Shown here in pieces: positions 1 to 64,000 of a stretch of DNA of 64,000 bases (positions within the stretch are counted from its first letter, which is position 1; each line of letters begins with the position of its first letter). The translations under genes were made by a program, and so were the position numbers. Origin of the DNA: Macrostomum lignano (lineage: Eukaryota). The stretch covers positions 542,755-606,754 of the forward strand of contig NIVC01000129.1 of the NCBI GenBank assembly GCA_002269645.1. The letters are read 5' to 3'. The notes beneath the pieces are model-generated. The model had not been told where the DNA came from and searched no databases. It was given only the letters and a program-made list of their open reading frames with translations.

Positions 1-106
1 TTCCACACTTTTGTGGCCATTATTCCACAGTTTTGTGGCCATTATTCCAAACTTTTGTGGCCATTATTCCACACTTTTGTGGCCATTATTCCACACTTTT
101 GTGGCC
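1..106. repeat. 22-bp tandem repeat (TTCCACACTTTTGTGGCCATTA), about 5 copies, runs off the window start
   Basis: Unit read directly in the sequence. Confidence 0.9.
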
Positions 107-1791
107 TTTTTTCGCATTTTTTTCACTTTAATACACAGATAAAGAGGGGTGGATGGACAATAAACGAGAGGAATTAGTGACGTGATGAAAGCTGTACATG
201 GAGTAAATATACATTGGGGAGCAACTGTTGAGTAATGGATGCAACTAATCGCTATTGGGTCTGGATGAAAGTTTGTCTACAGTGACTAATTGACTGACTC
301 CAAAAAAATGGGAAATTCAGTGCAGCTTTCCAAAACGCACTTTCATCAAATATGAACTGTGAAATATGAAGTATGAATTGTGACTCTTGGAAATAGCAAT
401 TAAGATAGAATTCGCACGGAATACCATTTCTACACTTTGAAACTGTCATTTTCGGTTTAGTTACTCGCGACTGGCAAGAACTGTTTGAGCTGGTTGAATA
501 CCAATTGTTTCTTTAAACATAAATGAGTAAAGGCCAGCTTTGAGCAAATCGAGACTGAGGATGCGAGTGCAGCATGCCTACACTATCGTTTTGAATATCA
601 AAAAGCCGTACATGGCCAGACAGCTCTCAAGTGCAGCAGTATTTAACATCTGCTGTGTACTACGTCTCGTATAGACTCATAAAGTTTGTCAAGACTGAAG
701 CCGTGGAAATGCGGGATATGAAGCCCACGCTGCATTATGCGCATTTCAGCTCATGTTTTATACATATCTCAGAAAGTTCAGTCCACAGAACTTGAAAGAA
801 TGAAAGAAGCTTGAGTGAGGAAGCCTTAGAATCCAACAATGCATTCAGACTGCCGCAGAATTTGGTTGCTGAAGTGGTTTGTACAGACTGCATTGGAAAA
901 TGCGCTAATTAGCTGTTGTGCCTCCCTGCTCCCAGTTGAGTTCTCGGGGCACGTGAATTTAAAGTACAAAAATCAGCAATTCTGTCCGCGAATCACAATA
1001 TATTTAAAAGAAAATTTTCTTTGAAAGAGGTTACTGTAAGTTTCCACCTTAATAAATCTAATTCCTGTTCGACCTGATGTTACAAACACCGACGCAAGAT
1101 CGAATAAAATATTTTTAAATTACTTCCAAAAACCAACGTGCCATTCACGATAATAAAACATCTTCTCCTCTGCGTCCATTTGGCTGAGTTCAGTCGGTGA
1201 TTGCAAGATTTTTTATCTTAACGAGCTATTTGCTGGCAGGTAATGTCTTAGTTTTAGGCATAAATCAACGCTCTGAGAATCTACCTCTAAGGCATTAAGC
1301 TCGAAGATTAAAAATATTCGCGCTCGAGTAGTGATTTTACCATTTACAAAGACTTCGCTAAGCAGCTAATACGTCTTTCCAGGGGATTTTCTTCAACTTG
1401 TTCTGCACCATGCATGCATTAGTCCTTTTTCACTCAGTAGTGATTAGGCTGTTAACGGCTAAATTGTTAGAAATGTTCGAAACGGCGTAAATTCTACCCA
1501 TTGTCATTACAGTCTAATATACTATTGTTACAGTCTAATATACTATTGCTCAGTAGGTGTACGCAGCTTGGGCAAGGGCTGCCAGTTTTTCCAATCCTCA
1601 TCGAGGCAGATCCGGCCAATCCAGAGGCTGTAGGGTCGGAAAGGACAGAGAGAGGAGAGCCTCAGCCTTGGCAACGAGAGTAAACAAACATCGCTTGGGA
1701 TAGACGGCCACTGTTGTCCTGGACCATTATTAAACCCTTTCCTCGGCTAGGGGCATGGGCGGAAGAACCAAGCGTTTCCTACCAGAGAGAC

Positions 1792-4700
1792 ATGACTGTG
1801 AAAAAATCTGCTCGATTTCTGCTTTGCTGGCTCGTCTGCTGCTGCTGCAGTTCGGTCTGCTTTGGCTACAGGTGGGACTACATCAAGATGCCGGACTTCA
1901 AGGGCACTGAGTACATCTTCCGCTACCCGCTCAAAGATGACTTGACACAGAGTGAATACGAACATGGGGAAAAGTACCAAATATTTGCTTCGGCCTGCTT
2001 TAATCTGACAGAAAACAGCCACAAAATCTTTGCTCCGCTTAACGACACGAGAGCGCTGGATGCGTTTACGAAATTGTTTGCCGAAAAGTGAGTCGCTTTC
2101 TATCATTTTTAGATTATAATTATTAGTATATTGAAGTTTTTGCTTGCTTAACTCGAAACATCGTATGAGATTATTTTTGGAAGACTCAAATCCACAAGTA
2201 GTATTTAAAGAACATTTTTATCTGGTAATACGAGCTTGTATTTTAGCCTGTGGTTCAACAGCAAATTATGGTCACGAAAGTCACAGGGTTTGTAGACAAC
2301 ATATTCTCAATACATTTTCCCTCTTGCCGAATATTTTAGTGCAACCGTCAAAACGATTCTGGACGACAAAACTCTCTGCACCAACTGGACCTACCGGCCC
2401 TATCACTATTCTGGAGGAGCCCCGGTGCCCCTGGCCTGGAACATGTTCGGGCCGACTTTCACCCCGCCAGCATCGCTGTGGGACGGCTCCTCTGCAGACA
2501 AGGCTGCAAATCTGATCACACTGAAGCGATTTGGAAGCATGTTTAAGTACTCTGCGGAGAAATCCAGCGTCGAAATGTACTACATGTGCGAATACTTTGC
2601 ACTGCGTGAGTTGAGTTCATTTATTTGCTGAAATTCTTTAGTACCTGTAAAATGTTTGCTCTAAGATTTCGTTGCCGAAGAAAAGAAAAAGTAGCTCTCA
2701 TCAAAAGATTAAATAAAAGCATCGTGATCCGCAAACTGACGGCCCCATTTTCAGCCAACAGCTCAGCTTCGGATACATATCTCTGCAGCCAGGCGACCTC
2801 TGTTGCCAGCTGGGACGGTGGCCCAACGGTCAACCAGAGCTACTGCGTGCACAGGCCGAAGCGAAAGCCGGATGACGATTACAAATCTGACTACTCTGGC
2901 TACACTCTGTTCTGCGAGAGAGGCGGCGGACGCCCAGCGCAGGCGGAGAGCGTGGAGAAGCGAATGAAGCTGTGGTTGGTTTCAAAAATGCGTACACTTA
3001 TTCCTATGTTGTTTCCATCGTGTCAGTACGATTATCTTTTGCCGACGAAACTGAAAAGGGGGTTTGTCATCTTGCTCCGACAATGGACGCGGTTTAATCG
3101 GGGGCGGGAGGCAGTTTCTTTGTCGGGTCTCTCCATTTGATCGGAGCTGTGTGTATAGTCCACAGACCATATAGAATATAGACCAGTAAAGTGAAGAAAA
3201 AAGTGGGCCATTTCCCCCCATAAGAAACTGTTCCCTCTCACCCACCCCAGCTCGATCGATATGTGGTACAGGGCGGGCCTCTTTTCCATAGTGCTCCTAT
3301 TGGACACATGCATTTGAGATATTTTTTTTCTTTTCTTTCGGTTCGGTTCGGCCAGACAATCGTACCCAAGGACTGCCATTGATTTCGGATTAGTTTCAGC
3401 ATGTGCGGAACGTCAAGAAAGGTTGACACTGATGTTTGGATCACATGGATGCGGAAATGAAGCATTAACATTGTCCCACGAACTTATCTTGGCACCGAGA
3501 GTTTCAATAGCCTTAATATTATGCTGCGTTCCGTCACACGTAAAAGATGTTGCGATAACACCAACCTGGTACAGCCGCTGGATGCACTCCTCAACAGCAG
3601 TAGCTAAAAATTCCCCATCAACGCCGTTGACTAAGAAGTAGCCTAAAGGCAGTTTCCAGTAGTTCTTCAGCCCAACAGCCATCAACACAAGTGCAGATGA
3701 TGCTTCCTGTTCGCTTACGTTGCCATCTCCCTTGTCGACAAAGCCAAGGAACCTGCCCTCGCAATCGCTCCATTCGACCATGGACTTCAGAGACATCTCG
3801 TCTGCTACAATGTTGCAGTAGTCAAAGGCTTGGCCATTGGCTGAGCTGCGGCGACGTGATAGCTCTTGAAATGCTTGGACGCAAAATCCTGGAAGGCATC
3901 GCACACTTGAGATCCATTTCCGTAAAGACGATGGATGCGGAAGCTGGAAAAACTTTCTCACGTATTCGTATGCCTTAGGACTGTAGTAGTGCAACGTTGA
4001 AGCAAATCGCCGAACTTCAGGGGGAAATTTTTTTATTCTCCTGTTTTTGGTTGGCACTAGACAGTTCAACAATGAATTTGATGACAGAAACTGCAGACGG
4101 GATGCTGCAGCTTCGTCAACAATATTGTTTACCTTAAGCGCTTTCAAAATATTAGTCAGTGACTTCGACCGCGCCCTCAGTCGCTGGTGCCTCTTGTTCA
4201 GAGCCCTGAATTTGCTGTACTTTTGAGTGATTGATTTACTCATGATCTCCAAGGCTCGTGAATTTTTCTTCGCGACCGAATGCGCAAATAAAAGCCGCTT
4301 GTACCTGCGCTTCAGATTCTTAAGCTCTCTTACTTTTACTTGATACGCCTCCTTGCTTACACAGTTGAAATGAGGATCCAGAACTGGTTCGTGGTCAGCT
4401 CCATCTACGTTGGCAGCGAGCTCATCAAGCGGGTTGAAGGATGCAGGCCGCGGCAGTTCGCGGTCCGGTTCACTGAGAAAGGCACTGAAATCGATTTCGG
4501 CAGCTGCAGAAGCAGATGCGGCAGTCATTCTCTTCCTCCTTTTTTGCGCAGGTTGCAAGTGACTTGGAAAGGCAGGAAAAATCGATGGAATCGCTCCTGG
4601 ATACAGCCGCCTTTTGCACATTTGCTGAGAGGCATTAAATTGCTCAACGAAGCACGATAGAGAGAAGTGCTCGGAGCAAATTCTTGATGACGATGACGGC

Positions 4701-7700
4701 TGAAAGCCTTCTCGACGGATTGCTGAGATCCATTTTTGCTTCAGCTCATCGTCTTTCGGAAAGGAGTGAAAGGACACTCCAGTTGTCAACGAGGACTTGT
4801 TTGAGCAGCCAAAAGCACAGCAATAGTTGCCACACTTTCTGGTGCTCTTCTCTTTTTTTGATACGCTAGAAGCAGGCTGCATTGATAAGAATGCTTGTTT
4901 GAGTTTTTTGCGGGATATTTTTGCAAGGAAATATTTATTTTGCCTCTCTGAGGTTTTAAAAGTCTTTATAATGAGTAAATTTCAAGCACTGGCCAGCTTT
5001 AAAAATGAGACAGCCCCATTTTTTGTACCACATATCGATCGAAGTGGGGCTTTGGGGGAAGGACCATTTTTTGCGTTGCTTTTTTGTCCCACAACGCGCC
5101 TGGGCAGGCCCCCGAGATTCGCAGTCTATATTCTATATGGTCTGTGGTATAGTCATCAAAATAGCTTTTATCTATATCTTTTGCTCATATCCAGTTAAGA
5201 GCTATATAACATGGACAACTAAATTATACTACTGATCCTAATTTTCCTTGTACTACTGGTACCTTACTAAGATAGGGATACACGGAGATAGGATTTCCAT
5301 GATTCTGCATGATCCGACAGAGAAAGTGCCCCTCGGATAGGCCTTTAAAATATTTTCGGAACAGCTGAAATCGCCTTTACGCACTCGAGGGTTTTACCTG
5401 GTGTGAGAAAATATCAAAATAGAGATTTGAAAGCTTTTCGTTTCGCTCTCTATTCTACATTTTTTGCGTCGGATATACAGTTGTAGTAAGTAATAATACA
5501 TACATATTAATACTAATTAATAAATACTGTTTAATTTTTAGGATATTCGTCAACCAAACCGTCTTGCCAAGCGATTGGGTTCCAGACGAAAAACACCTGC
5601 TGCTGGCTCTGATGTTCGACACCGGCATGACCAACTGGCGCTACCAGTCCTTCTGCATCCCTGGAACTCCGTGCCGATCCAGCTTTAACAAGGAAATCCT
5701 TAGCCAGGATAAAACTAAGGGCCTCGTGGTAACTTACAAATGGCAGCACTCGTTTCCCAAGGAGGTCAAGGCAGAAGAATACGACAAAGACTGTCCAGTG
5801 CTATGCACAGGTACGGCTTGCAGATAGTAGCTGCTGCTAACACCACCAATAATGTTCCTACCCTAACCCTCTTCCAATAAACTGAATTCGCACGCATCGA
5901 AATCATTTGCAGCCATGACCTGCCCTAATCCGCACACTGATGACCAGCTGAATGAGAAGAATCTTATCTGCACCTCCTGGAACAGCAGTCGGACGGCAGC
6001 AGAGCTGCAACTCAGGAAGCTGCCATTTCAGCAGATTGAGTACACCTGTGTGCCGAATTTCGTCTTTCTCGGTGCGGAGAGCAACACCAGCATTGCCAGA
6101 CGATGCACCCAGGTAAATGATTTCTCGCTAAGTTTTATTCCGTTTCGCTTATCGCATGCGGACCATACAACCGATTTCGTTTCGTAGAAAGCAATTTAAA
6201 ATTTAAAATTCATTTAAAAGCTAATAGAAACGAAAAACGCAAACTAAACACAGTCTGCGTCATTCAGGAATTCTATCGATTTCATACCCAACCACACAGT
6301 TTGCAAACGCAAACGGGCTTCAAATTTCATGAAACCGCATTTACGATGGCATCCGATTGCTAAATGAATAAGGCCAAGGCGCCAAACTTGTTGATTAAAA
6401 CATGCGTAGGACAAAAAGGAAGCCAATTTTTGAATCATGGGAACAGATTAGGACGGAACGGGACGCTACGACTCGTAAATCGGCCATGGCGACCTGTACA
6501 GAACTTGAACTGAAGTATTCGACCTTAAGTGCTGAATTTGTTTACACTTAGAAGTCAAAAAACGTTTTGCAGCTGTACCGTACGCCTGAATAATGATCAA
6601 TAGTCTATAGGACTACGCAGCAATAATTTTCGTATGCATGCACATCGATTTTCGGAAACAGGACGCCGTGTGGGGCAGTGGAATCCCGACCTGCGTGTCG
6701 CGGCCGTGCACTCCGATGCCCGTCTATCCGAATGACACAGCCGTCATCACAAGCTACACCTTTAAAGGAGTTACCTACAGTTATTCTGACGGTCAGTTGC
6801 TGACGCAGCTGCTTTCGAATGGAACTTTCCGGCCGGGAGACAATATCCAGATATCCTGTAAGCCTGACCTTATGGGCTCCAGCCAAACCGCCTCCTGCAT
6901 GTCTGGCGGCAGCTGGAGCCCCGTCACCATGGACTGCAGCCCTGGATACTGCGGTGGCGTCTCCGTCCCTCCGACGGTGGCCAACGCACAATCAAATGCG
7001 ACCTTCGGAAACACATCTTGGGAGGGCGCCAGCCTCGCCTTTACCTGCAACACAAACTACAGCGTCGGCGGCCTACCCAACGGATCTGTCAGCTTCGTCA
7101 TCAGCTGCATCAACAGCAGCTGGACCTCGTTCGCCCACCTGAACTGCCGACCGACCGCCTGCTCGAGTCTGCCGCCGGGACTGGGAAACTCCAGCCTGTA
7201 CAGCTCGCTGAACCTCGAGCAGGAGCTGCAGACGGGTCTGCCGGCTTCCGGAGTGCAGGTCGACGACAGCCTCAGCTACGAGTGTCGGCCTGGCTTCGTT
7301 CGGACGACGCAGAACCGGCGATTGAGCATCTTCTGCAGGCTGGGAGACCGCTGGGAGCCGGACGTTCCCGGTCCGTGCCAGCTGCTCAACTGCTCACAGC
7401 CGGATGCCATCGTGCTGCAGCCTCAGGCCGCTCGCATGACCGTCATCAATGCATCGTTCAACTTTGCTAACAGCTCGCACCTGCCCTACACAAGTTTGGT
7501 GCGGCTGAGCTGCGAGGAGCCGTACTTTGCCATGCCGGGCAGCAGCGAGCTGGCCGTGTGCGGACTGTCAGACGGAGATCCGCCTGCGGCAGTGTGGCGC
7601 AGCGTCGGCTCAAATGTGGCCTTCAGCTGCCGCAGTAAGCAGCTTGTCATTATTGCTTCTAATCCGAAACTTGGAGTGGTGGCTTGCAAAAGAATGTACA

Positions 7701-8617
7701 CCACTCTGGGCAATCTAGTTATAGATACCGGTATATAAATTTTGTATTGAACTGCCGTCTTTTTCAATAACAAGCCATCTCCGAATCTTTTGTAGAGCAC
7801 TGCAACAACAGTCTCTTGGCGCAGCTGGTGGGATTCGGACTCGTCGACTTCCCCACCAGCTCCTACACGGATCCCGACCGAGTTGCCAACGTCACCTGCC
7901 TTTCGAACGCCTTCGCTCCGCTGGCGGCGAACGTCAGTCTACAGAGCGACTCGCAGTTCCTCCTACAGGCGGTCTGCACCGCCGGAGACTGGACGGTGCT
8001 CAACCAGCTGCTGCTGCCGACATCGGAGACTCTGTGCCAGCCGAAGCCCTGTCTGTTGCCTACCAACCTGACTCGATCTACAGCCGTGCCCAGCAACAAC
8101 TTGGGAAACGTGACTACGGGAGACGGTCAGGTGTACCTGCCAGTGAACAGCACCGTGGAAGTGAAGTGCTGGCCAAACAGCCGTTTTGTGGACGCGTACG
8201 CCAGCTCTTGGACGGCGACATGCGAACTCGGTTTGTCAATTTGTTCATATTATATTTTGTTTGTTTAGCAATTCAGGCTTACGCTTCATGAAGCTTATGA
8301 TAAAATGCGAATTGAGATTTGGTGCAATGGCGATATACCAGGCCCTCAGTGGAGCTCCGGTGGCTCCATGAACTGCCAGCCGATCGCCTGTCCGGACAGC
8401 CAATTTGGTGCCGGGATCGATCCCAGCGTGCTTGTCGGTCCTCTGAACGCCACAACTATGACTGGCGCGGTGGCTGGCCCGTTTTTTATCGGAGACCAGG
8501 TGGCGTTCGTGTGTCGGGAGAACGCCTCGTCTTCGGGTTATGTACGCCTCAACTGCACAGCGGGACCGAATTTCACAGGTGTCTGGCAGCCAAATATTGG
8601 CCCGCCGTATTGCCCAG
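1792..8617 (+). CDS. Gene A: secreted protein with N-terminal C-type-lectin-like domain and multiple Sushi/CCP-like repeats; 8 exons, about 978 codons, 3' end unresolved
   Basis: Exons 1792-2087, 2340-2605, 2755-2974, 5542-5810, 5913-6112, 6662-7634, 7796-8230, 8342-8617 all have GT-AG boundaries and join in frame. Signal-peptide-like start (MTVKKSARFLLCWLVCCCCSSVCFG), CTL-like end (YMCEY), repeated Sushi-like motifs (YECRPGF...C...W.P....C). Same exon structure in paralog B. Confidence 0.8.
3161..5146 (-). mobile_element. P-element/THAP9-family DNA transposon, internally deleted, in intron 3 of gene A
   Basis: Perfect 23-bp TIRs CACAGACCATATAGAATATAGAC (3161-3183, 5124-5146); 8-bp TSD GTATAGTC (3153-3160, 5147-5154); 19-bp subterminal inverted repeats (3252-3270, 5024-5042); THAP-transposase ORF inside. 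Confidence 0.95.
3413..4882 (-). pseudogene. C-terminally truncated THAP-domain P-element transposase (489 aa)
   Basis: THAP zinc finger (CCAFGC...FHSFPKD...KW...ICSEHF...AIPSIF), coiled coil, STLHYYSPKAYEYVR motif, first two catalytic Asp motifs (ADEM, TCDG). ORF stops just after FPHPCDP, lacking the remainder of the catalytic region. Confidence 0.9.
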
Positions 8618-11104
8618 GTGAGAATTTTCCTGCTGAGACATACTGACAGAGCAAAGTGTTATGGAAATTATGGAAAGCAAGCAATGAAGGTAAGTAATAA
8701 ACTGGTAAGTTCAGGCAAAGCAACCCATTTAAGTGTACTCGTAGTCTTTTTACTTCTGGTTGGTATTCGAGGGAACATTGTTAGTGTAGATATGTGGGTA
8801 GTTAGTTTCGACGTCATCTTCTCTTGAATTTTTCACCTTCAATTTCAAAATGTCTTCTTCAAATAATGACTGGCTAATTTTTAACGCTCACGTTAGTTGT
8901 GCTTCCTTTAATTACGCTCAAAGTTTTATGAAAATGAAGAATGTCTACAGACTCGACGGACTTACACAACAACAAAGCCCCCAGATTCGCACAAGATTCG
9001 GATCGAGACCAACATTTAATGAGAATAACAAAGTGGAATTTTTAACCAACTACTGACATCAACAGCTAATTAAAGGAATGATTTACTATCTCTTGAATAC
9101 AATTCTAGTGTATGAGCAATGAAATCCTGTGTCAAGAAAAACACTTTGAAGTGAAGTTTTAATTGATACGTATAATATAGCATAAGCTTGGCTTTTTGCA
9201 TCGTTTTGTCAATTCTAAAACTGACTACCTTGAATTCTTTACGAACTTGACTGCACTGGCTTTAAGCATTCATTTTTTAAACTTTATTACCTGCTCTGCA
9301 GCAAGAGCACACTTTGTATGTTTTATGCATGTGCAATAGCTCGTACTTTTATTTGATGAATGGATATTGTGATGGATCACAAGCCGTATCATTTACCTCT
9401 TGGTGTGCAATCCATATTCTAAGAGTTCCCTCTAACGCATGCTTGCAAGCAGATAATTATTTTTATTCAATAACTGCAATTCGTTCGTTTATCTTACGCA
9501 CGAAAACTCTTATCCACATTGCATTTACCTGTTTGGAAAAACAGTTTGCAGTTTTTTTGTATCCAACATCTTTACTCTTGAAAAACTTTGTTATAAATTT
9601 TGCACCTGGTCTACGTTAACCAGAGTTGTGGCCTGAAATATTGCGAAAATTTTCCTCCCGCGTCAACAAGCACTCCAGCTCCGGCTCTCAATGATTCTCG
9701 AAAGCCATCATAACAGAATTGTTGCATTTTTAGCTATCTGTAAAGCTACACTTTGACTTTGAGTTTAGCTGAGACGATTTTCATTTTTTGGGACATTTAT
9801 ATTTAAAATATTTTCTGTATTCAGAATTTCCACTTCAACTCCAAAATGTGCTATGAAATTTACAATATACTGTTAATTCCTATCAAAAATGACAATATCC
9901 AATTCGGCACAGAGAAATTGATTAAAACAAAAATTCATTTCTCTACACATTTTGATTGTCTCAACGATACTGCGTATTGCTATGCTGTCATTGATATTCC
10001 GCAATATCATTTCTCTTTAGTGCAGGACCACTTAGCTAAATTAGCTTTTAGACTCTATGCAAATGTCCTATCAAAACTTTGCGGACGATAAAGCAACATA
10101 TCCGGGCCGTATGAATTTATTAACAGCTAGATTTGCAGGACTCAAGCTGTACTGCATTCACAGTAGATTGTAAATGAATAACAGTACCTCTTTGCCCGTT
10201 TTGGGGAGAAGCAAGCAAATTCCATTGTTATTGAAAAGCCTGCAGAGCCCCAGAGCATACAGGCATTCTGCTGTTGGGTCAGTGCATACAGAGAAAATAG
10301 CAGTTCAAAATGAAGCCGACTCCCCATCCCTAAAAGACTGCTGATCAAACTCAGCTCAGGCTTCTCTACTCTCAGCCGCGGAGTTCTAAACTAAGTAATC
10401 TGGATCGAAATCAGATTATTTTGTCAAATGTGACAAATTCAAAGCATTTTCCGTCAAAATTAAATACCAATTTTCCCAGATTCAGAATGTATAACACTCT
10501 ACATATAGCTTAATTATTTTGTTGGCTAATCAGACTTCAAAATCCTTCTCGGAAAAAGCAAAATTTAACATATATTCAAGGTATATGGCTAACCTGTGAG
10601 GTCACTACTATAGCTAAGTTGCTGTCTAGTAAAGTCTAGAAGATGGACGTTCCAGAGAAAAGCTATAAATGTACTGAAAACAATCAGCGCATGGTATCGT
10701 AAACCACTACGCTCCACCGAAACGCCTATTATTACAATAGCCTCACCAGAGCAATATATAGCCCGCCTTTAGCTGTTTGCTTAAGTAGTTTTTTTTAACT
10801 TAGAATTTATAACCACTTACTCGTAGCTATGACTAGCCACCCATGGTTGAATTAGTGTAAACTGCACAGCCATTTAATCTAAATACATGTATAAAATTGC
10901 AATTTGAATACTTGTGCTGGTGAATAGAGGCAGAAAATATCATGCTAAAAAGCATGCAACCCGCAGGTATTCGGGCCTCCATTTGTAAATGTAATTATAG
11001 ACTTATCTGATTCCGTTTGACAACAGATTGAATCACAGATTTAGTCCCAATTTATTTCAGTTCCATTTTACAGCTCGGTTAGGAATTATATCAGCAATCA
11101 GCAA

Positions 11105-11365
11105 TCAGCTGCAGTAGCATCGAAACAGTCTCCGGTACCTCTGGCAGATGCCGTCCCGACCCACCCTGCCGCAGCCGTTCAGTCTGGAGCACGCCTCCTG
11201 GCTCTGGAATTGGTAGGCCAGCCGCATATCGCACAGGTCGCCCCAGACCGCGGCCGACATCTCCGAGTGGCCCTCGACCGGGCTTTTCACCAGTGCAGCG
11301 CAAGCGATGGCAGCTACTATGAGTAGCGTTGTAGAGCTGCACTGATCGACATAGCAATGAGCCAT
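11105..11365 (-). CDS. Secreted 6-cysteine defensin-like peptide (86-aa precursor)
   Basis: Hydrophobic signal (LLIVAAIACAALV...VEG), mature part with C-x13-C-x5-C-x8-C-x8-C-x-C, gamma-core-like GICx8C, Arg-rich C-terminus. GC-rich island in AT-rich DNA; splice acceptor (TTTTTACGCAG) 5 nt before the ATG. Confidence 0.7.
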   Translation of the reverse strand: MAHCYVDQCSSTTLLIVAAIACAALVKSPVEGHSEMSAAVWGDLCDMRLAYQFQSQEACSRLNGCGRVGRDGICQRYRRLFRCYCS

Positions 11366-11684
11366 TCGGACTGCGTAAAAAAACTAACAACTATTCGTAA
11401 CAATGTTTGATGAATTCGAAAAATATACTTTTAGCTTAAATTCTTTGTTCTAATAAGCGAAATTGGCGGTAGGTATTTTTAAAAAGCTTTTTCAGGCCAT
11501 AGATAATATTTTACGAACAATATTATATGTACGAGTAAAGCATGTTGTAGACAAGGGCTAAACCATTAATAATCCATAGAAATAAAGACTTTCCGTGACA
11601 ATATTTGCGTTCTCCAGGATTTTATTTGGTAATATTCAATAATATCCCGCAAAGTCTTAATGTCTATGGTTTATACGAGAATAC

Positions 11685-11771
11685 ACATGCCTTTTTCGGG
11701 AGTTATTTTCATAAATCCCTCGGGCCTCAGGCCCTCGTGATTTATACAAATAACTCCCTCAAAAGGCATGT
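11685..11771. repeat. Imperfect ~87-bp palindrome with central GGGCC-TCA-GGCCC hairpin, probably part of a small non-autonomous element
   Basis: Arms ACATGCCTTTTTCGGGAGTTATTTTCATAAATC and GATTTATACAAATAACTCCCTCAAAAGGCATGT are near-complementary. Confidence 0.7.
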
Positions 11772-11800
11772 TTAATCTGATACTTATTATTATCTTTGAT

Positions 11801-13783
11801 GAGGACGCACTTTTTCCCAAATCCCGCGCTAGCACATGGGCTCTAAACTTACTTGCCTACTAACAGTGGGCAAGGGGCATTTTTATCTTTTTTCTGCGAA
11901 TAGTCATAGAATCTATACTAGATATAATGTCGGGTCATACTAGTAGTCATAATAACATAGGCCTAGCTTTTTGGGTCATAAATCATCGCTTCCGAAGTTG
12001 GTCTGACAGCCACCTGTGCCTCATTCAGTGTTGAGACGGGCGCCAGATGGTCTGAGAGGATGCGGGCGGTAGCTTTTTTCTCATCATTTTGACAGGCCAT
12101 CAAGATTTATGAGGTCGGAGCCTATTGTTCGGATTCACTCAAGCGTGTGACAGCTTTGACAGCTATGCGTTTTACCCCTAAAAGTACCTTGGGATTAGCG
12201 ATTAGCAATTTCTCTTCATTATCTTCACTTTCTATTTAATAAGAGCTTTCTAATGTATATTTTTTCATTAATTTCTGTCAATCCTACGCGAAAAGTCATA
12301 AATCATTTTGTTGCGATTTTGAGTGATTTATGGCCGCACCTGTCATTTTTTACGACCCTGTGGGAACTGATAGGATCTCTCGGTCACGTGATTCTGGGTA
12401 GCAACAAGCTTAGCCAATCAGAAAATTCGACGCTCATTTTAACAAAACGGCTCAGCCAATCAGAATCGACGTGTTCCATTATAACAAACTGCGGTCCAGT
12501 TGGCGGCTATTTAAACCGGAGTTTTTGGCCCGCTCGGATCTCAACCTCCTGGGACCTTAGCCTAGCTTGAGACATCCCGGAGCGCGACCGTCGTTTCTTG
12601 ATCCCCGGATTGCGACTTCCCCCCATCATCATCAAGGACGAATCCCCCGGTCGTCAGCAGCGAACATCAAGCGAAGATCATCACCTGCTAGCTATCAGCG
12701 AAGACTGTGTCAGCATCATCCCGAGTCTACAGCTACAGAGCATCAAGCCGATTCGGTCACTGTGGATTACCTGGTCTCCGGCTGTTGAGTTTCTGATTGG
12801 TTGGGTGAGAGGCTACCTAGACTTGCTTGATTGGGTGATTCCCTATCTGTCCCCTGTTTCAGTAGCTGGATTAGGCGCACACTTTTGCTCATTTTGTTCA
12901 GTAGTGCTGTTACTGAGGCAGAAATCACTTAATAATACTGCTAGTAGTCTGAAACTCCAATTCGATCTGAAGTGTGAAGTGATCTAAGGAGAAGGTTAAA
13001 TCTAACAGTTATTTTTATCGGTTTTATTTCTTTGTTCGCCGATGGCTCAGATGAGTAGCTAAGCTAGTAGGCGCCGGTCACAGTGGACCAATGGCAAGGC
13101 GGTTCTCAGTCGATCAATCAATCAAATCAGTGAGTAAAACTGCCAGAAGTGCAGAATCGGCGCCAGAGATGTACTTTGTGCACTCTAGGTTCGCCAAGCG
13201 GCTTGGGTGATGAATCATGCGAGGTCTCTGAAGTTCGAGTTAGTCTATCATCAGCGCTATGAGAGGCTAGTTGGCGCGTTGAAGGCCAAAAGTACATATC
13301 TTCGTATTTAGCAATGTAATAGTACATGTAGCTACCCCATAGACTCGCCACTGCAAGAATCCCCTGCACAAGTCCCCTCTGTACCTGCATGGCCAATGCG
13401 ATCTAGTCCCAGCAGTGTCCCTTATCATCGGCTATGACTTCGAGATTGACAGCAAAAAGACACTAGTTGGCAGGTAAGTGCAAAGCCCCTTCTAGTCGGA
13501 AGCCCGATTTCGAGAGTCCCGGTGTGGTGAGCCAGGACGCACGGGCTGGTGGCAGCGAGTTAGCTTAGTCTGCGGATTAGCTAATTTCTACCTTCAAAAT
13601 TCTCCCTGCTTGTCTCTCGCTGTCCCTCTCTTAGCTATAGGACCTAGACTGATCGCCACACGACCAAGCTACCATGGGGCTGACCATCTGACAGGAGTGG
13701 GGGGCCAGGACTCTAAGTGATTTGTTTCTAAGCCTGAGGCCCGAAGGCTTCCTCACAAGGGGCCTGAAAGGTCGAAACCCATC
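11801..13783 (+). repeat. Dispersed non-coding repeat family, copy 1 (~2 kb), class unknown
   Basis: Aligns by eye to 32394-30490 (reverse) and 27600-28621; sharp 5' boundary GAGGACGCAC shared with copy 3. Confidence 0.85.
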
Positions 13784-13896
13784 ATCTTCACAATCACCAT
13801 CATCATCATCATTATCATCATTACCATCATCATCATCACCACCATCATCACCACTACCATCATCATCATCATCATTATCAGCATCATCATCACCAC

Positions 13897-13940
<44 letters not shown>

Positions 13941-13980
13941 CCACCATCATCATCATCATTATCAGCATCATCATCACCAC

Positions 13981-14066
<86 letters not shown>

Positions 14067-14106
14067 CCACCATCATTATCATCATTATCAGCATCATCAT
14101 CACCAC

Positions 14107-14150
<44 letters not shown>

Positions 14151-14185
14151 CCATCATCATTATCATCATCATCGCCATCATCATC
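13780..14185. repeat. (CAT)n microsatellite
   Basis: Direct reading; explains the poly-Ser and poly-Met ORFs. Confidence 0.97.
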
Positions 14186-14724
14186 CGACAGATTCTTGTC
14201 ACTTCTTTCTTAATTCGTCGATTGATTGTGATGTTTGCCCAAAGATTAATAGAGCGAAAGAAATTATGAATACAAAAAGCAAGTGAAAAATCAATACCTT
14301 ACTACTTTTAGAAGTAACAAGCAAGATTAGTATATAGGAATGGACTTAATGGGCGGAATGAAAACGCTCATAGAACACTTTCTTGCATTTTTTATCGGTT
14401 TCCTATGGAGTTAGGAAGCAAAAAACTTTTCAACAGCGGCAAAATTCACAATATGACATGAAACATGAAACAGTGCTTTGCTCAGCTTGCACTTCTGTTG
14501 TAACCTGCAATTGCATTTTTATTCTGCTTCTGTTCCTACTTCTGCCTCGGCTTGCACTTCTCTTACTCTTTTGAACAGTTGTCCGCTCAGCTCTCTCTAT
14601 ATTCAATTTATCCATTCCCGGTCAGATGGTTGGCCCATGGACAGTTTTTTTGCTGTGAAATTTCTAGCAAAAAAAATTGTTAGTCGAGAAAACTTTATCC
14701 TACATGGCTTTTAAAGATGTTCAT

Positions 14725-14950
<226 letters not shown>

Positions 14951-17104
14951 TATGAACGAGTACAATACCATCATTAGCGGAATTCACTAACAACATGATG
15001 ATATATAGTGCGCAGTGACTTAATATTTTATGCATCAATGAATTCTTTATCTAAATGTTAGGTTATTGCGAGAGATTTTATTTTTTCATTAACTCCGAAC
15101 AATAATGATGCTGCATTATTGTTCCATATGAACCCTTGGAATATCATTTATTTGAAAAAAAGCAATATCAAAACGCTTTATAAGTTACATGCATATGAAA
15201 CATATTAAATCCAGGTGCTATTCAGTTATGCAGAATAAAATACACGTAAAAGGCTGCTTATTCTGGTTCCAAAGGTTTTGACAGCGGTAAAATTTAATGC
15301 AATATGACGTACCGGATTTGTATCTTTTTCGAAGACACGCAGCCAGGTGCACGCGTACAGCTGAACTTTGCCCGGTAACAAGCACTGCATTCTGGCACTG
15401 GTGCTGAGTTCTCACTGTCTCTTGGTTGGCGCCCCTACCCATGTCTCGTCGGCTGGTGGTGTACGGTGGAAGAGCACGTAACCAGATTGGTGGATTAAGC
15501 GCTCAGCAAGCAAAACGAGTTTCAACTTCAAACTGATGTTAGAATACGAGCGTAGACTAATTTGACTTCCGGGAAAGTCCATGCTTTAACCAATATATCC
15601 CGGCAGTAAAAGTACACTTGGGAGTAGCTATACAGCATACAGCACTACCCTAAGTTCGTATACGAGCGCAATTATACGACTCAAAATTTCACTCACTTGG
15701 TAGCTAATTACCACCCAACTGTTCTCGCAGTTCTCTGCATCCGAAATTACATTCATGAGAGTGAGAAATTCCCTACTGAGCATAGCGACTCCGATAGTAT
15801 TTCCAGATGAAGTTGCCTGAGGCCTCCACCAATTTGTCTTTCAGAACCTAATGACAGTCTAATTCACGAAATAAAATTTCAGCTTCAGTTTCTGTTAGTT
15901 TAATTAACGGGCGAAATTACAGTAAAATTTTAAAAGATTAGTCTAATTCTCGAGCTAAATTCTACTTAATTTGAGCTCAAGTAGAAACTCACTTAGAAAC
16001 TCAGAGCTTCTAATATCAGTTTAATCTTGGAAACTGAAGCCTAATTTAGCTCATGAACTAGAGTATGCTTGTAATATAGAAATTTTAGGAAAATTTAACT
16101 CGTGAATTAATTCGTCACTTTAATTCAAATTGCCTCGGCCAGTCACAGCATCCAGTTAAATAGTTCTGCGAGGTGTCGCTAAGTTACTGATAATCATTTA
16201 AGAGCAACGACTCCAAATACTTGGCATGCAGCTCAGCAAGTCATTTAAGCGCCAGCTCAGAATAAATGCAAATGAGAACTGATCAACCTGCATAGTTAAG
16301 ATGGATTGTATTTGCTGGCTCATGAAATACGCTATTTATTAGCTGACAGGACAGACAGGAGATTGCCAGGGGGAAATGTACTCGTATTTTTCTTTGACAT
16401 GGCATGTCGTCACGCACGCCTCATAGGCAGATGCAGGGAGCACGGCTTTGGTCCCAGTTAATCAGAAATATGATTTTTATCTCTTTTTAATAAACCATAT
16501 TAAAAAACCTTTTCCAAAATGTCTGGCATCAACTCAACCAGCGGCCACGCCCGTTGCTTGTCCATTGAATTCAATTGACAGGAACATGCTGGCTGAGCGC
16601 TAATCCAGGGCTAGATTGAAATGCTAGGGTTTACATAGGATCAGGCCATACGAGTTTTTAGGCTGAATGAATTACAAGCTGTTGCAAGAATACATGTAGT
16701 TCAGCGATTGAAAAAGCCAGCAGCAGTCTATCCTTCTTCAGTTGATAAGGGTCTGCAGCCTGCTAGACTAAACTTTACTAAATTATATTATCTGGATCGT
16801 GCAGTCATGGTCCCGGACATGTGATTTGTAGTCAGCACCTGTGATCAAGTCTGCGATAAGGTCCTTCCCTATATGCTGCGTGAGAGCAGTTAGATATATC
16901 TACTAATTAATCAGAGATTGCAACTCAGCCTACTCAAGTGTGTCCAGACATAGTAAAGCTTATACGTATGTCTTACTTTTCCAGCCTCGATTCGGCCTAC
17001 AATAATCATAGGGTTTTATGTGCATTCTTAAATAACTAGTTGAAAAAACGTAAAATAAAATATTACATTCGTGTAGGACTATTTGTTTTAGTGATGATAT
17101 AGCG

Positions 17105-17920
17105 ATGGGGCAACGAGAAAAGTTCCATGAAGCGCTTGAAATGTTTCAGCAAGTTTATAGAGACAAAGTTTACGGAGATTTTGAGTATCACATGCGATTT
17201 AAAGAAAAAAAAGTCGAGGACGATTCCAGGAGTGGAAGACCTTCAAAGAGCAGGACTGACGAAATTGTGAAGCGAGTGGCGATGCTGCTTCGCAGCAACC
17301 GTTGGCTGACTGTTCGCTTGATTGCATGGTGAGCTTGAACCATGACAGCGCTCATAAGATTCTGACTGACGATCTGGGGATGCGCAAGATTTTTGCCAAG
17401 ATGGTGCCGAAGTTGCTGAGCAAGGACCAGAAGGAATGGCGACTGCATATGCCAGGGCATCCTTGAACACACTGAAGCTGAACCAGGTTTATTGCACAGA
17501 GTGACTACGGGCACTGAGTCACGGATTTCATGGAGACCAAGCTGCAGAGTTTTCAATGGCGACGGCCAGGATCACAAAGGCCAGAAAAGGCGCGGCAATC
17601 GAGATCAAAGGTAAAGCTTATGCGTATCGCCTTCCACGTTGTCCACCTGGAGTTCCAAACCATAACTTAATTATAGCCTAAAAACCATAATTTAAGGAGA
17701 AACCATAAATCAGCATGCGTACGAAGAAATTCCGCAGCGACTGCTTCGCTCAGTGCGCGACGATCGACGTGATTTGGGGGTGGCAAAGTCGTGGTTCCTT
17801 CATCAGCACAATGCGCCAGCTCACAATGCTCTTAGTGACAGGGAGTTATCTGGCGGATAAGAATGTCACAATGCTAGACCAGCCTCCATATTCACCTGAT
17901 ATCACCTCCTGTAATCAAAG
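17105..17920 (+). mobile_element. Decayed mariner (Tc1/mariner) transposase remnant
   Basis: Fragments across frames: VEDDSRSGRP...LTVRLIA, LTDDLGMRKIFAKMVPKLLSKDQK (WVP-type motif), LDQPPYSPDI (YSPDL motif). Many stops and frameshifts; TIRs not resolved. Confidence 0.85.
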
Positions 17921-18379
17921 GTAACCGATTTTCTGGACGAAGACGCCATCGGAAAGGCCACGACGATGGAACTGCCGAGTATTCCGGAAGAAGAAGTGAG
18001 TTCGGTTCAGGAGGACTGCTTTGAAGCGTCCAGTTTTGATTCTGTCTAATTTTAACTGATAATATTTTTACGAGTGGAGTCCTGGAACTTTTCTGACACA
18101 GTCAGCAAAAAGAGTATCTTTCGGCAAAATTTCATCTCGGGAGTTAGTTTGCCTTGCAGCAAAACTAAGCAATTATGGGTACAGAAACAGCAGATACAGT
18201 GACTCAGAAAAACCCAGCTCGTAAATTTACTGCTCTGGTCCAATCAGAGACTCCCAACACCCAATCCGATGAGTCTAGACTCAAAGATGCAAACGCATTT
18301 ACATATATCCAAGCTCTTAAGGCCTACAAGTTCACCTCCGCAACCCAGATTGACTTCTTTCTGAAATAAAATTTTAGAA

Positions 18380-19465
18380 ATGGCAGAGATTGAAAGGAAC
18401 GACGTTGGCCAAAATTCGTCAGCGAATTTCTCCTTGACGGAGCAGCTGCCGTCCTGGCAGACTGGCTACGAAAAATTTCACACCTACGTATTTTCCTGGC
18501 TTTACCCGTTGTTGATGTCGCTGGGAGTCTGGGGCAACGCCAGCTGCCTGCTGGTGCTGCTGCGGCACCCGAAGTGCTTCCCGTTCTCCGTGCGGCTCTG
18601 CATGCTCACCACCTGCTGCGTGGACCTCCTGCTGGTAGGAGGAAAATCGGTCACGCACTACCTCTCGCCCAGCGTCCTCGGAGAAACTTTTGGCGTACCA
18701 AACTACCGGACGCAGTCCAACTACCCGGTGTGCGTGGCCTACTTCCTGGCCACCCTGTGGCTGCTGCACGGAAGCCCCTTCCTGCGCATGGGGTTCTGCC
18801 TGCACTCGCTGGTCGTCACCTTGGCGCCCATGCGGCAGCGCAGTCTGCTGCGTCGGCGAAACATCGTCGCCTGGCAGGCGCTGCTGCTGCTGCTCAGCCT
18901 CCTGCCCTGCATCCGGGTGGCCAACACCTTCTGGAGTCTGGAGAAGGACAGGTGCGTGTTCCGGCAGAACACCTGGATCGAGCTGGCCTACCGGCTGTAT
19001 ACGGTGTTCGCCGCTCGCGTGCTGGTGTTTGCACTTCTCCTCGCCTCCCTGGCCGTCATCCTGGCCAGCCTGAGACGCAGCCAGCGCAACGTCCACGGCT
19101 CCATCGCATCTGGCCGCGGCGAGAACAGCTTCGTTCATCCTGCGGCTGCCGCGGCCTCCGCCCAGACTCGAATCTTCGCGTCTACCAGCCTAATCTTCAT
19201 CGCCTGCGAAGCGCCGTTTGCACTGATGAAACTACTGGAACATTTAGAGATTCTGGAGTGTACGGGCAATATGCACCTGCTTCTGGTGCTGCTGAACCAC
19301 CTGGTGTACCTGAACCCGGCTCTGAACTGGATGCCCTACCTGATCGGGCGAAAGTTCCGCTGCCGCTATCGGGCAATGGTCTGCTTCTGCAAGCAGCCGG
19401 AGGGTGACAACGGAAATCAGCTGGAACTGACCCCGGCAACTTATAAAGCCCTGAGAACTGATTGA
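18380..19465 (+). CDS. Intronless class A (rhodopsin-like) GPCR, peptide-receptor-like, 361 aa
   Basis: Seven hydrophobic segments; TM1 GN, TM2 Asp, Cys atop TM3 and in ECL2, TM6 FIACEAP, TM7 NPALNWMPY; TTTTAG acceptor 2 nt before the ATG. Confidence 0.85.
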   Translation: MAEIERNDVGQNSSANFSLTEQLPSWQTGYEKFHTYVFSWLYPLLMSLGVWGNASCLLVLLRHPKCFPFSVRLCMLTTCCVDLLLVGGKSVTHYLSPSVLGETFGVPNYRTQSNYPVCVAYFLATLWLLHGSPFLRMGFCLHSLVVTLAPMRQRSLLRRRNIVAWQALLLLLSLLPCIRVANTFWSLEKDRCVFRQNTWIELAYRLYTVFAARVLVFALLLASLAVILASLRRSQRNVHGSIASGRGENSFVHPAAAAASAQTRIFASTSLIFIACEAPFALMKLLEHLEILECTGNMHLLLVLLNHLVYLNPALNWMPYLIGRKFRCRYRAMVCFCKQPEGDNGNQLELTPATYKALRTD

Positions 19466-19707
19466 ATTGTGTGACGCAAACGAAAACAACTTTTCTCTCT
19501 GTTATTTTTTTAACATGACTAATCCCTTGGGGATGTCCCTAAAAAGCTTAAACCGCACGAAAAGCCCTCGTACGGTCGCACGGCATCGGACGGCATCGCA
19601 CAGTCCCACGCATTATAATGGAGCTGCACCGCCCCTTATTCCTATCCTTGATCAATTTTTTGGAAAATAATTACCCACTTCGCAGGCTCGCACACTAACA
19701 GCGCACC

Positions 19708-20258
<551 letters not shown>

Positions 20259-21152
20259 TGTACTTTTTCCATCTGTTTAAAATATTACCGAATTTGTGCC
20301 TGGGTTTCAGAGTCGCGTGCAACTCAAAACTAATAAGCCTATACCCAAATAATAACCAGATTTTAAAAGCAGGATTCCCAAACAGTGTTTTAACAAGAGA
20401 TTGGATTAATGAATTTCAATGTCCAGACTCGCAATCGGATTCAAACTGAATTATTTCTGAAAGTTTCGAAGGCTATTCGAGCGAGTGGATAGCTTTTTCT
20501 GAAATTTTAGTGAAATAACGCACTACTTTCTAGCTAACAATTAAGTAGTACTTATGACATTTCATACGATTTTTCCTTTTAAGAGAATTTTGGCGGGATT
20601 TACTAAATTCATCGCTCTTTCATCTCACTGATTTGAAAATCTAATCGATTTCTTAAACTCAAATCGCTGCTAAAATGGAAGAACAAGTTTCATGTGTCAA
20701 TTTCGCAGACTTTTAGCATAGCACTGAATAAGCTATTCTTAACTCCAGTTAGTATCGAAGAGCGTACGGCTACCCAACTCCGATTGGTCCGAAAATTGAT
20801 TTTTCTTTCATCCCCCCGTCGGACCGGTTTTTTCTAGCTGGGCTGGCTGGACTCCCAGCTCCCCCCACTCCCCTGGCGGAGTGAGTACGCAGGCTGGCAC
20901 AGTCTGTACTGTACGCTGTACAGCCGTTGCCAAGCGTGCACTGCCCGCCGCTCTGCCCCGCTGCCACAAACCCATACCCCCAAGACCAGCAGTTTTGTCC
21001 CTAATCTTTACACTGCCTGATCCCTTTTCCTCTCTTCCAGCCAATATCCCCGTCTCCCCGTCTCCACTCGCTGGCCTCGTGTTTCGTGCTCTCGCTCCCT
21101 CAAAAAGTTTGGCGAGCGGGGGATCAGGGATCCGCCTAAGATTAATGCTTAA

Positions 21153-21491
<339 letters not shown>

Positions 21492-22492
21492 GACCGACAG
21501 GATGGACTGCATGGTCCTTGACGGTGACAGGTCATATCAGGAAGAGCGAAATATCATTTGCATCTATAGTACATAGTAACAGTTTATAGAAATGAACGCT
21601 GCTAAGAAGTGACCAAATAGAGTGACAGATCAGAGAGAGTGACATACCATAGAGTGACAGGGTTAGTGTGCTTTGGATGGCAGCATCAATGCTAGCTGCT
21701 CACAATAATCGATATTTCTTATCAGTTCCTCCTCTAATGCGACTATTTGTATGTACTGTGGCGCACCTGTGTTCAAGAGTTTGTGTTGAAAAAATGTCAC
21801 TGACTTAACCCTATATCACTGACGTTCGATTCGATCAAGATTGCGTGCCTGCTTATCTGACTTCAGAACTAATTTCACAATTTCACATCTCTGACCAAAC
21901 GCACACTTCGTTGCAATTGGAAAGTTCAGAAAGAGCGGCGTCCTTGTACTTTAATCGTCCTCTTTTGCGGCTACTTTTACTTTTTGTTCGACTTCTAAGT
22001 AAATTAACCCTCTCTTTCTCGATTTCAAACTGTTTATCGATGAGTTAACTCAATGTGAGAGCCCAGCCTGCATGTATATCAATACACCATTCCATTCGCT
22101 AATTTGAAGAAAATACACTGTACGAGTATCAACTACATTGTGAACTTTAAAAAAAAATTAAGTGAATACAGCAGCTTTTATAAAAGTAACTTTTATTCGA
22201 TATTATTCTTAAAGAAATGTGACTTTAGAGGAAAAAGCATATTTTTCATAATGAAGAGATTCAAAAGAAAAGTTAAAAACATTCGAAACACTGATATTTG
22301 TTCGAGATTTAAGCAGAAGTATTTAATAAATTGTTAGCAACAGATTAAAAGCAGATAAAGTGATTGCTCAAAGATGGCTAAGAGTTAAATAATTCTGTTC
22401 GCAGTTCTATCAGCTGAATGTAAGTCTTCCGTCAGCCTGCGAACATGTCCATGACTTCACAGCTGCTCCAGCCTGCCAGCATGTCCATGACT

Positions 22493-25400
22493 TCACAGCT
22501 GCTCCAGCGCATCGATGAACTCGGCCATGAGGTGGAAGCCGCCAAAGTCAAAGTGTTTTTCTACAGCGGTGTAGAAGGCGAGCGGCGCCCTCCGACGCAT
22601 GTCTAGGAGAACCGCCAGGGTCACTCCCGTCAGCTGCCGGCCTCGAAGCCAGCCGATCAGCGCCGCTCCATCGTTCCGCTTCGCCAGCCAGGCTTCAATG
22701 TCGGCTCGAGTCCACGCTCGGACATCCACGGATTTCTCCGACTTGCCAATCGGTGGCAGCGGCTGCGGCGACGGCGGCGTCGGCATGTCGTGCTCGCGTC
22801 TGTAGCGACCGTCTGACTCGACCTTCGTCGCGCTCTTGGCCGTTGTTTTCTGCTGCTGCTGCTGCACAGCCGGCAAAGCAGCGTCTGTCGAATCCAGATC
22901 GAGAAACTTTTGTACAGCAGCCACGAGCTCCGGGAATTTCGCCTCGAACGGATATTTGCCTGAGAAGTCGTGGTACAGCCCGGCGCCGAGGATGATGCCC
23001 AGCCAACCGGTTGGCTTGTAGCCGCGCTCCATCAGCAGCGGGATCAGCTTCTTGCTGTTTCTGTGCGCGTACTCGGCCTCTGGGAACCGGGGGAAGGGGG
23101 TTAATAAGCAAGTTGTTAAGATCTTCGATGCTCTACACCTGCAACCCCTTTCTTTTGGTTCTGGAGTGGCTCAGGAACTCATAAGCCGACAAGGAAGCTT
23201 TGGGGATGTTAGACTGACTGGGCTTTGACAGCGGCAGCGCATCCGTGGCCTTTGCCTTCTGCCTTGGTCGTGTTGGGCACAGATTTTTTCTCTAAACGCG
23301 TACCTGTAACTGTAAATGATCAGGTTCTCCTGGCTACGGATCTGGGGAAAAGGTGCGTTACTCTGATCTTTAACAGTATGCAGACAATATTTAGGCCCAG
23401 AAGACAGCCTCCTTGTTTTAGGGTGTGCTGTACACTCTCTGCCCCCACATTATTCATGACTCACTCCATTGCTTAGACTTGTTTAAAAATTCTAGACCCA
23501 TCACGCATCGATTCACCCCCACCCCAAATTTCGACTAATAAATATATTGAGCGTGGTCAACACGGATTATCAGGACCAGAACACCTTCCAGCTACATGCG
23601 GACGGACCAGAGCCCTGCTGCTACTGTACTATGCAGCTTAGTCAAAGTCTGGCCGTTTCTTAAACGCATGGTGGCCTAGAACGCTTCGCGCTTAGATTCT
23701 ATAGATAAGTGTTCCCCTATACTTACCCAGTCGGCAGTTGTTGCTGTCCTTGTATTTTCGCGACATGCACATCAATACTATTGAGGAGTTTTCCACAGCC
23801 TCCGCCATCGCTTCTAGAGTTGAGCCGTCTTTCATCTGCTCGTAATCGATCCAAACCTGTTGAAAATTTGTGAAATCTTGAAATGTAAGCTTTCTATCTT
23901 AAAATTTTGTGAGCATGTAATTAAATGGACCCTGTGTATGATGCATCATACTTCACATATGATTAAGTACATGACTTGATATTCTGCTACCATTCTCAAT
24001 TCCCATTTAGATCGTCAAAAGCGATACTGGCTAAGCTGACGGGTAGACCAGCCGATAGTATGATAGTAGTACATTGAGAGTAGGAAGACATGAATGATGG
24101 GGCGTTTCAAATAGCCATAATAATATGTAAATAGTCGGGACATTCTTCTCAACAAAACATCATTATTCCCAGATTCCTCTCCACCATTGAAGTGTAGCTC
24201 TTAAACAAAGTACATCGCATAAGAGCAACCAACTCTCTTACCTTGATTCTGTGCTGCTTCAACTGGTCCCGGATCCTTGCCACGGTCTCCTTAGACTCGT
24301 GCTGGTAGCTAATCATCACGTGAAAGCCGTTGCCAGCTGCTGTACTCGTTGCCAGGTTTTCAGTGACGGCACTGGCGTCTGCGGCTTCTCCGGGCTTCGG
24401 CTTTGGCTTGGGCACCGCGGAGGCCTTCCTGGCGGAGTGATTCGTCATTGAGTCTGTCGATTCCAGCTTGAACAGCAGGCCTTTCAGCGAGGCCATGTTG
24501 GACCACTGTGACTGTCCAGCTAGCGACGTCAGCTGGGACGCAAACTCGCGATGGACTTGCTCCTGCACAGCCGGGTTGAAACTGAGAGTGAAGAGAACAT
24601 TCACTGCGGCGCCAATTTCATCGGGCTTGCCACCGTCAAGGAGGCGATGGACTACTGGAAGAATTTTCAGCTCCACCAGCAGCTCCTTGTTAATGTCGTT
24701 CAGGGCAAGCCGATTTACGCCTGAAGGGTTCAACAAATCTTGAATTAACTTGAACCATTCATGTTTACGCCGAAAAAATTTCAGAAGCTTACGCTGACCC
24801 CAGGCGGAACTTACACTTCGTCAACTCCACCGTGTGATAGCCAAGGCATCGCCGATTTTTACTATCAATGGACCGGTTAAGGGTTCTGATCAGCAGTGAG
24901 ATGGACTCCTTCTGTCCCAGATAGAATTCCGCTTTACTCTCGTCCAGCGCAAAGCAGACAAGCAGAAGAGCGGAGAACTGGACGAGGTTTGTAGCAGAAT
25001 TTTTAGTGCATGTTTAAGTTATCAGCGGAATCAATTCCAGAATGAGGCTAGTATCAGTACTTCTATTTAGAATCCCTACTTACGGAAATTCTCTCGTCTT
25101 TGGACCTTAGAAGCGGCTTGACTGGCTCAACAAAATCGTAGGCTGACAGGCAAGCGTCAGTCTCCGTGTCCAGCTTGAAGTAGGCATTGTACACAATGTC
25201 CATCAGCCGTCGGATGCAGAGCCCCGACTCTGTGCCCAGCTGACCGGCTAAAAAAAGCGGCGTCCAGTTGCTGAACACCCTCAGGCAGCAGTCGCGACAG
25301 AAGACCTCCGAGGCGGCCAGAGCGCGCACCAAGAGTACACTGCAGTCTGAGAAGTTGTGCAGAGCACGCGTCAGCACTGAAAGCGCAGTCATGTCCTCGG

Positions 25401-25743
25401 GCGCCGCCTCCAGGTCACCCTTAGTCGCGTGCCGGCCGATGATGGCCTCCATGAAAAGCAGCAGCCGGCGAAAGACTTCGCCATTTTCGGCTGCAACAAG
25501 TGATTCCGCCAAAGCTTGACAGGCAAGATTGCGCTCGACCTCGTCAGGAAACGGGCGCGCCGTTTCGGTATAGCTGAAGTAGAGCTCCTTCAGCAAGGGA
25601 ATGAGCTCCTTGAGCTGCTGCCGCTGGAGCTTGTCAGACAGTCGGGAGCAAATTCTGTTCATGGTAGCTCGGCACGCATCGAGGCGAGCCGGAAGCGGCG
25701 AGGTCGCAGACTGTCCGGAAGCCATCAAGTTCAGTTTATGCAT
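22493..25743 (-). CDS. ARM-repeat / TIR / SAM-like domain protein, 5 exons, about 672 aa
   Basis: Exons 25743-25084, 24977-24815, 24720-24242, 23856-23727, 23079-22493 splice in frame at GT-AG sites. TIR motifs FHVMISYQH, VWIDYEQM...STLEAMAEAVENS...MSRKY..S.NCRLEAEYA...LIPL...GWLG; helical ARM-like N-terminus; SAM-like C-terminus (WTRADIEAWL...LTG..L). The start could be 25725 instead. Confidence 0.85.
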
Positions 25744-27599
25744 TTTAAAATTTTATTAGAGCCAATTATATGAATAATTGAGATTTATATTTAGTATACC
25801 GTTAAGTAGATTTGCATTGCAATGCAATACCGTTACTAAAATAATGTAAGTTTGGCACAGACTGCATTTTTAATGTCAATGCAGTGATGGCTTAGAATCG
25901 TACTCTTGGATATATGATAACTTTTATTGGACTTGGACTACTGATATTAAAAATATAAGTATTTTTATGTCATTTGAATGGACAGGCAGTCTAAATTTAA
26001 TTATAAAGATATTTGTTTATATTCTTATAGTCAATATGAAGTTATACATTTTTTATATTTGATTTTCAACGAAGAGTGTCTTAAAAGTTATAAAAAATGC
26101 TGAGCAGTTTTACTGTTTAAAAAGTAAAATAAATCAAATAAAATTACAAAGATTATTAATAGTTTTGTAACAGTTGACATCCAGTAAAGCATTTATAGAC
26201 AGTGACATGAATTTGGCCTTGAATTAGTATTATAACTAAGCGTGCTTTTTAATTTAAGTTTTTTAATATAAACCACACAGCAATCTTGCCGCGATATATT
26301 TGCCAAAAATCTAGCGTAACTTTTTAAAACTGACTGCAATACAAATTAGCTTCAAGTTAATTTTTATAAATGAGAAGTCTGTTAATATCAACTAGTATAT
26401 ATTATTCATTACTATTTTTAAAACTTTATAGCCTTACAATGACTATCTATAAAAACTTTGCGAAGTGGCTAAAAGCTAAAAGCTCTTCTCTGGAGATATT
26501 GTTGGAACTTTAATGATATATCCAATTTCCTTCGCTAAATCCACGATTTAATGAAGCCCAATTATGATGTTAAAAAGGAAAATTGTCAATGCACCACAGA
26601 AAAAATAGTTTAAGCAAAAAATGGTTGCTATTTCTACAAAGAACATAGACTAGTTTTTAGATGTTTGAATAAACTATTGTAATAGCAATTAAATTTTGCA
26701 TTAAAATTGTAACCGTGCAAGTTATTTTTGTTTTAACACTTAATAGCGTACAAAAGGCGGAATGCTTGAGTGTAGGCAAAGCTAATGAAAGCAGTAGACC
26801 TATATATTCAATTGTTTAAATTAAATTGTCTATCGAAATTCTGCAAATGGTTTAAAATAAACCCACGTGGTTACATGTACTCGGTTATTAAACGAACAGC
26901 TAACATTGAGAGCAAATTCCATCTTTTAAGTTGCAGATTGCGTCTCTAAAGTTGCAGATATAGTATACAACTGATTCAAAATAAATCCTAGGACGCAATT
27001 TGGTTAAAGACCGCGTGGAATCAAGCAGTACTTCGTCAAAATGTACAAATACGAGTACATGGTAACAGTATAATAAACAAAGGAGCGTATTCACAGGGAA
27101 CGAACCGGGGGCATCCCAAATTGAGGCCAAGCCCCCAAGGTGCAGAGTGTACACACCTGATGATTAGAAATTAAGGGCTGCTGTACACCCTGTCTGAGTG
27201 TGTGTATGAGTGCGTGCCTGCGCGTACAATACGGCGCGCTTGTATCTGCTAGATGAGTCAGCGGAATGGGCAGAATTGCGTTGGGATGATGTCGCAGAAG
27301 ATGTTGCGCCAGTATATGCCACAGCCATCTTGAAAAATAAATGGGGTGCCAGCACTGCCTACATGTGTTGGGACTTTTCTGGGCTGACGGGACTACAGTA
27401 CATGTATCCTGGTCTCCGCATATGTACTACAGTGTACATGTAAGTACATGTGGTAGGGTAACATCTACATGTACGTGTGCACTTTGTAGATCGTACAGAG
27501 TACAGCATTCAGCACGGGTGTTATTGCACGGCTGCAAGTGCTTGGGTTGCACAACTGCACTAATTTAGCTAGCTATGAGCCTTGGCTACCGGCAGATAG

Positions 27600-28621
27600 G
27601 TCCTCTGATTGGTTTGGTGAGAGGCTCTCTTGACCTGCTTAACTGGGTGCACCCTTTGTCTGACCCCTTCCTAGGTAGTCTGATAGGATTTGCACTTTTG
27701 CTTACTTCTTTTTGTGTGCCAATCTCGAGGCAGAAGTGTCAGTTAAGATTAAAATTAGCCATTTGCTCTAACTCAATCTAAATTGTTTAGGATTGCGGAT
27801 TAAGTGAGAAAGTTAAATCCGTAAGTTAAAGACTTGGCGTTTTCATTCTTTTTCGCAATGCCAGCTGAGATGAGCGGCTATATCTAGAGGCAGAGGTCAC
27901 GGTGGACCGGAAGTGACACAGTTCCCAGTCAATCAGACAATCTAAGAAATCATTATGTTAAGCATGCAAATTAAGAGCCAGACTGGCGCTTTGGCGCGGT
28001 CACAGGCAGTTAAGCGGCTAAAGTAAGTTAAACATTGGTCTAAAGATCTCCGAAAGTAACAATGCATCTACATCATCTCTATCTGTCGACGTGTTAACAC
28101 ATTTAATGCCAAAAGCGTGCAGTTACGTGTACTTATACATGTACTTCTGTGAATTTGGTGATGAAATAGTACATTTAGTAGTGTATAAAGGCTCGCCAGC
28201 GCAAGAACCCCCTGAAGAAGTCCTCTCTGTCCCTGCATGGCCAATGCGATCTTAGTCCCAGCCGCGTCTCTTCTATTCGGCTATGACTTCGAGATTTAGA
28301 CAGCTAAAAGACACTAGATGGCAGGTAAGTGCAGTACTCCTCTAGTCGGAAGTCCGATTTCGATAGCTCCGGTTTGGTGAGCCGGGGCGCACGGACTGGT
28401 GGCAGCGAGTTAGTTAATCCGTGGGTTAGCTAATTTCTACCTTTCAAATTCTCCCTGCTTGTCTCTCGCTGTCTTCTCCTAGCTATAGGACCTTGCTGCT
28501 CGCCCACAATCTAGCTACCACGGGGCTGACCATCTGACAGGAGTGAGAGGCCAGAGCTCTCAGTGATTCATTTCTGAGTTCTGAGGCCCGAAGCTACAGG
28601 CTTAAAAAGGCCGAGCCCATC
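27600..28621 (+). repeat. Dispersed non-coding repeat family, copy 2 (3' half only)
   Basis: Homologous to about 12790-13783. Confidence 0.8.
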
Positions 28622-29099
28622 AACTTGCTATTAAACGTAAAAATTAAATTAACGAGAGGCTGCTTTATTGATAAGTGACAGTTATAGAAAGTACATAGTA
28701 TACATTTAGCTGAGGGAAATAAAAGGGTAATTTAGTTCAGCAAAAACACAAATAAAAACAAAAAACAAAACAAACACATACATGTTTAAACGTCAAAAAT
28801 AACCAGTGAAAATACAATAAAATAGTAAAAAAACATTCGTACTATAACAAACTTTAAAAAAATATCCTTGGTAATCTTTTGAGCCGCTAGTATCGAAAAA
28901 CGAAGTGCGTCACGGGCTGAACCCCGTTCAAACATAAAAGTACAAAATTTCACAGCAAAGTTTTATAGCTAAAGGTCGCCAAAACTCAGAGTTAGGTTTA
29001 AAAACAGGCGGGCTCCATTTAAAATATAATAGAAACAAAACATTTATCGAACAAAAAAGCTGTTTTTTATATAATCGTGTGCGGTCAATGCCCACCAGC

Positions 29100-29852
29100 T
29101 CATTCGAATGGTGAGAGGCACTCGCATAACACATTAAACTTATTCACGGACTCCCAGAAGTCTGACAGCCTGGAATGCCTGGCTCGTCCGATGACATTCT
29201 CGCCGACTGGGCCGTAGTTGTCAGGCTCTCGAGCATTCCACAGACTGTCGTCAACAGTGATGTTGCAGCCGACCCAGTACCAGCCGCCTCGCTTCTCCTG
29301 ACTGCCAGTCGGTTGGTAGCCACCGAGCCAGAAATTTGCACTTGAACTCTGGTTGTCATAGATCTTATCCACGTGGTCCATCTCAGCCGCGTCCATCACG
29401 TCGGCCATGATCACCAGACCGCTCTCTGACTCGCATCTCTGCCTGTTTGGCCACCAGTAGTCCTGTTCGTCAGAGTGCAGCTTGTACTTCACCCCGCACA
29501 GGTCGTCGACGTAGCCAGACGGACATAGTGTGCCCGGCCGGAGTCCCGGCTGCTGCTTCAGCATCACCTGACCTCTCCTTGTGCAGCTGCAGTTCTTCAC
29601 CGACTTGCTGCACTTGTCAAACACGAAGAGCTGGCACGGACCGTCAGCCAAGCTGAAAGCCTGACAACGCTGGTTGTTGTAGCATTTGAAAGCGCAACCA
29701 ATTTCCGAGCGACTACTAAAAGCAGTCTCGATAAACTCGTCATTGATGCACAGGTATCCATGGATCAGGTGGAATAGCTGGGTTAAATCACTCCCCTTCG
29801 AGTGAGCTAGCGCAAATATTAGCAACAGATTGAATTGAACGAAGAGTTTCAT
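29100..29852 (-). CDS. Secreted PAN/Apple-like + C-type lectin protein, single coding exon, 250 aa
   Basis: Signal peptide MKLFVQFNLLLIFALAHSKG; PAN-like CAFKC...CQAFS...CQL; CTLD with FWLGG, GGWYW, W...EPDN, VLCE. Confidence 0.85.
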   Translation of the reverse strand: MKLFVQFNLLLIFALAHSKGSDLTQLFHLIHGYLCINDEFIETAFSSRSEIGCAFKCYNNQRCQAFSLADGPCQLFVFDKCSKSVKNCSCTRRGQVMLKQQPGLRPGTLCPSGYVDDLCGVKYKLHSDEQDYWWPNRQRCESESGLVIMADVMDAAEMDHVDKIYDNQSSSANFWLGGYQPTGSQEKRGGWYWVGCNITVDDSLWNAREPDNYGPVGENVIGRARHSRLSDFWESVNKFNVLCECLSPFE

Positions 29853-30489
29853 TGTGCAGTTTAGAAACAATCGTACTTTGAATGTGAAATTGCGATCAGG
29901 GTTGGAAAGCGCTTCTGGAAAGAGAGCTTCTGCTTTTATCGAAAATATCACCCAAGCGTTTGTTTAACAACTGTTATTGCCTGTTGCTAGGAATCATGAG
30001 CTTACTTTTCTGCAGGTAGATCGTAACCCAAGTGGCAGGTAACCCAATAGAATTGGATGATTCCGAAATTTTCTCAAAGCTGATCGTTTTCTGATAACCC
30101 GGATACAATCTGCATTGGATTGAAAATTCTAGATTCTCAATGAAGGTGATTCAATGTCGGGAGATTCCTAATCAGATGCTCAAATCTGAGTCCTACTCGC
30201 TAGGCAAACTGGCTTTTCGAAATATTTTCGATAACAGGCTTGCTTTGAAAAGGAATAATATTATTGTATTTCAGATAGCCTACTCGTACTTGAATATAAA
30301 GTCGCTTCTGACTGCACTATACTACTAATATGAAGCTCATAGACTAAATACGTCTAAAATAAGACTATATATTCATGCCTTTAAAGAGCTGCACACCAGA
30401 CAAAACGAAAAAAGTGACAACCAACAATCTATTTTTTATCGTAATACCCAGTTTTGCATCATCGAGTCGAAATTTCAGCACTTCGACAC

Positions 30490-32394
30490 AGCTTGATCGT
30501 GTGGCGAGCAGTCTAGGTCCTATAGCTAAGAGAGGGACAGCGAGAGACAAGCAGGGAGAATTTTGAAGGTAGAGGTCAGCTAATCCGCAGACTAACCACC
30601 CCGCTGCCACCAGCCCGTGCGCCCTGGCTCACCAAACCGGAACTTTCGAAATCGGGCTTCCGACTAGAAGGGGCTTTGCACTTACCTGCCAACTAGTGTC
30701 TTTTTGCTGTCAATATCGAAGTCATAGCCGATGATAAGGGACACTGCTGGGACTTGATCGCATTGGCCATGCAGGGACAGAGGGGACTTGTGCAGGGGAT
30801 TCTTGCGGTGGCGAGCCTATGGGGTAGCTACATGCACTATTACATTGCTAAATACGAAGAATTGTACTTTTGGCCTTCAACGTGCTAACCAGCCTCTCGT
30901 AGCGCTGATGATAGACTAACTCGAACTTTAGAGATCGCATGATTCACTACCCGAGCCCCTTGGCGAATTTAGAGTGCACAGAGTACATCTCTAGCGCCGA
31001 TCTTGCACTATTGACAATTTCGCTATCTGATTTGACAAATGGATCGACTGAGAGCTAGCTGCCTTGCCATTGGTCCACTGCGACCGGCGCCTAGCTACTA
31101 GCCTAGCTTCTCATCTGAGCCATCGGCGAACAAAGAAATAAAACTGATAAAAACAACTACCAGATTTAACCTTCTCGCTGAATCACTGCACACGTCAGAT
31201 TGAATCGGAGTAATGAGACTACTAACAGTATTATTGAATGATTTCTGCCCCAATAACAGCACTATTGAACAAAATGAGCAAAAGTGTGCGCCTAATCTAG
31301 CTACTGAAATAGGGGACAGATAAGGAATCACCTAATCGAGCAAGTCTAGGTAGCCTCTCGCCCAACCAATCAGAAACTCAACAGCCGGAGACCAGGTAAT
31401 CCACAGTGACCGAATCGGCTTAGTGCTTCGCAGCTGTAGGCCCGGGATGATGCTGTCACAATCGCTGCAGATAGCTAGCAGGTGATGTTCTTAAACTCGA
31501 TGTTTGAAGCAATCGACTGAGGGAGACATCCTTGATGATGAGGGGGGGTTGTCGAAATCCGGGGATCAAGAGACGACGGTCGTGACTCCGGAATGGGAGC
31601 CGCCAACGTAAAGGGGGTCGAGTCCCGGGAGCCCAAAGGGGGTAGAACAGTGCGGACCAAAAACGCCGGTTTAAATAGCCGCCAACTGTACCGCAATTTG
31701 TTAAAATGGAACACCTCGACGCTGATTGGCTGAGCCGATTTGTTATAACTGACGTCGAATTTTCTGATTGGCTGAGCTTGTTGCCACTCAAACTCACATG
31801 ACCAAAGGATCCTATCAGTTCCCTCGGGGCCATAAAAATACGCCAGGTGTCACCATAAATCACTCAAAATCGCTACATAATGATTTATGACCTTTCGCGT
31901 AGGAATTACAAAAAAATTAATGAAAAAATATGCATTAGAAAGGTCTTATTGAGTTGAAAGTGAAGATGGTTAAGAAAAATCGCTAATCGCTAATCCCAAA
32001 GTACTTTTAGGGGTAAAAAAGGGGTAAAGCTGTCAGAGCTGTCAAACGCTTGAGTGAACAATAACAATAGGCCCTGACCTCATAAATCTGATAGCCTGTC
32101 AAAAATGGTGGTGAGAAAAAAGCCAACCGCCCGCATCCCCACAGACCATCTGGCGCCAGCCTCAACACTAAAAGTAAGGCGCAGGTGGCTGTCAGGCATG
32201 CTCACAAGCCATGATTTATGACCCTAAAAGTAGCAAAAACCGCGCCTATGTTAGGAGCGTATAATGACTACAAGTAGAATGAATTCTGGGAAAATTACAT
32301 ATAAAAAGAAAAATACCCATAGCCTGCTGATAGTAGGCTAACAAGTTTGGAATCCATGTACGAGCGTGAGATTTGGAAAAAAAAGTGCGTCCTC
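30490..32394 (-). repeat. Dispersed non-coding repeat family, copy 3 (inverted, lacks the last ~130 bp)
   Basis: Reverse complement aligns to 11801-13670. Confidence 0.85.
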
Positions 32395-33184
32395 TGCACT
32401 TGATTCATAATATCAATTTCAATCGAAGATAACTTCAATTGCCTTCAGTTGCAGATGGACTTTGTCGAGTGTAGTTGCCACTTGCCGACCTTGAGCATCA
32501 GGAATTCCCGATTTCGGACCCGACCCTGGTTGACGCAGGATAACACAGCTGTTAAGCAAATATAAGGAAAAAGCAGGTTAGTTAGAGGTTTTATATGGGT
32601 CAAACAGAAATTAGAAGCTGGTGTCATCTGCTTGACCTTCTGATTCTGCTTGACTTTCTAACTCATAAATCAATAATATGATCTCATGAATTATATGACC
32701 CACCACTGATTTTATCTACCACTGATCGGATCCACCCATGCTGTGATCTATCACTGATGTGATGTACCGACTGATTTGACGCCATGACAAACTTGAAACT
32801 GACTGATATGACCTCTTGGCTGATGTACGAGCTAATGCCATGATTGATATAAATTCATGACTGATGTGACCCTTCTGGCATATTGTAACCCTAAACGATG
32901 AATTGTAACTCACCAACAACAGCCCTGGTCCGATAATCCGCATGGATTTGTATCGACGTTTATTTGGCCAACGTTGACAGGAATCGTTGCAGACATTTTT
33001 TATTGTAAATTTCTTGATTTGTTATTATTTGGGAGGCCGATTGTTATACGAGTAAAGACCATGTAGAATAAAGTCTTTATTTAGCTAGTATATAGTGATT
33101 TTATTCGGTAGTACCTCTCGGTAGTACCCAAACAGAAAGCATGAGTATGAAAAGTACTACCTTATCACATTTGCGAAACTAATT

Positions 33185-33796
33185 GGGAGCATGAGAATTG
33201 CCCGCCGAGAATTGCCCGCCGAGAATTGCCCGCCGAGAATTTCCCGCCGAGAATTGCCCGCCGAGAATTGCCCGCCGAGAATTGCCCGCCGAGATTTGCC
33301 CGCCGAGAATTGCCCGCCGAGAATTGCCCGCCGAGAATTGCCCGCCGAGATTTGCCCGCTGAGATTTGCCCGCCGAGAATTGCCCGCTGAGATTTGCCCG
33401 CGAGTGAATTGCCCTCAGAGATTTTCCCGCCGATAATTGCCCGCTGAGATTTGCCCGCGAGTGAATTGCCCGCCGAGGTTCGCCCGCAAAGCTTTTTTCC
33501 TGCAGCGCATTTGGCCACGCGGCAGATTTTGTCTGCATTGCCTCCCCAATGCTTACTAATTTTTAATAAAGAGGTACATGTATTCCCGATCAAAACGTTT
33601 TGATAGTAACTGCATAGCTCGTATTAAATACATATTTTTTGGGAGGGGTGGGGGCAGCGCAGACAGAATCTACGCTCGTAGCTGCCAAATGCGCTGCAGG
33701 AAAAAAGCAAACCTCTGCGGGAAAAAAACTCGGCGGGGCAAATCTCAGCGGGCAATTCTCGGCGGGCAAATCTCGGCGGGCAAATCTCATGGACCC
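33185..33796. mobile_element. Foldback/MITE-like element with 14-bp tandem repeats (GAGAATTGCCCGCC) in its inverted arms
   Basis: About 20 units at 33190-33480, about 4-5 inverted units at 33733-33791, plus a unique inner inverted repeat (33490-33547 vs 33650-33709). No TSD found. Confidence 0.75.
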
Positions 33797-34836
33797 GCAG
33801 AGTTACGACGTACAGTCTAAAATATACATTGCATCAGTATTATTTAAAACGATTTCTATCGGGTCCTACATCAAAATTAGTTCCTACAAATGCGACCTGT
33901 ACACATCACTACTATTTTCCGCTGTGCTCAAGGTAGTGCCTCGTATTCAGAGACGCTGGAAGAACATTATCGTTCATATGCACGTACATTGTACTGTGCA
34001 CTGTATTTACTGTATTTTATTCAGAAAACCAGAACGCACTGCCTATTCTCAAGCCATTGTCTGCAGGACTTCCCACAATGCTTGCTAGCGTACTGCTAAT
34101 TTTACTTTCGTTAATTTATGGTGCTCTTTTTCATTGATTTGCAGCAGAAAAGCAAAGATTTTGGATATCAAATGTTTCTTGTGGAGTTAATATTTGCCCC
34201 TGGAGGGTTTGCACATGTTTGTGAAGCTACCATATCTGAAACAGAAAATGAAAGCAGCAAAAAGATTTTAGCTCGTACCAGTGCACATTCAATTACAGTT
34301 TGTTTTCTGCTCATTGGTCTTCGCCCTTCCCTATCAACCTCCAATTTCTTTGTAGCTACATACGAAACATTTACTCACTAGCTACATTAGTTACATTGAC
34401 AAATAATTTATAAATTCGCTTTATTCACAGCTTTCTCTCGTTTCAAACAATATGCCTGACGGTGCAGTGCACCTTGGTGTGCGAAACGCGTCGTAACAAC
34501 CTACATGTTGATTTTTGGCTTTCTCTTTATTTAACTTGCTAAGCGAGCCACTTTACCGGGATTTACATGAAATTCTGCAACTGCCCCCACCCAAGATTAA
34601 GCTTTTGAAAATTCAAGTAAGTGATTGGTTAATTCATTGAAATTACACTAAACATTCAAGCTTATCCAGCGTAGTATAATTTTATTCTTTTTCAATCTTC
34701 AGTACCTTTGTAATCCTCTGAAATTTGCATTTCATCTCATCTCTAATTGTAGCATTTTTTATCTTACAGTATATGTACAACTAATTACAGAAATCTCGAA
34801 GTGTACATGTTCATATCGCACATACGCTCGAACAAC

Positions 34837-35154
34837 ATGCTGACGCAACTCACGCTGGACCAGCTGCACGACGCCTTCAAGATTGGCGACGAGCGACTCA
34901 CCAATGCGGCACTTGACAAACAGGCCTGTGCCCTTGACTTGTTGCGCCGTTGGCGACTCCAGCTGGCAGGCCACTTCATCTGTGCCCAGCCTCACTGCTC
35001 ACCGCCTGCGCAGAAGGTGCTTCTGCTGAGGCGGCAGGTGCCCTACCAGCGATGGCAGGCGTGTATTTGGCGCTTCGTCAGCTGCCTGCTCGCTGATTCT
35101 GGCGTCGCAGACAAGTCGACGACGCGGTCAATTTTCTCGCCCAAGTCTGTGTGA
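34837..35154 (+). CDS. Orphan ORF, 105 aa, unknown function
   Basis: GC-rich island with exon-like codon usage in AT-rich DNA; upstream acceptors; the minus-strand frames across it contain stops. No recognised domain. Confidence 0.35.
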   Translation: MLTQLTLDQLHDAFKIGDERLTNAALDKQACALDLLRRWRLQLAGHFICAQPHCSPPAQKVLLLRRQVPYQRWQACIWRFVSCLLADSGVADKSTTRSIFSPKSV

Positions 35155-35576
35155 CGCTGGTATCCTTTTTATGACCTATCGACTGCATGTTTTTTAAGTT
35201 GCTATGGATCGATTATAAGGCAGAAGACTACTCATAATGAGCACAGCCGTGTCTCATTCTTATAGAATCAGGATTCAATTTTTGCAAAGTCAAATCATCG
35301 TTGCATTTTGTAACAGTGGCCTGTTATATTTAAAATATTAACTCCAATAATATTGATACATCCGTAATACCTCTATTCAAAACTACGCGTACAAAGTGTA
35401 ACTGTCATGTCAAGAGCAGAAAACCAACATCATCATGAAAATATTAAATCGACTTACAGTTAAAAACACTTACCTCGATTTCTTCTCCATCTCAACTACC
35501 ATAAATGTACCATCCCAGTTTTATCTAAAAGTACAGCTGACAAGAATGACAAAAACAGAAAAGACAAAAAATTTAC

Positions 35577-38500
35577 CTGGACAGTAGGGCTGCGCTTTGT
35601 CCGGTCGCCAAGCCGCTGTGAAGTTCTGTTCAGAAAGACAGCTGAAAATAACTGAGCCAAAAGACACGTTCTCCCGGCACACGAAGGCCACCTGGTCTCC
35701 GACGAGGAACGGACCGGCTGCAGCCACTGTCAGGGTGGAGGCGTTCAGAGGACCGGCCAGCACGCTGGGATCGATTCCGGGACCGAAGTGATCTTCTGAA
35801 CAGGTAACTGGCTGGCAGTCCATGGATGCGCCGGCGGTCCACTGAGGTCCTGGATTAAAGCAATTAAATTGGTGGCTCCCAAAGCTGCACTTAAGATTGT
35901 CAATATGTTACGCAGTCATCTAACTGTAAACAAACCATTTGTAGGCACAAATGTTTTTTATAGACAAATTTTGAACTCTTTTTAAGCCAGGAAAAGCCTG
36001 AAGGAATTTCAGTGGTAAGCATAATTTTATATATAATCTTCCTGTAAGCATATATCGTTTTAAAAACCTTTTTCGCATGTCGCCGTCCGGGAGCTGGCGT
36101 ACGCGTCCACAAAGCGGCTGTTGGACCAGCACCTCACTTCCACGGTGCTGTTCACTGGCAGGTACACCTGACCGTCTCCCGTAGTCACGTTTCCCAAGTT
36201 GTTGCTGGGCACGGCTGTAGATCGAGTCAGGTTGGTAGGCAACAGACAGGGCTTCGGCTGGCACAGAGTCTCCGATGTCGGCAGCAGCAGCTGGTTGAGC
36301 ACCGTCCAGTCTCCGGCGGTGCAGACCGCCTGTAACTGCGAGTCGCTCGGTAGACTGACGTTCGCCGCCAGCGGAGCGAAGGCGTTCGAAAGGCAGGTAA
36401 CGTTGGCGACTCGGTCGGGATCCGTGTAGGAGCTGGTGGGGAAGTCGACGAGTCCGACTCCGACCAGCTGCGCCAAGAGACTGTTGTTGCAGTGCTCTAC
36501 AAGAGGTCAGAGATGTCTCGCTATTGAAAAAAAGACTGCAGTTTAAAAAAGTTTATACCGGTATCTAGATGGAATTGCCCAGATGCAGATCGGATACAGA
36601 TTAACCAAGATTGGTGCATCCTTTTTTACAAGCCACCACTCCAAGTTTCGGATTAGAAGCAATAATGGCAAGCTGCTTACTGCGACAGCTGAAGGCCACA
36701 TTTGACCCGACGCTGCGCCACACTGCCGCAGGCGGATCTCCGTCTGACAGTCCGCACACGGCCAGCTCGCTGCTGCCCGGCATGGCAAAGTACGGCTCCT
36801 CGCAGCTCAGCCGCACCAAACTTGTGTAGGGCAAGTGCGAGCTGTTAGCAAAGTTGAACGATGCATTGATGACGGTCATGCGAGCGGCCTGAGGCTGGGA
36901 GGCCGGGAACATCCGGCTCCCAGCGGTTTCCCAGCCTGCAGAAGATGCTCAATCGCCAGTTCTGCGTCGTCCGAACGAAGCCGGGTCGGCACTCGTAGCT
37001 GAGGCTGTCGTCGACCTGCACTCCGGAAGCCGGCAGACCCACCTGCAGCTCCTGCTCGAGGTTCAGCGAGCTGTACAGGCTGGAGTTTCCCAGTCCCGGC
37101 GGCAGACTCGAGCAGGCGGTCGGTCGACAGTTCAGGTGGGTGAACGAGGTCCAGCTGCTGTTGATGCAGCTGATGACAAAGCTGACAGATCCGTTGGGCA
37201 GGCCACCGACGCTGTAGTTTGTGTTGCAGGTGAAGGCGAGGCTGGCGCCCTCCCAGGAGGTGTTTCCGAGGGTGGCGTTGGCCTGCGAGTTGGCCACCGT
37301 CGGAGGGACGGAAATGCCGCCACAGTATCCGGGGTTGCAGTCCATGGTGACGGGGCTCCAGCTGCCGCCAGGCATGCAGGAGGCGGTTTGGCTGGAGCCT
37401 GTGAGACCGGATTCACAGGAGATGTGGATTTCGTCTCCGGCACGGAATGTTCCGTTCGACAAGAGGTGCGGCAGCAGCTGGCTGTCAGTGTAGTTGTAGG
37501 TGACGCTCTTCGTTGTGAAGCTGGTGATGACTTCGGTGACATTCGGATAGACGGGCATCTGGGTGCACGGCAGCGAGACGCATTGGGGCATTTCAGTGTC
37601 CCAAACGGCGTCCTGAGCGGCCGAATTTTTTGAGCCACTTGAGTTACTATTTTGATATATCAATGATTACGAATATGGATGTAAGAAAAAATTCAAATAT
37701 TTTTGCTAAGTTAATTTAAGGAAATTTCATTATGTCTGTTTTAAACATTTGGGTTGTTTGTCATTATTTTAACATACGTGAATTAGAGTTATTCTCAGCT
37801 TAATCGAGCTGAACCTGTACCTGGGTGCATCGCCTCACAATGCTGCTGCCATTTTGTTCAGAACCAGCGAAAACAAAGTCCGGAGCGCAAGTGTATTCAA
37901 TGTGGTGAAACGGCAGCTTCTTCAGCTGCAGCTCCGCAGCGGAGAGCGAACTGTTCCAGGAGGCGCAGACGAGATGCTTCTCTGTCAGCTGATTGTCAGT
38001 ATGCGGACTGGGGCAGGTCATGGCTGAAGTGGGAATTAATTGTGAGTTAACTGGCTTATAAATATAATTTAAAGCTCTAGAGTAAGTTTAGAGTCTGTTT
38101 CAGAATAAATACCCATAAAGTACATTTTTATTTGAAACAATAAATTCGTATTTCCCTTGCTCATGGTGGTTTTGGAGGATCTGAACCGATTGTAATAATG
38201 CTTCTGAACTCAGATGACCCAAAATAAGCTGGAGTTACATTTTTGTTTCCTACTTTATGGATGTTAGTATATTTTGGATTTCACGCAGCAAGGAGTCAGG
38301 AGAAGACGTTGTCCGTTCGAATGCTCCCGGTTGGCGTGTGCCTTAGAGATTGGTTTCACACTGGGTATGTGATTGAGTTGGGAGGGGCAACAAAAGGTCG
38401 GCAAACTCCGGCTCACGAGGCCTCGCTGATCCGGCCCTCGGGTCCTTTATAACTTCACAATGGCAATCTCGCCCGCTCAAGGTTGGCGTAACTGTTCTAT

Positions 38501-40452
38501 CTCCTCACTTCTCTCTTCTCTTCCGTGTGCGAGACACTTTGAATATATTTACTAGCGGTTGTTTTTTGTTATTCGTTGTAACGCTCTCTATATGTAAGCC
38601 TTCCAGTAATAGAAAGATGGTTTTGGAAAAATATGTGAAAATTTCTTTACAGAGAAGTGCTTTCAATCAAAGATGCTTACCTGTACAGAGTACACCCTCG
38701 TTGGAGTGGTAATCGCTTCTCTTAACCGCCTTGGGCAATGAGTCTTTCCAGATGTATCTCACGACAAGTCCCTTGCTCTTGTCTTGGCTGAGGATCTCCT
38801 TGCTGAGACTGGACCGGCAGGGGATACCGGGAAGGCAGAAGGACTGACGCCTCCAGTTGGTCATGCCGGTGTCAAACATGAGCGCCAGCATCAGATGGTC
38901 TCCGTTTAACACAGAGGTTCCCGGAATGATTGAATCATTCAGCAATTTCCTAATCCCGAATGCAATGAGTGCATGGTGAGGAATCAAAATGAGGTGTTTT
39001 AGCTAGTTTAGCTAGCAAGTTGCTGGATAATTATCTAGGGCTGGTTTTGGGATCTTTGAAAAGATCCTAAGTTTATGGGTCTGTTCTCGTGTCTTTGCAA
39101 GGATGCTTGCATGTATATCCAGAAATCAATACATTTTCTGTTGTCTATACATTTGAAAACTACGCACAAAGATTTCCTAAACTTTCTCTAAAAGTGTAAA
39201 CAAACCATAATTTTTCTCGTTTCTCCAAACTCTCTGCTTGCGCGGGACGGCCATTGCCGGCTTCGCAGAACAGCTTGTAGGTATCTTGCAGGTACTCGTC
39301 TTTAAACTTTAGCTTGGTGGAGTGGACGCAGAAGCTCTGATTCACCAGCGGTCCTCCGTCCAAGCTAGCAACCAGGCTTGCTGGACTGCAGGCAATGTAG
39401 GGTTCTGCAGAGCCATTGCCTGAAGAAAGTAGCTTGCTTATATAAAAGTGCTGGAAGGTGTCAAGTAATTGAATTTTATTAACATAATGCGACTCACGCT
39501 GAGGGAAATACTCGCAGACTGGATACAACTCGGCGTTTGTGTCCACAGCTGTGTACAGAAACTTATTCTTGAATCGGTTTAGGGCTATCAGGTTAAACTT
39601 CGCGTCGACAGAGGAGCTGTCCCACTGCCCAGCTGGCGGGGTGAAGCTTGGACCGAACATGTTCCAGGCAAGGGGCACCGGGGCTCCCCCTGCGTAAAAA
39701 TAAGGCTGGTAGGTCCAATTGGTGCACAGGTCTTTACCGTCCAGGATGAGACTGAGTGTAACGCTGGAATTTTTATTGCGGGAATGAAACTAAAAATATT
39801 GTCAGTAAAAATGAACTATTGGTTGTAAAGAGCACCGAGCAAAACCGTTCGAACTTTTGTTTCGATTTTAACAAGATATTTTGTGTTTTGTTCAGGAATG
39901 TTGAAGTACTCGTAAAGTTAGAAAAACCTAAATTCGCAATCTAAAGTGGAGCACACACACGAATGTGTCGACGTTGAGCACTTGAGATTGCATGGTCTTC
40001 AGCAGATTTCGTTTTGACAAATTCAACAGAAAAAATGTTTTCAATGCTAATACGTATCGTTAGAAACTAAGCGATTTCTTTTAATTTGGGCTCGTTGGTC
40101 AGAAAATATAAAATATAAAAGAGGTTATAAAAGCCACAATTTAATAAGCAAAGGCTCACTTTTCGGCAATCAGACTGTTGAATGCGTCAACGGCTCGAGT
40201 GTCGTTGAGAGGAGCGAATATGCTGTGGTTGTTCTCCTTGAGGGCCAAGCAGTCGGAGGCGAAAGTAGCGTACGGCAAGGACCTGTTGAACGTCGGCGGG
40301 TCGGCATCGGAAATCGGGTAGCGGAAGATGTACTCGGTGCCTTTGAAGTCGGGAATTTCGACGTAGTCCCACCGGTAGCCAAGACAGACTTGGGAACCAC
40401 AGTAGTGAGCCAGCCACCACAGTAGGTAATAAATAGCAGCACTTGACATCAT
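35577..40452 (-). pseudogene. Gene B: inverted paralog of gene A (CTL-like + Sushi repeats) with a frameshift in exon 6
   Basis: Exons 40452-40160, 39763-39498, 39419-39206, 38949-38681, 38023-37821, 37612-36681, 36496-36068, 35849-35577 match gene A in order and phase. Net 41-bp deletion near 36900 shifts the frame (stop at 36845). Confidence 0.78.
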
Positions 40453-41935
40453 TTGTGCCGCTCTTGCCTATTCAAAAACTTTCAGCTATATCACTACAAC
40501 GTTTATGAGATTGAACCAGAATTGCCGGTGTATTTCACCTCGCCAATCAAGCCAGGAGTTTCTTATAGCTAAGAAAGCAAGTGTTTAGTTTGGCAACTGG
40601 CAAGTCCTGATTGGCTAAGCTGTAGAGAAAGATGAAACAATCAAGACTTGTCAGCTTGAGGACAGAAGTTTAAGCGAATTAAGTTTGCAAAGGCTTCATA
40701 TTGAATCGCCGAGTGCAAGACATAAGCTTCGATTATGTCGATGCGCTCACGCCATCTGATGAAAAAATGAATGGGCGATGGACTTATTATCTCGACGATC
40801 ATAGCTTTAAACTTAATGATTTTCGCCTTTGCACTAAATGGAGGTCGTAAAAAACTGACGAAAAGCGTAGAACGTACAAACTCTGAATTCTTTAACTTGC
40901 CAGAAGTTCCTTGCAAATTACAAACAGCTTACATGACCTGTAAACATGACAGCACGTTACAGTTTTCATAAGTCATAAATTCAACCATCGGATTACACAA
41001 AATTGTAGCTAAGTCACTACTTAATTAACAAGATAGATTTGAAATCTTTCTCCTACAATTTGGCCCCCAGTGTTTCAGCATATCCTCGTCTGCAGGCTTC
41101 CCTCACTCCGTGACGTCACAGTCGCTACCACATCGCCAACTTGGCGACAGGAGAGAAGTGAGAGATGCACTGGCTGTCAATTATTCTGCTCCACTCTCTC
41201 TCGCCGCTTTTGTTTCAACGAAAAAGCTTTCACAAAACCACGCTAACAAGACTAACAGGTTTAACGCTGCCTTCGTTTCCGCAAAGTCAATCCAGTCTGC
41301 TTGCCTTGAATAAATACAAGTTTCACTGATACAACGCCTTTCGTGCTTTGGTTTTGTAAAGAAATTGTCTCTTTCCTAACATTTCCTTTGTCTTGCAGTT
41401 TCCTGTAGAAGTTTTTTGCAGAATCTCCCAATCGATAGCGTGATTGCACAAAGCTTTGCCGGGGCTGTTGCCCCCAGGACCCCGGGTCCTGCACGTAATG
41501 GCGTGGTGAACTATCTGTGCAGTATGAGACTGGTATGGCCTTTATCCCAGCCAGCGATGCTCACACCTGCCTCCCCTGGCGGGCTGATAGCTCAAGAGAC
41601 TCTGTCTCCTGATTTTCACCTTGCAAGGCGCACTTCGAAGGGTACTCGTCCCGTGGGTGTTAAGACAGGCCCCCTTGGGCCCTGCCGAGCTGATTCGTTG
41701 GCGCCGGGTCCCGGTGTGACCATATAAACGCACCCTCTAATGTCCCAGTGTAACTCCGTGCTGATGGACGCTTGGCCAGGGAGTAGTCTGGTCGCTAACG
41801 GTTCCCCTTGCGCTTTTGGGTCCCCCCGCGGGGTGGTATTTTGCTTTTTGGGGGCCTGCCGCTTGGTTTGGGGTTGCGGCCTTGCGGCTCTTTGTCTGTG
41901 TTCTGCAGGAAGTCCCACCTTTTTACTTCCAGCCA

Positions 41936-42914
41936 ATGGCTTCTAACCGAAGTAACAAACCGGCTGTGGATGACACAGTGCCTCCGGCCTCGGCTGGGGC
42001 CGTGGACTCCTCGGCCATACCACCTGCTACCATCGGGGACGCCTCGGCGAGACCCGTGGAGCCAACTCTGAGCGGTGCCTCCGAGAAGACACCTGCTACT
42101 CCAGCTGCTAAGAAACGCAGCACCACCTCTGGAGCTGCCCGCCGTCGACTTAACAAGGCGAGGCGGGCCAAGGAGGGCGGAAGCCAAACCGGTGCCAGGG
42201 GCCAACGGCCCGCGGCAGCGGAAGCTTCCCAGTCTGGGGCGGTGGCGGAAGAGGGCCTCGAGCCCACGGAAGCCCCTGCCCAGGATAGGGAGGCCGATGC
42301 AGCCGGGAGGGTGGACAGCCCACCTGAAGAAAACTCCACTGACCCCGGGCCTCCTACGCTGATGCGGCAAAGAGGCAACCGGCGGTTGTCATCCTGGGAA
42401 AGGACGCGCGCCTGTCTCCCGATCAGCTGAAGCAGGTGAGAAGTGCCGTTGATGGCCTCCTGTGGAAGCAAACTCTGAAGGGCACGCCTCTGAACATTCA
42501 TTCGAATGCGACGAGGGACTCGTGCCTTCTCATTTGGCCCAGTGATGCTGACTCGGGTCGGCGGCTCCTTGAGCTGCTGCCCGAGCAGAGCTGGGACCTC
42601 AACCTAGCCTTCTGCAGAGAGGACGAGCGCCCCCGGACCAAGAGGCATCGAATCTGGGTCCCGGCCAGGAGCGTTGTTACCTCTGCTGACGAGCTCCGGA
42701 AAGGACTGCTAGCAGTCAACCGGGAGCTTCCCGCGCGGGCCTAGTGGTGCATGACACCCTTAAGTGCACCGACGGCACTGGCTTCACAGCCATCCTGGGG
42801 CTGTCGGACGCCTGGATGAGGCGTTATCCACACGGCAGCTTCATCAACGTCGGCCTTTGGAAGCTGCGCATCCGCTCCTACGAGGCCGACCCTCCCCGTG
42901 GCAGTGAGCAGGGC
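41936..42914 (+). pseudogene. Outer element ORF1, 5' part (low-complexity N-terminus plus conserved domain resembling DUF4780), with frameshifts
   Basis: DQLKQVRSAVDG...RELPARGLVV...ILGLSDAWMRRYP.GS...KLRIR is homologous to inner-element ORF1; frameshifts near 42400 and 42740. Confidence 0.75.
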
Positions 42915-43002
42915 TTGACTTAGCTGCAGGGCTGTCCCGAAGGGGACACAGCGGGAAGGCGCGGGCGCCCATTCCGCTAGTCCCTGAACGGCCGACGCGT
43001 CG

Positions 43003-46000
43003 CTATGGACGGAGGGTTGGCGCCGCCCAGGGAGGTCCCCCAGTGTCGCCAGCAGCTATGGTGCTCTCTGGAAAGGAGAGTTCAGCCCTGCGGGTGGCCC
43101 GAAGGTAGCGCATGAGCTGATTAAAGTTTTCGGGTTTGCACGCTTCAGTAATAGATGTGTGTGGCCCGAGGTAAGTGAGTCTGGCCCGCGTGAAGGCGGG
43201 ACAGATGCTGACGAAATGCTCAGCGGTTTCGTCACCTGAGTTGCAGAAGCTACAGGTGGCGTTGGTGGCGTTGCCCTGCAGGTACTGGTGCCTGGAGAAG
43301 CAGCCGTGACCAGAGAGGGTCATGGTGGCAGCCCGGATGTCTCTGCGCGAGAGGCGCAAGAGGAGCTTCCGGAGCTGGTGAGAGGGCTGAGGGACAGCGC
43401 CTCTGGATTGCCTGCAGTTCGTGCGGTTCGCCCAAGTCGAGCGGTGCTGAGTCCTGATCCACGCTTTGATGCGCGAGTCGATGACACAGCCAGGAATCGG
43501 GACAAGAGGTTCGGGGCCGAGAGAGGAGCCGGAGGCACCAACTTTTGCAAGGGTGTCAGCCAACTCATTTCCTCGGATCCCCACATGCCCCGGAACCCAC
43601 TTAAGGGTAATTTTGTTGGCGGAACCCAACATGTTGAGGAGTTTGATACAGTCGAGGACTGTAGCAGAGTTGGTGCTGCAGCCACTGATGGCGTGCAAGG
43701 CAGCTTGGCTGTCCGAATGGAAAATGATGTTCTTACCAGTAACGCCAGTGGCGAGAAGCTCTGCAGTGCAGGAGCTGATGGCCAGAACTTCATTTTGGAA
43801 AACACTGGAGTTGACCCCAGTGTATTGAGCGTGGGTAGCGATGACCCTCCCGTTCAGAAAGATTCCAACACCAAAGCCGGTGTTGGCTGACTGCTTAGAA
43901 CCGTCGGTGTAGCAATGAAGCTCACCAGGGTTCCATTGGTCATTGATGTTATCGCGCGAGTCGATAGCTACGGAGTAGCGCTGTCTCAGGTTGAGCGTTG
44001 AGGCAATGCCATCGGTGAAGACGCGATTGGCCTGACACTCGTTGAGAAAGTTGAGGCACAGATCGCTATGCGGGACAAGGTTCCGCTTAGCAGGTGCTCT
44101 CATGTAAATGAATTTGACGCCGGCATCAATTAGACGCCGCGTCGTTCTAGCCGCCTCACCCCTGATGAAGAGGTCAAGAGGCGGAAGATTAAGGAAGGCC
44201 CCCATGCCAGCAAAGGGCGTGGACCTGGTGGCGTTGCAGATGAGCCTACACGCTCTGCCTTGGATCGTGTTGAGCAGGTCTGCATGGCTTTTGACCTGGG
44301 TAGCGCTAACCCAGACAACAGAGGCGTACGTAATGGCAGGTCTAACTACGGAAGTATAGATCCACCAAAGCCGCTTTGGGGATAGACCCCAAGAAGTGCC
44401 AAGTGCTCGTCGGAGCTGGGCCAGGATGGCTGAGGCACGCTTGGCTTTTGCTTTCACGTGGGAGGACCAGTTGAGCCGGTGGTCAAGTATGACCCCGAGA
44501 CATCTGGTCTGGTGCGCGAAGGCAATATCTCTGCCGTAGAGCTGCAGAGGACGTATGTTCCAGCGTAGTCTGCTGGTAAACATAATGGCAACGGTTTTGG
44601 GCTCAGAGAGTTCCAGACCATTGTCATTGGCCCAGGATTCTGCTTTGCGGATAAAGCTCTGCATCAGATCCCTGAGCGTGCTGGGAGACGGTCCTGCCAC
44701 AATGGCCGTGACGTCATCAGCATACCCGACTTTGAAGACGGGGTCGGGTCGGGAGTCACTCAAAAGAGCGTCCATGACCAGGTTCCAGAGCGTCGGGGTG
44801 AGGACTCCGCCTTGGGGTCCACCCTTACAGACTCTGGTGGAGGCAGTTTGCCCAAGAAGTTGGGCAGTGACCGTACGGTTGGAGATCATGTACATGATCC
44901 ACCGTATGAGGGTAGCATGAGCTTTGCGATTTTGAAGGGCCCTCTGAAACGCTTCAAAGATAACGTTGTCGAAGGCGCCAACAATGTCAAGAAAGAGAGC
45001 CAGAGCGTAACCGTCACCCAGTACCGCCCTTTCAATCTTCTCGACAATCGCATGCAAGGCGCTGTCAGTCGACCTCCCGGTACGGAAGGCGTGCTGATTA
45101 TTGCTGAGGGGCATCGCTGTCAGCTCGCAGGACAGCAGCCGCCAGAGAATAAGCCTCTCAGTGAGCTTAAGCATTGCTGACGTTAAGCTAATAGGCCGGA
45201 AGGCCTTGACGCTTTGGTAGTCACCCTTCCCAGGTTTGGGAATAAAGACTACCCGAGCTTCAGTCCAGCATTTGGGAACGTATCCCAGCTGGATAGAGGC
45301 CCGCATAAGATTGCGGGTGAGTCTCAGGAACGAGGGTATCTTGGCTGCTTCACGAAGGAGAACAGGGTAGATACCATCAGGTCCAGGAGATTTGAAGGGT
45401 TTGAAGGTTCTGACCGCACGAGCGATTAGGTCTTCAGTGACAATGCCCGCCGCTAGGGTGGCTCCATCCATCGAATGGTTGGGCTCCGGTCTAGCAGTAG
45501 GTACCCTCGGGAAGAATGTGCTAAGCATATGCTGAAGCACTTCTTCAGGGTCTTTAGTAAGAGAGCCATCATCTTTTTTGATCATGGCTAATTTGGACAT
45601 TTTGTCCATTGTAAGGGCCTTGACAAGCCTAGAAGTAGGTCTGTCTTGATCCAATTCATTGCAGAATTGGCGCCACTTACATTCCTTGGCCTTGCGCACT
45701 TCAGATTTGAAATTGCGGGAGGCTTGCCGGAAAAGCTCCATGTCCTCCGGGTTTCCGGTCTTCATGGCACGGCGATGAAGGCTTTTGGCCTTCCGCCTGA
45801 GTTTCCCCAGCTCCGGGTTCCACCACGGCGCCGAGGTCTTGCCTTTGTAGGCGCGAGCAGGACAAGCCGCTTCGTAGGCTTCAATAATGCAACCTGTCAG
45901 CGTCTCAGCCATATGATCCACATCCTCGCAGGTCTCAATCGGACGTAAGTCCGTGAGTTCCTGCAGGTGCAGATCAAGGGCAGCCTTGTAGGCCGCCCAA

Positions 46001-46742
46001 TCAGTGTTGCGGATATTGCGTCTCCAAGTGATCGGAGACTGGGTTTTAGTGTCCGCGATGTTAAAGGCGATAAAGCAGTGGTCAGACAGGGAGGGCTCCT
46101 CAGACCAGACTCTCCACTCCTCAACTCTGTCAAAGAGTCTTGGGGTAACGAGTGTGGCGTCGAGGACCTCAGTCCATCTGCCATTATTAAAGGTAGGAGT
46201 GCTGCCGCGGTTGCAGAGCATGAGGTTTGTGTTAGAAATGAGGGCCAGAAGCTCCTCTCCTCTAGTGTTGGTATCTTTGCAGCCCCAGTGCTTGTGGTGC
46301 GCGTTGAGGTCGCCCCTAAGCACAGCTCAGCGTTCTGGGACTCGCAGTACTGCGCGAGGCGCAGTAAACTCTCAGGAGCAGGGTCTCTGTCGCCTGGGAT
46401 ATAAACCGAGGCAACAAGACACGTACGCGGAGAGAAATGATTAGATTGGATGACGCAAAGGTCTCCATCAGAGAGATCAGTCCTCAGCCAAGCCTGGAGA
46501 TGGCTAGCAGCGAGGATAGCCGCTCTAGGGCGACTGTTCCCCGGGCCACACACATAAAAATCAGAGTAGCCAGAGGGAATGTTGGGCAACTTACCGTTGC
46601 GCATCCAGGGTTCCTGGATCAGGATGAGGCCTGGCCTGTACAGCTCAGCAATCTTCATCAGATTTACTGACGCAGATACGCAATGCTGTAAATTAATTTG
46701 CAGACAGAATGTCGCTCCTTTGGCAGCGTGGAGCTTAGTCAT
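43003..46742 (-). pseudogene. Inner element ORF2: AP endonuclease, reverse transcriptase, RNase H, CCHC knuckle; one frameshift near 46320
   Basis: LQINLQHC, GDLNAHH..WG, SDH; PGPDG, RPISL, QHAF, PQGGVLTP, YADD; YTDGS...SVFQNEVLAI...SDSQAAL...WVPGH..GNELAD; CSFC...HFVSIC. Confidence 0.92.
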
Positions 46743-46781
46743 ACTGTATTAAATGCAATTTCTGGCTAGAGCCCAGGGCCA

Positions 46782-47700
46782 TCAAGGAGACTTGGACAAC
46801 AGATCGTCCTCGTCCCAGGCCGCTGGGGCTTGACTGGGAGATGGGAGTTGGTCGACGTCCATGGCCTCCTCACCCCCACCGGCCCCCCCAGCAGAGTCCT
46901 CAGGCTCCGATGACAGGATGGAGGAAGCTTCCTCACCTGCATCTTTACCTTCAGACCCCACCAGGGTGGCCGAGGAGAGCTCGGATTCCGAAGACCCGGC
47001 CTCGTCCTCAACTCCTTCTCCGACTGGCAGGTTTGGTTCCCGGGGCTTGGCCGGAGCCGTTACCGCGGTCGCCGAACTGCTGCTAGCAGAGGGGCGAGAC
47101 GCAGCTTTGGCTTTGGGATCGGCTTGCGCCTTTCCTTGGGCCTTAGACTGCGCCCCGCTCTTGCCGGAGATGCCGGGGTTGGCAGAAGCCTTCCCTTTGG
47201 CAGACTTTCCTCGGCGCATCTTGAGCTTGAGGGCACCCAACTGGAAAGAGGATCCATTAGGGTACCGACTCGCCCAAGTGCTGGAAAGGCCGAGGACAAT
47301 TGAGTTGCCCGTCTCCCCCCTACGGACTTTGCGGTGATACACCAGTCCACTAGCAGGGAGGTCGGGGTTCAGACGCAGTAGGACCCGGCGAATAACGTCT
47401 GGTCCAGCTGCGGTGCTCTTAGCAGGGACGAAAACCACATAGGGTATCGTCTTTGGACGCTGGCCCTCGCGAAGAAAAAGAGCTCCGCCAAGGTCAGCAT
47501 CCAAGGAGACCGTCGGTAGCCGCTGGAGCAGCTGCCGAGCGTCCTCCTCGCTGCTAGGAGCAATAAGAACGAATGTGCTTCGCAGCACCATCCGCTCAAT
47601 GCCGATGGAGATTCCCTCCTCGACAGTCAGCTCAATCAGATAGGAGTCAACAGCACTCCACACTTTTTGAAGCTGATCAGTGGTCCAGTCCTGGTCGCGA
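46782..47700 (-). CDS. Inner element ORF1, N-terminally truncated
   Basis: Open frame to the stop at 46782, directly upstream of ORF2; homologous to outer ORF1. Confidence 0.8.
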
Positions 47701-47706
47701 CAGGGC

Positions 47707-48246
47707 GGGCGGGATGCGGAGGCGGCCGGGGCCGAGGCGCAAGCCTCTGCTCAGACTGCCAAAGCAAACCGCCCTGCCCGGCAGCACGGCCGCGCGGGCA
47801 AAGCTGAGCGCGCTGCTGAGGGCGGAGGCGACCGACGCCCGGCGCGCAGCACCAAGCGGCGCGGCCTGTACCAGCGTGCAGCTGAGGCAGTCCGTACCGC
47901 CAAAATCACCCAGCTGAGGCAAGAGGTCGCCGGGACGCCTAGGCGCACCAGTTCGTCCAGGGAGGGTGGGGACGTCCCAGCTGGGCCCAACCCCTCGGGT
48001 CAGGGCCGACTGGAGACGGACCCGCCTGCCCAGGCGGCTGGCTGCTCCAGGGCATTGGGCCAATCTGAGGCGGAGGACCCCATGGATGGTGGGCAAAGGG
48101 CGGCGAACGCTGCCTACTGCCTTCCGGCCAATCGGGGGCCTTTTGCTGAAGAAGAGCCCATGGACACCGGCGACCCCGACCCGAAGCCGGTGAGCGCCGA
48201 GGAGGAGGAGGAACTCCTGGCGACTGCAACACCCGATCTGCACTGA
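47707..48246 (+). pseudogene. Outer element ORF1, 3' part
   Basis: Joins in frame with the 5' part across the CAGGGC TSD (...GSEQG/GRDAEAA...); its stop overlaps the ORF2 ATG (TGATG). Confidence 0.8.
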
Positions 48247-51200
48247 TGCCAGCGGCAACCTGGTGTCTGCAGATCAACACCCAACACTGTGTGGCGGCGT
48301 CAATCAACCTGATGCGCACGACAGAGCAACAGCTTCCGGGCCTGGTCTTCATGCAGGAGCCCTGGATGACTAAAGGTAAACCAAATAATGTGCCATCTGG
48401 CTATATATCACTGTTTTTGCATGGCGGACTCTCAGCCTCGGCCAAGATCTCTGGTCTTTGCTGCAAAAGCTTTTGAGGCATGGATGAGACCTGATCTCTC
48501 GACTGGGGACATCTGTGTTGTTCAAATCAATAACCTCATTCCAATAAACCCGTGCTGGTCGCATATGCCTATTTCCCAGGCGATGTCCCAGTAGTCTGCG
48601 ACGCGCTAGTCAACCTCATTGACTACTACGCCGCGTCCCGTCGGTTCGAGCTGCTCATTGCAGGGGATGTGAACGCACACCACCTGCATTGGGGCAGCAA
48701 GAACATCAATAGCAGAGGCGAGGAGCTGCTGGCCTATGTCAGCAGCACTAACCTCAACTTCTGTAACGTGGGCAATGCACCAACGTTCAATAATGGGCGG
48801 TGGGCCGAAGTCATCGACACCACCATCGCCTCACCCGGACTGCTTTCCGCAGTTACGGGCTGGCGAGTGTGGGACGAGGACTCGCTCTCGGACCACCGCT
48901 TTATCCGCTTTTGCATTGGGCTGACCAAGCAAAAGCCTAAGGTCACTTGGAGTCGGAACGTCAGGAACACCGATTGGGCCGCCTTTGGCTCGAAGCTGAG
49001 CCGCGGCCTTCGGGATCTTGACCCCCCCCAGTGACCTCTCTGACTGCCAGGTGGTGGACGATCTCGCCTCCTCCCTGGGCGGGGCGATCACCACTGCCTT
49101 TGAAGCAGCCTGCCCCCTAAAGGCCTATAAAGGCAAGAAATCTGCTCCCTGGTGGAACCCAGAGCTCGGGGCCCTTCGGCGCCGAGCCAGGACCCTCCAA
49201 AGGCGAGCGCTCAAAACCAAAGACCCATCTGACAGAGAGGCCTATACCCGTGCGATCCACGAGTTTAAGGGCCAAGTCAGAAGAGCCAAGACGGCCAAGT
49301 GGCGCCAATATTGCGAAGGGCTTGAGGGCTCTCGCCCCGTAGCCCGCGTGGTTAAGGCACTCACGAATGACCGTTTTTCTAAACTCTCTGTTGTGAAGAG
49401 ACCTGACGGCTCGGTCACAAAGAGTTCGGAAGAGACTCTAGAGCTCATGCTCAACAGTTTTTTCCCTAAATCTCCGACTCAGCAGGGCCCGCCCGACCAC
49501 ACAGTGGGAGGGCAAGGCCTAGCAAAGTCTATGATCACCAAAGACCGCATTATTAGAGCGGCAAGGTCCTTTAACCCGTTCAAGGCGCCTGGGCCCGACG
49601 GCATCTACCCAGCGTTCTTGCACGAGGCGGTGAAAAACCACCGCTTCCTGGACCTGCTCTGTCGTCTCCTTCGAGCTTGTATGGAGCTGGGCTATGTACC
49701 AGTTGCATGGAGAGAGGCCCGGGTGGTCTTTATCCCCAAGCCTGGAAAGAGCGACTACCAATCGGTGAAGGCCTTCAGGCCTATCAGCCTCACTTCTTTC
49801 TGCCTCAAGCTCCTCGAGAGACTGGTGCTTTGGCGCCTACTTTCGGTCGAGCTGAAGCGCTTCCCACTCTCGCAGAACCAGCACGCCTTCCGCGCGGGCA
49901 GGTCAACCGAGAGTGCTCTCCATGTCATTGTTGACTTCCTGGAGAGGGCCGTTCTTGGCAGCGGCTTTGCCCTCTCGCTTTTCCTGGACATTGAGGGGGC
50001 CTTCGACAACGTCATCTTCGAGGCCTTTTGCAGAGCCCTGGAATCCAGGGCCACGCACCCTCACCTTGTCCGGTGGATCATGTTCATGATCCGAAACCGC
50101 ACTGTTGTGGCCCACCTGAGCGGCAGCTCTCTTTCGGTGCCTGTCCTGAAAGGGGGCCCCCAGGGCGGCGTTCTCACCCCCGTTCTCTGGAACATGGTCA
50201 TGGATGAGTTGCTTTGCAGTGATCTCCACGACCCCATTCTCAAGGTGGGCTATGCCGATGATGTGACCGCGATATGCGCGGGCCCCTCGGTTGATACCAT
50301 CAGAGACCTTCTGCAGGGCTTTCTGGGACGAGCGGAGCGTTGGGCAGACCAATGTGGCCTTAGACTCTCAGAGTCGAAAACCACAGCAGTCATGTTTACC
50401 AACAAACTGCTCTGGACCATTAAGCCCCTCACCCTCTATGGAAAGAATATTTCCATGGAGAAGCAGGTCCGCTGCCTGGGCCTCACTCTGGACCACAGGC
50501 TTAACTGGACTCCACACATTCAAACTAAAGCCAAAAAAGCCCTGGCTGTACTGGCTCAGATCAGGCGCGCCGTGGGCACCACCTGGGGGCTCACCCCCAG
50601 GAAGCTGTGGTGGATTTACACTGCCATCATCCGCCCCTCGATCAGTTACGCCAGCCTCGTGTGGGCTAGCGGCCTGAGCGTCAAGAGCAACCTCGACGCT
50701 CTCTACAAAATCCAGGGCAGAGCCTGCCGCATGACTATGGGCGCTCCACCCTCTACTCCTTTTGAAGGCATGAATGCCTTCCTCTGTGCCCCTCCTTTGG
50801 ATATTTATATCAAAGGAGAGGCGGCGAAGAGCACCCGGCGTCTTCTGGATGCTGGGGTGGCCTTCAAGAAAGTGCGGGCCTTTAAGAAGCGGTCGCTTAT
50901 CCCGCACTCTGACCTCTGCCTCAAGGCTCTCGAGGAGTGTGGCGGGCTCAACATCCTCACGGACTCGATCCCAGCCACCCTTCTCCTGAGCCAAAGGTAT
51001 AAGGTCACCATTCAGCCTCGACACGAGGCGAGTGACAGCTGGAGCGACTCTGAAGTCCACTGTTACACTGACGGCTCTATGAGGCATGGTCTTTCAGGCT
51101 TCGGAGCCTGCGTCTTCTTCAAGGGAGAAGTGGTGTCGAGCTACTCCCAGCACACTGGGCTCAACTCCAGTGTTTTTCAGAGCGAGGTGCTTGCCATCAG

Positions 51201-51954
51201 CTCCTGCGCGGCAGAGCTGCGCCGAAGGCAGCTTAGCGGCCGGAAATTTATTTTTCACTCTGACAGCCAAGCAGCCCTTCGGGCCCTCTGCCGCAGCACC
51301 GCCAGCTCCAGGTCCGTCCTGGACTGCAACACCCAGCTCAACGGGCTTGCGCTAGGCAACCAGGTGGAGCTCAGATGGATCCCGGGCCACGCCGGCTTCC
51401 TCGGCAACGAGCGCGCTGACCTGCTGGCCAAGGCTGGCTCCGCCGGCGCGCTGCTGGGGCCGGGCCCGGGTGCCCCCATCCCCGCCTCGGTGATCAACTC
51501 CCGCGTTAAGCGCTGGGCTGACTCCGAGCATCTCCGCAGGTGGCACGACACCCGGAATTGTAGGCAATCCCGTGCTGCCGTCCCCTGTCCCTCTCCTCTC
51601 CTGCGTAGAGCCCTCCTCAGGCTCAACCGCAGAGACCTCAGAGCAGTTAGCATGGCCCTCTCCGGGCATGGCTGCTTCTCTCGCCACCGCTTCCTTCAGG
51701 GCCAAGTACCCGAGGAGCGGTGCCCCTTCTGCCGCTCAGGCAGTGAAAACGCCGAGCATTTTATCTGCCACTGCCCGGTTTTCACCAGGGCCAGGCTTAC
51801 TCACCTCGGGCCAAACCCGGTTCTCTCCGACGTTTGCAGGCCCGAGAGCATCCCGCTGCTCGCCCGGTACCTCAGGGACACCGGACGAGCTGATTTCTTC
51901 CCCACCGTCGGTGAGGAGGACCGCGCTGCAGGTGAGACCGACGGGTCCCCCTGA
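48246..51954 (+). pseudogene. Outer element ORF2: APE-RT-RNase H-CCHC, with frameshifts in the endonuclease region
   Basis: Pieces 48246-48476, 48552-49034, 49018-51954; motifs LQINTQHC, GDVNAHH..WG, SDH, RPISL, PQGG, YADD, YTDGS, CPFC...HFICHC. Confidence 0.92.
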
Positions 51955-52229
51955 GCGACACCACTTCAACGGAAGTCGTTGGTCGCCAGGGGCTAGCGGA
52001 ATGGGCGGTCTCCTCCGCCTCCTCGCTGCATCCGCCGGACGCCCCCTGCAGCTAAGTCAAGTAAGTCAAGCACAAAGCTTTAAAAGTTCACTGCAGATTT
52101 AAAAGCACCTGTAAAATATATATCATTTCTAGAAATTTTCAAAAATAACCTTTGATTCCACTTTCTGGGTTATAAATCGAATGTATTAATAATCAATTCC
52201 ACTCCCCAGCCAGTGAGAAGACAAGTAAA

Positions 52230-52835
52230 GTGAGTTCAAATTCGTCAGTGTATGCAAAACTATATAGCGCTCAAGGGGAAGAGAATGCATGTCCATGTTA
52301 GACTTGTGCGATGTTTCCAGCAGGGACGAGCATGGATGAATAAAACCATGGGAACGAGGCAGTAGACAATTTCTCGCAATTGAACTGGACATCGAAAGGA
52401 CATGACATAATCAGAAAATATGTTGTAGGGTCGGGTTGATCTTAACTGTGACAACGCAGTCAATCAGTCGGGATATACGACGACTTCATAGAGATTGGAA
52501 TAGTGACGTGACAAAAGAGGCCAGGTTCCTACACATTACGTGGATGCTGGAGATTGGCCTGCTTGTACGGAATTAAATCTAACGGACCGCGCTGTCCTTC
52601 CCACTCAGCTTATTACAAAGACCTGCAATAAGACATGTTGAGATTTTAAACGCCTGTTTCCGTGTTCTGTTTGGTCTGTTGCTGTTGTGCTTTAACTGTG
52701 AACAGTATGCTCCTGCTGCACTGAAGAATTCCACTCACTTAGACGAATTCGAAATCACTTTCCGTACAAAATTTTACCATAGACATTTTAGTTCTTTTCC
52801 CTTTGTTTTGCATACTCTGACAAATTTAAACTCAC
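52230..52835. mobile_element. MITE-like element bounded by 31-bp imperfect inverted repeats
   Basis: GTGAGTTCAAATTCGTCAGTGTATGCAAAAC (52230-52260) vs the reverse complement of 52805-52835: 28/31 match. No clear TSD. Confidence 0.55.
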
Positions 52836-53847
52836 ATTAGACGAATCCGCAGCTGAAATGGTGTAGTTTTTCCGTTTCGCTGACCATCGAGCCCACACGC
52901 TGACAGATAAGTACATGTACACAGGCATGAACCTACACAGGGTGTACAGTCAGCTACAGTAGACCAGACTTGCCTGGAGAGTTGGCCCCAACAGGGTTGA
53001 ATTGCACTACCAATCCCTGGTCCATCTTTTTAGCACAACCTTTTAGACTTTTAGACCCATTATTACCACGTTTTAGCTCTCCTACGCAATAGCAAATATG
53101 ATATTGTAATAAATTTTGAATTTCATTTTAGCATGTGCTACAATTTTTTAAAGTCACGTGTTCAATCGGTGTCATACGGAGGTAAGAGGTATAGATTGAC
53201 ATGCCATCATGAAAGTTACACTCTACTCGTACATTGAATCTGTTCTAACTAACTTGAGGCACTTTAGTTAGACCCTCCATGGACAAATCCATTAAATTAA
53301 GTACATTTACAGAGAAATAATAACTTTCGAAAATCAAATAATATTTATTTACGAACAGTATGTCAGTTATACGAACATTTTTTATATTTTACGCGAATAG
53401 TGTATTCTGTCGTCGAGGCGTCAATAATTCTGCAGGAGCAATATTTAATTTACAAAGAAATATTAGTAAGCAGGACCAGAATGAAAGCCGTTTCTTACAT
53501 GATAACATGATAAAGATATTTTGGTACTTGAGGCCTAAAGCAAGGACTACTAGACTAGAACGAAGTGTTCCTAGTGGTCCTTGAGCCTACGGTTATATAA
53601 AAACACACGTTTTCTATCTGACACGGGGTGATAAAACTTTTAATGAAAACGAAACAAGGAGGATGTAAAATTTTCTGCAAAGAGCTCAATAGACTAGTTT
53701 ATTAAAATGTTTTAATAGATACATAAGCTAGACCAGCTGTATATGTCAAATTTGTCAATTGGCAATAAAAAGGTGGCGAAGCAAATATTTATGTGCATCT
53801 CGAAGTTGATTGAAGCTTCAGATTCCATGGATATCATCCAGCTTTGA

Positions 53848-56800
53848 TCAAACGTAAGCCGCTGCGCTTAGATACTGCAATTTAAAGTTATTTGTAGTTT
53901 TTACGAGCGCATTAAGAAAGCAAGTTTCCCTGAGAAAGCGTCTTTTCTCTCACCTTGTCTTTAGAGAACAGGGCGCTAACCCCATCCGCTGTCTTCTCCT
54001 GAGCGCTGAACGTCTCAAAGACTGTTTTCAGTCGTACGCAGCAGACGATGAAGTCGTCAAACTCGATGACGCCCTGGCGATTCGCGTAACGCATCACCAG
54101 GCAGTTGAAAATCTTGTTGCTCACTCGGTAGCCTTTGAGTGCAGATTGAGATAGTTTCCTCAATTATGTCACTATAAAAAATGGAAGTGCTTTTCCCCAC
54201 GGTCCAGTGTCGATAGTTCCAATTTTATCCCCACAAAATTAGAATTATCGGCACGGGACCGTGGGGATAAGCACTTCCATAAAAAATTACTAAAGCGAAG
54301 TTGCTGTGACCACTCACCGACTGCTTTCAAGGCCTGCCGCAGCTCGTAGCTGTTGAAATTACCAGACTTGTCCTCGTCAAACTTTTTGAAAGCGGTCTTC
54401 CACAGTCGCAGGCTGCTCCATAGCGTCTTGAACTCCTGGAACCCCAGCTTCCCTGACTGGTCGGCGTCCATCATAGCCACCATCGAGCGGCAGGTCTCGA
54501 GGCAGAAGCCGTCGAATTTGAACTCTGGTTTAATCATAACAAAAACTTAATGATTTTTATTTCTTTTAGAGTAATGTGTCTATCGATATCCAGTCCACTA
54601 ACCTTTCATGAAGGCAATGTTGAGAATATCGCGCAGCTCATAAGCATCAACTTCCAGGTCGGCACCAGCCACTTTGGCGAATGCGTCGCGAAGGGCCCGC
54701 TCGAGGGTGAGTTCTTGTGCTGAAGGCTCCATTGGTATCTGTTTGTGTTTGGCGATGAGAAGTTATGTAAACACTCTGGTTCTAACCTTCAATTAAAAAG
54801 CTTCACGTTGCCTGTGAAATCAGGAATAGATCCAAGGTCTCAAGCGGTGGTCCAGGTGCCAAATAAATTCGTCACAGTTTATATTATGCCATCAAGGATA
54901 TCAAGGCTACCATTCTCTGATCCAAACGGTAATACGTTTATTACTGATTTCGTATCTGGCATGCATGCCTCTAGACAGCATAACATCAGTTAAGAAACTT
55001 ACTTTCAGGTCAACAATAGCTGTGACGTCATCAATCTCATCCAGCTTGGCGGGTCGCTCGGTGTACACGCGAAGCAGGAAATCCATTTCAAAGTCCGGCC
55101 GATAGGTGCTGGGCACAATGACATAATTGCCAGGCTTTAGCTTGTGCCGAAAGCACACCTGCCTTTTGTTAGTGTGGGTTGTGAAGCCAGCGCATCGGTT
55201 GTACCTGCATGGGCATTGTTGGTTAAAGAACGATTTATACGCGTATCTATTGTCAAAGTTCAGATATTTTAATGACTCAGGGAACAGACAGTGTCACATG
55301 TTTTGAAATTCAACTCTTCACACGCGTTCCTTGTGAAAGAAAACATCATTGCTGCTTCACCTGAAGAAATTCGTGTCCAACGGCCCAGTGCCGTCCGTCC
55401 TGCGGCGGTAGATCTCGTAGCCGATGAAGAGCATGCGGTCTCCAGCAGCCCGCCGCCTGCGCAAGTTGATCTGCATCAAGCCGACGATCACTGTGCCCGT
55501 ATTGTCATTGTCCGTCTCGTCCGGGTCAACGACCGTCACCTGGAACTGCGGATTCGAAGCGAAGCTTCGCAAGTTGTTTCTGCAGCCGCCGGCGCTCAAG
55601 CGCTTGCGCCAGGCGCTCTTGTGGCTCACAGACTCCCAGCAACGGCGCTTGTCGTTCAACTTGCCAGCCTGCCGACGGGCGTGGGCCAAACTCTCAGGAC
55701 CAAGATGGCACATCTCTAAATCCTGTGCGGTAAGTAAATGGTGTTGCAGTAATTCTCTCTATTGATTTTATCACTAATTTATCGCTCGTTTTTGACAAGC
55801 GGTAATATTAATAATAAAAGTCCTAATGGGCAGATGTACCAACGACAGCTCAGCCACAGCTAGTGTGCGGCGCGTCTGAAGGCTGCGTACGGCTGTTCAG
55901 TCCAAGGACTGGAGGGTCGCCACACACACCCTCAATTACCCCATCTAATTCTGGTACCCAATTTACAGCTGAATGGACTAAAGCAGAGGTCAACTGGCTT
56001 GCGCAAGGACACAAATTGTTCTGAGTGTAGTGATTAATAATCAAGCATTCAACCGTGAAAAAAGTGGACATATAAAAAACGCTTCTAACTTGTATAGTTT
56101 GTTTTAATCATACACTTTGTTAGAATTTCGTGCGCGACATATTGTTTAAAAAAAGCATTCTTGAAGTTATCCGTTTAGCATTCTACGTCAATCATACCGA
56201 TTAAGCATGCTACTCTCCCCTTTTCAGTCAATGCCGTTCACTCCGAACTCACAGAGAAGAATTTGCAGAAGTCTTTGATGCTCATCCAGAACTCGCCGTC
56301 ACCCTTAAATTTGACGTTAATCCGAGCTTTCTCCTCGGCAGAAACGGCGGCCCAGGCCTTGGACTTGTCGCCCCAATCGCCCGACCATTCGCGGGAGCTG
56401 CCCCAGGGGTTGCGGATGCGCACGAGAGGGACGAACACCGTATCGCCTGGAGGCTCGTCTGTGGGCTGGTGGCATCAGAATCAATGACCGGCTTTTCTTG
56501 TTTTTAGCACTAAATTGCAAATCTCTTATCGTGTGAACTTCCCTCATTGCGCATATACTGTAAAGTTGTGCGTGTGCTACAGTGGGGCTGGATTTAACAT
56601 CACGAGTTTGTGAGTTCAAAATTTGTACCTTTGTTTGTTTTTGCTAGTCCGCAGCAGTTAATATATTTTCTCCAGAATCGAAGCCAGTAAACTAGGGAAC
56701 CACCTTGGATAAAAAGTTCTTCCTGATAGGTTGAATAGCGGTATTTTACCGATAAAAAAGTACGAAGACAAGAAGCGTCCCAGCTCATTGCAGGTAACAC

Positions 56801-59800
56801 AGGTAAAATAATAAAGAAGTGGCTCTAGACGACTTTAAAATGAGATTTCACGGTACAAGTCGCCAAAACAAGAGTCAATTTAAGGCGTTTTATTGTCTGC
56901 GACTCTGAAAGGACTTGAGAGTCGTACCTGAGGCGTGGTAGAGTCGCTGCAGAATCACTCAGTTGCGTCTAAAGCGCATCTGCATCACTTTATGAATTAG
57001 AATCGCGATTTAATTTTATAACAACTCGATTTAGTCGACTTGCATTAGTAGAAGTTTAGCGTTGACACACTAAGACTCTTAAACGAATTTTTTGCGACTC
57101 TAACGATTTTATAACCCATGTGATGCGTTTCTCCGTCGCAATACAGCCGTTTGAGTCGCTAAAAAGTGACGCAAGAGTCGCCTCGGCTCAGAGACGCTAG
57201 TCAGTAGTGTATTGTTTGCCATGACCTTTTAGCGATTCTTGTCACGGTAAAGTTTTCAAATTGGTTTACTAGTCTTGTTACTGAAAGTAGTGTGATGTAA
57301 CCACGCTCTGGTCACGGGATATGGCAAGGGAAATTTTTCAAAAGTACCTCCGATCTCCGTGCACCCCCTGAGCAGAGTCGTCGAGACTGGGCCAGGTCTT
57401 TGACCAGGCCTGCCGACTCCCGCTCTGCTGCGCCATCTGCTGCCTCGGCTCCGTTTCCCACCCCACCACACGAGCCTTTCCGGAGCCCCTATCTCCCTCT
57501 GCCTCCACCCGCTACTCTATTTTCTATGCGCTCTACCCTATCTATTGTGTACTTCTCCCACTCTCCCTCTGTTTATTTCTTTTTGGACTGTTTTTCCTGC
57601 GCTGTCCCCATCTCTTCCCGTGCCTACTCACAGTACTTTGTGCGCTCACCGTCTCCCCACCCCTTAGTAAACTCCCAAACGGTGACGCAAGCCTTGTGAC
57701 CCCTTCTTCCCCTCGATGACTCATCGATGACTCACCACCCCCTCTTGCGCAACCTTTTCTCATGCTATTGTTCTCCTCCCCAAATTTCTCACGCGATACC
57801 CACCCCACCTGCGCTTCTATTGTTCTCGTTTTTTATTCTTTTGTTCTCCCTTTCACACCCAATTATCACATTTTCCCGGATTTTCTCTTTCTTTTGTTCT
57901 CGTTTCCGCACCCAATTAGCACCTTTTCTCCAATGTTTACTTTTCTATTGCTCTCTATTCTCCCCAATTATCCCCGATTTCCATTTCCTTTGTTCTCGAC
58001 CCCAGCCCTATTGTTCTCAATGTTTGCTTGCACAACACTTTCGCGACCTCCCGCTGCGCCAATTATCCCCCCACCCCACCTCCGGATTGCGCAATTTCCC
58101 CGTTTCTCATGTTGCTAGGCCGTTCTCATGATTCTCATCATGACTCATTCTGACCGTCATTTCGCCGGCAGCCAATCAGAGAGAGGGAGTCATGGAAACG
58201 ACCTTGGAGCGGCGGCTGGGAAGGCTATTTAAGGAAGCGGTTTTCGGCGTGAGAAACTTAACTTCGGCTCTCCTCTGGTCCTTCGTTGGACTCGCTGTCA
58301 GACCTTGATCTGACCCATTCGTCTATAGGACGAACCTCTGCCGGTCCGCGGTCTGTTACCGCCAAGTTACCTCAGCTCCCAAAGTGAGCTCATCTGCCGG
58401 CCCGCGGTCTGTTACCGCCCAGCATCTTCAGCATCGCCTGAACTACATCCGCGCCTCGTCGCTTCAGCGCATCGCCGCCTCACAGTCTGCCTGTCTGCAG
58501 TCAGCAGCCGCCCACGGTCACTCCATCGCTCTCTCTCTCTCTCTGTGCAGCCGCCGGTAAGTTCCTGTAACTAATTTGTGCTCTAATTACCTTGCTTATC
58601 CGGAGTTTGCTTATTTCCCATTGCTTGATTAGAGAGCTGAGCCAATTGTGATACCGTATCTTTTGCTGTATTTTATTCAGCAGTGAAGCCACCTAATTGC
58701 CTGATTACTTTGCCTAAGGGTCTAATCGTTAACTATTACTAAACTCCTCATTATTCACACTTTCACCATCATTTCATTCATGGCTTGCTAAGCCTTCTCT
58801 CTGGGTAGCAAAGCATAATGAAGTTTGGGTAAGCTAATGGCCTCTCCCCGTGCAACGCCCGCCTGTGTGTGCGTGCTGCGGGTCCGTGTGTGCGTGCAGT
58901 AGAGGGATTAGCGAGTCTCGGCACAGAATGGCAGTAGGAAGGATGCAACCCCATGCTGACGCATCCCTTCGCCCTGGGCAATCTAAACTATAGCTAGTAC
59001 ATGTTCATCTCACACTACTCTTAGTAATTGAAGCCGCAAGTCCGCCTCGCTCACAGCCACAAAGGATCCCCTGCTGAGAAATCCTCCAGATTGAGCCCAG
59101 AGTTCCCGATCATGCCCCAAGCAGAGTCCCTGTACTCGGCTGCATGTGTCTCCCCTGTTAGCCTAAATCCCCTGGTAACCAATCCAGGCGGGGCTCTAGC
59201 CTCGAGAGGTCTGGTAGTAAGATCTAGGTGCGCCAGGTCACCTTGGCTACAGGTGGGGTCCATGTGGGTCCTTGGCCCTCTGGTCACGAAAAGCGCTACC
59301 AAAGCTATCAATCTATCAGTCTGGTGCTGGAGGTCCGTCTGGTCATTGCCCGGTCATAGGCAGCCTACGGTCGGTGCCCTCTCTGGTCATGCGTTCGCCT
59401 CCCCGCGGAGCGGACGGGCGACAAGGGCGGTTACATCAAATGTAATATTGTTAACCTACAATTAGTTGTTGTTCAGTAAAGTTTACTGGTATTTTAAATA
59501 TTATGTACAATTTAATAACAATAATTTAATTTTTTTTATTTATGCAGGCTTCTATTAGTCTGTCTTAAGTTGATTTTTTGCTACTTATTAGCAGTTCCGT
59601 CTCTGTAACAACTGCACGCTCTTACTTACCTTGCCATCCTCGGTGACAAAACTTTCACAATAGAGAAGTGCATCTTGAGTTTTCATTTTAACCTGAAATT
59701 ACAAATTTAGGCAGGGTATCTTATATCTTATTATTGTTTACAGACGGAAAGTAGCCTGAGGGAGAGTTTACAGAGACTAAACAAGCTTAAGTCGCCCGCA

Positions 59801-61822
59801 CCGGTGCTGCCCCAGTGACAGAGTAGGCGTGTCTCGAGTCCAGCCCGCAGCCAGCCCAGTCAGACAGGTTTTTTGTTTTAACAACAGAGCAATTCATCAG
59901 GCAGGAGCGCTTGTTGGCCTCGAGAATAGTGTGGAACAGCACCCTGGGACAGGGCACCTGCCTCGGCGCGTAGCTGACGGTGATGCCTCCGGTGAAGTCC
60001 TCCATGGCTTCGCTGCTCAGGCCGCCGATGAGTGCCTCATAGCTGCCGGCCAGCTTGGCGTAGGCCTTCTCCAGCAGGGCCGACCAAAACTCGGTGCGCT
60101 GGGCTGACTGCATGAACACCAACTGCCACTTGCTTGGTCCTTTAGCGTTGTTGTTCTGCTGGCAAACCGGCAGTCTGACCAAAATTTGATATAGCATTAC
60201 ATTGCGACCATTGAAGTTCTTAGAGCACACAAAGATCGTGTTGCAGATTTTAGCATCATGGACAACTTAAAGTACATGTACATATAGTATAATGAACACC
60301 TTTACTACCGGGGGGGGACAGGGGGGGGACATGTCCCCCCCAGAAAAAACTATAGGGAACATACCCGTGCCTTCTTCCCCCACCCAACCTTGTGACCCGT
60401 TATGGAAATAAATTATTTTGCTTTAAGGCGACAAAATAGAGTGCCTATGGCGCCAAAATGAATGCCTGATGCGCCAAAATGAGTGCCTGTGGCGCCAAAA
60501 TGAGTGCCTGGTGCGCCAAAATGAGTGCCTGGTGCGCCAAGAGAGTGCCTGATGCGCCAAAATGAGTGCCTGTGGCCAAAATGAGTGCCTGGTGCGCCAA
60601 AATGAGTGCCTGGTGCGCCAAGAGAGTGCCTGATGCGCCAAAATGAGTGCCTGTGGCGCCAAAATGAGTGCCTGTGGCGCCAAAATGAGTGCCTGTGGCG
60701 CCAAAACGAGTGCCTGGTGCGCCAAAATGAGTGCCTCGTGCGCCAAAACGAGTGCCTGGTGCGCCAAAATGAGTGCCTGGTGCGCCAAAATGAGTGCCTG
60801 CGACACCAAATGAGGGCTGAAAACACCGATTCTGATAATAATGTACATGTACATGTAGAACTCTTGGCTTTGTCCCCCGACCATAAAATTCATAGCGACG
60901 CCCCTGCCTTTACTTGCATGCATGCACAGCTTACCTAGAATGTCAGCCGATCAATTTAGTGGCAAAAAGATGTGAAAGAGCATTTTTAGCCAATTGATTT
61001 TGGAACAAAAACAAATCTGTTCGTATTTGATTTGGATGTCTGGCAGTTCCCGAACAGTAACTAATATGTGACATGGCCGACTGTGTAGCCCTTGGCACAC
61101 TGAGAGTGCGCACCGTTGTTCAAGGTTCACATTTACAGGGGCCATTGCAAAGCGTGTTAGGAGAAGTGGTAAAAAACTACCGGATTTATGATGCAGTCCA
61201 CGAAAATATGTAACGCTCTTGCTTTTCTTAAGCTTTGATCGTCCTGGGAGCTTCCGGGTGCGCTTCTTGACCTAGAACTCGACCTGACCTATCAACACCG
61301 AAATTTTTAAATCTTTAAAACTACAGTATTTATATCCAATTGCAGATACGCTCCTACATCCCTGAATGATTTCATCTCTAAATACGCATTATTATCTAAA
61401 TGTTGGTGAGTGAATTTAGCCAATATCTTCGTTTTGAAAGTTCAACAATATAGAAACGATCCCTGTGAAAAATCAGGATAACTTATTACCCCCATCTTCG
61501 TTATATTATTTTAAGTTAGAGACAATGGACAAGAAACTTCTCTACTCACTGAGTGGCACTTTCGTTCAATGGATAACCCATTATCTCGTGTTTTGGATCT
61601 TGATTTCGTCTCATCATGAGCACCATTACTCGTACTCGTATGCATACTCATCTTACCTATCGTCCACGATGACGTTAACCCAGTCTCCGTACTGCCAGAA
61701 GCGGAAGTGGAACAGGCCGCAATAGTCGCTACTGTCGAAGTCCTGATCCGGCGGCACCACTTGATGCAGCAGTTGCGGATGCAGCGATAGAGAGGCCAGA
61801 GCTGATAGGAACCAGCAGTTGC
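53848..61822 (-). CDS. Classical calpain (CysPc, C2-like, penta-EF-hand); 9 exons found, 5' exon(s) not located
   Basis: Exons 61822-61657, 60174-59802, 56465-56253, 55722-55361, 55204-55003, 54738-54603, 54524-54318, 54132-53954, 53874-53848 join in frame. Catalytic Cys (GNCWFL), His (HAYSVT), Asn (RNPWG); DDRLP, EFWSALLEKAYAK, AGGCRN, YVIVPST; EF-hands DADQSGKLG and DEDKSGNFN. Confidence 0.93.
57293..59438. mobile_element. Solo-LTR-like segment in a calpain intron
   Basis: 10-bp terminal inverted repeat TGATGTAACC...GGTTACATCA; GC-richer than flanks; CCAAT (58170) and TATA-like (58223) motifs; no long ORF; no clean TSD. Confidence 0.45.
60440..60810. repeat. 21-bp minisatellite (GAGTGCCTGGTGCGCCAAAAT), in a calpain intron
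   Basis: Direct reading; explains the RHSFWRT-repeat ORFs. Confidence 0.92.
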
Positions 61823-62109
61823 CTGCGGTGGGCAATGTTGCATTCAGAGCTGATTGAATTAAAAAAAAACAACTATTAGGTTTGTTTGTAATTAAGGTAT
61901 GGGTGTGTAATAGTTACCTTTTTATCATATCATTGATTATTGTCATAAATCATAAATTGCCGCTTGTCATATGTCATTTTAGATGGCTATACATGTACAA
62001 GTCTGTTTTAGTGCAGGTTCCGTTTTTAGTTTTGAGATTCGAAATTTTTAATTGAAGAAATACAGAGATGAGAAAGCTTGAGATTAGAAAAATTCTTAAA
62101 TTTCAAGGT

Positions 62110-63770
62110 ATCTGGATCGGTAAGTTTCTGGATTAAGAATTTTCTGGATTAAGAATTTTCTGGATTAAGAATTTTCTGGATTTAGAATTTTCTGGATTGG
62201 GAAGTATCTGGATTGGGAATTTTCTGGATTGGGGAGCATCTGGATTGGGAATTTTCTGGATTGGGAAGCATCTGGATTGGGAATTTTCTGGATTGGGGAG
62301 TATCTGGATTGGGATTTTGGGAATTTTCTGGATTGGGAAGTATCTGGATTGGGAATTTTCTGGATTGGGAAGTATCTGGATTGCGAAGTTACTGGATTGG
62401 GAAGTATCTGGATTAGGAAGTATCTGGATTGGGAATTTTCTGGATTGGGAAGTATCTGGATTGGGAAGTATCTGGATTGAGAATTTTCTGGATTGGGAAG
62501 TATCTGGATTGGTAAGTATCTGGATTGAGAATTTTCTGGATTCGGAAGTATCTGGATTGGGAAGTTTCTGGATTGGGAATTTTCAGGATTGGGAATTTTC
62601 TGGATTCGGAAGTATCTGGATTGGGATTTTGGGAATTTTCTGGATTGGGAAGCATCTGGATTGGGAAGTATCTGGATTGAGAATTATCTGGATTGGGAAG
62701 TATCTGGATTGGGAAGTATCTGGATTGGGAAGTATCTGGATTGAGAATTTTCTGGATTGGGAATTTTCTGGATTGGGAAGTATCTGGATTGGGAATTTTC
62801 TGGATTGGGAAGCATCTGGATTGAGAATTTTCTGGATTGGGAAGTATCCGGATTGGGAAGTTACTGGATTGGGAATTTTCTGGATTGGGAAGTATCTGGA
62901 TTGGGAAGTATCTGGATTGGGAAGTATCTGGATTGGGAAGTATCTGGATTGGGAAGTATCTGGATTGAGAATTTTCTGGATTGGGAATTTTCTGGATTGG
63001 GAAGTATCTGGATTGGGAATTTTCTGGATTGGGAAGCATCTGGATTGAGAATTTTCTGGATTGGGAAGTATCCGGATTGGGAAGTTACTGGATTGGGAAG
63101 TATCTGGATTGGGAATTTTCTGGATTGGGAATTTTCTGGATTGGGAAGTATCTGGATTGGGAAGTATCTGGATTGGGAAGTATCTGGATTGGGAAGTATC
63201 TGGATTGGGAAGTATCTGGATTGAGAATTTTCTGGATTGGGAATTTTCTGGATTGGGAAGTATCTGGATTGGGAATTTTCTGGATTGGGAAGCATCTGGA
63301 TTGAGAATTTTCTGGATTGGGAAGTATCCGGATTGGGAAGTTACTGGATTGGGAAGTATCTGGATTGGGAAGTATCTGGATTGGGAAGTATCTGGATTGA
63401 GAATTTTCTGGATTGGGAAGTATCTGGATTGGGAAGTATCTGGATTGGGAAGTATCTGGATTGGGAAGTATCTGGATTGAGAATTTTCTGGATTGGGAAG
63501 TATCTGGATTGGGAAGTTACTGGATTGGGAAGTATCTGGATTGGGAAGTATCTGGATTGAGAATTTTCTGGATTCGGAAGTATCTGGATTGGGAAGTTTC
63601 TGGATTGGGAAGTATCTGGATTGGGAAGTATCTGGATTGGGAAGTATCTGGATTGGGAAGTATCTGGATTGAGAATTTTCTGGATTGGGAAGTTTCTGGA
63701 TTGGGAAGTTTCTGGATTGGGAAGTTTCTGGATTGGGAATTTACTAGATTGGGAATTATCTGGGATAATA
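62110..63770. repeat. 16-bp satellite array (CTGGATTGGGAAGTAT / CTGGATTGGGAATTTT), roughly 100 units
   Basis: Direct reading; explains the GSIWIGKYLDWE-repeat ORFs. Confidence 0.97.
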
Positions 63771-64000
63771 TGTTTCGGAATTAGATCGTCTAAATTCTAA
63801 GCAGTATTAGATTTTCATAAATATTGCCTGTTTCAGAATAAAACAAAACTTTGAAAATTTCAGTCATGGGAATAGGTATACTCGTAGAGAAGAAAGGGCT
63901 TCCCTGTACGCAAGGCATACTCGTGTCTGCAATTTAGGAGATCCTCATTGTGAACAGTGGCAGATAAAATTGATTATCAATATTATTATTAACAATCAAG

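Follow-up and report, generated by a model that had tools for sequence, protein, structure and literature searches.

A singleton gene of the flatworm Macrostomum lignano for a probably secreted, cysteine-rich peptide that departs from the canonical defensin framework

Introduction

Does a short open reading frame (ORF) of 86 codons in the genome of the free-living flatworm Macrostomum lignano encode a real secreted peptide, and would such a peptide belong to the defensins? The ORF lies in the window, by which we mean the whole stretch of DNA that was analysed, 64,000 nucleotides of contig NIVC01000129.1 from assembly GCA_002269645.1 (M. lignano Mlig_3_7). A first-pass annotation of this DNA, made from the letters and a list of their ORFs, had proposed a candidate antimicrobial peptide (AMP) with a non-canonical defensin cysteine array. 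We followed up this proposal computationally, from the annotation status of the ORF and its coding signal to its relatives, its predicted fold and its possible function.

Results

The 86-codon ORF is an annotated gene

The ORF is on the minus strand at positions 11105-11365, where the ORF listing and its translation show an uninterrupted frame from an ATG (11365-11363) to a TGA (11107-11105). Its 86-amino acid (aa) translation is MAHCYVDQCSSTTLLIVAAIACAALVKSPVEGHSEMSAAVWGDLCDMRLAYQFQSQEACSRLNGCGRVGRDGICQRYRRLFRCYCS.

11105-11365, minus strand: complete coding sequence (CDS) of gene BOX15_Mlig021545g1, 86 codons plus TGA (ORF listing, annotation and codon usage)

It had been suggested that a gene this small might be missed by annotation; in fact, the record for contig NIVC01000129.1 of GCA_002269645.1 holds a gene with exactly the 86-aa product, and this product is identical to protein BOX15_Mlig021545g1 in the S5 File of an earlier survey (PMC10414684). 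BOX15_Mlig021545g1 is a gene with a single coding exon. The deposited M. lignano annotation was derived from genome-guided RNA-seq transcripts and TransDecoder coding sequences (PMC5730564), and the gene fits this transcript-derived annotation. Two intact ORFs of the same window, of 361 aa and 489 aa, are absent from the record for GCA_002269645.1, which indicates that the gene calls of this assembly are not naive ORF calls. The same annotation, however, also includes translated (CLSV)n microsatellites as "proteins" (S5 File entries 497 and 498), so that annotation by itself is weak evidence for BOX15_Mlig021545g1. The gene identifier gave no match in a full-text literature search or in the supplements of M. 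lignano expression papers, and the 86-aa protein is apparently missing from the other M. lignano proteome (UniProt A0A1I8 series).

Codon usage distinguishes the ORF from chance

The length of the ORF by itself is no excess over chance, since dinucleotide shuffling of the GC island that contains it yields an ATG-initiated ORF of at least 80 codons in 9% of cases and since a second frame, of 99 aa, is also open on the same strand. The coding signature of the ORF, in contrast, exceeds chance strongly. GC content at codon positions 1, 2 and 3 of the 86-aa frame was 0.55, 0.53 and 0.75, respectively (GC3 0.747), while GC3 ranged from 0.56 to 0.79 in nine long host ORFs and was 0.50 in a P-element/THAP transposase ORF. 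When scored with a codon table built from the nine long host ORFs within the window, the frame had a codon log-odds of +0.23 bits per codon compared to 0.16-0.36 in the host ORFs, and the remaining five frames over the locus were all negative. Its total in-frame score of +22.3 was reached in 0 of 5000 shuffles, in which the best of six frames scored -9.8 +/- 5.1, and its GC3 contrast was reached in 10 of 5000 dinucleotide shuffles. A relaxed version of the Cys framework described below had no occurrence in 30 shuffles of the whole window.

11100-11350, no strand: sharp GC island coinciding with the CDS, with 100-bp windows of 0.63 and 0.66 GC compared to 0.29-0.40 on either side

The CDS as a whole has a GC content of 0.609 and its 500-bp flanks 0.37 and 0.34, with the host ORFs of the window lying between 0.48 and 0.62. 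With its sharp boundaries, the island at the CDS resembles host exons. The 99-aa frame (11091-11390) was considered as an alternative gene and rejected on account of a GC3 of 0.50, a strongly negative codon score and a translation rich in Arg, Gly and Pro. A structured RNA was also rejected, with an Rfam search at E <= 1 returning only matches far below threshold, none of which overlapped the 86-aa ORF. Because both the annotation and the published table of AMP-like peptides also contain junk, codon usage is what sets this ORF apart from annotation noise. We consider it probable that the ORF is a real protein-coding gene, and we infer that it is translated.

The flanks of the ORF appear gene-like

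Five short elements were located around the CDS:

11371-11383, minus strand: run of seven T followed by ACGCAG (TTTTTTTACGCAG), acceptor-like in sequence, ending 5 nt upstream of the ATG
11384-11386, minus strand: in-frame TAG, seven codons upstream of the ATG
11420-11427, minus strand: TATA-like TATATTTT, identified by sequence only, starting 62 nt upstream of the ATG
11462-11466, minus strand: CCAAT motif, likewise a sequence match, starting 101 nt upstream of the ATG
11051-11056, minus strand: match to the AATAAA polyadenylation signal, with 48 nt between the stop codon and AATAAA

Since the in-frame TAG closes the frame upstream, the ORF has no further 5' extension within the exon. The T7-ACGCAG stretch looks like a 3' splice acceptor, used either in cis or in spliced-leader trans-splicing. 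The acceptor motifs of M. lignano are CAG for cis-splicing and [T/C]TNCAG for trans-splicing (PMC8629364), and the CAG part alone of the candidate matches them. The spliced leader has ATG at its 3' end, and joining it at the 11371 CAG would create an 18-codon ORF in a different frame, which is a mild argument against trans-splicing at the candidate acceptor. Alternatively, the CCAAT motif and the TATA-like TATATTTT could form part of a conventional promoter, which would take the place of the acceptor. TATA-like motifs are frequent by chance in AT-rich DNA. On the other side of the CDS, the AATAAA at 11051-11056 is the sole AATAAA within 300 nt downstream, and an ATTAAA is found at 10878. A retrogene origin of the gene was rejected, as no poly(A) tract follows the AATAAA. 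As far as can be read from the motifs, the acceptor-like stretch, the upstream in-frame stop and the AATAAA would give the ORF gene-like flanks.

The precursor has a predicted leader and a six-cysteine mature part

The 86-aa precursor divides into the following parts:

11270-11365, minus strand: signal peptide MAHCYVDQCSSTTLLIVAAIACAALVKSPVEG, residues 1-32 with a hydrophobic core at 12-26 (hydropathy and published SignalP 4.1)
11108-11269, minus strand: predicted mature peptide, residues 33-86, 54 aa, ~6.26 kDa, pI 8.7, net charge +2.8
11108-11152, minus strand: Arg- and aromatic-rich C-terminal segment GICQRYRRLFRCYCS, residues 72-86, with the gamma-core match and CYC, a hairpin in the mature-only structural model

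The signal peptide and its cleavage site were taken from the published SignalP 4.1 table (PMC10414684), in which the protein is marked SP = Y with a peptide that starts at H33, in line with the signal peptide read by the first-pass annotation. The Kyte-Doolittle profile has a nine-residue maximum of 3.19 at residue 18, and the hydrophobic core is 15 residues long. The n-region of the signal peptide is unusual in that it has no basic residue and contains one Asp and two Cys, features that speak against secretion. On balance, we think it likely that the product is secreted.

Cysteines occupy residues 4, 9 and 22 of the leader and residues 45, 59, 65, 74, 83 and 85 of the mature part. This is exactly the mature spacing given before for the 86-aa precursor, C-x13-C-x5-C-x8-C-x8-C-x-C, and the terminal CxC and GxC gamma-core reported with it were found as CYC (83-85) and GIC (72-74). 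In the motif search, G72-I-C74-x8-C83 matched the gamma-core formula, although that formula is loose. The six Cys of the predicted mature peptide allow three possible disulfides, and from its sequence the peptide is probably held by three. The earlier figures of 8 Arg and 5 Asp/Glu hold for the mature peptide from H33, and its C-terminal half was rightly called strongly cationic: residues 59-86 carry 7 Arg and 1 Asp (charge +5.7), while residues 33-58 are acidic (-3.2). Over its full length the mature peptide carries a net charge of just +2.8, which speaks against an antimicrobial role. In the published table, the propeptide-site (PP) column is blank for BOX15_Mlig021545g1.

A secreted, disulfide-stabilised peptide fits the product because of its leader, the even number of Cys, the acidic N-terminal part and the basic tail. 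Taken together, the data support a genuine-looking gene for a small, secreted, Cys-rich peptide with a cationic C-terminal half.

Searches detect no relatives of the peptide

A Pfam search at E <= 10, which included defensin, macin and toxin profiles, returned no family for the 86-aa protein, and the best E-values against PDB sequences were 1.4-1.7, for unrelated proteins. In a word-indexed search of 5.8 billion clusters the protein matched itself only, and phmmer against 1.84 billion representatives recovered the protein itself and one spurious repeat protein (P0002). P0002, with E = 3.7e-10 in the exhaustive search, was rejected as a relative; its sequence translates a tandem repeat whose period is 85 aa, and we treated it as spurious because six copies of one ~25-bit match to the signal/pro-region were summed, none of which touches the Cys domain.

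The first-pass annotation had pointed to tblastn as a means of finding paralogues; within the window, tblastn recovered the gene itself only, the other matches being 9-16 residues long at E > 0.1, and neither a regular expression for the Cys framework nor a scan for small secreted Cys-rich ORFs found a second gene in the window. When compared with 12 sampled M. lignano Cys-rich peptides, a small-database comparison, the peptide scored at most 2.6 bits. Group 58 of the M. lignano peptides, which shares CxRLxxC and RCYC with it, was tried as a relative and rejected, with BLASTP aligning a 4-mer only (E = 0.33) and phmmer giving -1.3 bits; since this group had been picked by probing with 4-mers, its resemblance is an artefact.

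A neighbouring Sushi-repeat ORF matched UniProt entries of M. lignano (99% and 93% identical), and all four of its matches at E <= 1e-10 were M. lignano proteins. Because this ORF finds A0A1I8 entries, the other-assembly proteome is present in the database, yet it lacks the 86-aa protein. Judging from the sequence searches, we conclude that the peptide appears to have no paralogue in the two annotated protein sets of M. lignano; by the same comparisons it is a singleton orphan, with no detectable relatives in the searches made. Other Macrostomum species may have orthologues.

The genomic surroundings were examined as well. Blocks 2011-8524 and 40236-35667 are paralogous and form an inverted duplication in the window. 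The gap that bears the gene (8525-11800, 3.3 kb) had no similarity to the other gap (32395-35666), even at word size 7, and the GC islands of the latter, which consist of a 42-bp tandem repeat and unrelated ORFs, were rejected as a counterpart. Block 11801-13670 had seemed to bracket the gene; with a third copy and 19-nt inverted termini, it is probably a transposon-like repeat and is thus uninformative on the ancestry of the gene segment. The 86-aa locus itself lies in repeat-rich DNA and adjoins a ~2-kb transposon-like element. Elsewhere in the window, a 226-aa ORF at 25063-25743 had zero database matches.

The peptide departs from canonical CS-alpha-beta defensins

The CS-alpha-beta framework is written Cys1...Cys2X3Cys3...Cys4...Cys5X1Cys6, with the CX3C and CXC elements being invariant and fold-determining (PMC5234102). 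Members of the family pair their cysteines as C1-C4, C2-C5 and C3-C6, and two disulfides staple an alpha-helix to the C-terminal strand of an antiparallel sheet. The number and order of the six mature Cys fit this framework, and C83-Y-C85 supplies the invariant Cys5-X1-Cys6, but the C2-C3 spacing is wrong: the mature peptide contains no C-x3-C, and the pair equivalent to Cys2-X3-Cys3 is C59-x5-C65. Trans-defensins (big defensins and beta-defensin-like peptides) have an adjacent CC doublet at the C-terminal end of their framework. The mature peptide has no CC, and its framework ends in C-x-C. Earlier homology searches found flatworms to be without defensins, big defensins and myticalins, and searches with lophotrochozoan CS-alpha-beta HMMs and BLAST found none in flatworm proteomes, Mlig_3_7 included (PMC10414684).

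Since an orphan offers no alignment, both AlphaFold models of the protein are single-sequence predictions. The full-length model (pLDDT 62.5) has three helices and, as an artefact, pairs the C-terminal strand with the first residues of the signal peptide. The mature-only model (mean pLDDT 63) has a strand at residues 51-53, a helix at 56-61 and strands at 72-77 and 80-85, with block-mean pLDDT values of 65-79 over the C-terminal 39 residues; for the hairpin these values are 68 (mature residues 41-50) and 79 (51-59). C59 lies in the helix and C65 outside it, while C74 and C83/C85 lie on the hairpin. For the alpha/beta core expected of a defensin, the two low-confidence models disagree, in that the mature-only model has a defensin-like order of elements and the full-length model is helical and contradicts it. 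A Foldseek search against the PDB had a best hit of E = 6.3 (TM 0.26) and returned no defensin.

The link to CS-alpha-beta defensins that the first-pass annotation had drawn was thus not borne out, with Cys2-X3-Cys3 absent and with no profile, sequence or Foldseek match. Because CX3C is a defining feature and failed when tested, defensin membership is unsupported, and we do not count the 86-aa peptide among the canonical CS-alpha-beta defensins. A better fit to defensins is seen in the CX3C...CXC arrays of certain other M. lignano peptides (groups 60 and 61 and entry 504), and these peptides are unrelated to the 86-aa peptide.

The gene is already listed as AMP-like

BOX15_Mlig021545g1 is fAMP-LP no. 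500 in the S5 File of Irvine et al. 2023 (PMC10414684), where it is marked SP = Y, its predicted 54-aa peptide reads HSEM...CYCS and its "Prediction %" is entered as 81.8, or 9 of 11 algorithms. The criteria for an AMP-like peptide in that study were a protein of at most 150 aa that is positive in SignalP 4.1, a peptide of 10-100 aa and a positive call by >50% of 11 predictors (PMC10414684), and as read from the published S5 File, BOX15_Mlig021545g1 falls within this definition. Entry no. 500 was set aside at the pipeline step "Ungrouped" (PMC10414684), being removed because it had no sequelog. Of the secreted peptides of flatworms, 1,501 of 7,684 (~20%) passed the AMP filter, and the authors caution against relying on the scores (PMC10414684). 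In the same table, Kunitz-type inhibitors score 82-100%, and the (CLSV)n microsatellite translations of entries 497 and 498 are signal-peptide-positive and 72.7% AMP-like (PMC10414684). Since protease inhibitors and microsatellite translations score similarly, the AMP predictors are unspecific. No Cys-rich candidate was assayed by Irvine et al. 2023 (PMC10414684). The AMP-like call on BOX15_Mlig021545g1 is therefore already in print and is computational only, and the candidate is not newly flagged here. Compared with the flatworm AMP-like peptides of that study (PMC10414684), the 86-aa peptide is literally one of the set, which consists mostly of untested Cys-rich orphans. Many M. lignano groups of the table have further copies; for this peptide, neither assembly has one.

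Discussion

The reading that we put forward is that the gene is real and its product a secreted Cys-rich orphan, an effector for which host defence is the leading candidate role, and we give this combination a chance slightly short of even. The 86-aa precursor would enter the secretory pathway, where removal of the 32-residue signal peptide would release a 54-aa peptide braced by probably three disulfides, its N-terminal part acidic and its C-terminal segment rich in Arg and aromatic residues. The cationic, disulfide-braced C-terminal hairpin would then bind anionic microbial envelopes outside the cell. That the peptide has an antimicrobial or host-defence function through this Arg-rich hairpin, which is itself taken from a structural model, is a guess that we consider rather unlikely to be correct.

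Tachyplesin, arenicin and protegrin are cationic, disulfide-braced beta-hairpins of 17-25 aa that stand alone. By functional analogy, the GICQRYRRLFRCYCS tail resembles them in its alternation of Arg, aromatic residues and Cys and in its predicted hairpin. Unlike the tachyplesin type, however, the hairpin here would form the C-terminal end of a 54-aa domain that is acidic in its other half.

A real and secreted product could equally serve purposes outside immunity, such as a gland, mucus or adhesive peptide, a reproductive peptide of seminal fluid or egg, or a disulfide-rich signalling peptide, and we rate such a role as unlikely but deserving of weight. M. lignano has many small secreted Cys-rich or repetitive peptides of unassigned function that the AMP pipeline flagged likewise, and the flagged peptides include insulin-like and neuropeptide precursors that carry hormone-activity GO terms (groups 55 and 65). 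The weak cationic charge of the mature peptide (+2.8), whose N-terminal half, including C45, is acidic, would also suit a non-immune role. Orphan, fast-evolving secreted proteins of Macrostomum are often related to reproduction, to judge from the topic of two papers (PMC7336406, PMC5977470). The gene identifier is absent from the supplements of the positional/reproductive-gene paper and of the seminal-fluid screen, although this is a weak objection given that the tables may be incomplete. With respect to signalling, the published table gives BOX15_Mlig021545g1 no site of propeptide cleavage, and the sole dibasic pair, RR (78-79), sits within the Cys-bounded hairpin, which together make a classical prohormone unlikely; nor did Pfam or PDB sequences reveal similarity to hormone or toxin families. 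If the locus is transcribed but its ORF is non-functional, TransDecoder would have called an ORF on a non-coding or young transcript, or the gene would be new-born or decaying and its peptide inactive. This would suit an ORF of ordinary length for a GC-rich island, with a 99-aa frame open beside it, in an annotation that contains obvious junk ORFs and in repeat-rich DNA beside a ~2-kb transposon-like element. It would also suit a singleton, whereas most sampled M. lignano peptide families are multi-copy (g1, g2, g3, both assemblies), and a protein that is missing from the other-assembly proteome, which has the neighbouring Sushi gene at 99% identity. However, host-like codon usage and GC3 periodicity occur in the 86-aa frame only (0 of 5000 shuffles), the GC island is sharply bounded like host exons, and the product has an ordered design of leader, even Cys number in the mature part and segregated charge, so that we regard a non-functional ORF as distinctly improbable.

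A highly diverged cis-defensin, in which the helix motif was widened from CX3C to CX5C, overlaps with the host-defence reading and is, in our estimate, very unlikely. Like CS-alpha-beta defensins, the product is a small secreted precursor with six mature Cys in defensin order and a cationic C-terminal region; its CXC is terminal, the strand before it carries GXC, and the gamma-core formula is matched. A beta-alpha-beta-beta order is possible in one low-confidence model: the mature-only prediction would have strand, helix, strand and strand in that order, C59 falling within the helix and C74 and C83/C85 within the hairpin. Unlike in CS-alpha-beta defensins, which have C-x3-C, C2 and C3 form a C-x5-C, and the segment preceding C2 is long and acidic. 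The loss of the invariant Cys2-X3-Cys3, the position of C65 outside the helix, the all-helical full-length model and the failure to retrieve a defensin by Foldseek, profile or sequence all count against it, and the M. lignano peptides that come closer to CX3C...CXC (groups 60 and 61, entry 504) are not its relatives. Precedent for such divergence comes from 63 atypical Zymoseptoria defensin-like peptides with altered frameworks (PMC5234102), which the 86-aa peptide resembles in combining a defensin-like Cys order with an altered framework. In these fungal peptides the fold may have changed, and antimicrobial activity is uncertain or lost (Wu, Gao and Zhu 2017, PMC5234102). Their homology, however, rested on typical relatives with which they share gene structure and precursor organisation, while the 86-aa peptide is without any relatives found and no typical flatworm CS-alpha-beta peptide is known that could serve as an anchor. 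A bolder version, to which we give little credence, is that the peptide is a fold-shifted remnant of cis-defensins in Platyhelminthes or the founder of a Macrostomum-specific three-disulfide scaffold, either of which would carry a microbicidal Arg-rich hairpin. Disulfides, fold, secretion and any antimicrobial action are inferred here.

The secreted, orphan Cys-rich effector that we favour adds little for now, because the annotation already includes the gene, its AMP-like call is in print and the M. lignano genome holds many secreted, Cys-rich orphans; in our reading, BOX15_Mlig021545g1 belongs among these orphan, uncharacterised peptides. To our knowledge, no Cys-rich antimicrobial peptide has been characterised in any flatworm. 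M. lignano is amenable to RNAi by soaking, and it supports transgenesis (PMC5730564). Should the C-x5-C array fold with a defensin-like core, this would inform the question of how strict the CX3C requirement for that fold is, and a validated host-defence peptide in M. lignano would open flatworm mucosal immunity to experiment.

Mobile elements and an inverted duplication around the candidate gene

The candidate gene, BOX15_Mlig021545g1 (11105-11365, minus strand), encodes a predicted secreted six-cysteine peptide and lies among the following features.

Features of the window (window positions)
3413-4882, minus strand: 489-aa ORF, intact, whose domains are THAP, P-element transposase HTH and TNP-like RNase H
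6638-7738, plus strand: Sushi-repeat ORF, within the duplicated segment 2011-8524
11678-11778: 101-bp near-palindrome, directly upstream of the candidate gene
11714-11732 and 13732-13750: 19-nt inverted repeats of a ~2 kb repeat
11801-13670, 32394-30490 and 28153-28593: copies of the ~2 kb repeat
18380-19465, plus strand: intact single-exon 361-aa ORF with strong coding periodicity and a GC3 (GC at third codon positions) of 0.79
22493-25743, minus strand: three GC3-rich ORFs in succession (179, 195 and 226 aa)
36845-37663, minus strand: Sushi-repeat ORF, within the duplicated segment 40236-35667
43003-46323, minus strand: ORF2-like frame of a non-LTR retrotransposon, with endonuclease, RVT_1 and RNase H
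49018-51954, plus strand: ORF2-like frame of a non-LTR retrotransposon, with endonuclease, RVT_1 and RNase H
19640-20320, 33165-33600, 60423-60923 and 62197-63224: microsatellite and tandem-repeat tracts, read as long pseudo-ORFs when translated

Given its three domains, the 489-aa ORF was identified as a P-element-type transposase, and no gene is on record for it in GCA_002269645.1. The ~2 kb repeat, whose two long copies and one partial copy in the window share 83-84% identity, looks like a non-autonomous DNA transposon; both the 19-nt inverted repeats and the near-palindrome belong to it. In an Rfam search, the sole match on the near-palindrome upstream of the candidate gene was to a miRNA precursor and fell far below threshold. 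The two retrotransposon frames point in opposite directions, and both lie inside a block from ~42 to 52 kb where GC content is 54-61% in 2-kb windows.

The window also contains an inverted segmental duplication of 2011-8524 and 40236-35667, with patchy identity of 67-87%. M. lignano Sushi-domain proteins in UniProt match the Sushi ORF at 6638-7738 at 99% and 93%. The gaps between the duplicated blocks are nearly equal in length (8525-11800, 3276 bp; 32395-35666, 3272 bp), yet direct comparison detected no similarity between them.

Host-like ORFs

The 361-aa ORF contains several long hydrophobic stretches and by eye appears receptor-like; it has no Pfam match and no gene on record. The 179-, 195- and 226-aa ORFs, likewise lacking Pfam matches, look like exons of a single multi-exon host gene. 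Since the 226-aa ORF had zero matches in a 5.8-billion-cluster protein database, this putative gene seems to be unannotated.

Repeat proteins and defensin-like arrays

Pseudo-ORFs from the repeat tracts include (CLSV)n, and similar translations at other M. lignano loci have been annotated as proteins and are listed as 72.7% AMP-like (PMC10414684 S5 File). A phmmer search with the candidate peptide matched P0002, a 595-aa "protein" from outside the window that is a translated tandem repeat with an 85-aa period, and its E-value of 3.7e-10 was reached solely by adding six identical weak matches. HMMER whole-sequence scores are inflated by repeat proteins, as this case illustrates.

PMC10414684 concludes by homology that CS-alpha-beta peptides are missing from flatworms, yet its S5 File lists several secreted M. 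lignano peptides, encoded outside the window (groups 60 and 61 and entry 504), with C-x3-C ... C-x-C-x-C arrays. These arrays resemble the CS-alpha-beta motif pair (C-x3-C and C-x-C) more than the candidate's array does, with its C-x5-C, and these peptides would be better starting points for finding flatworm defensin-like folds.
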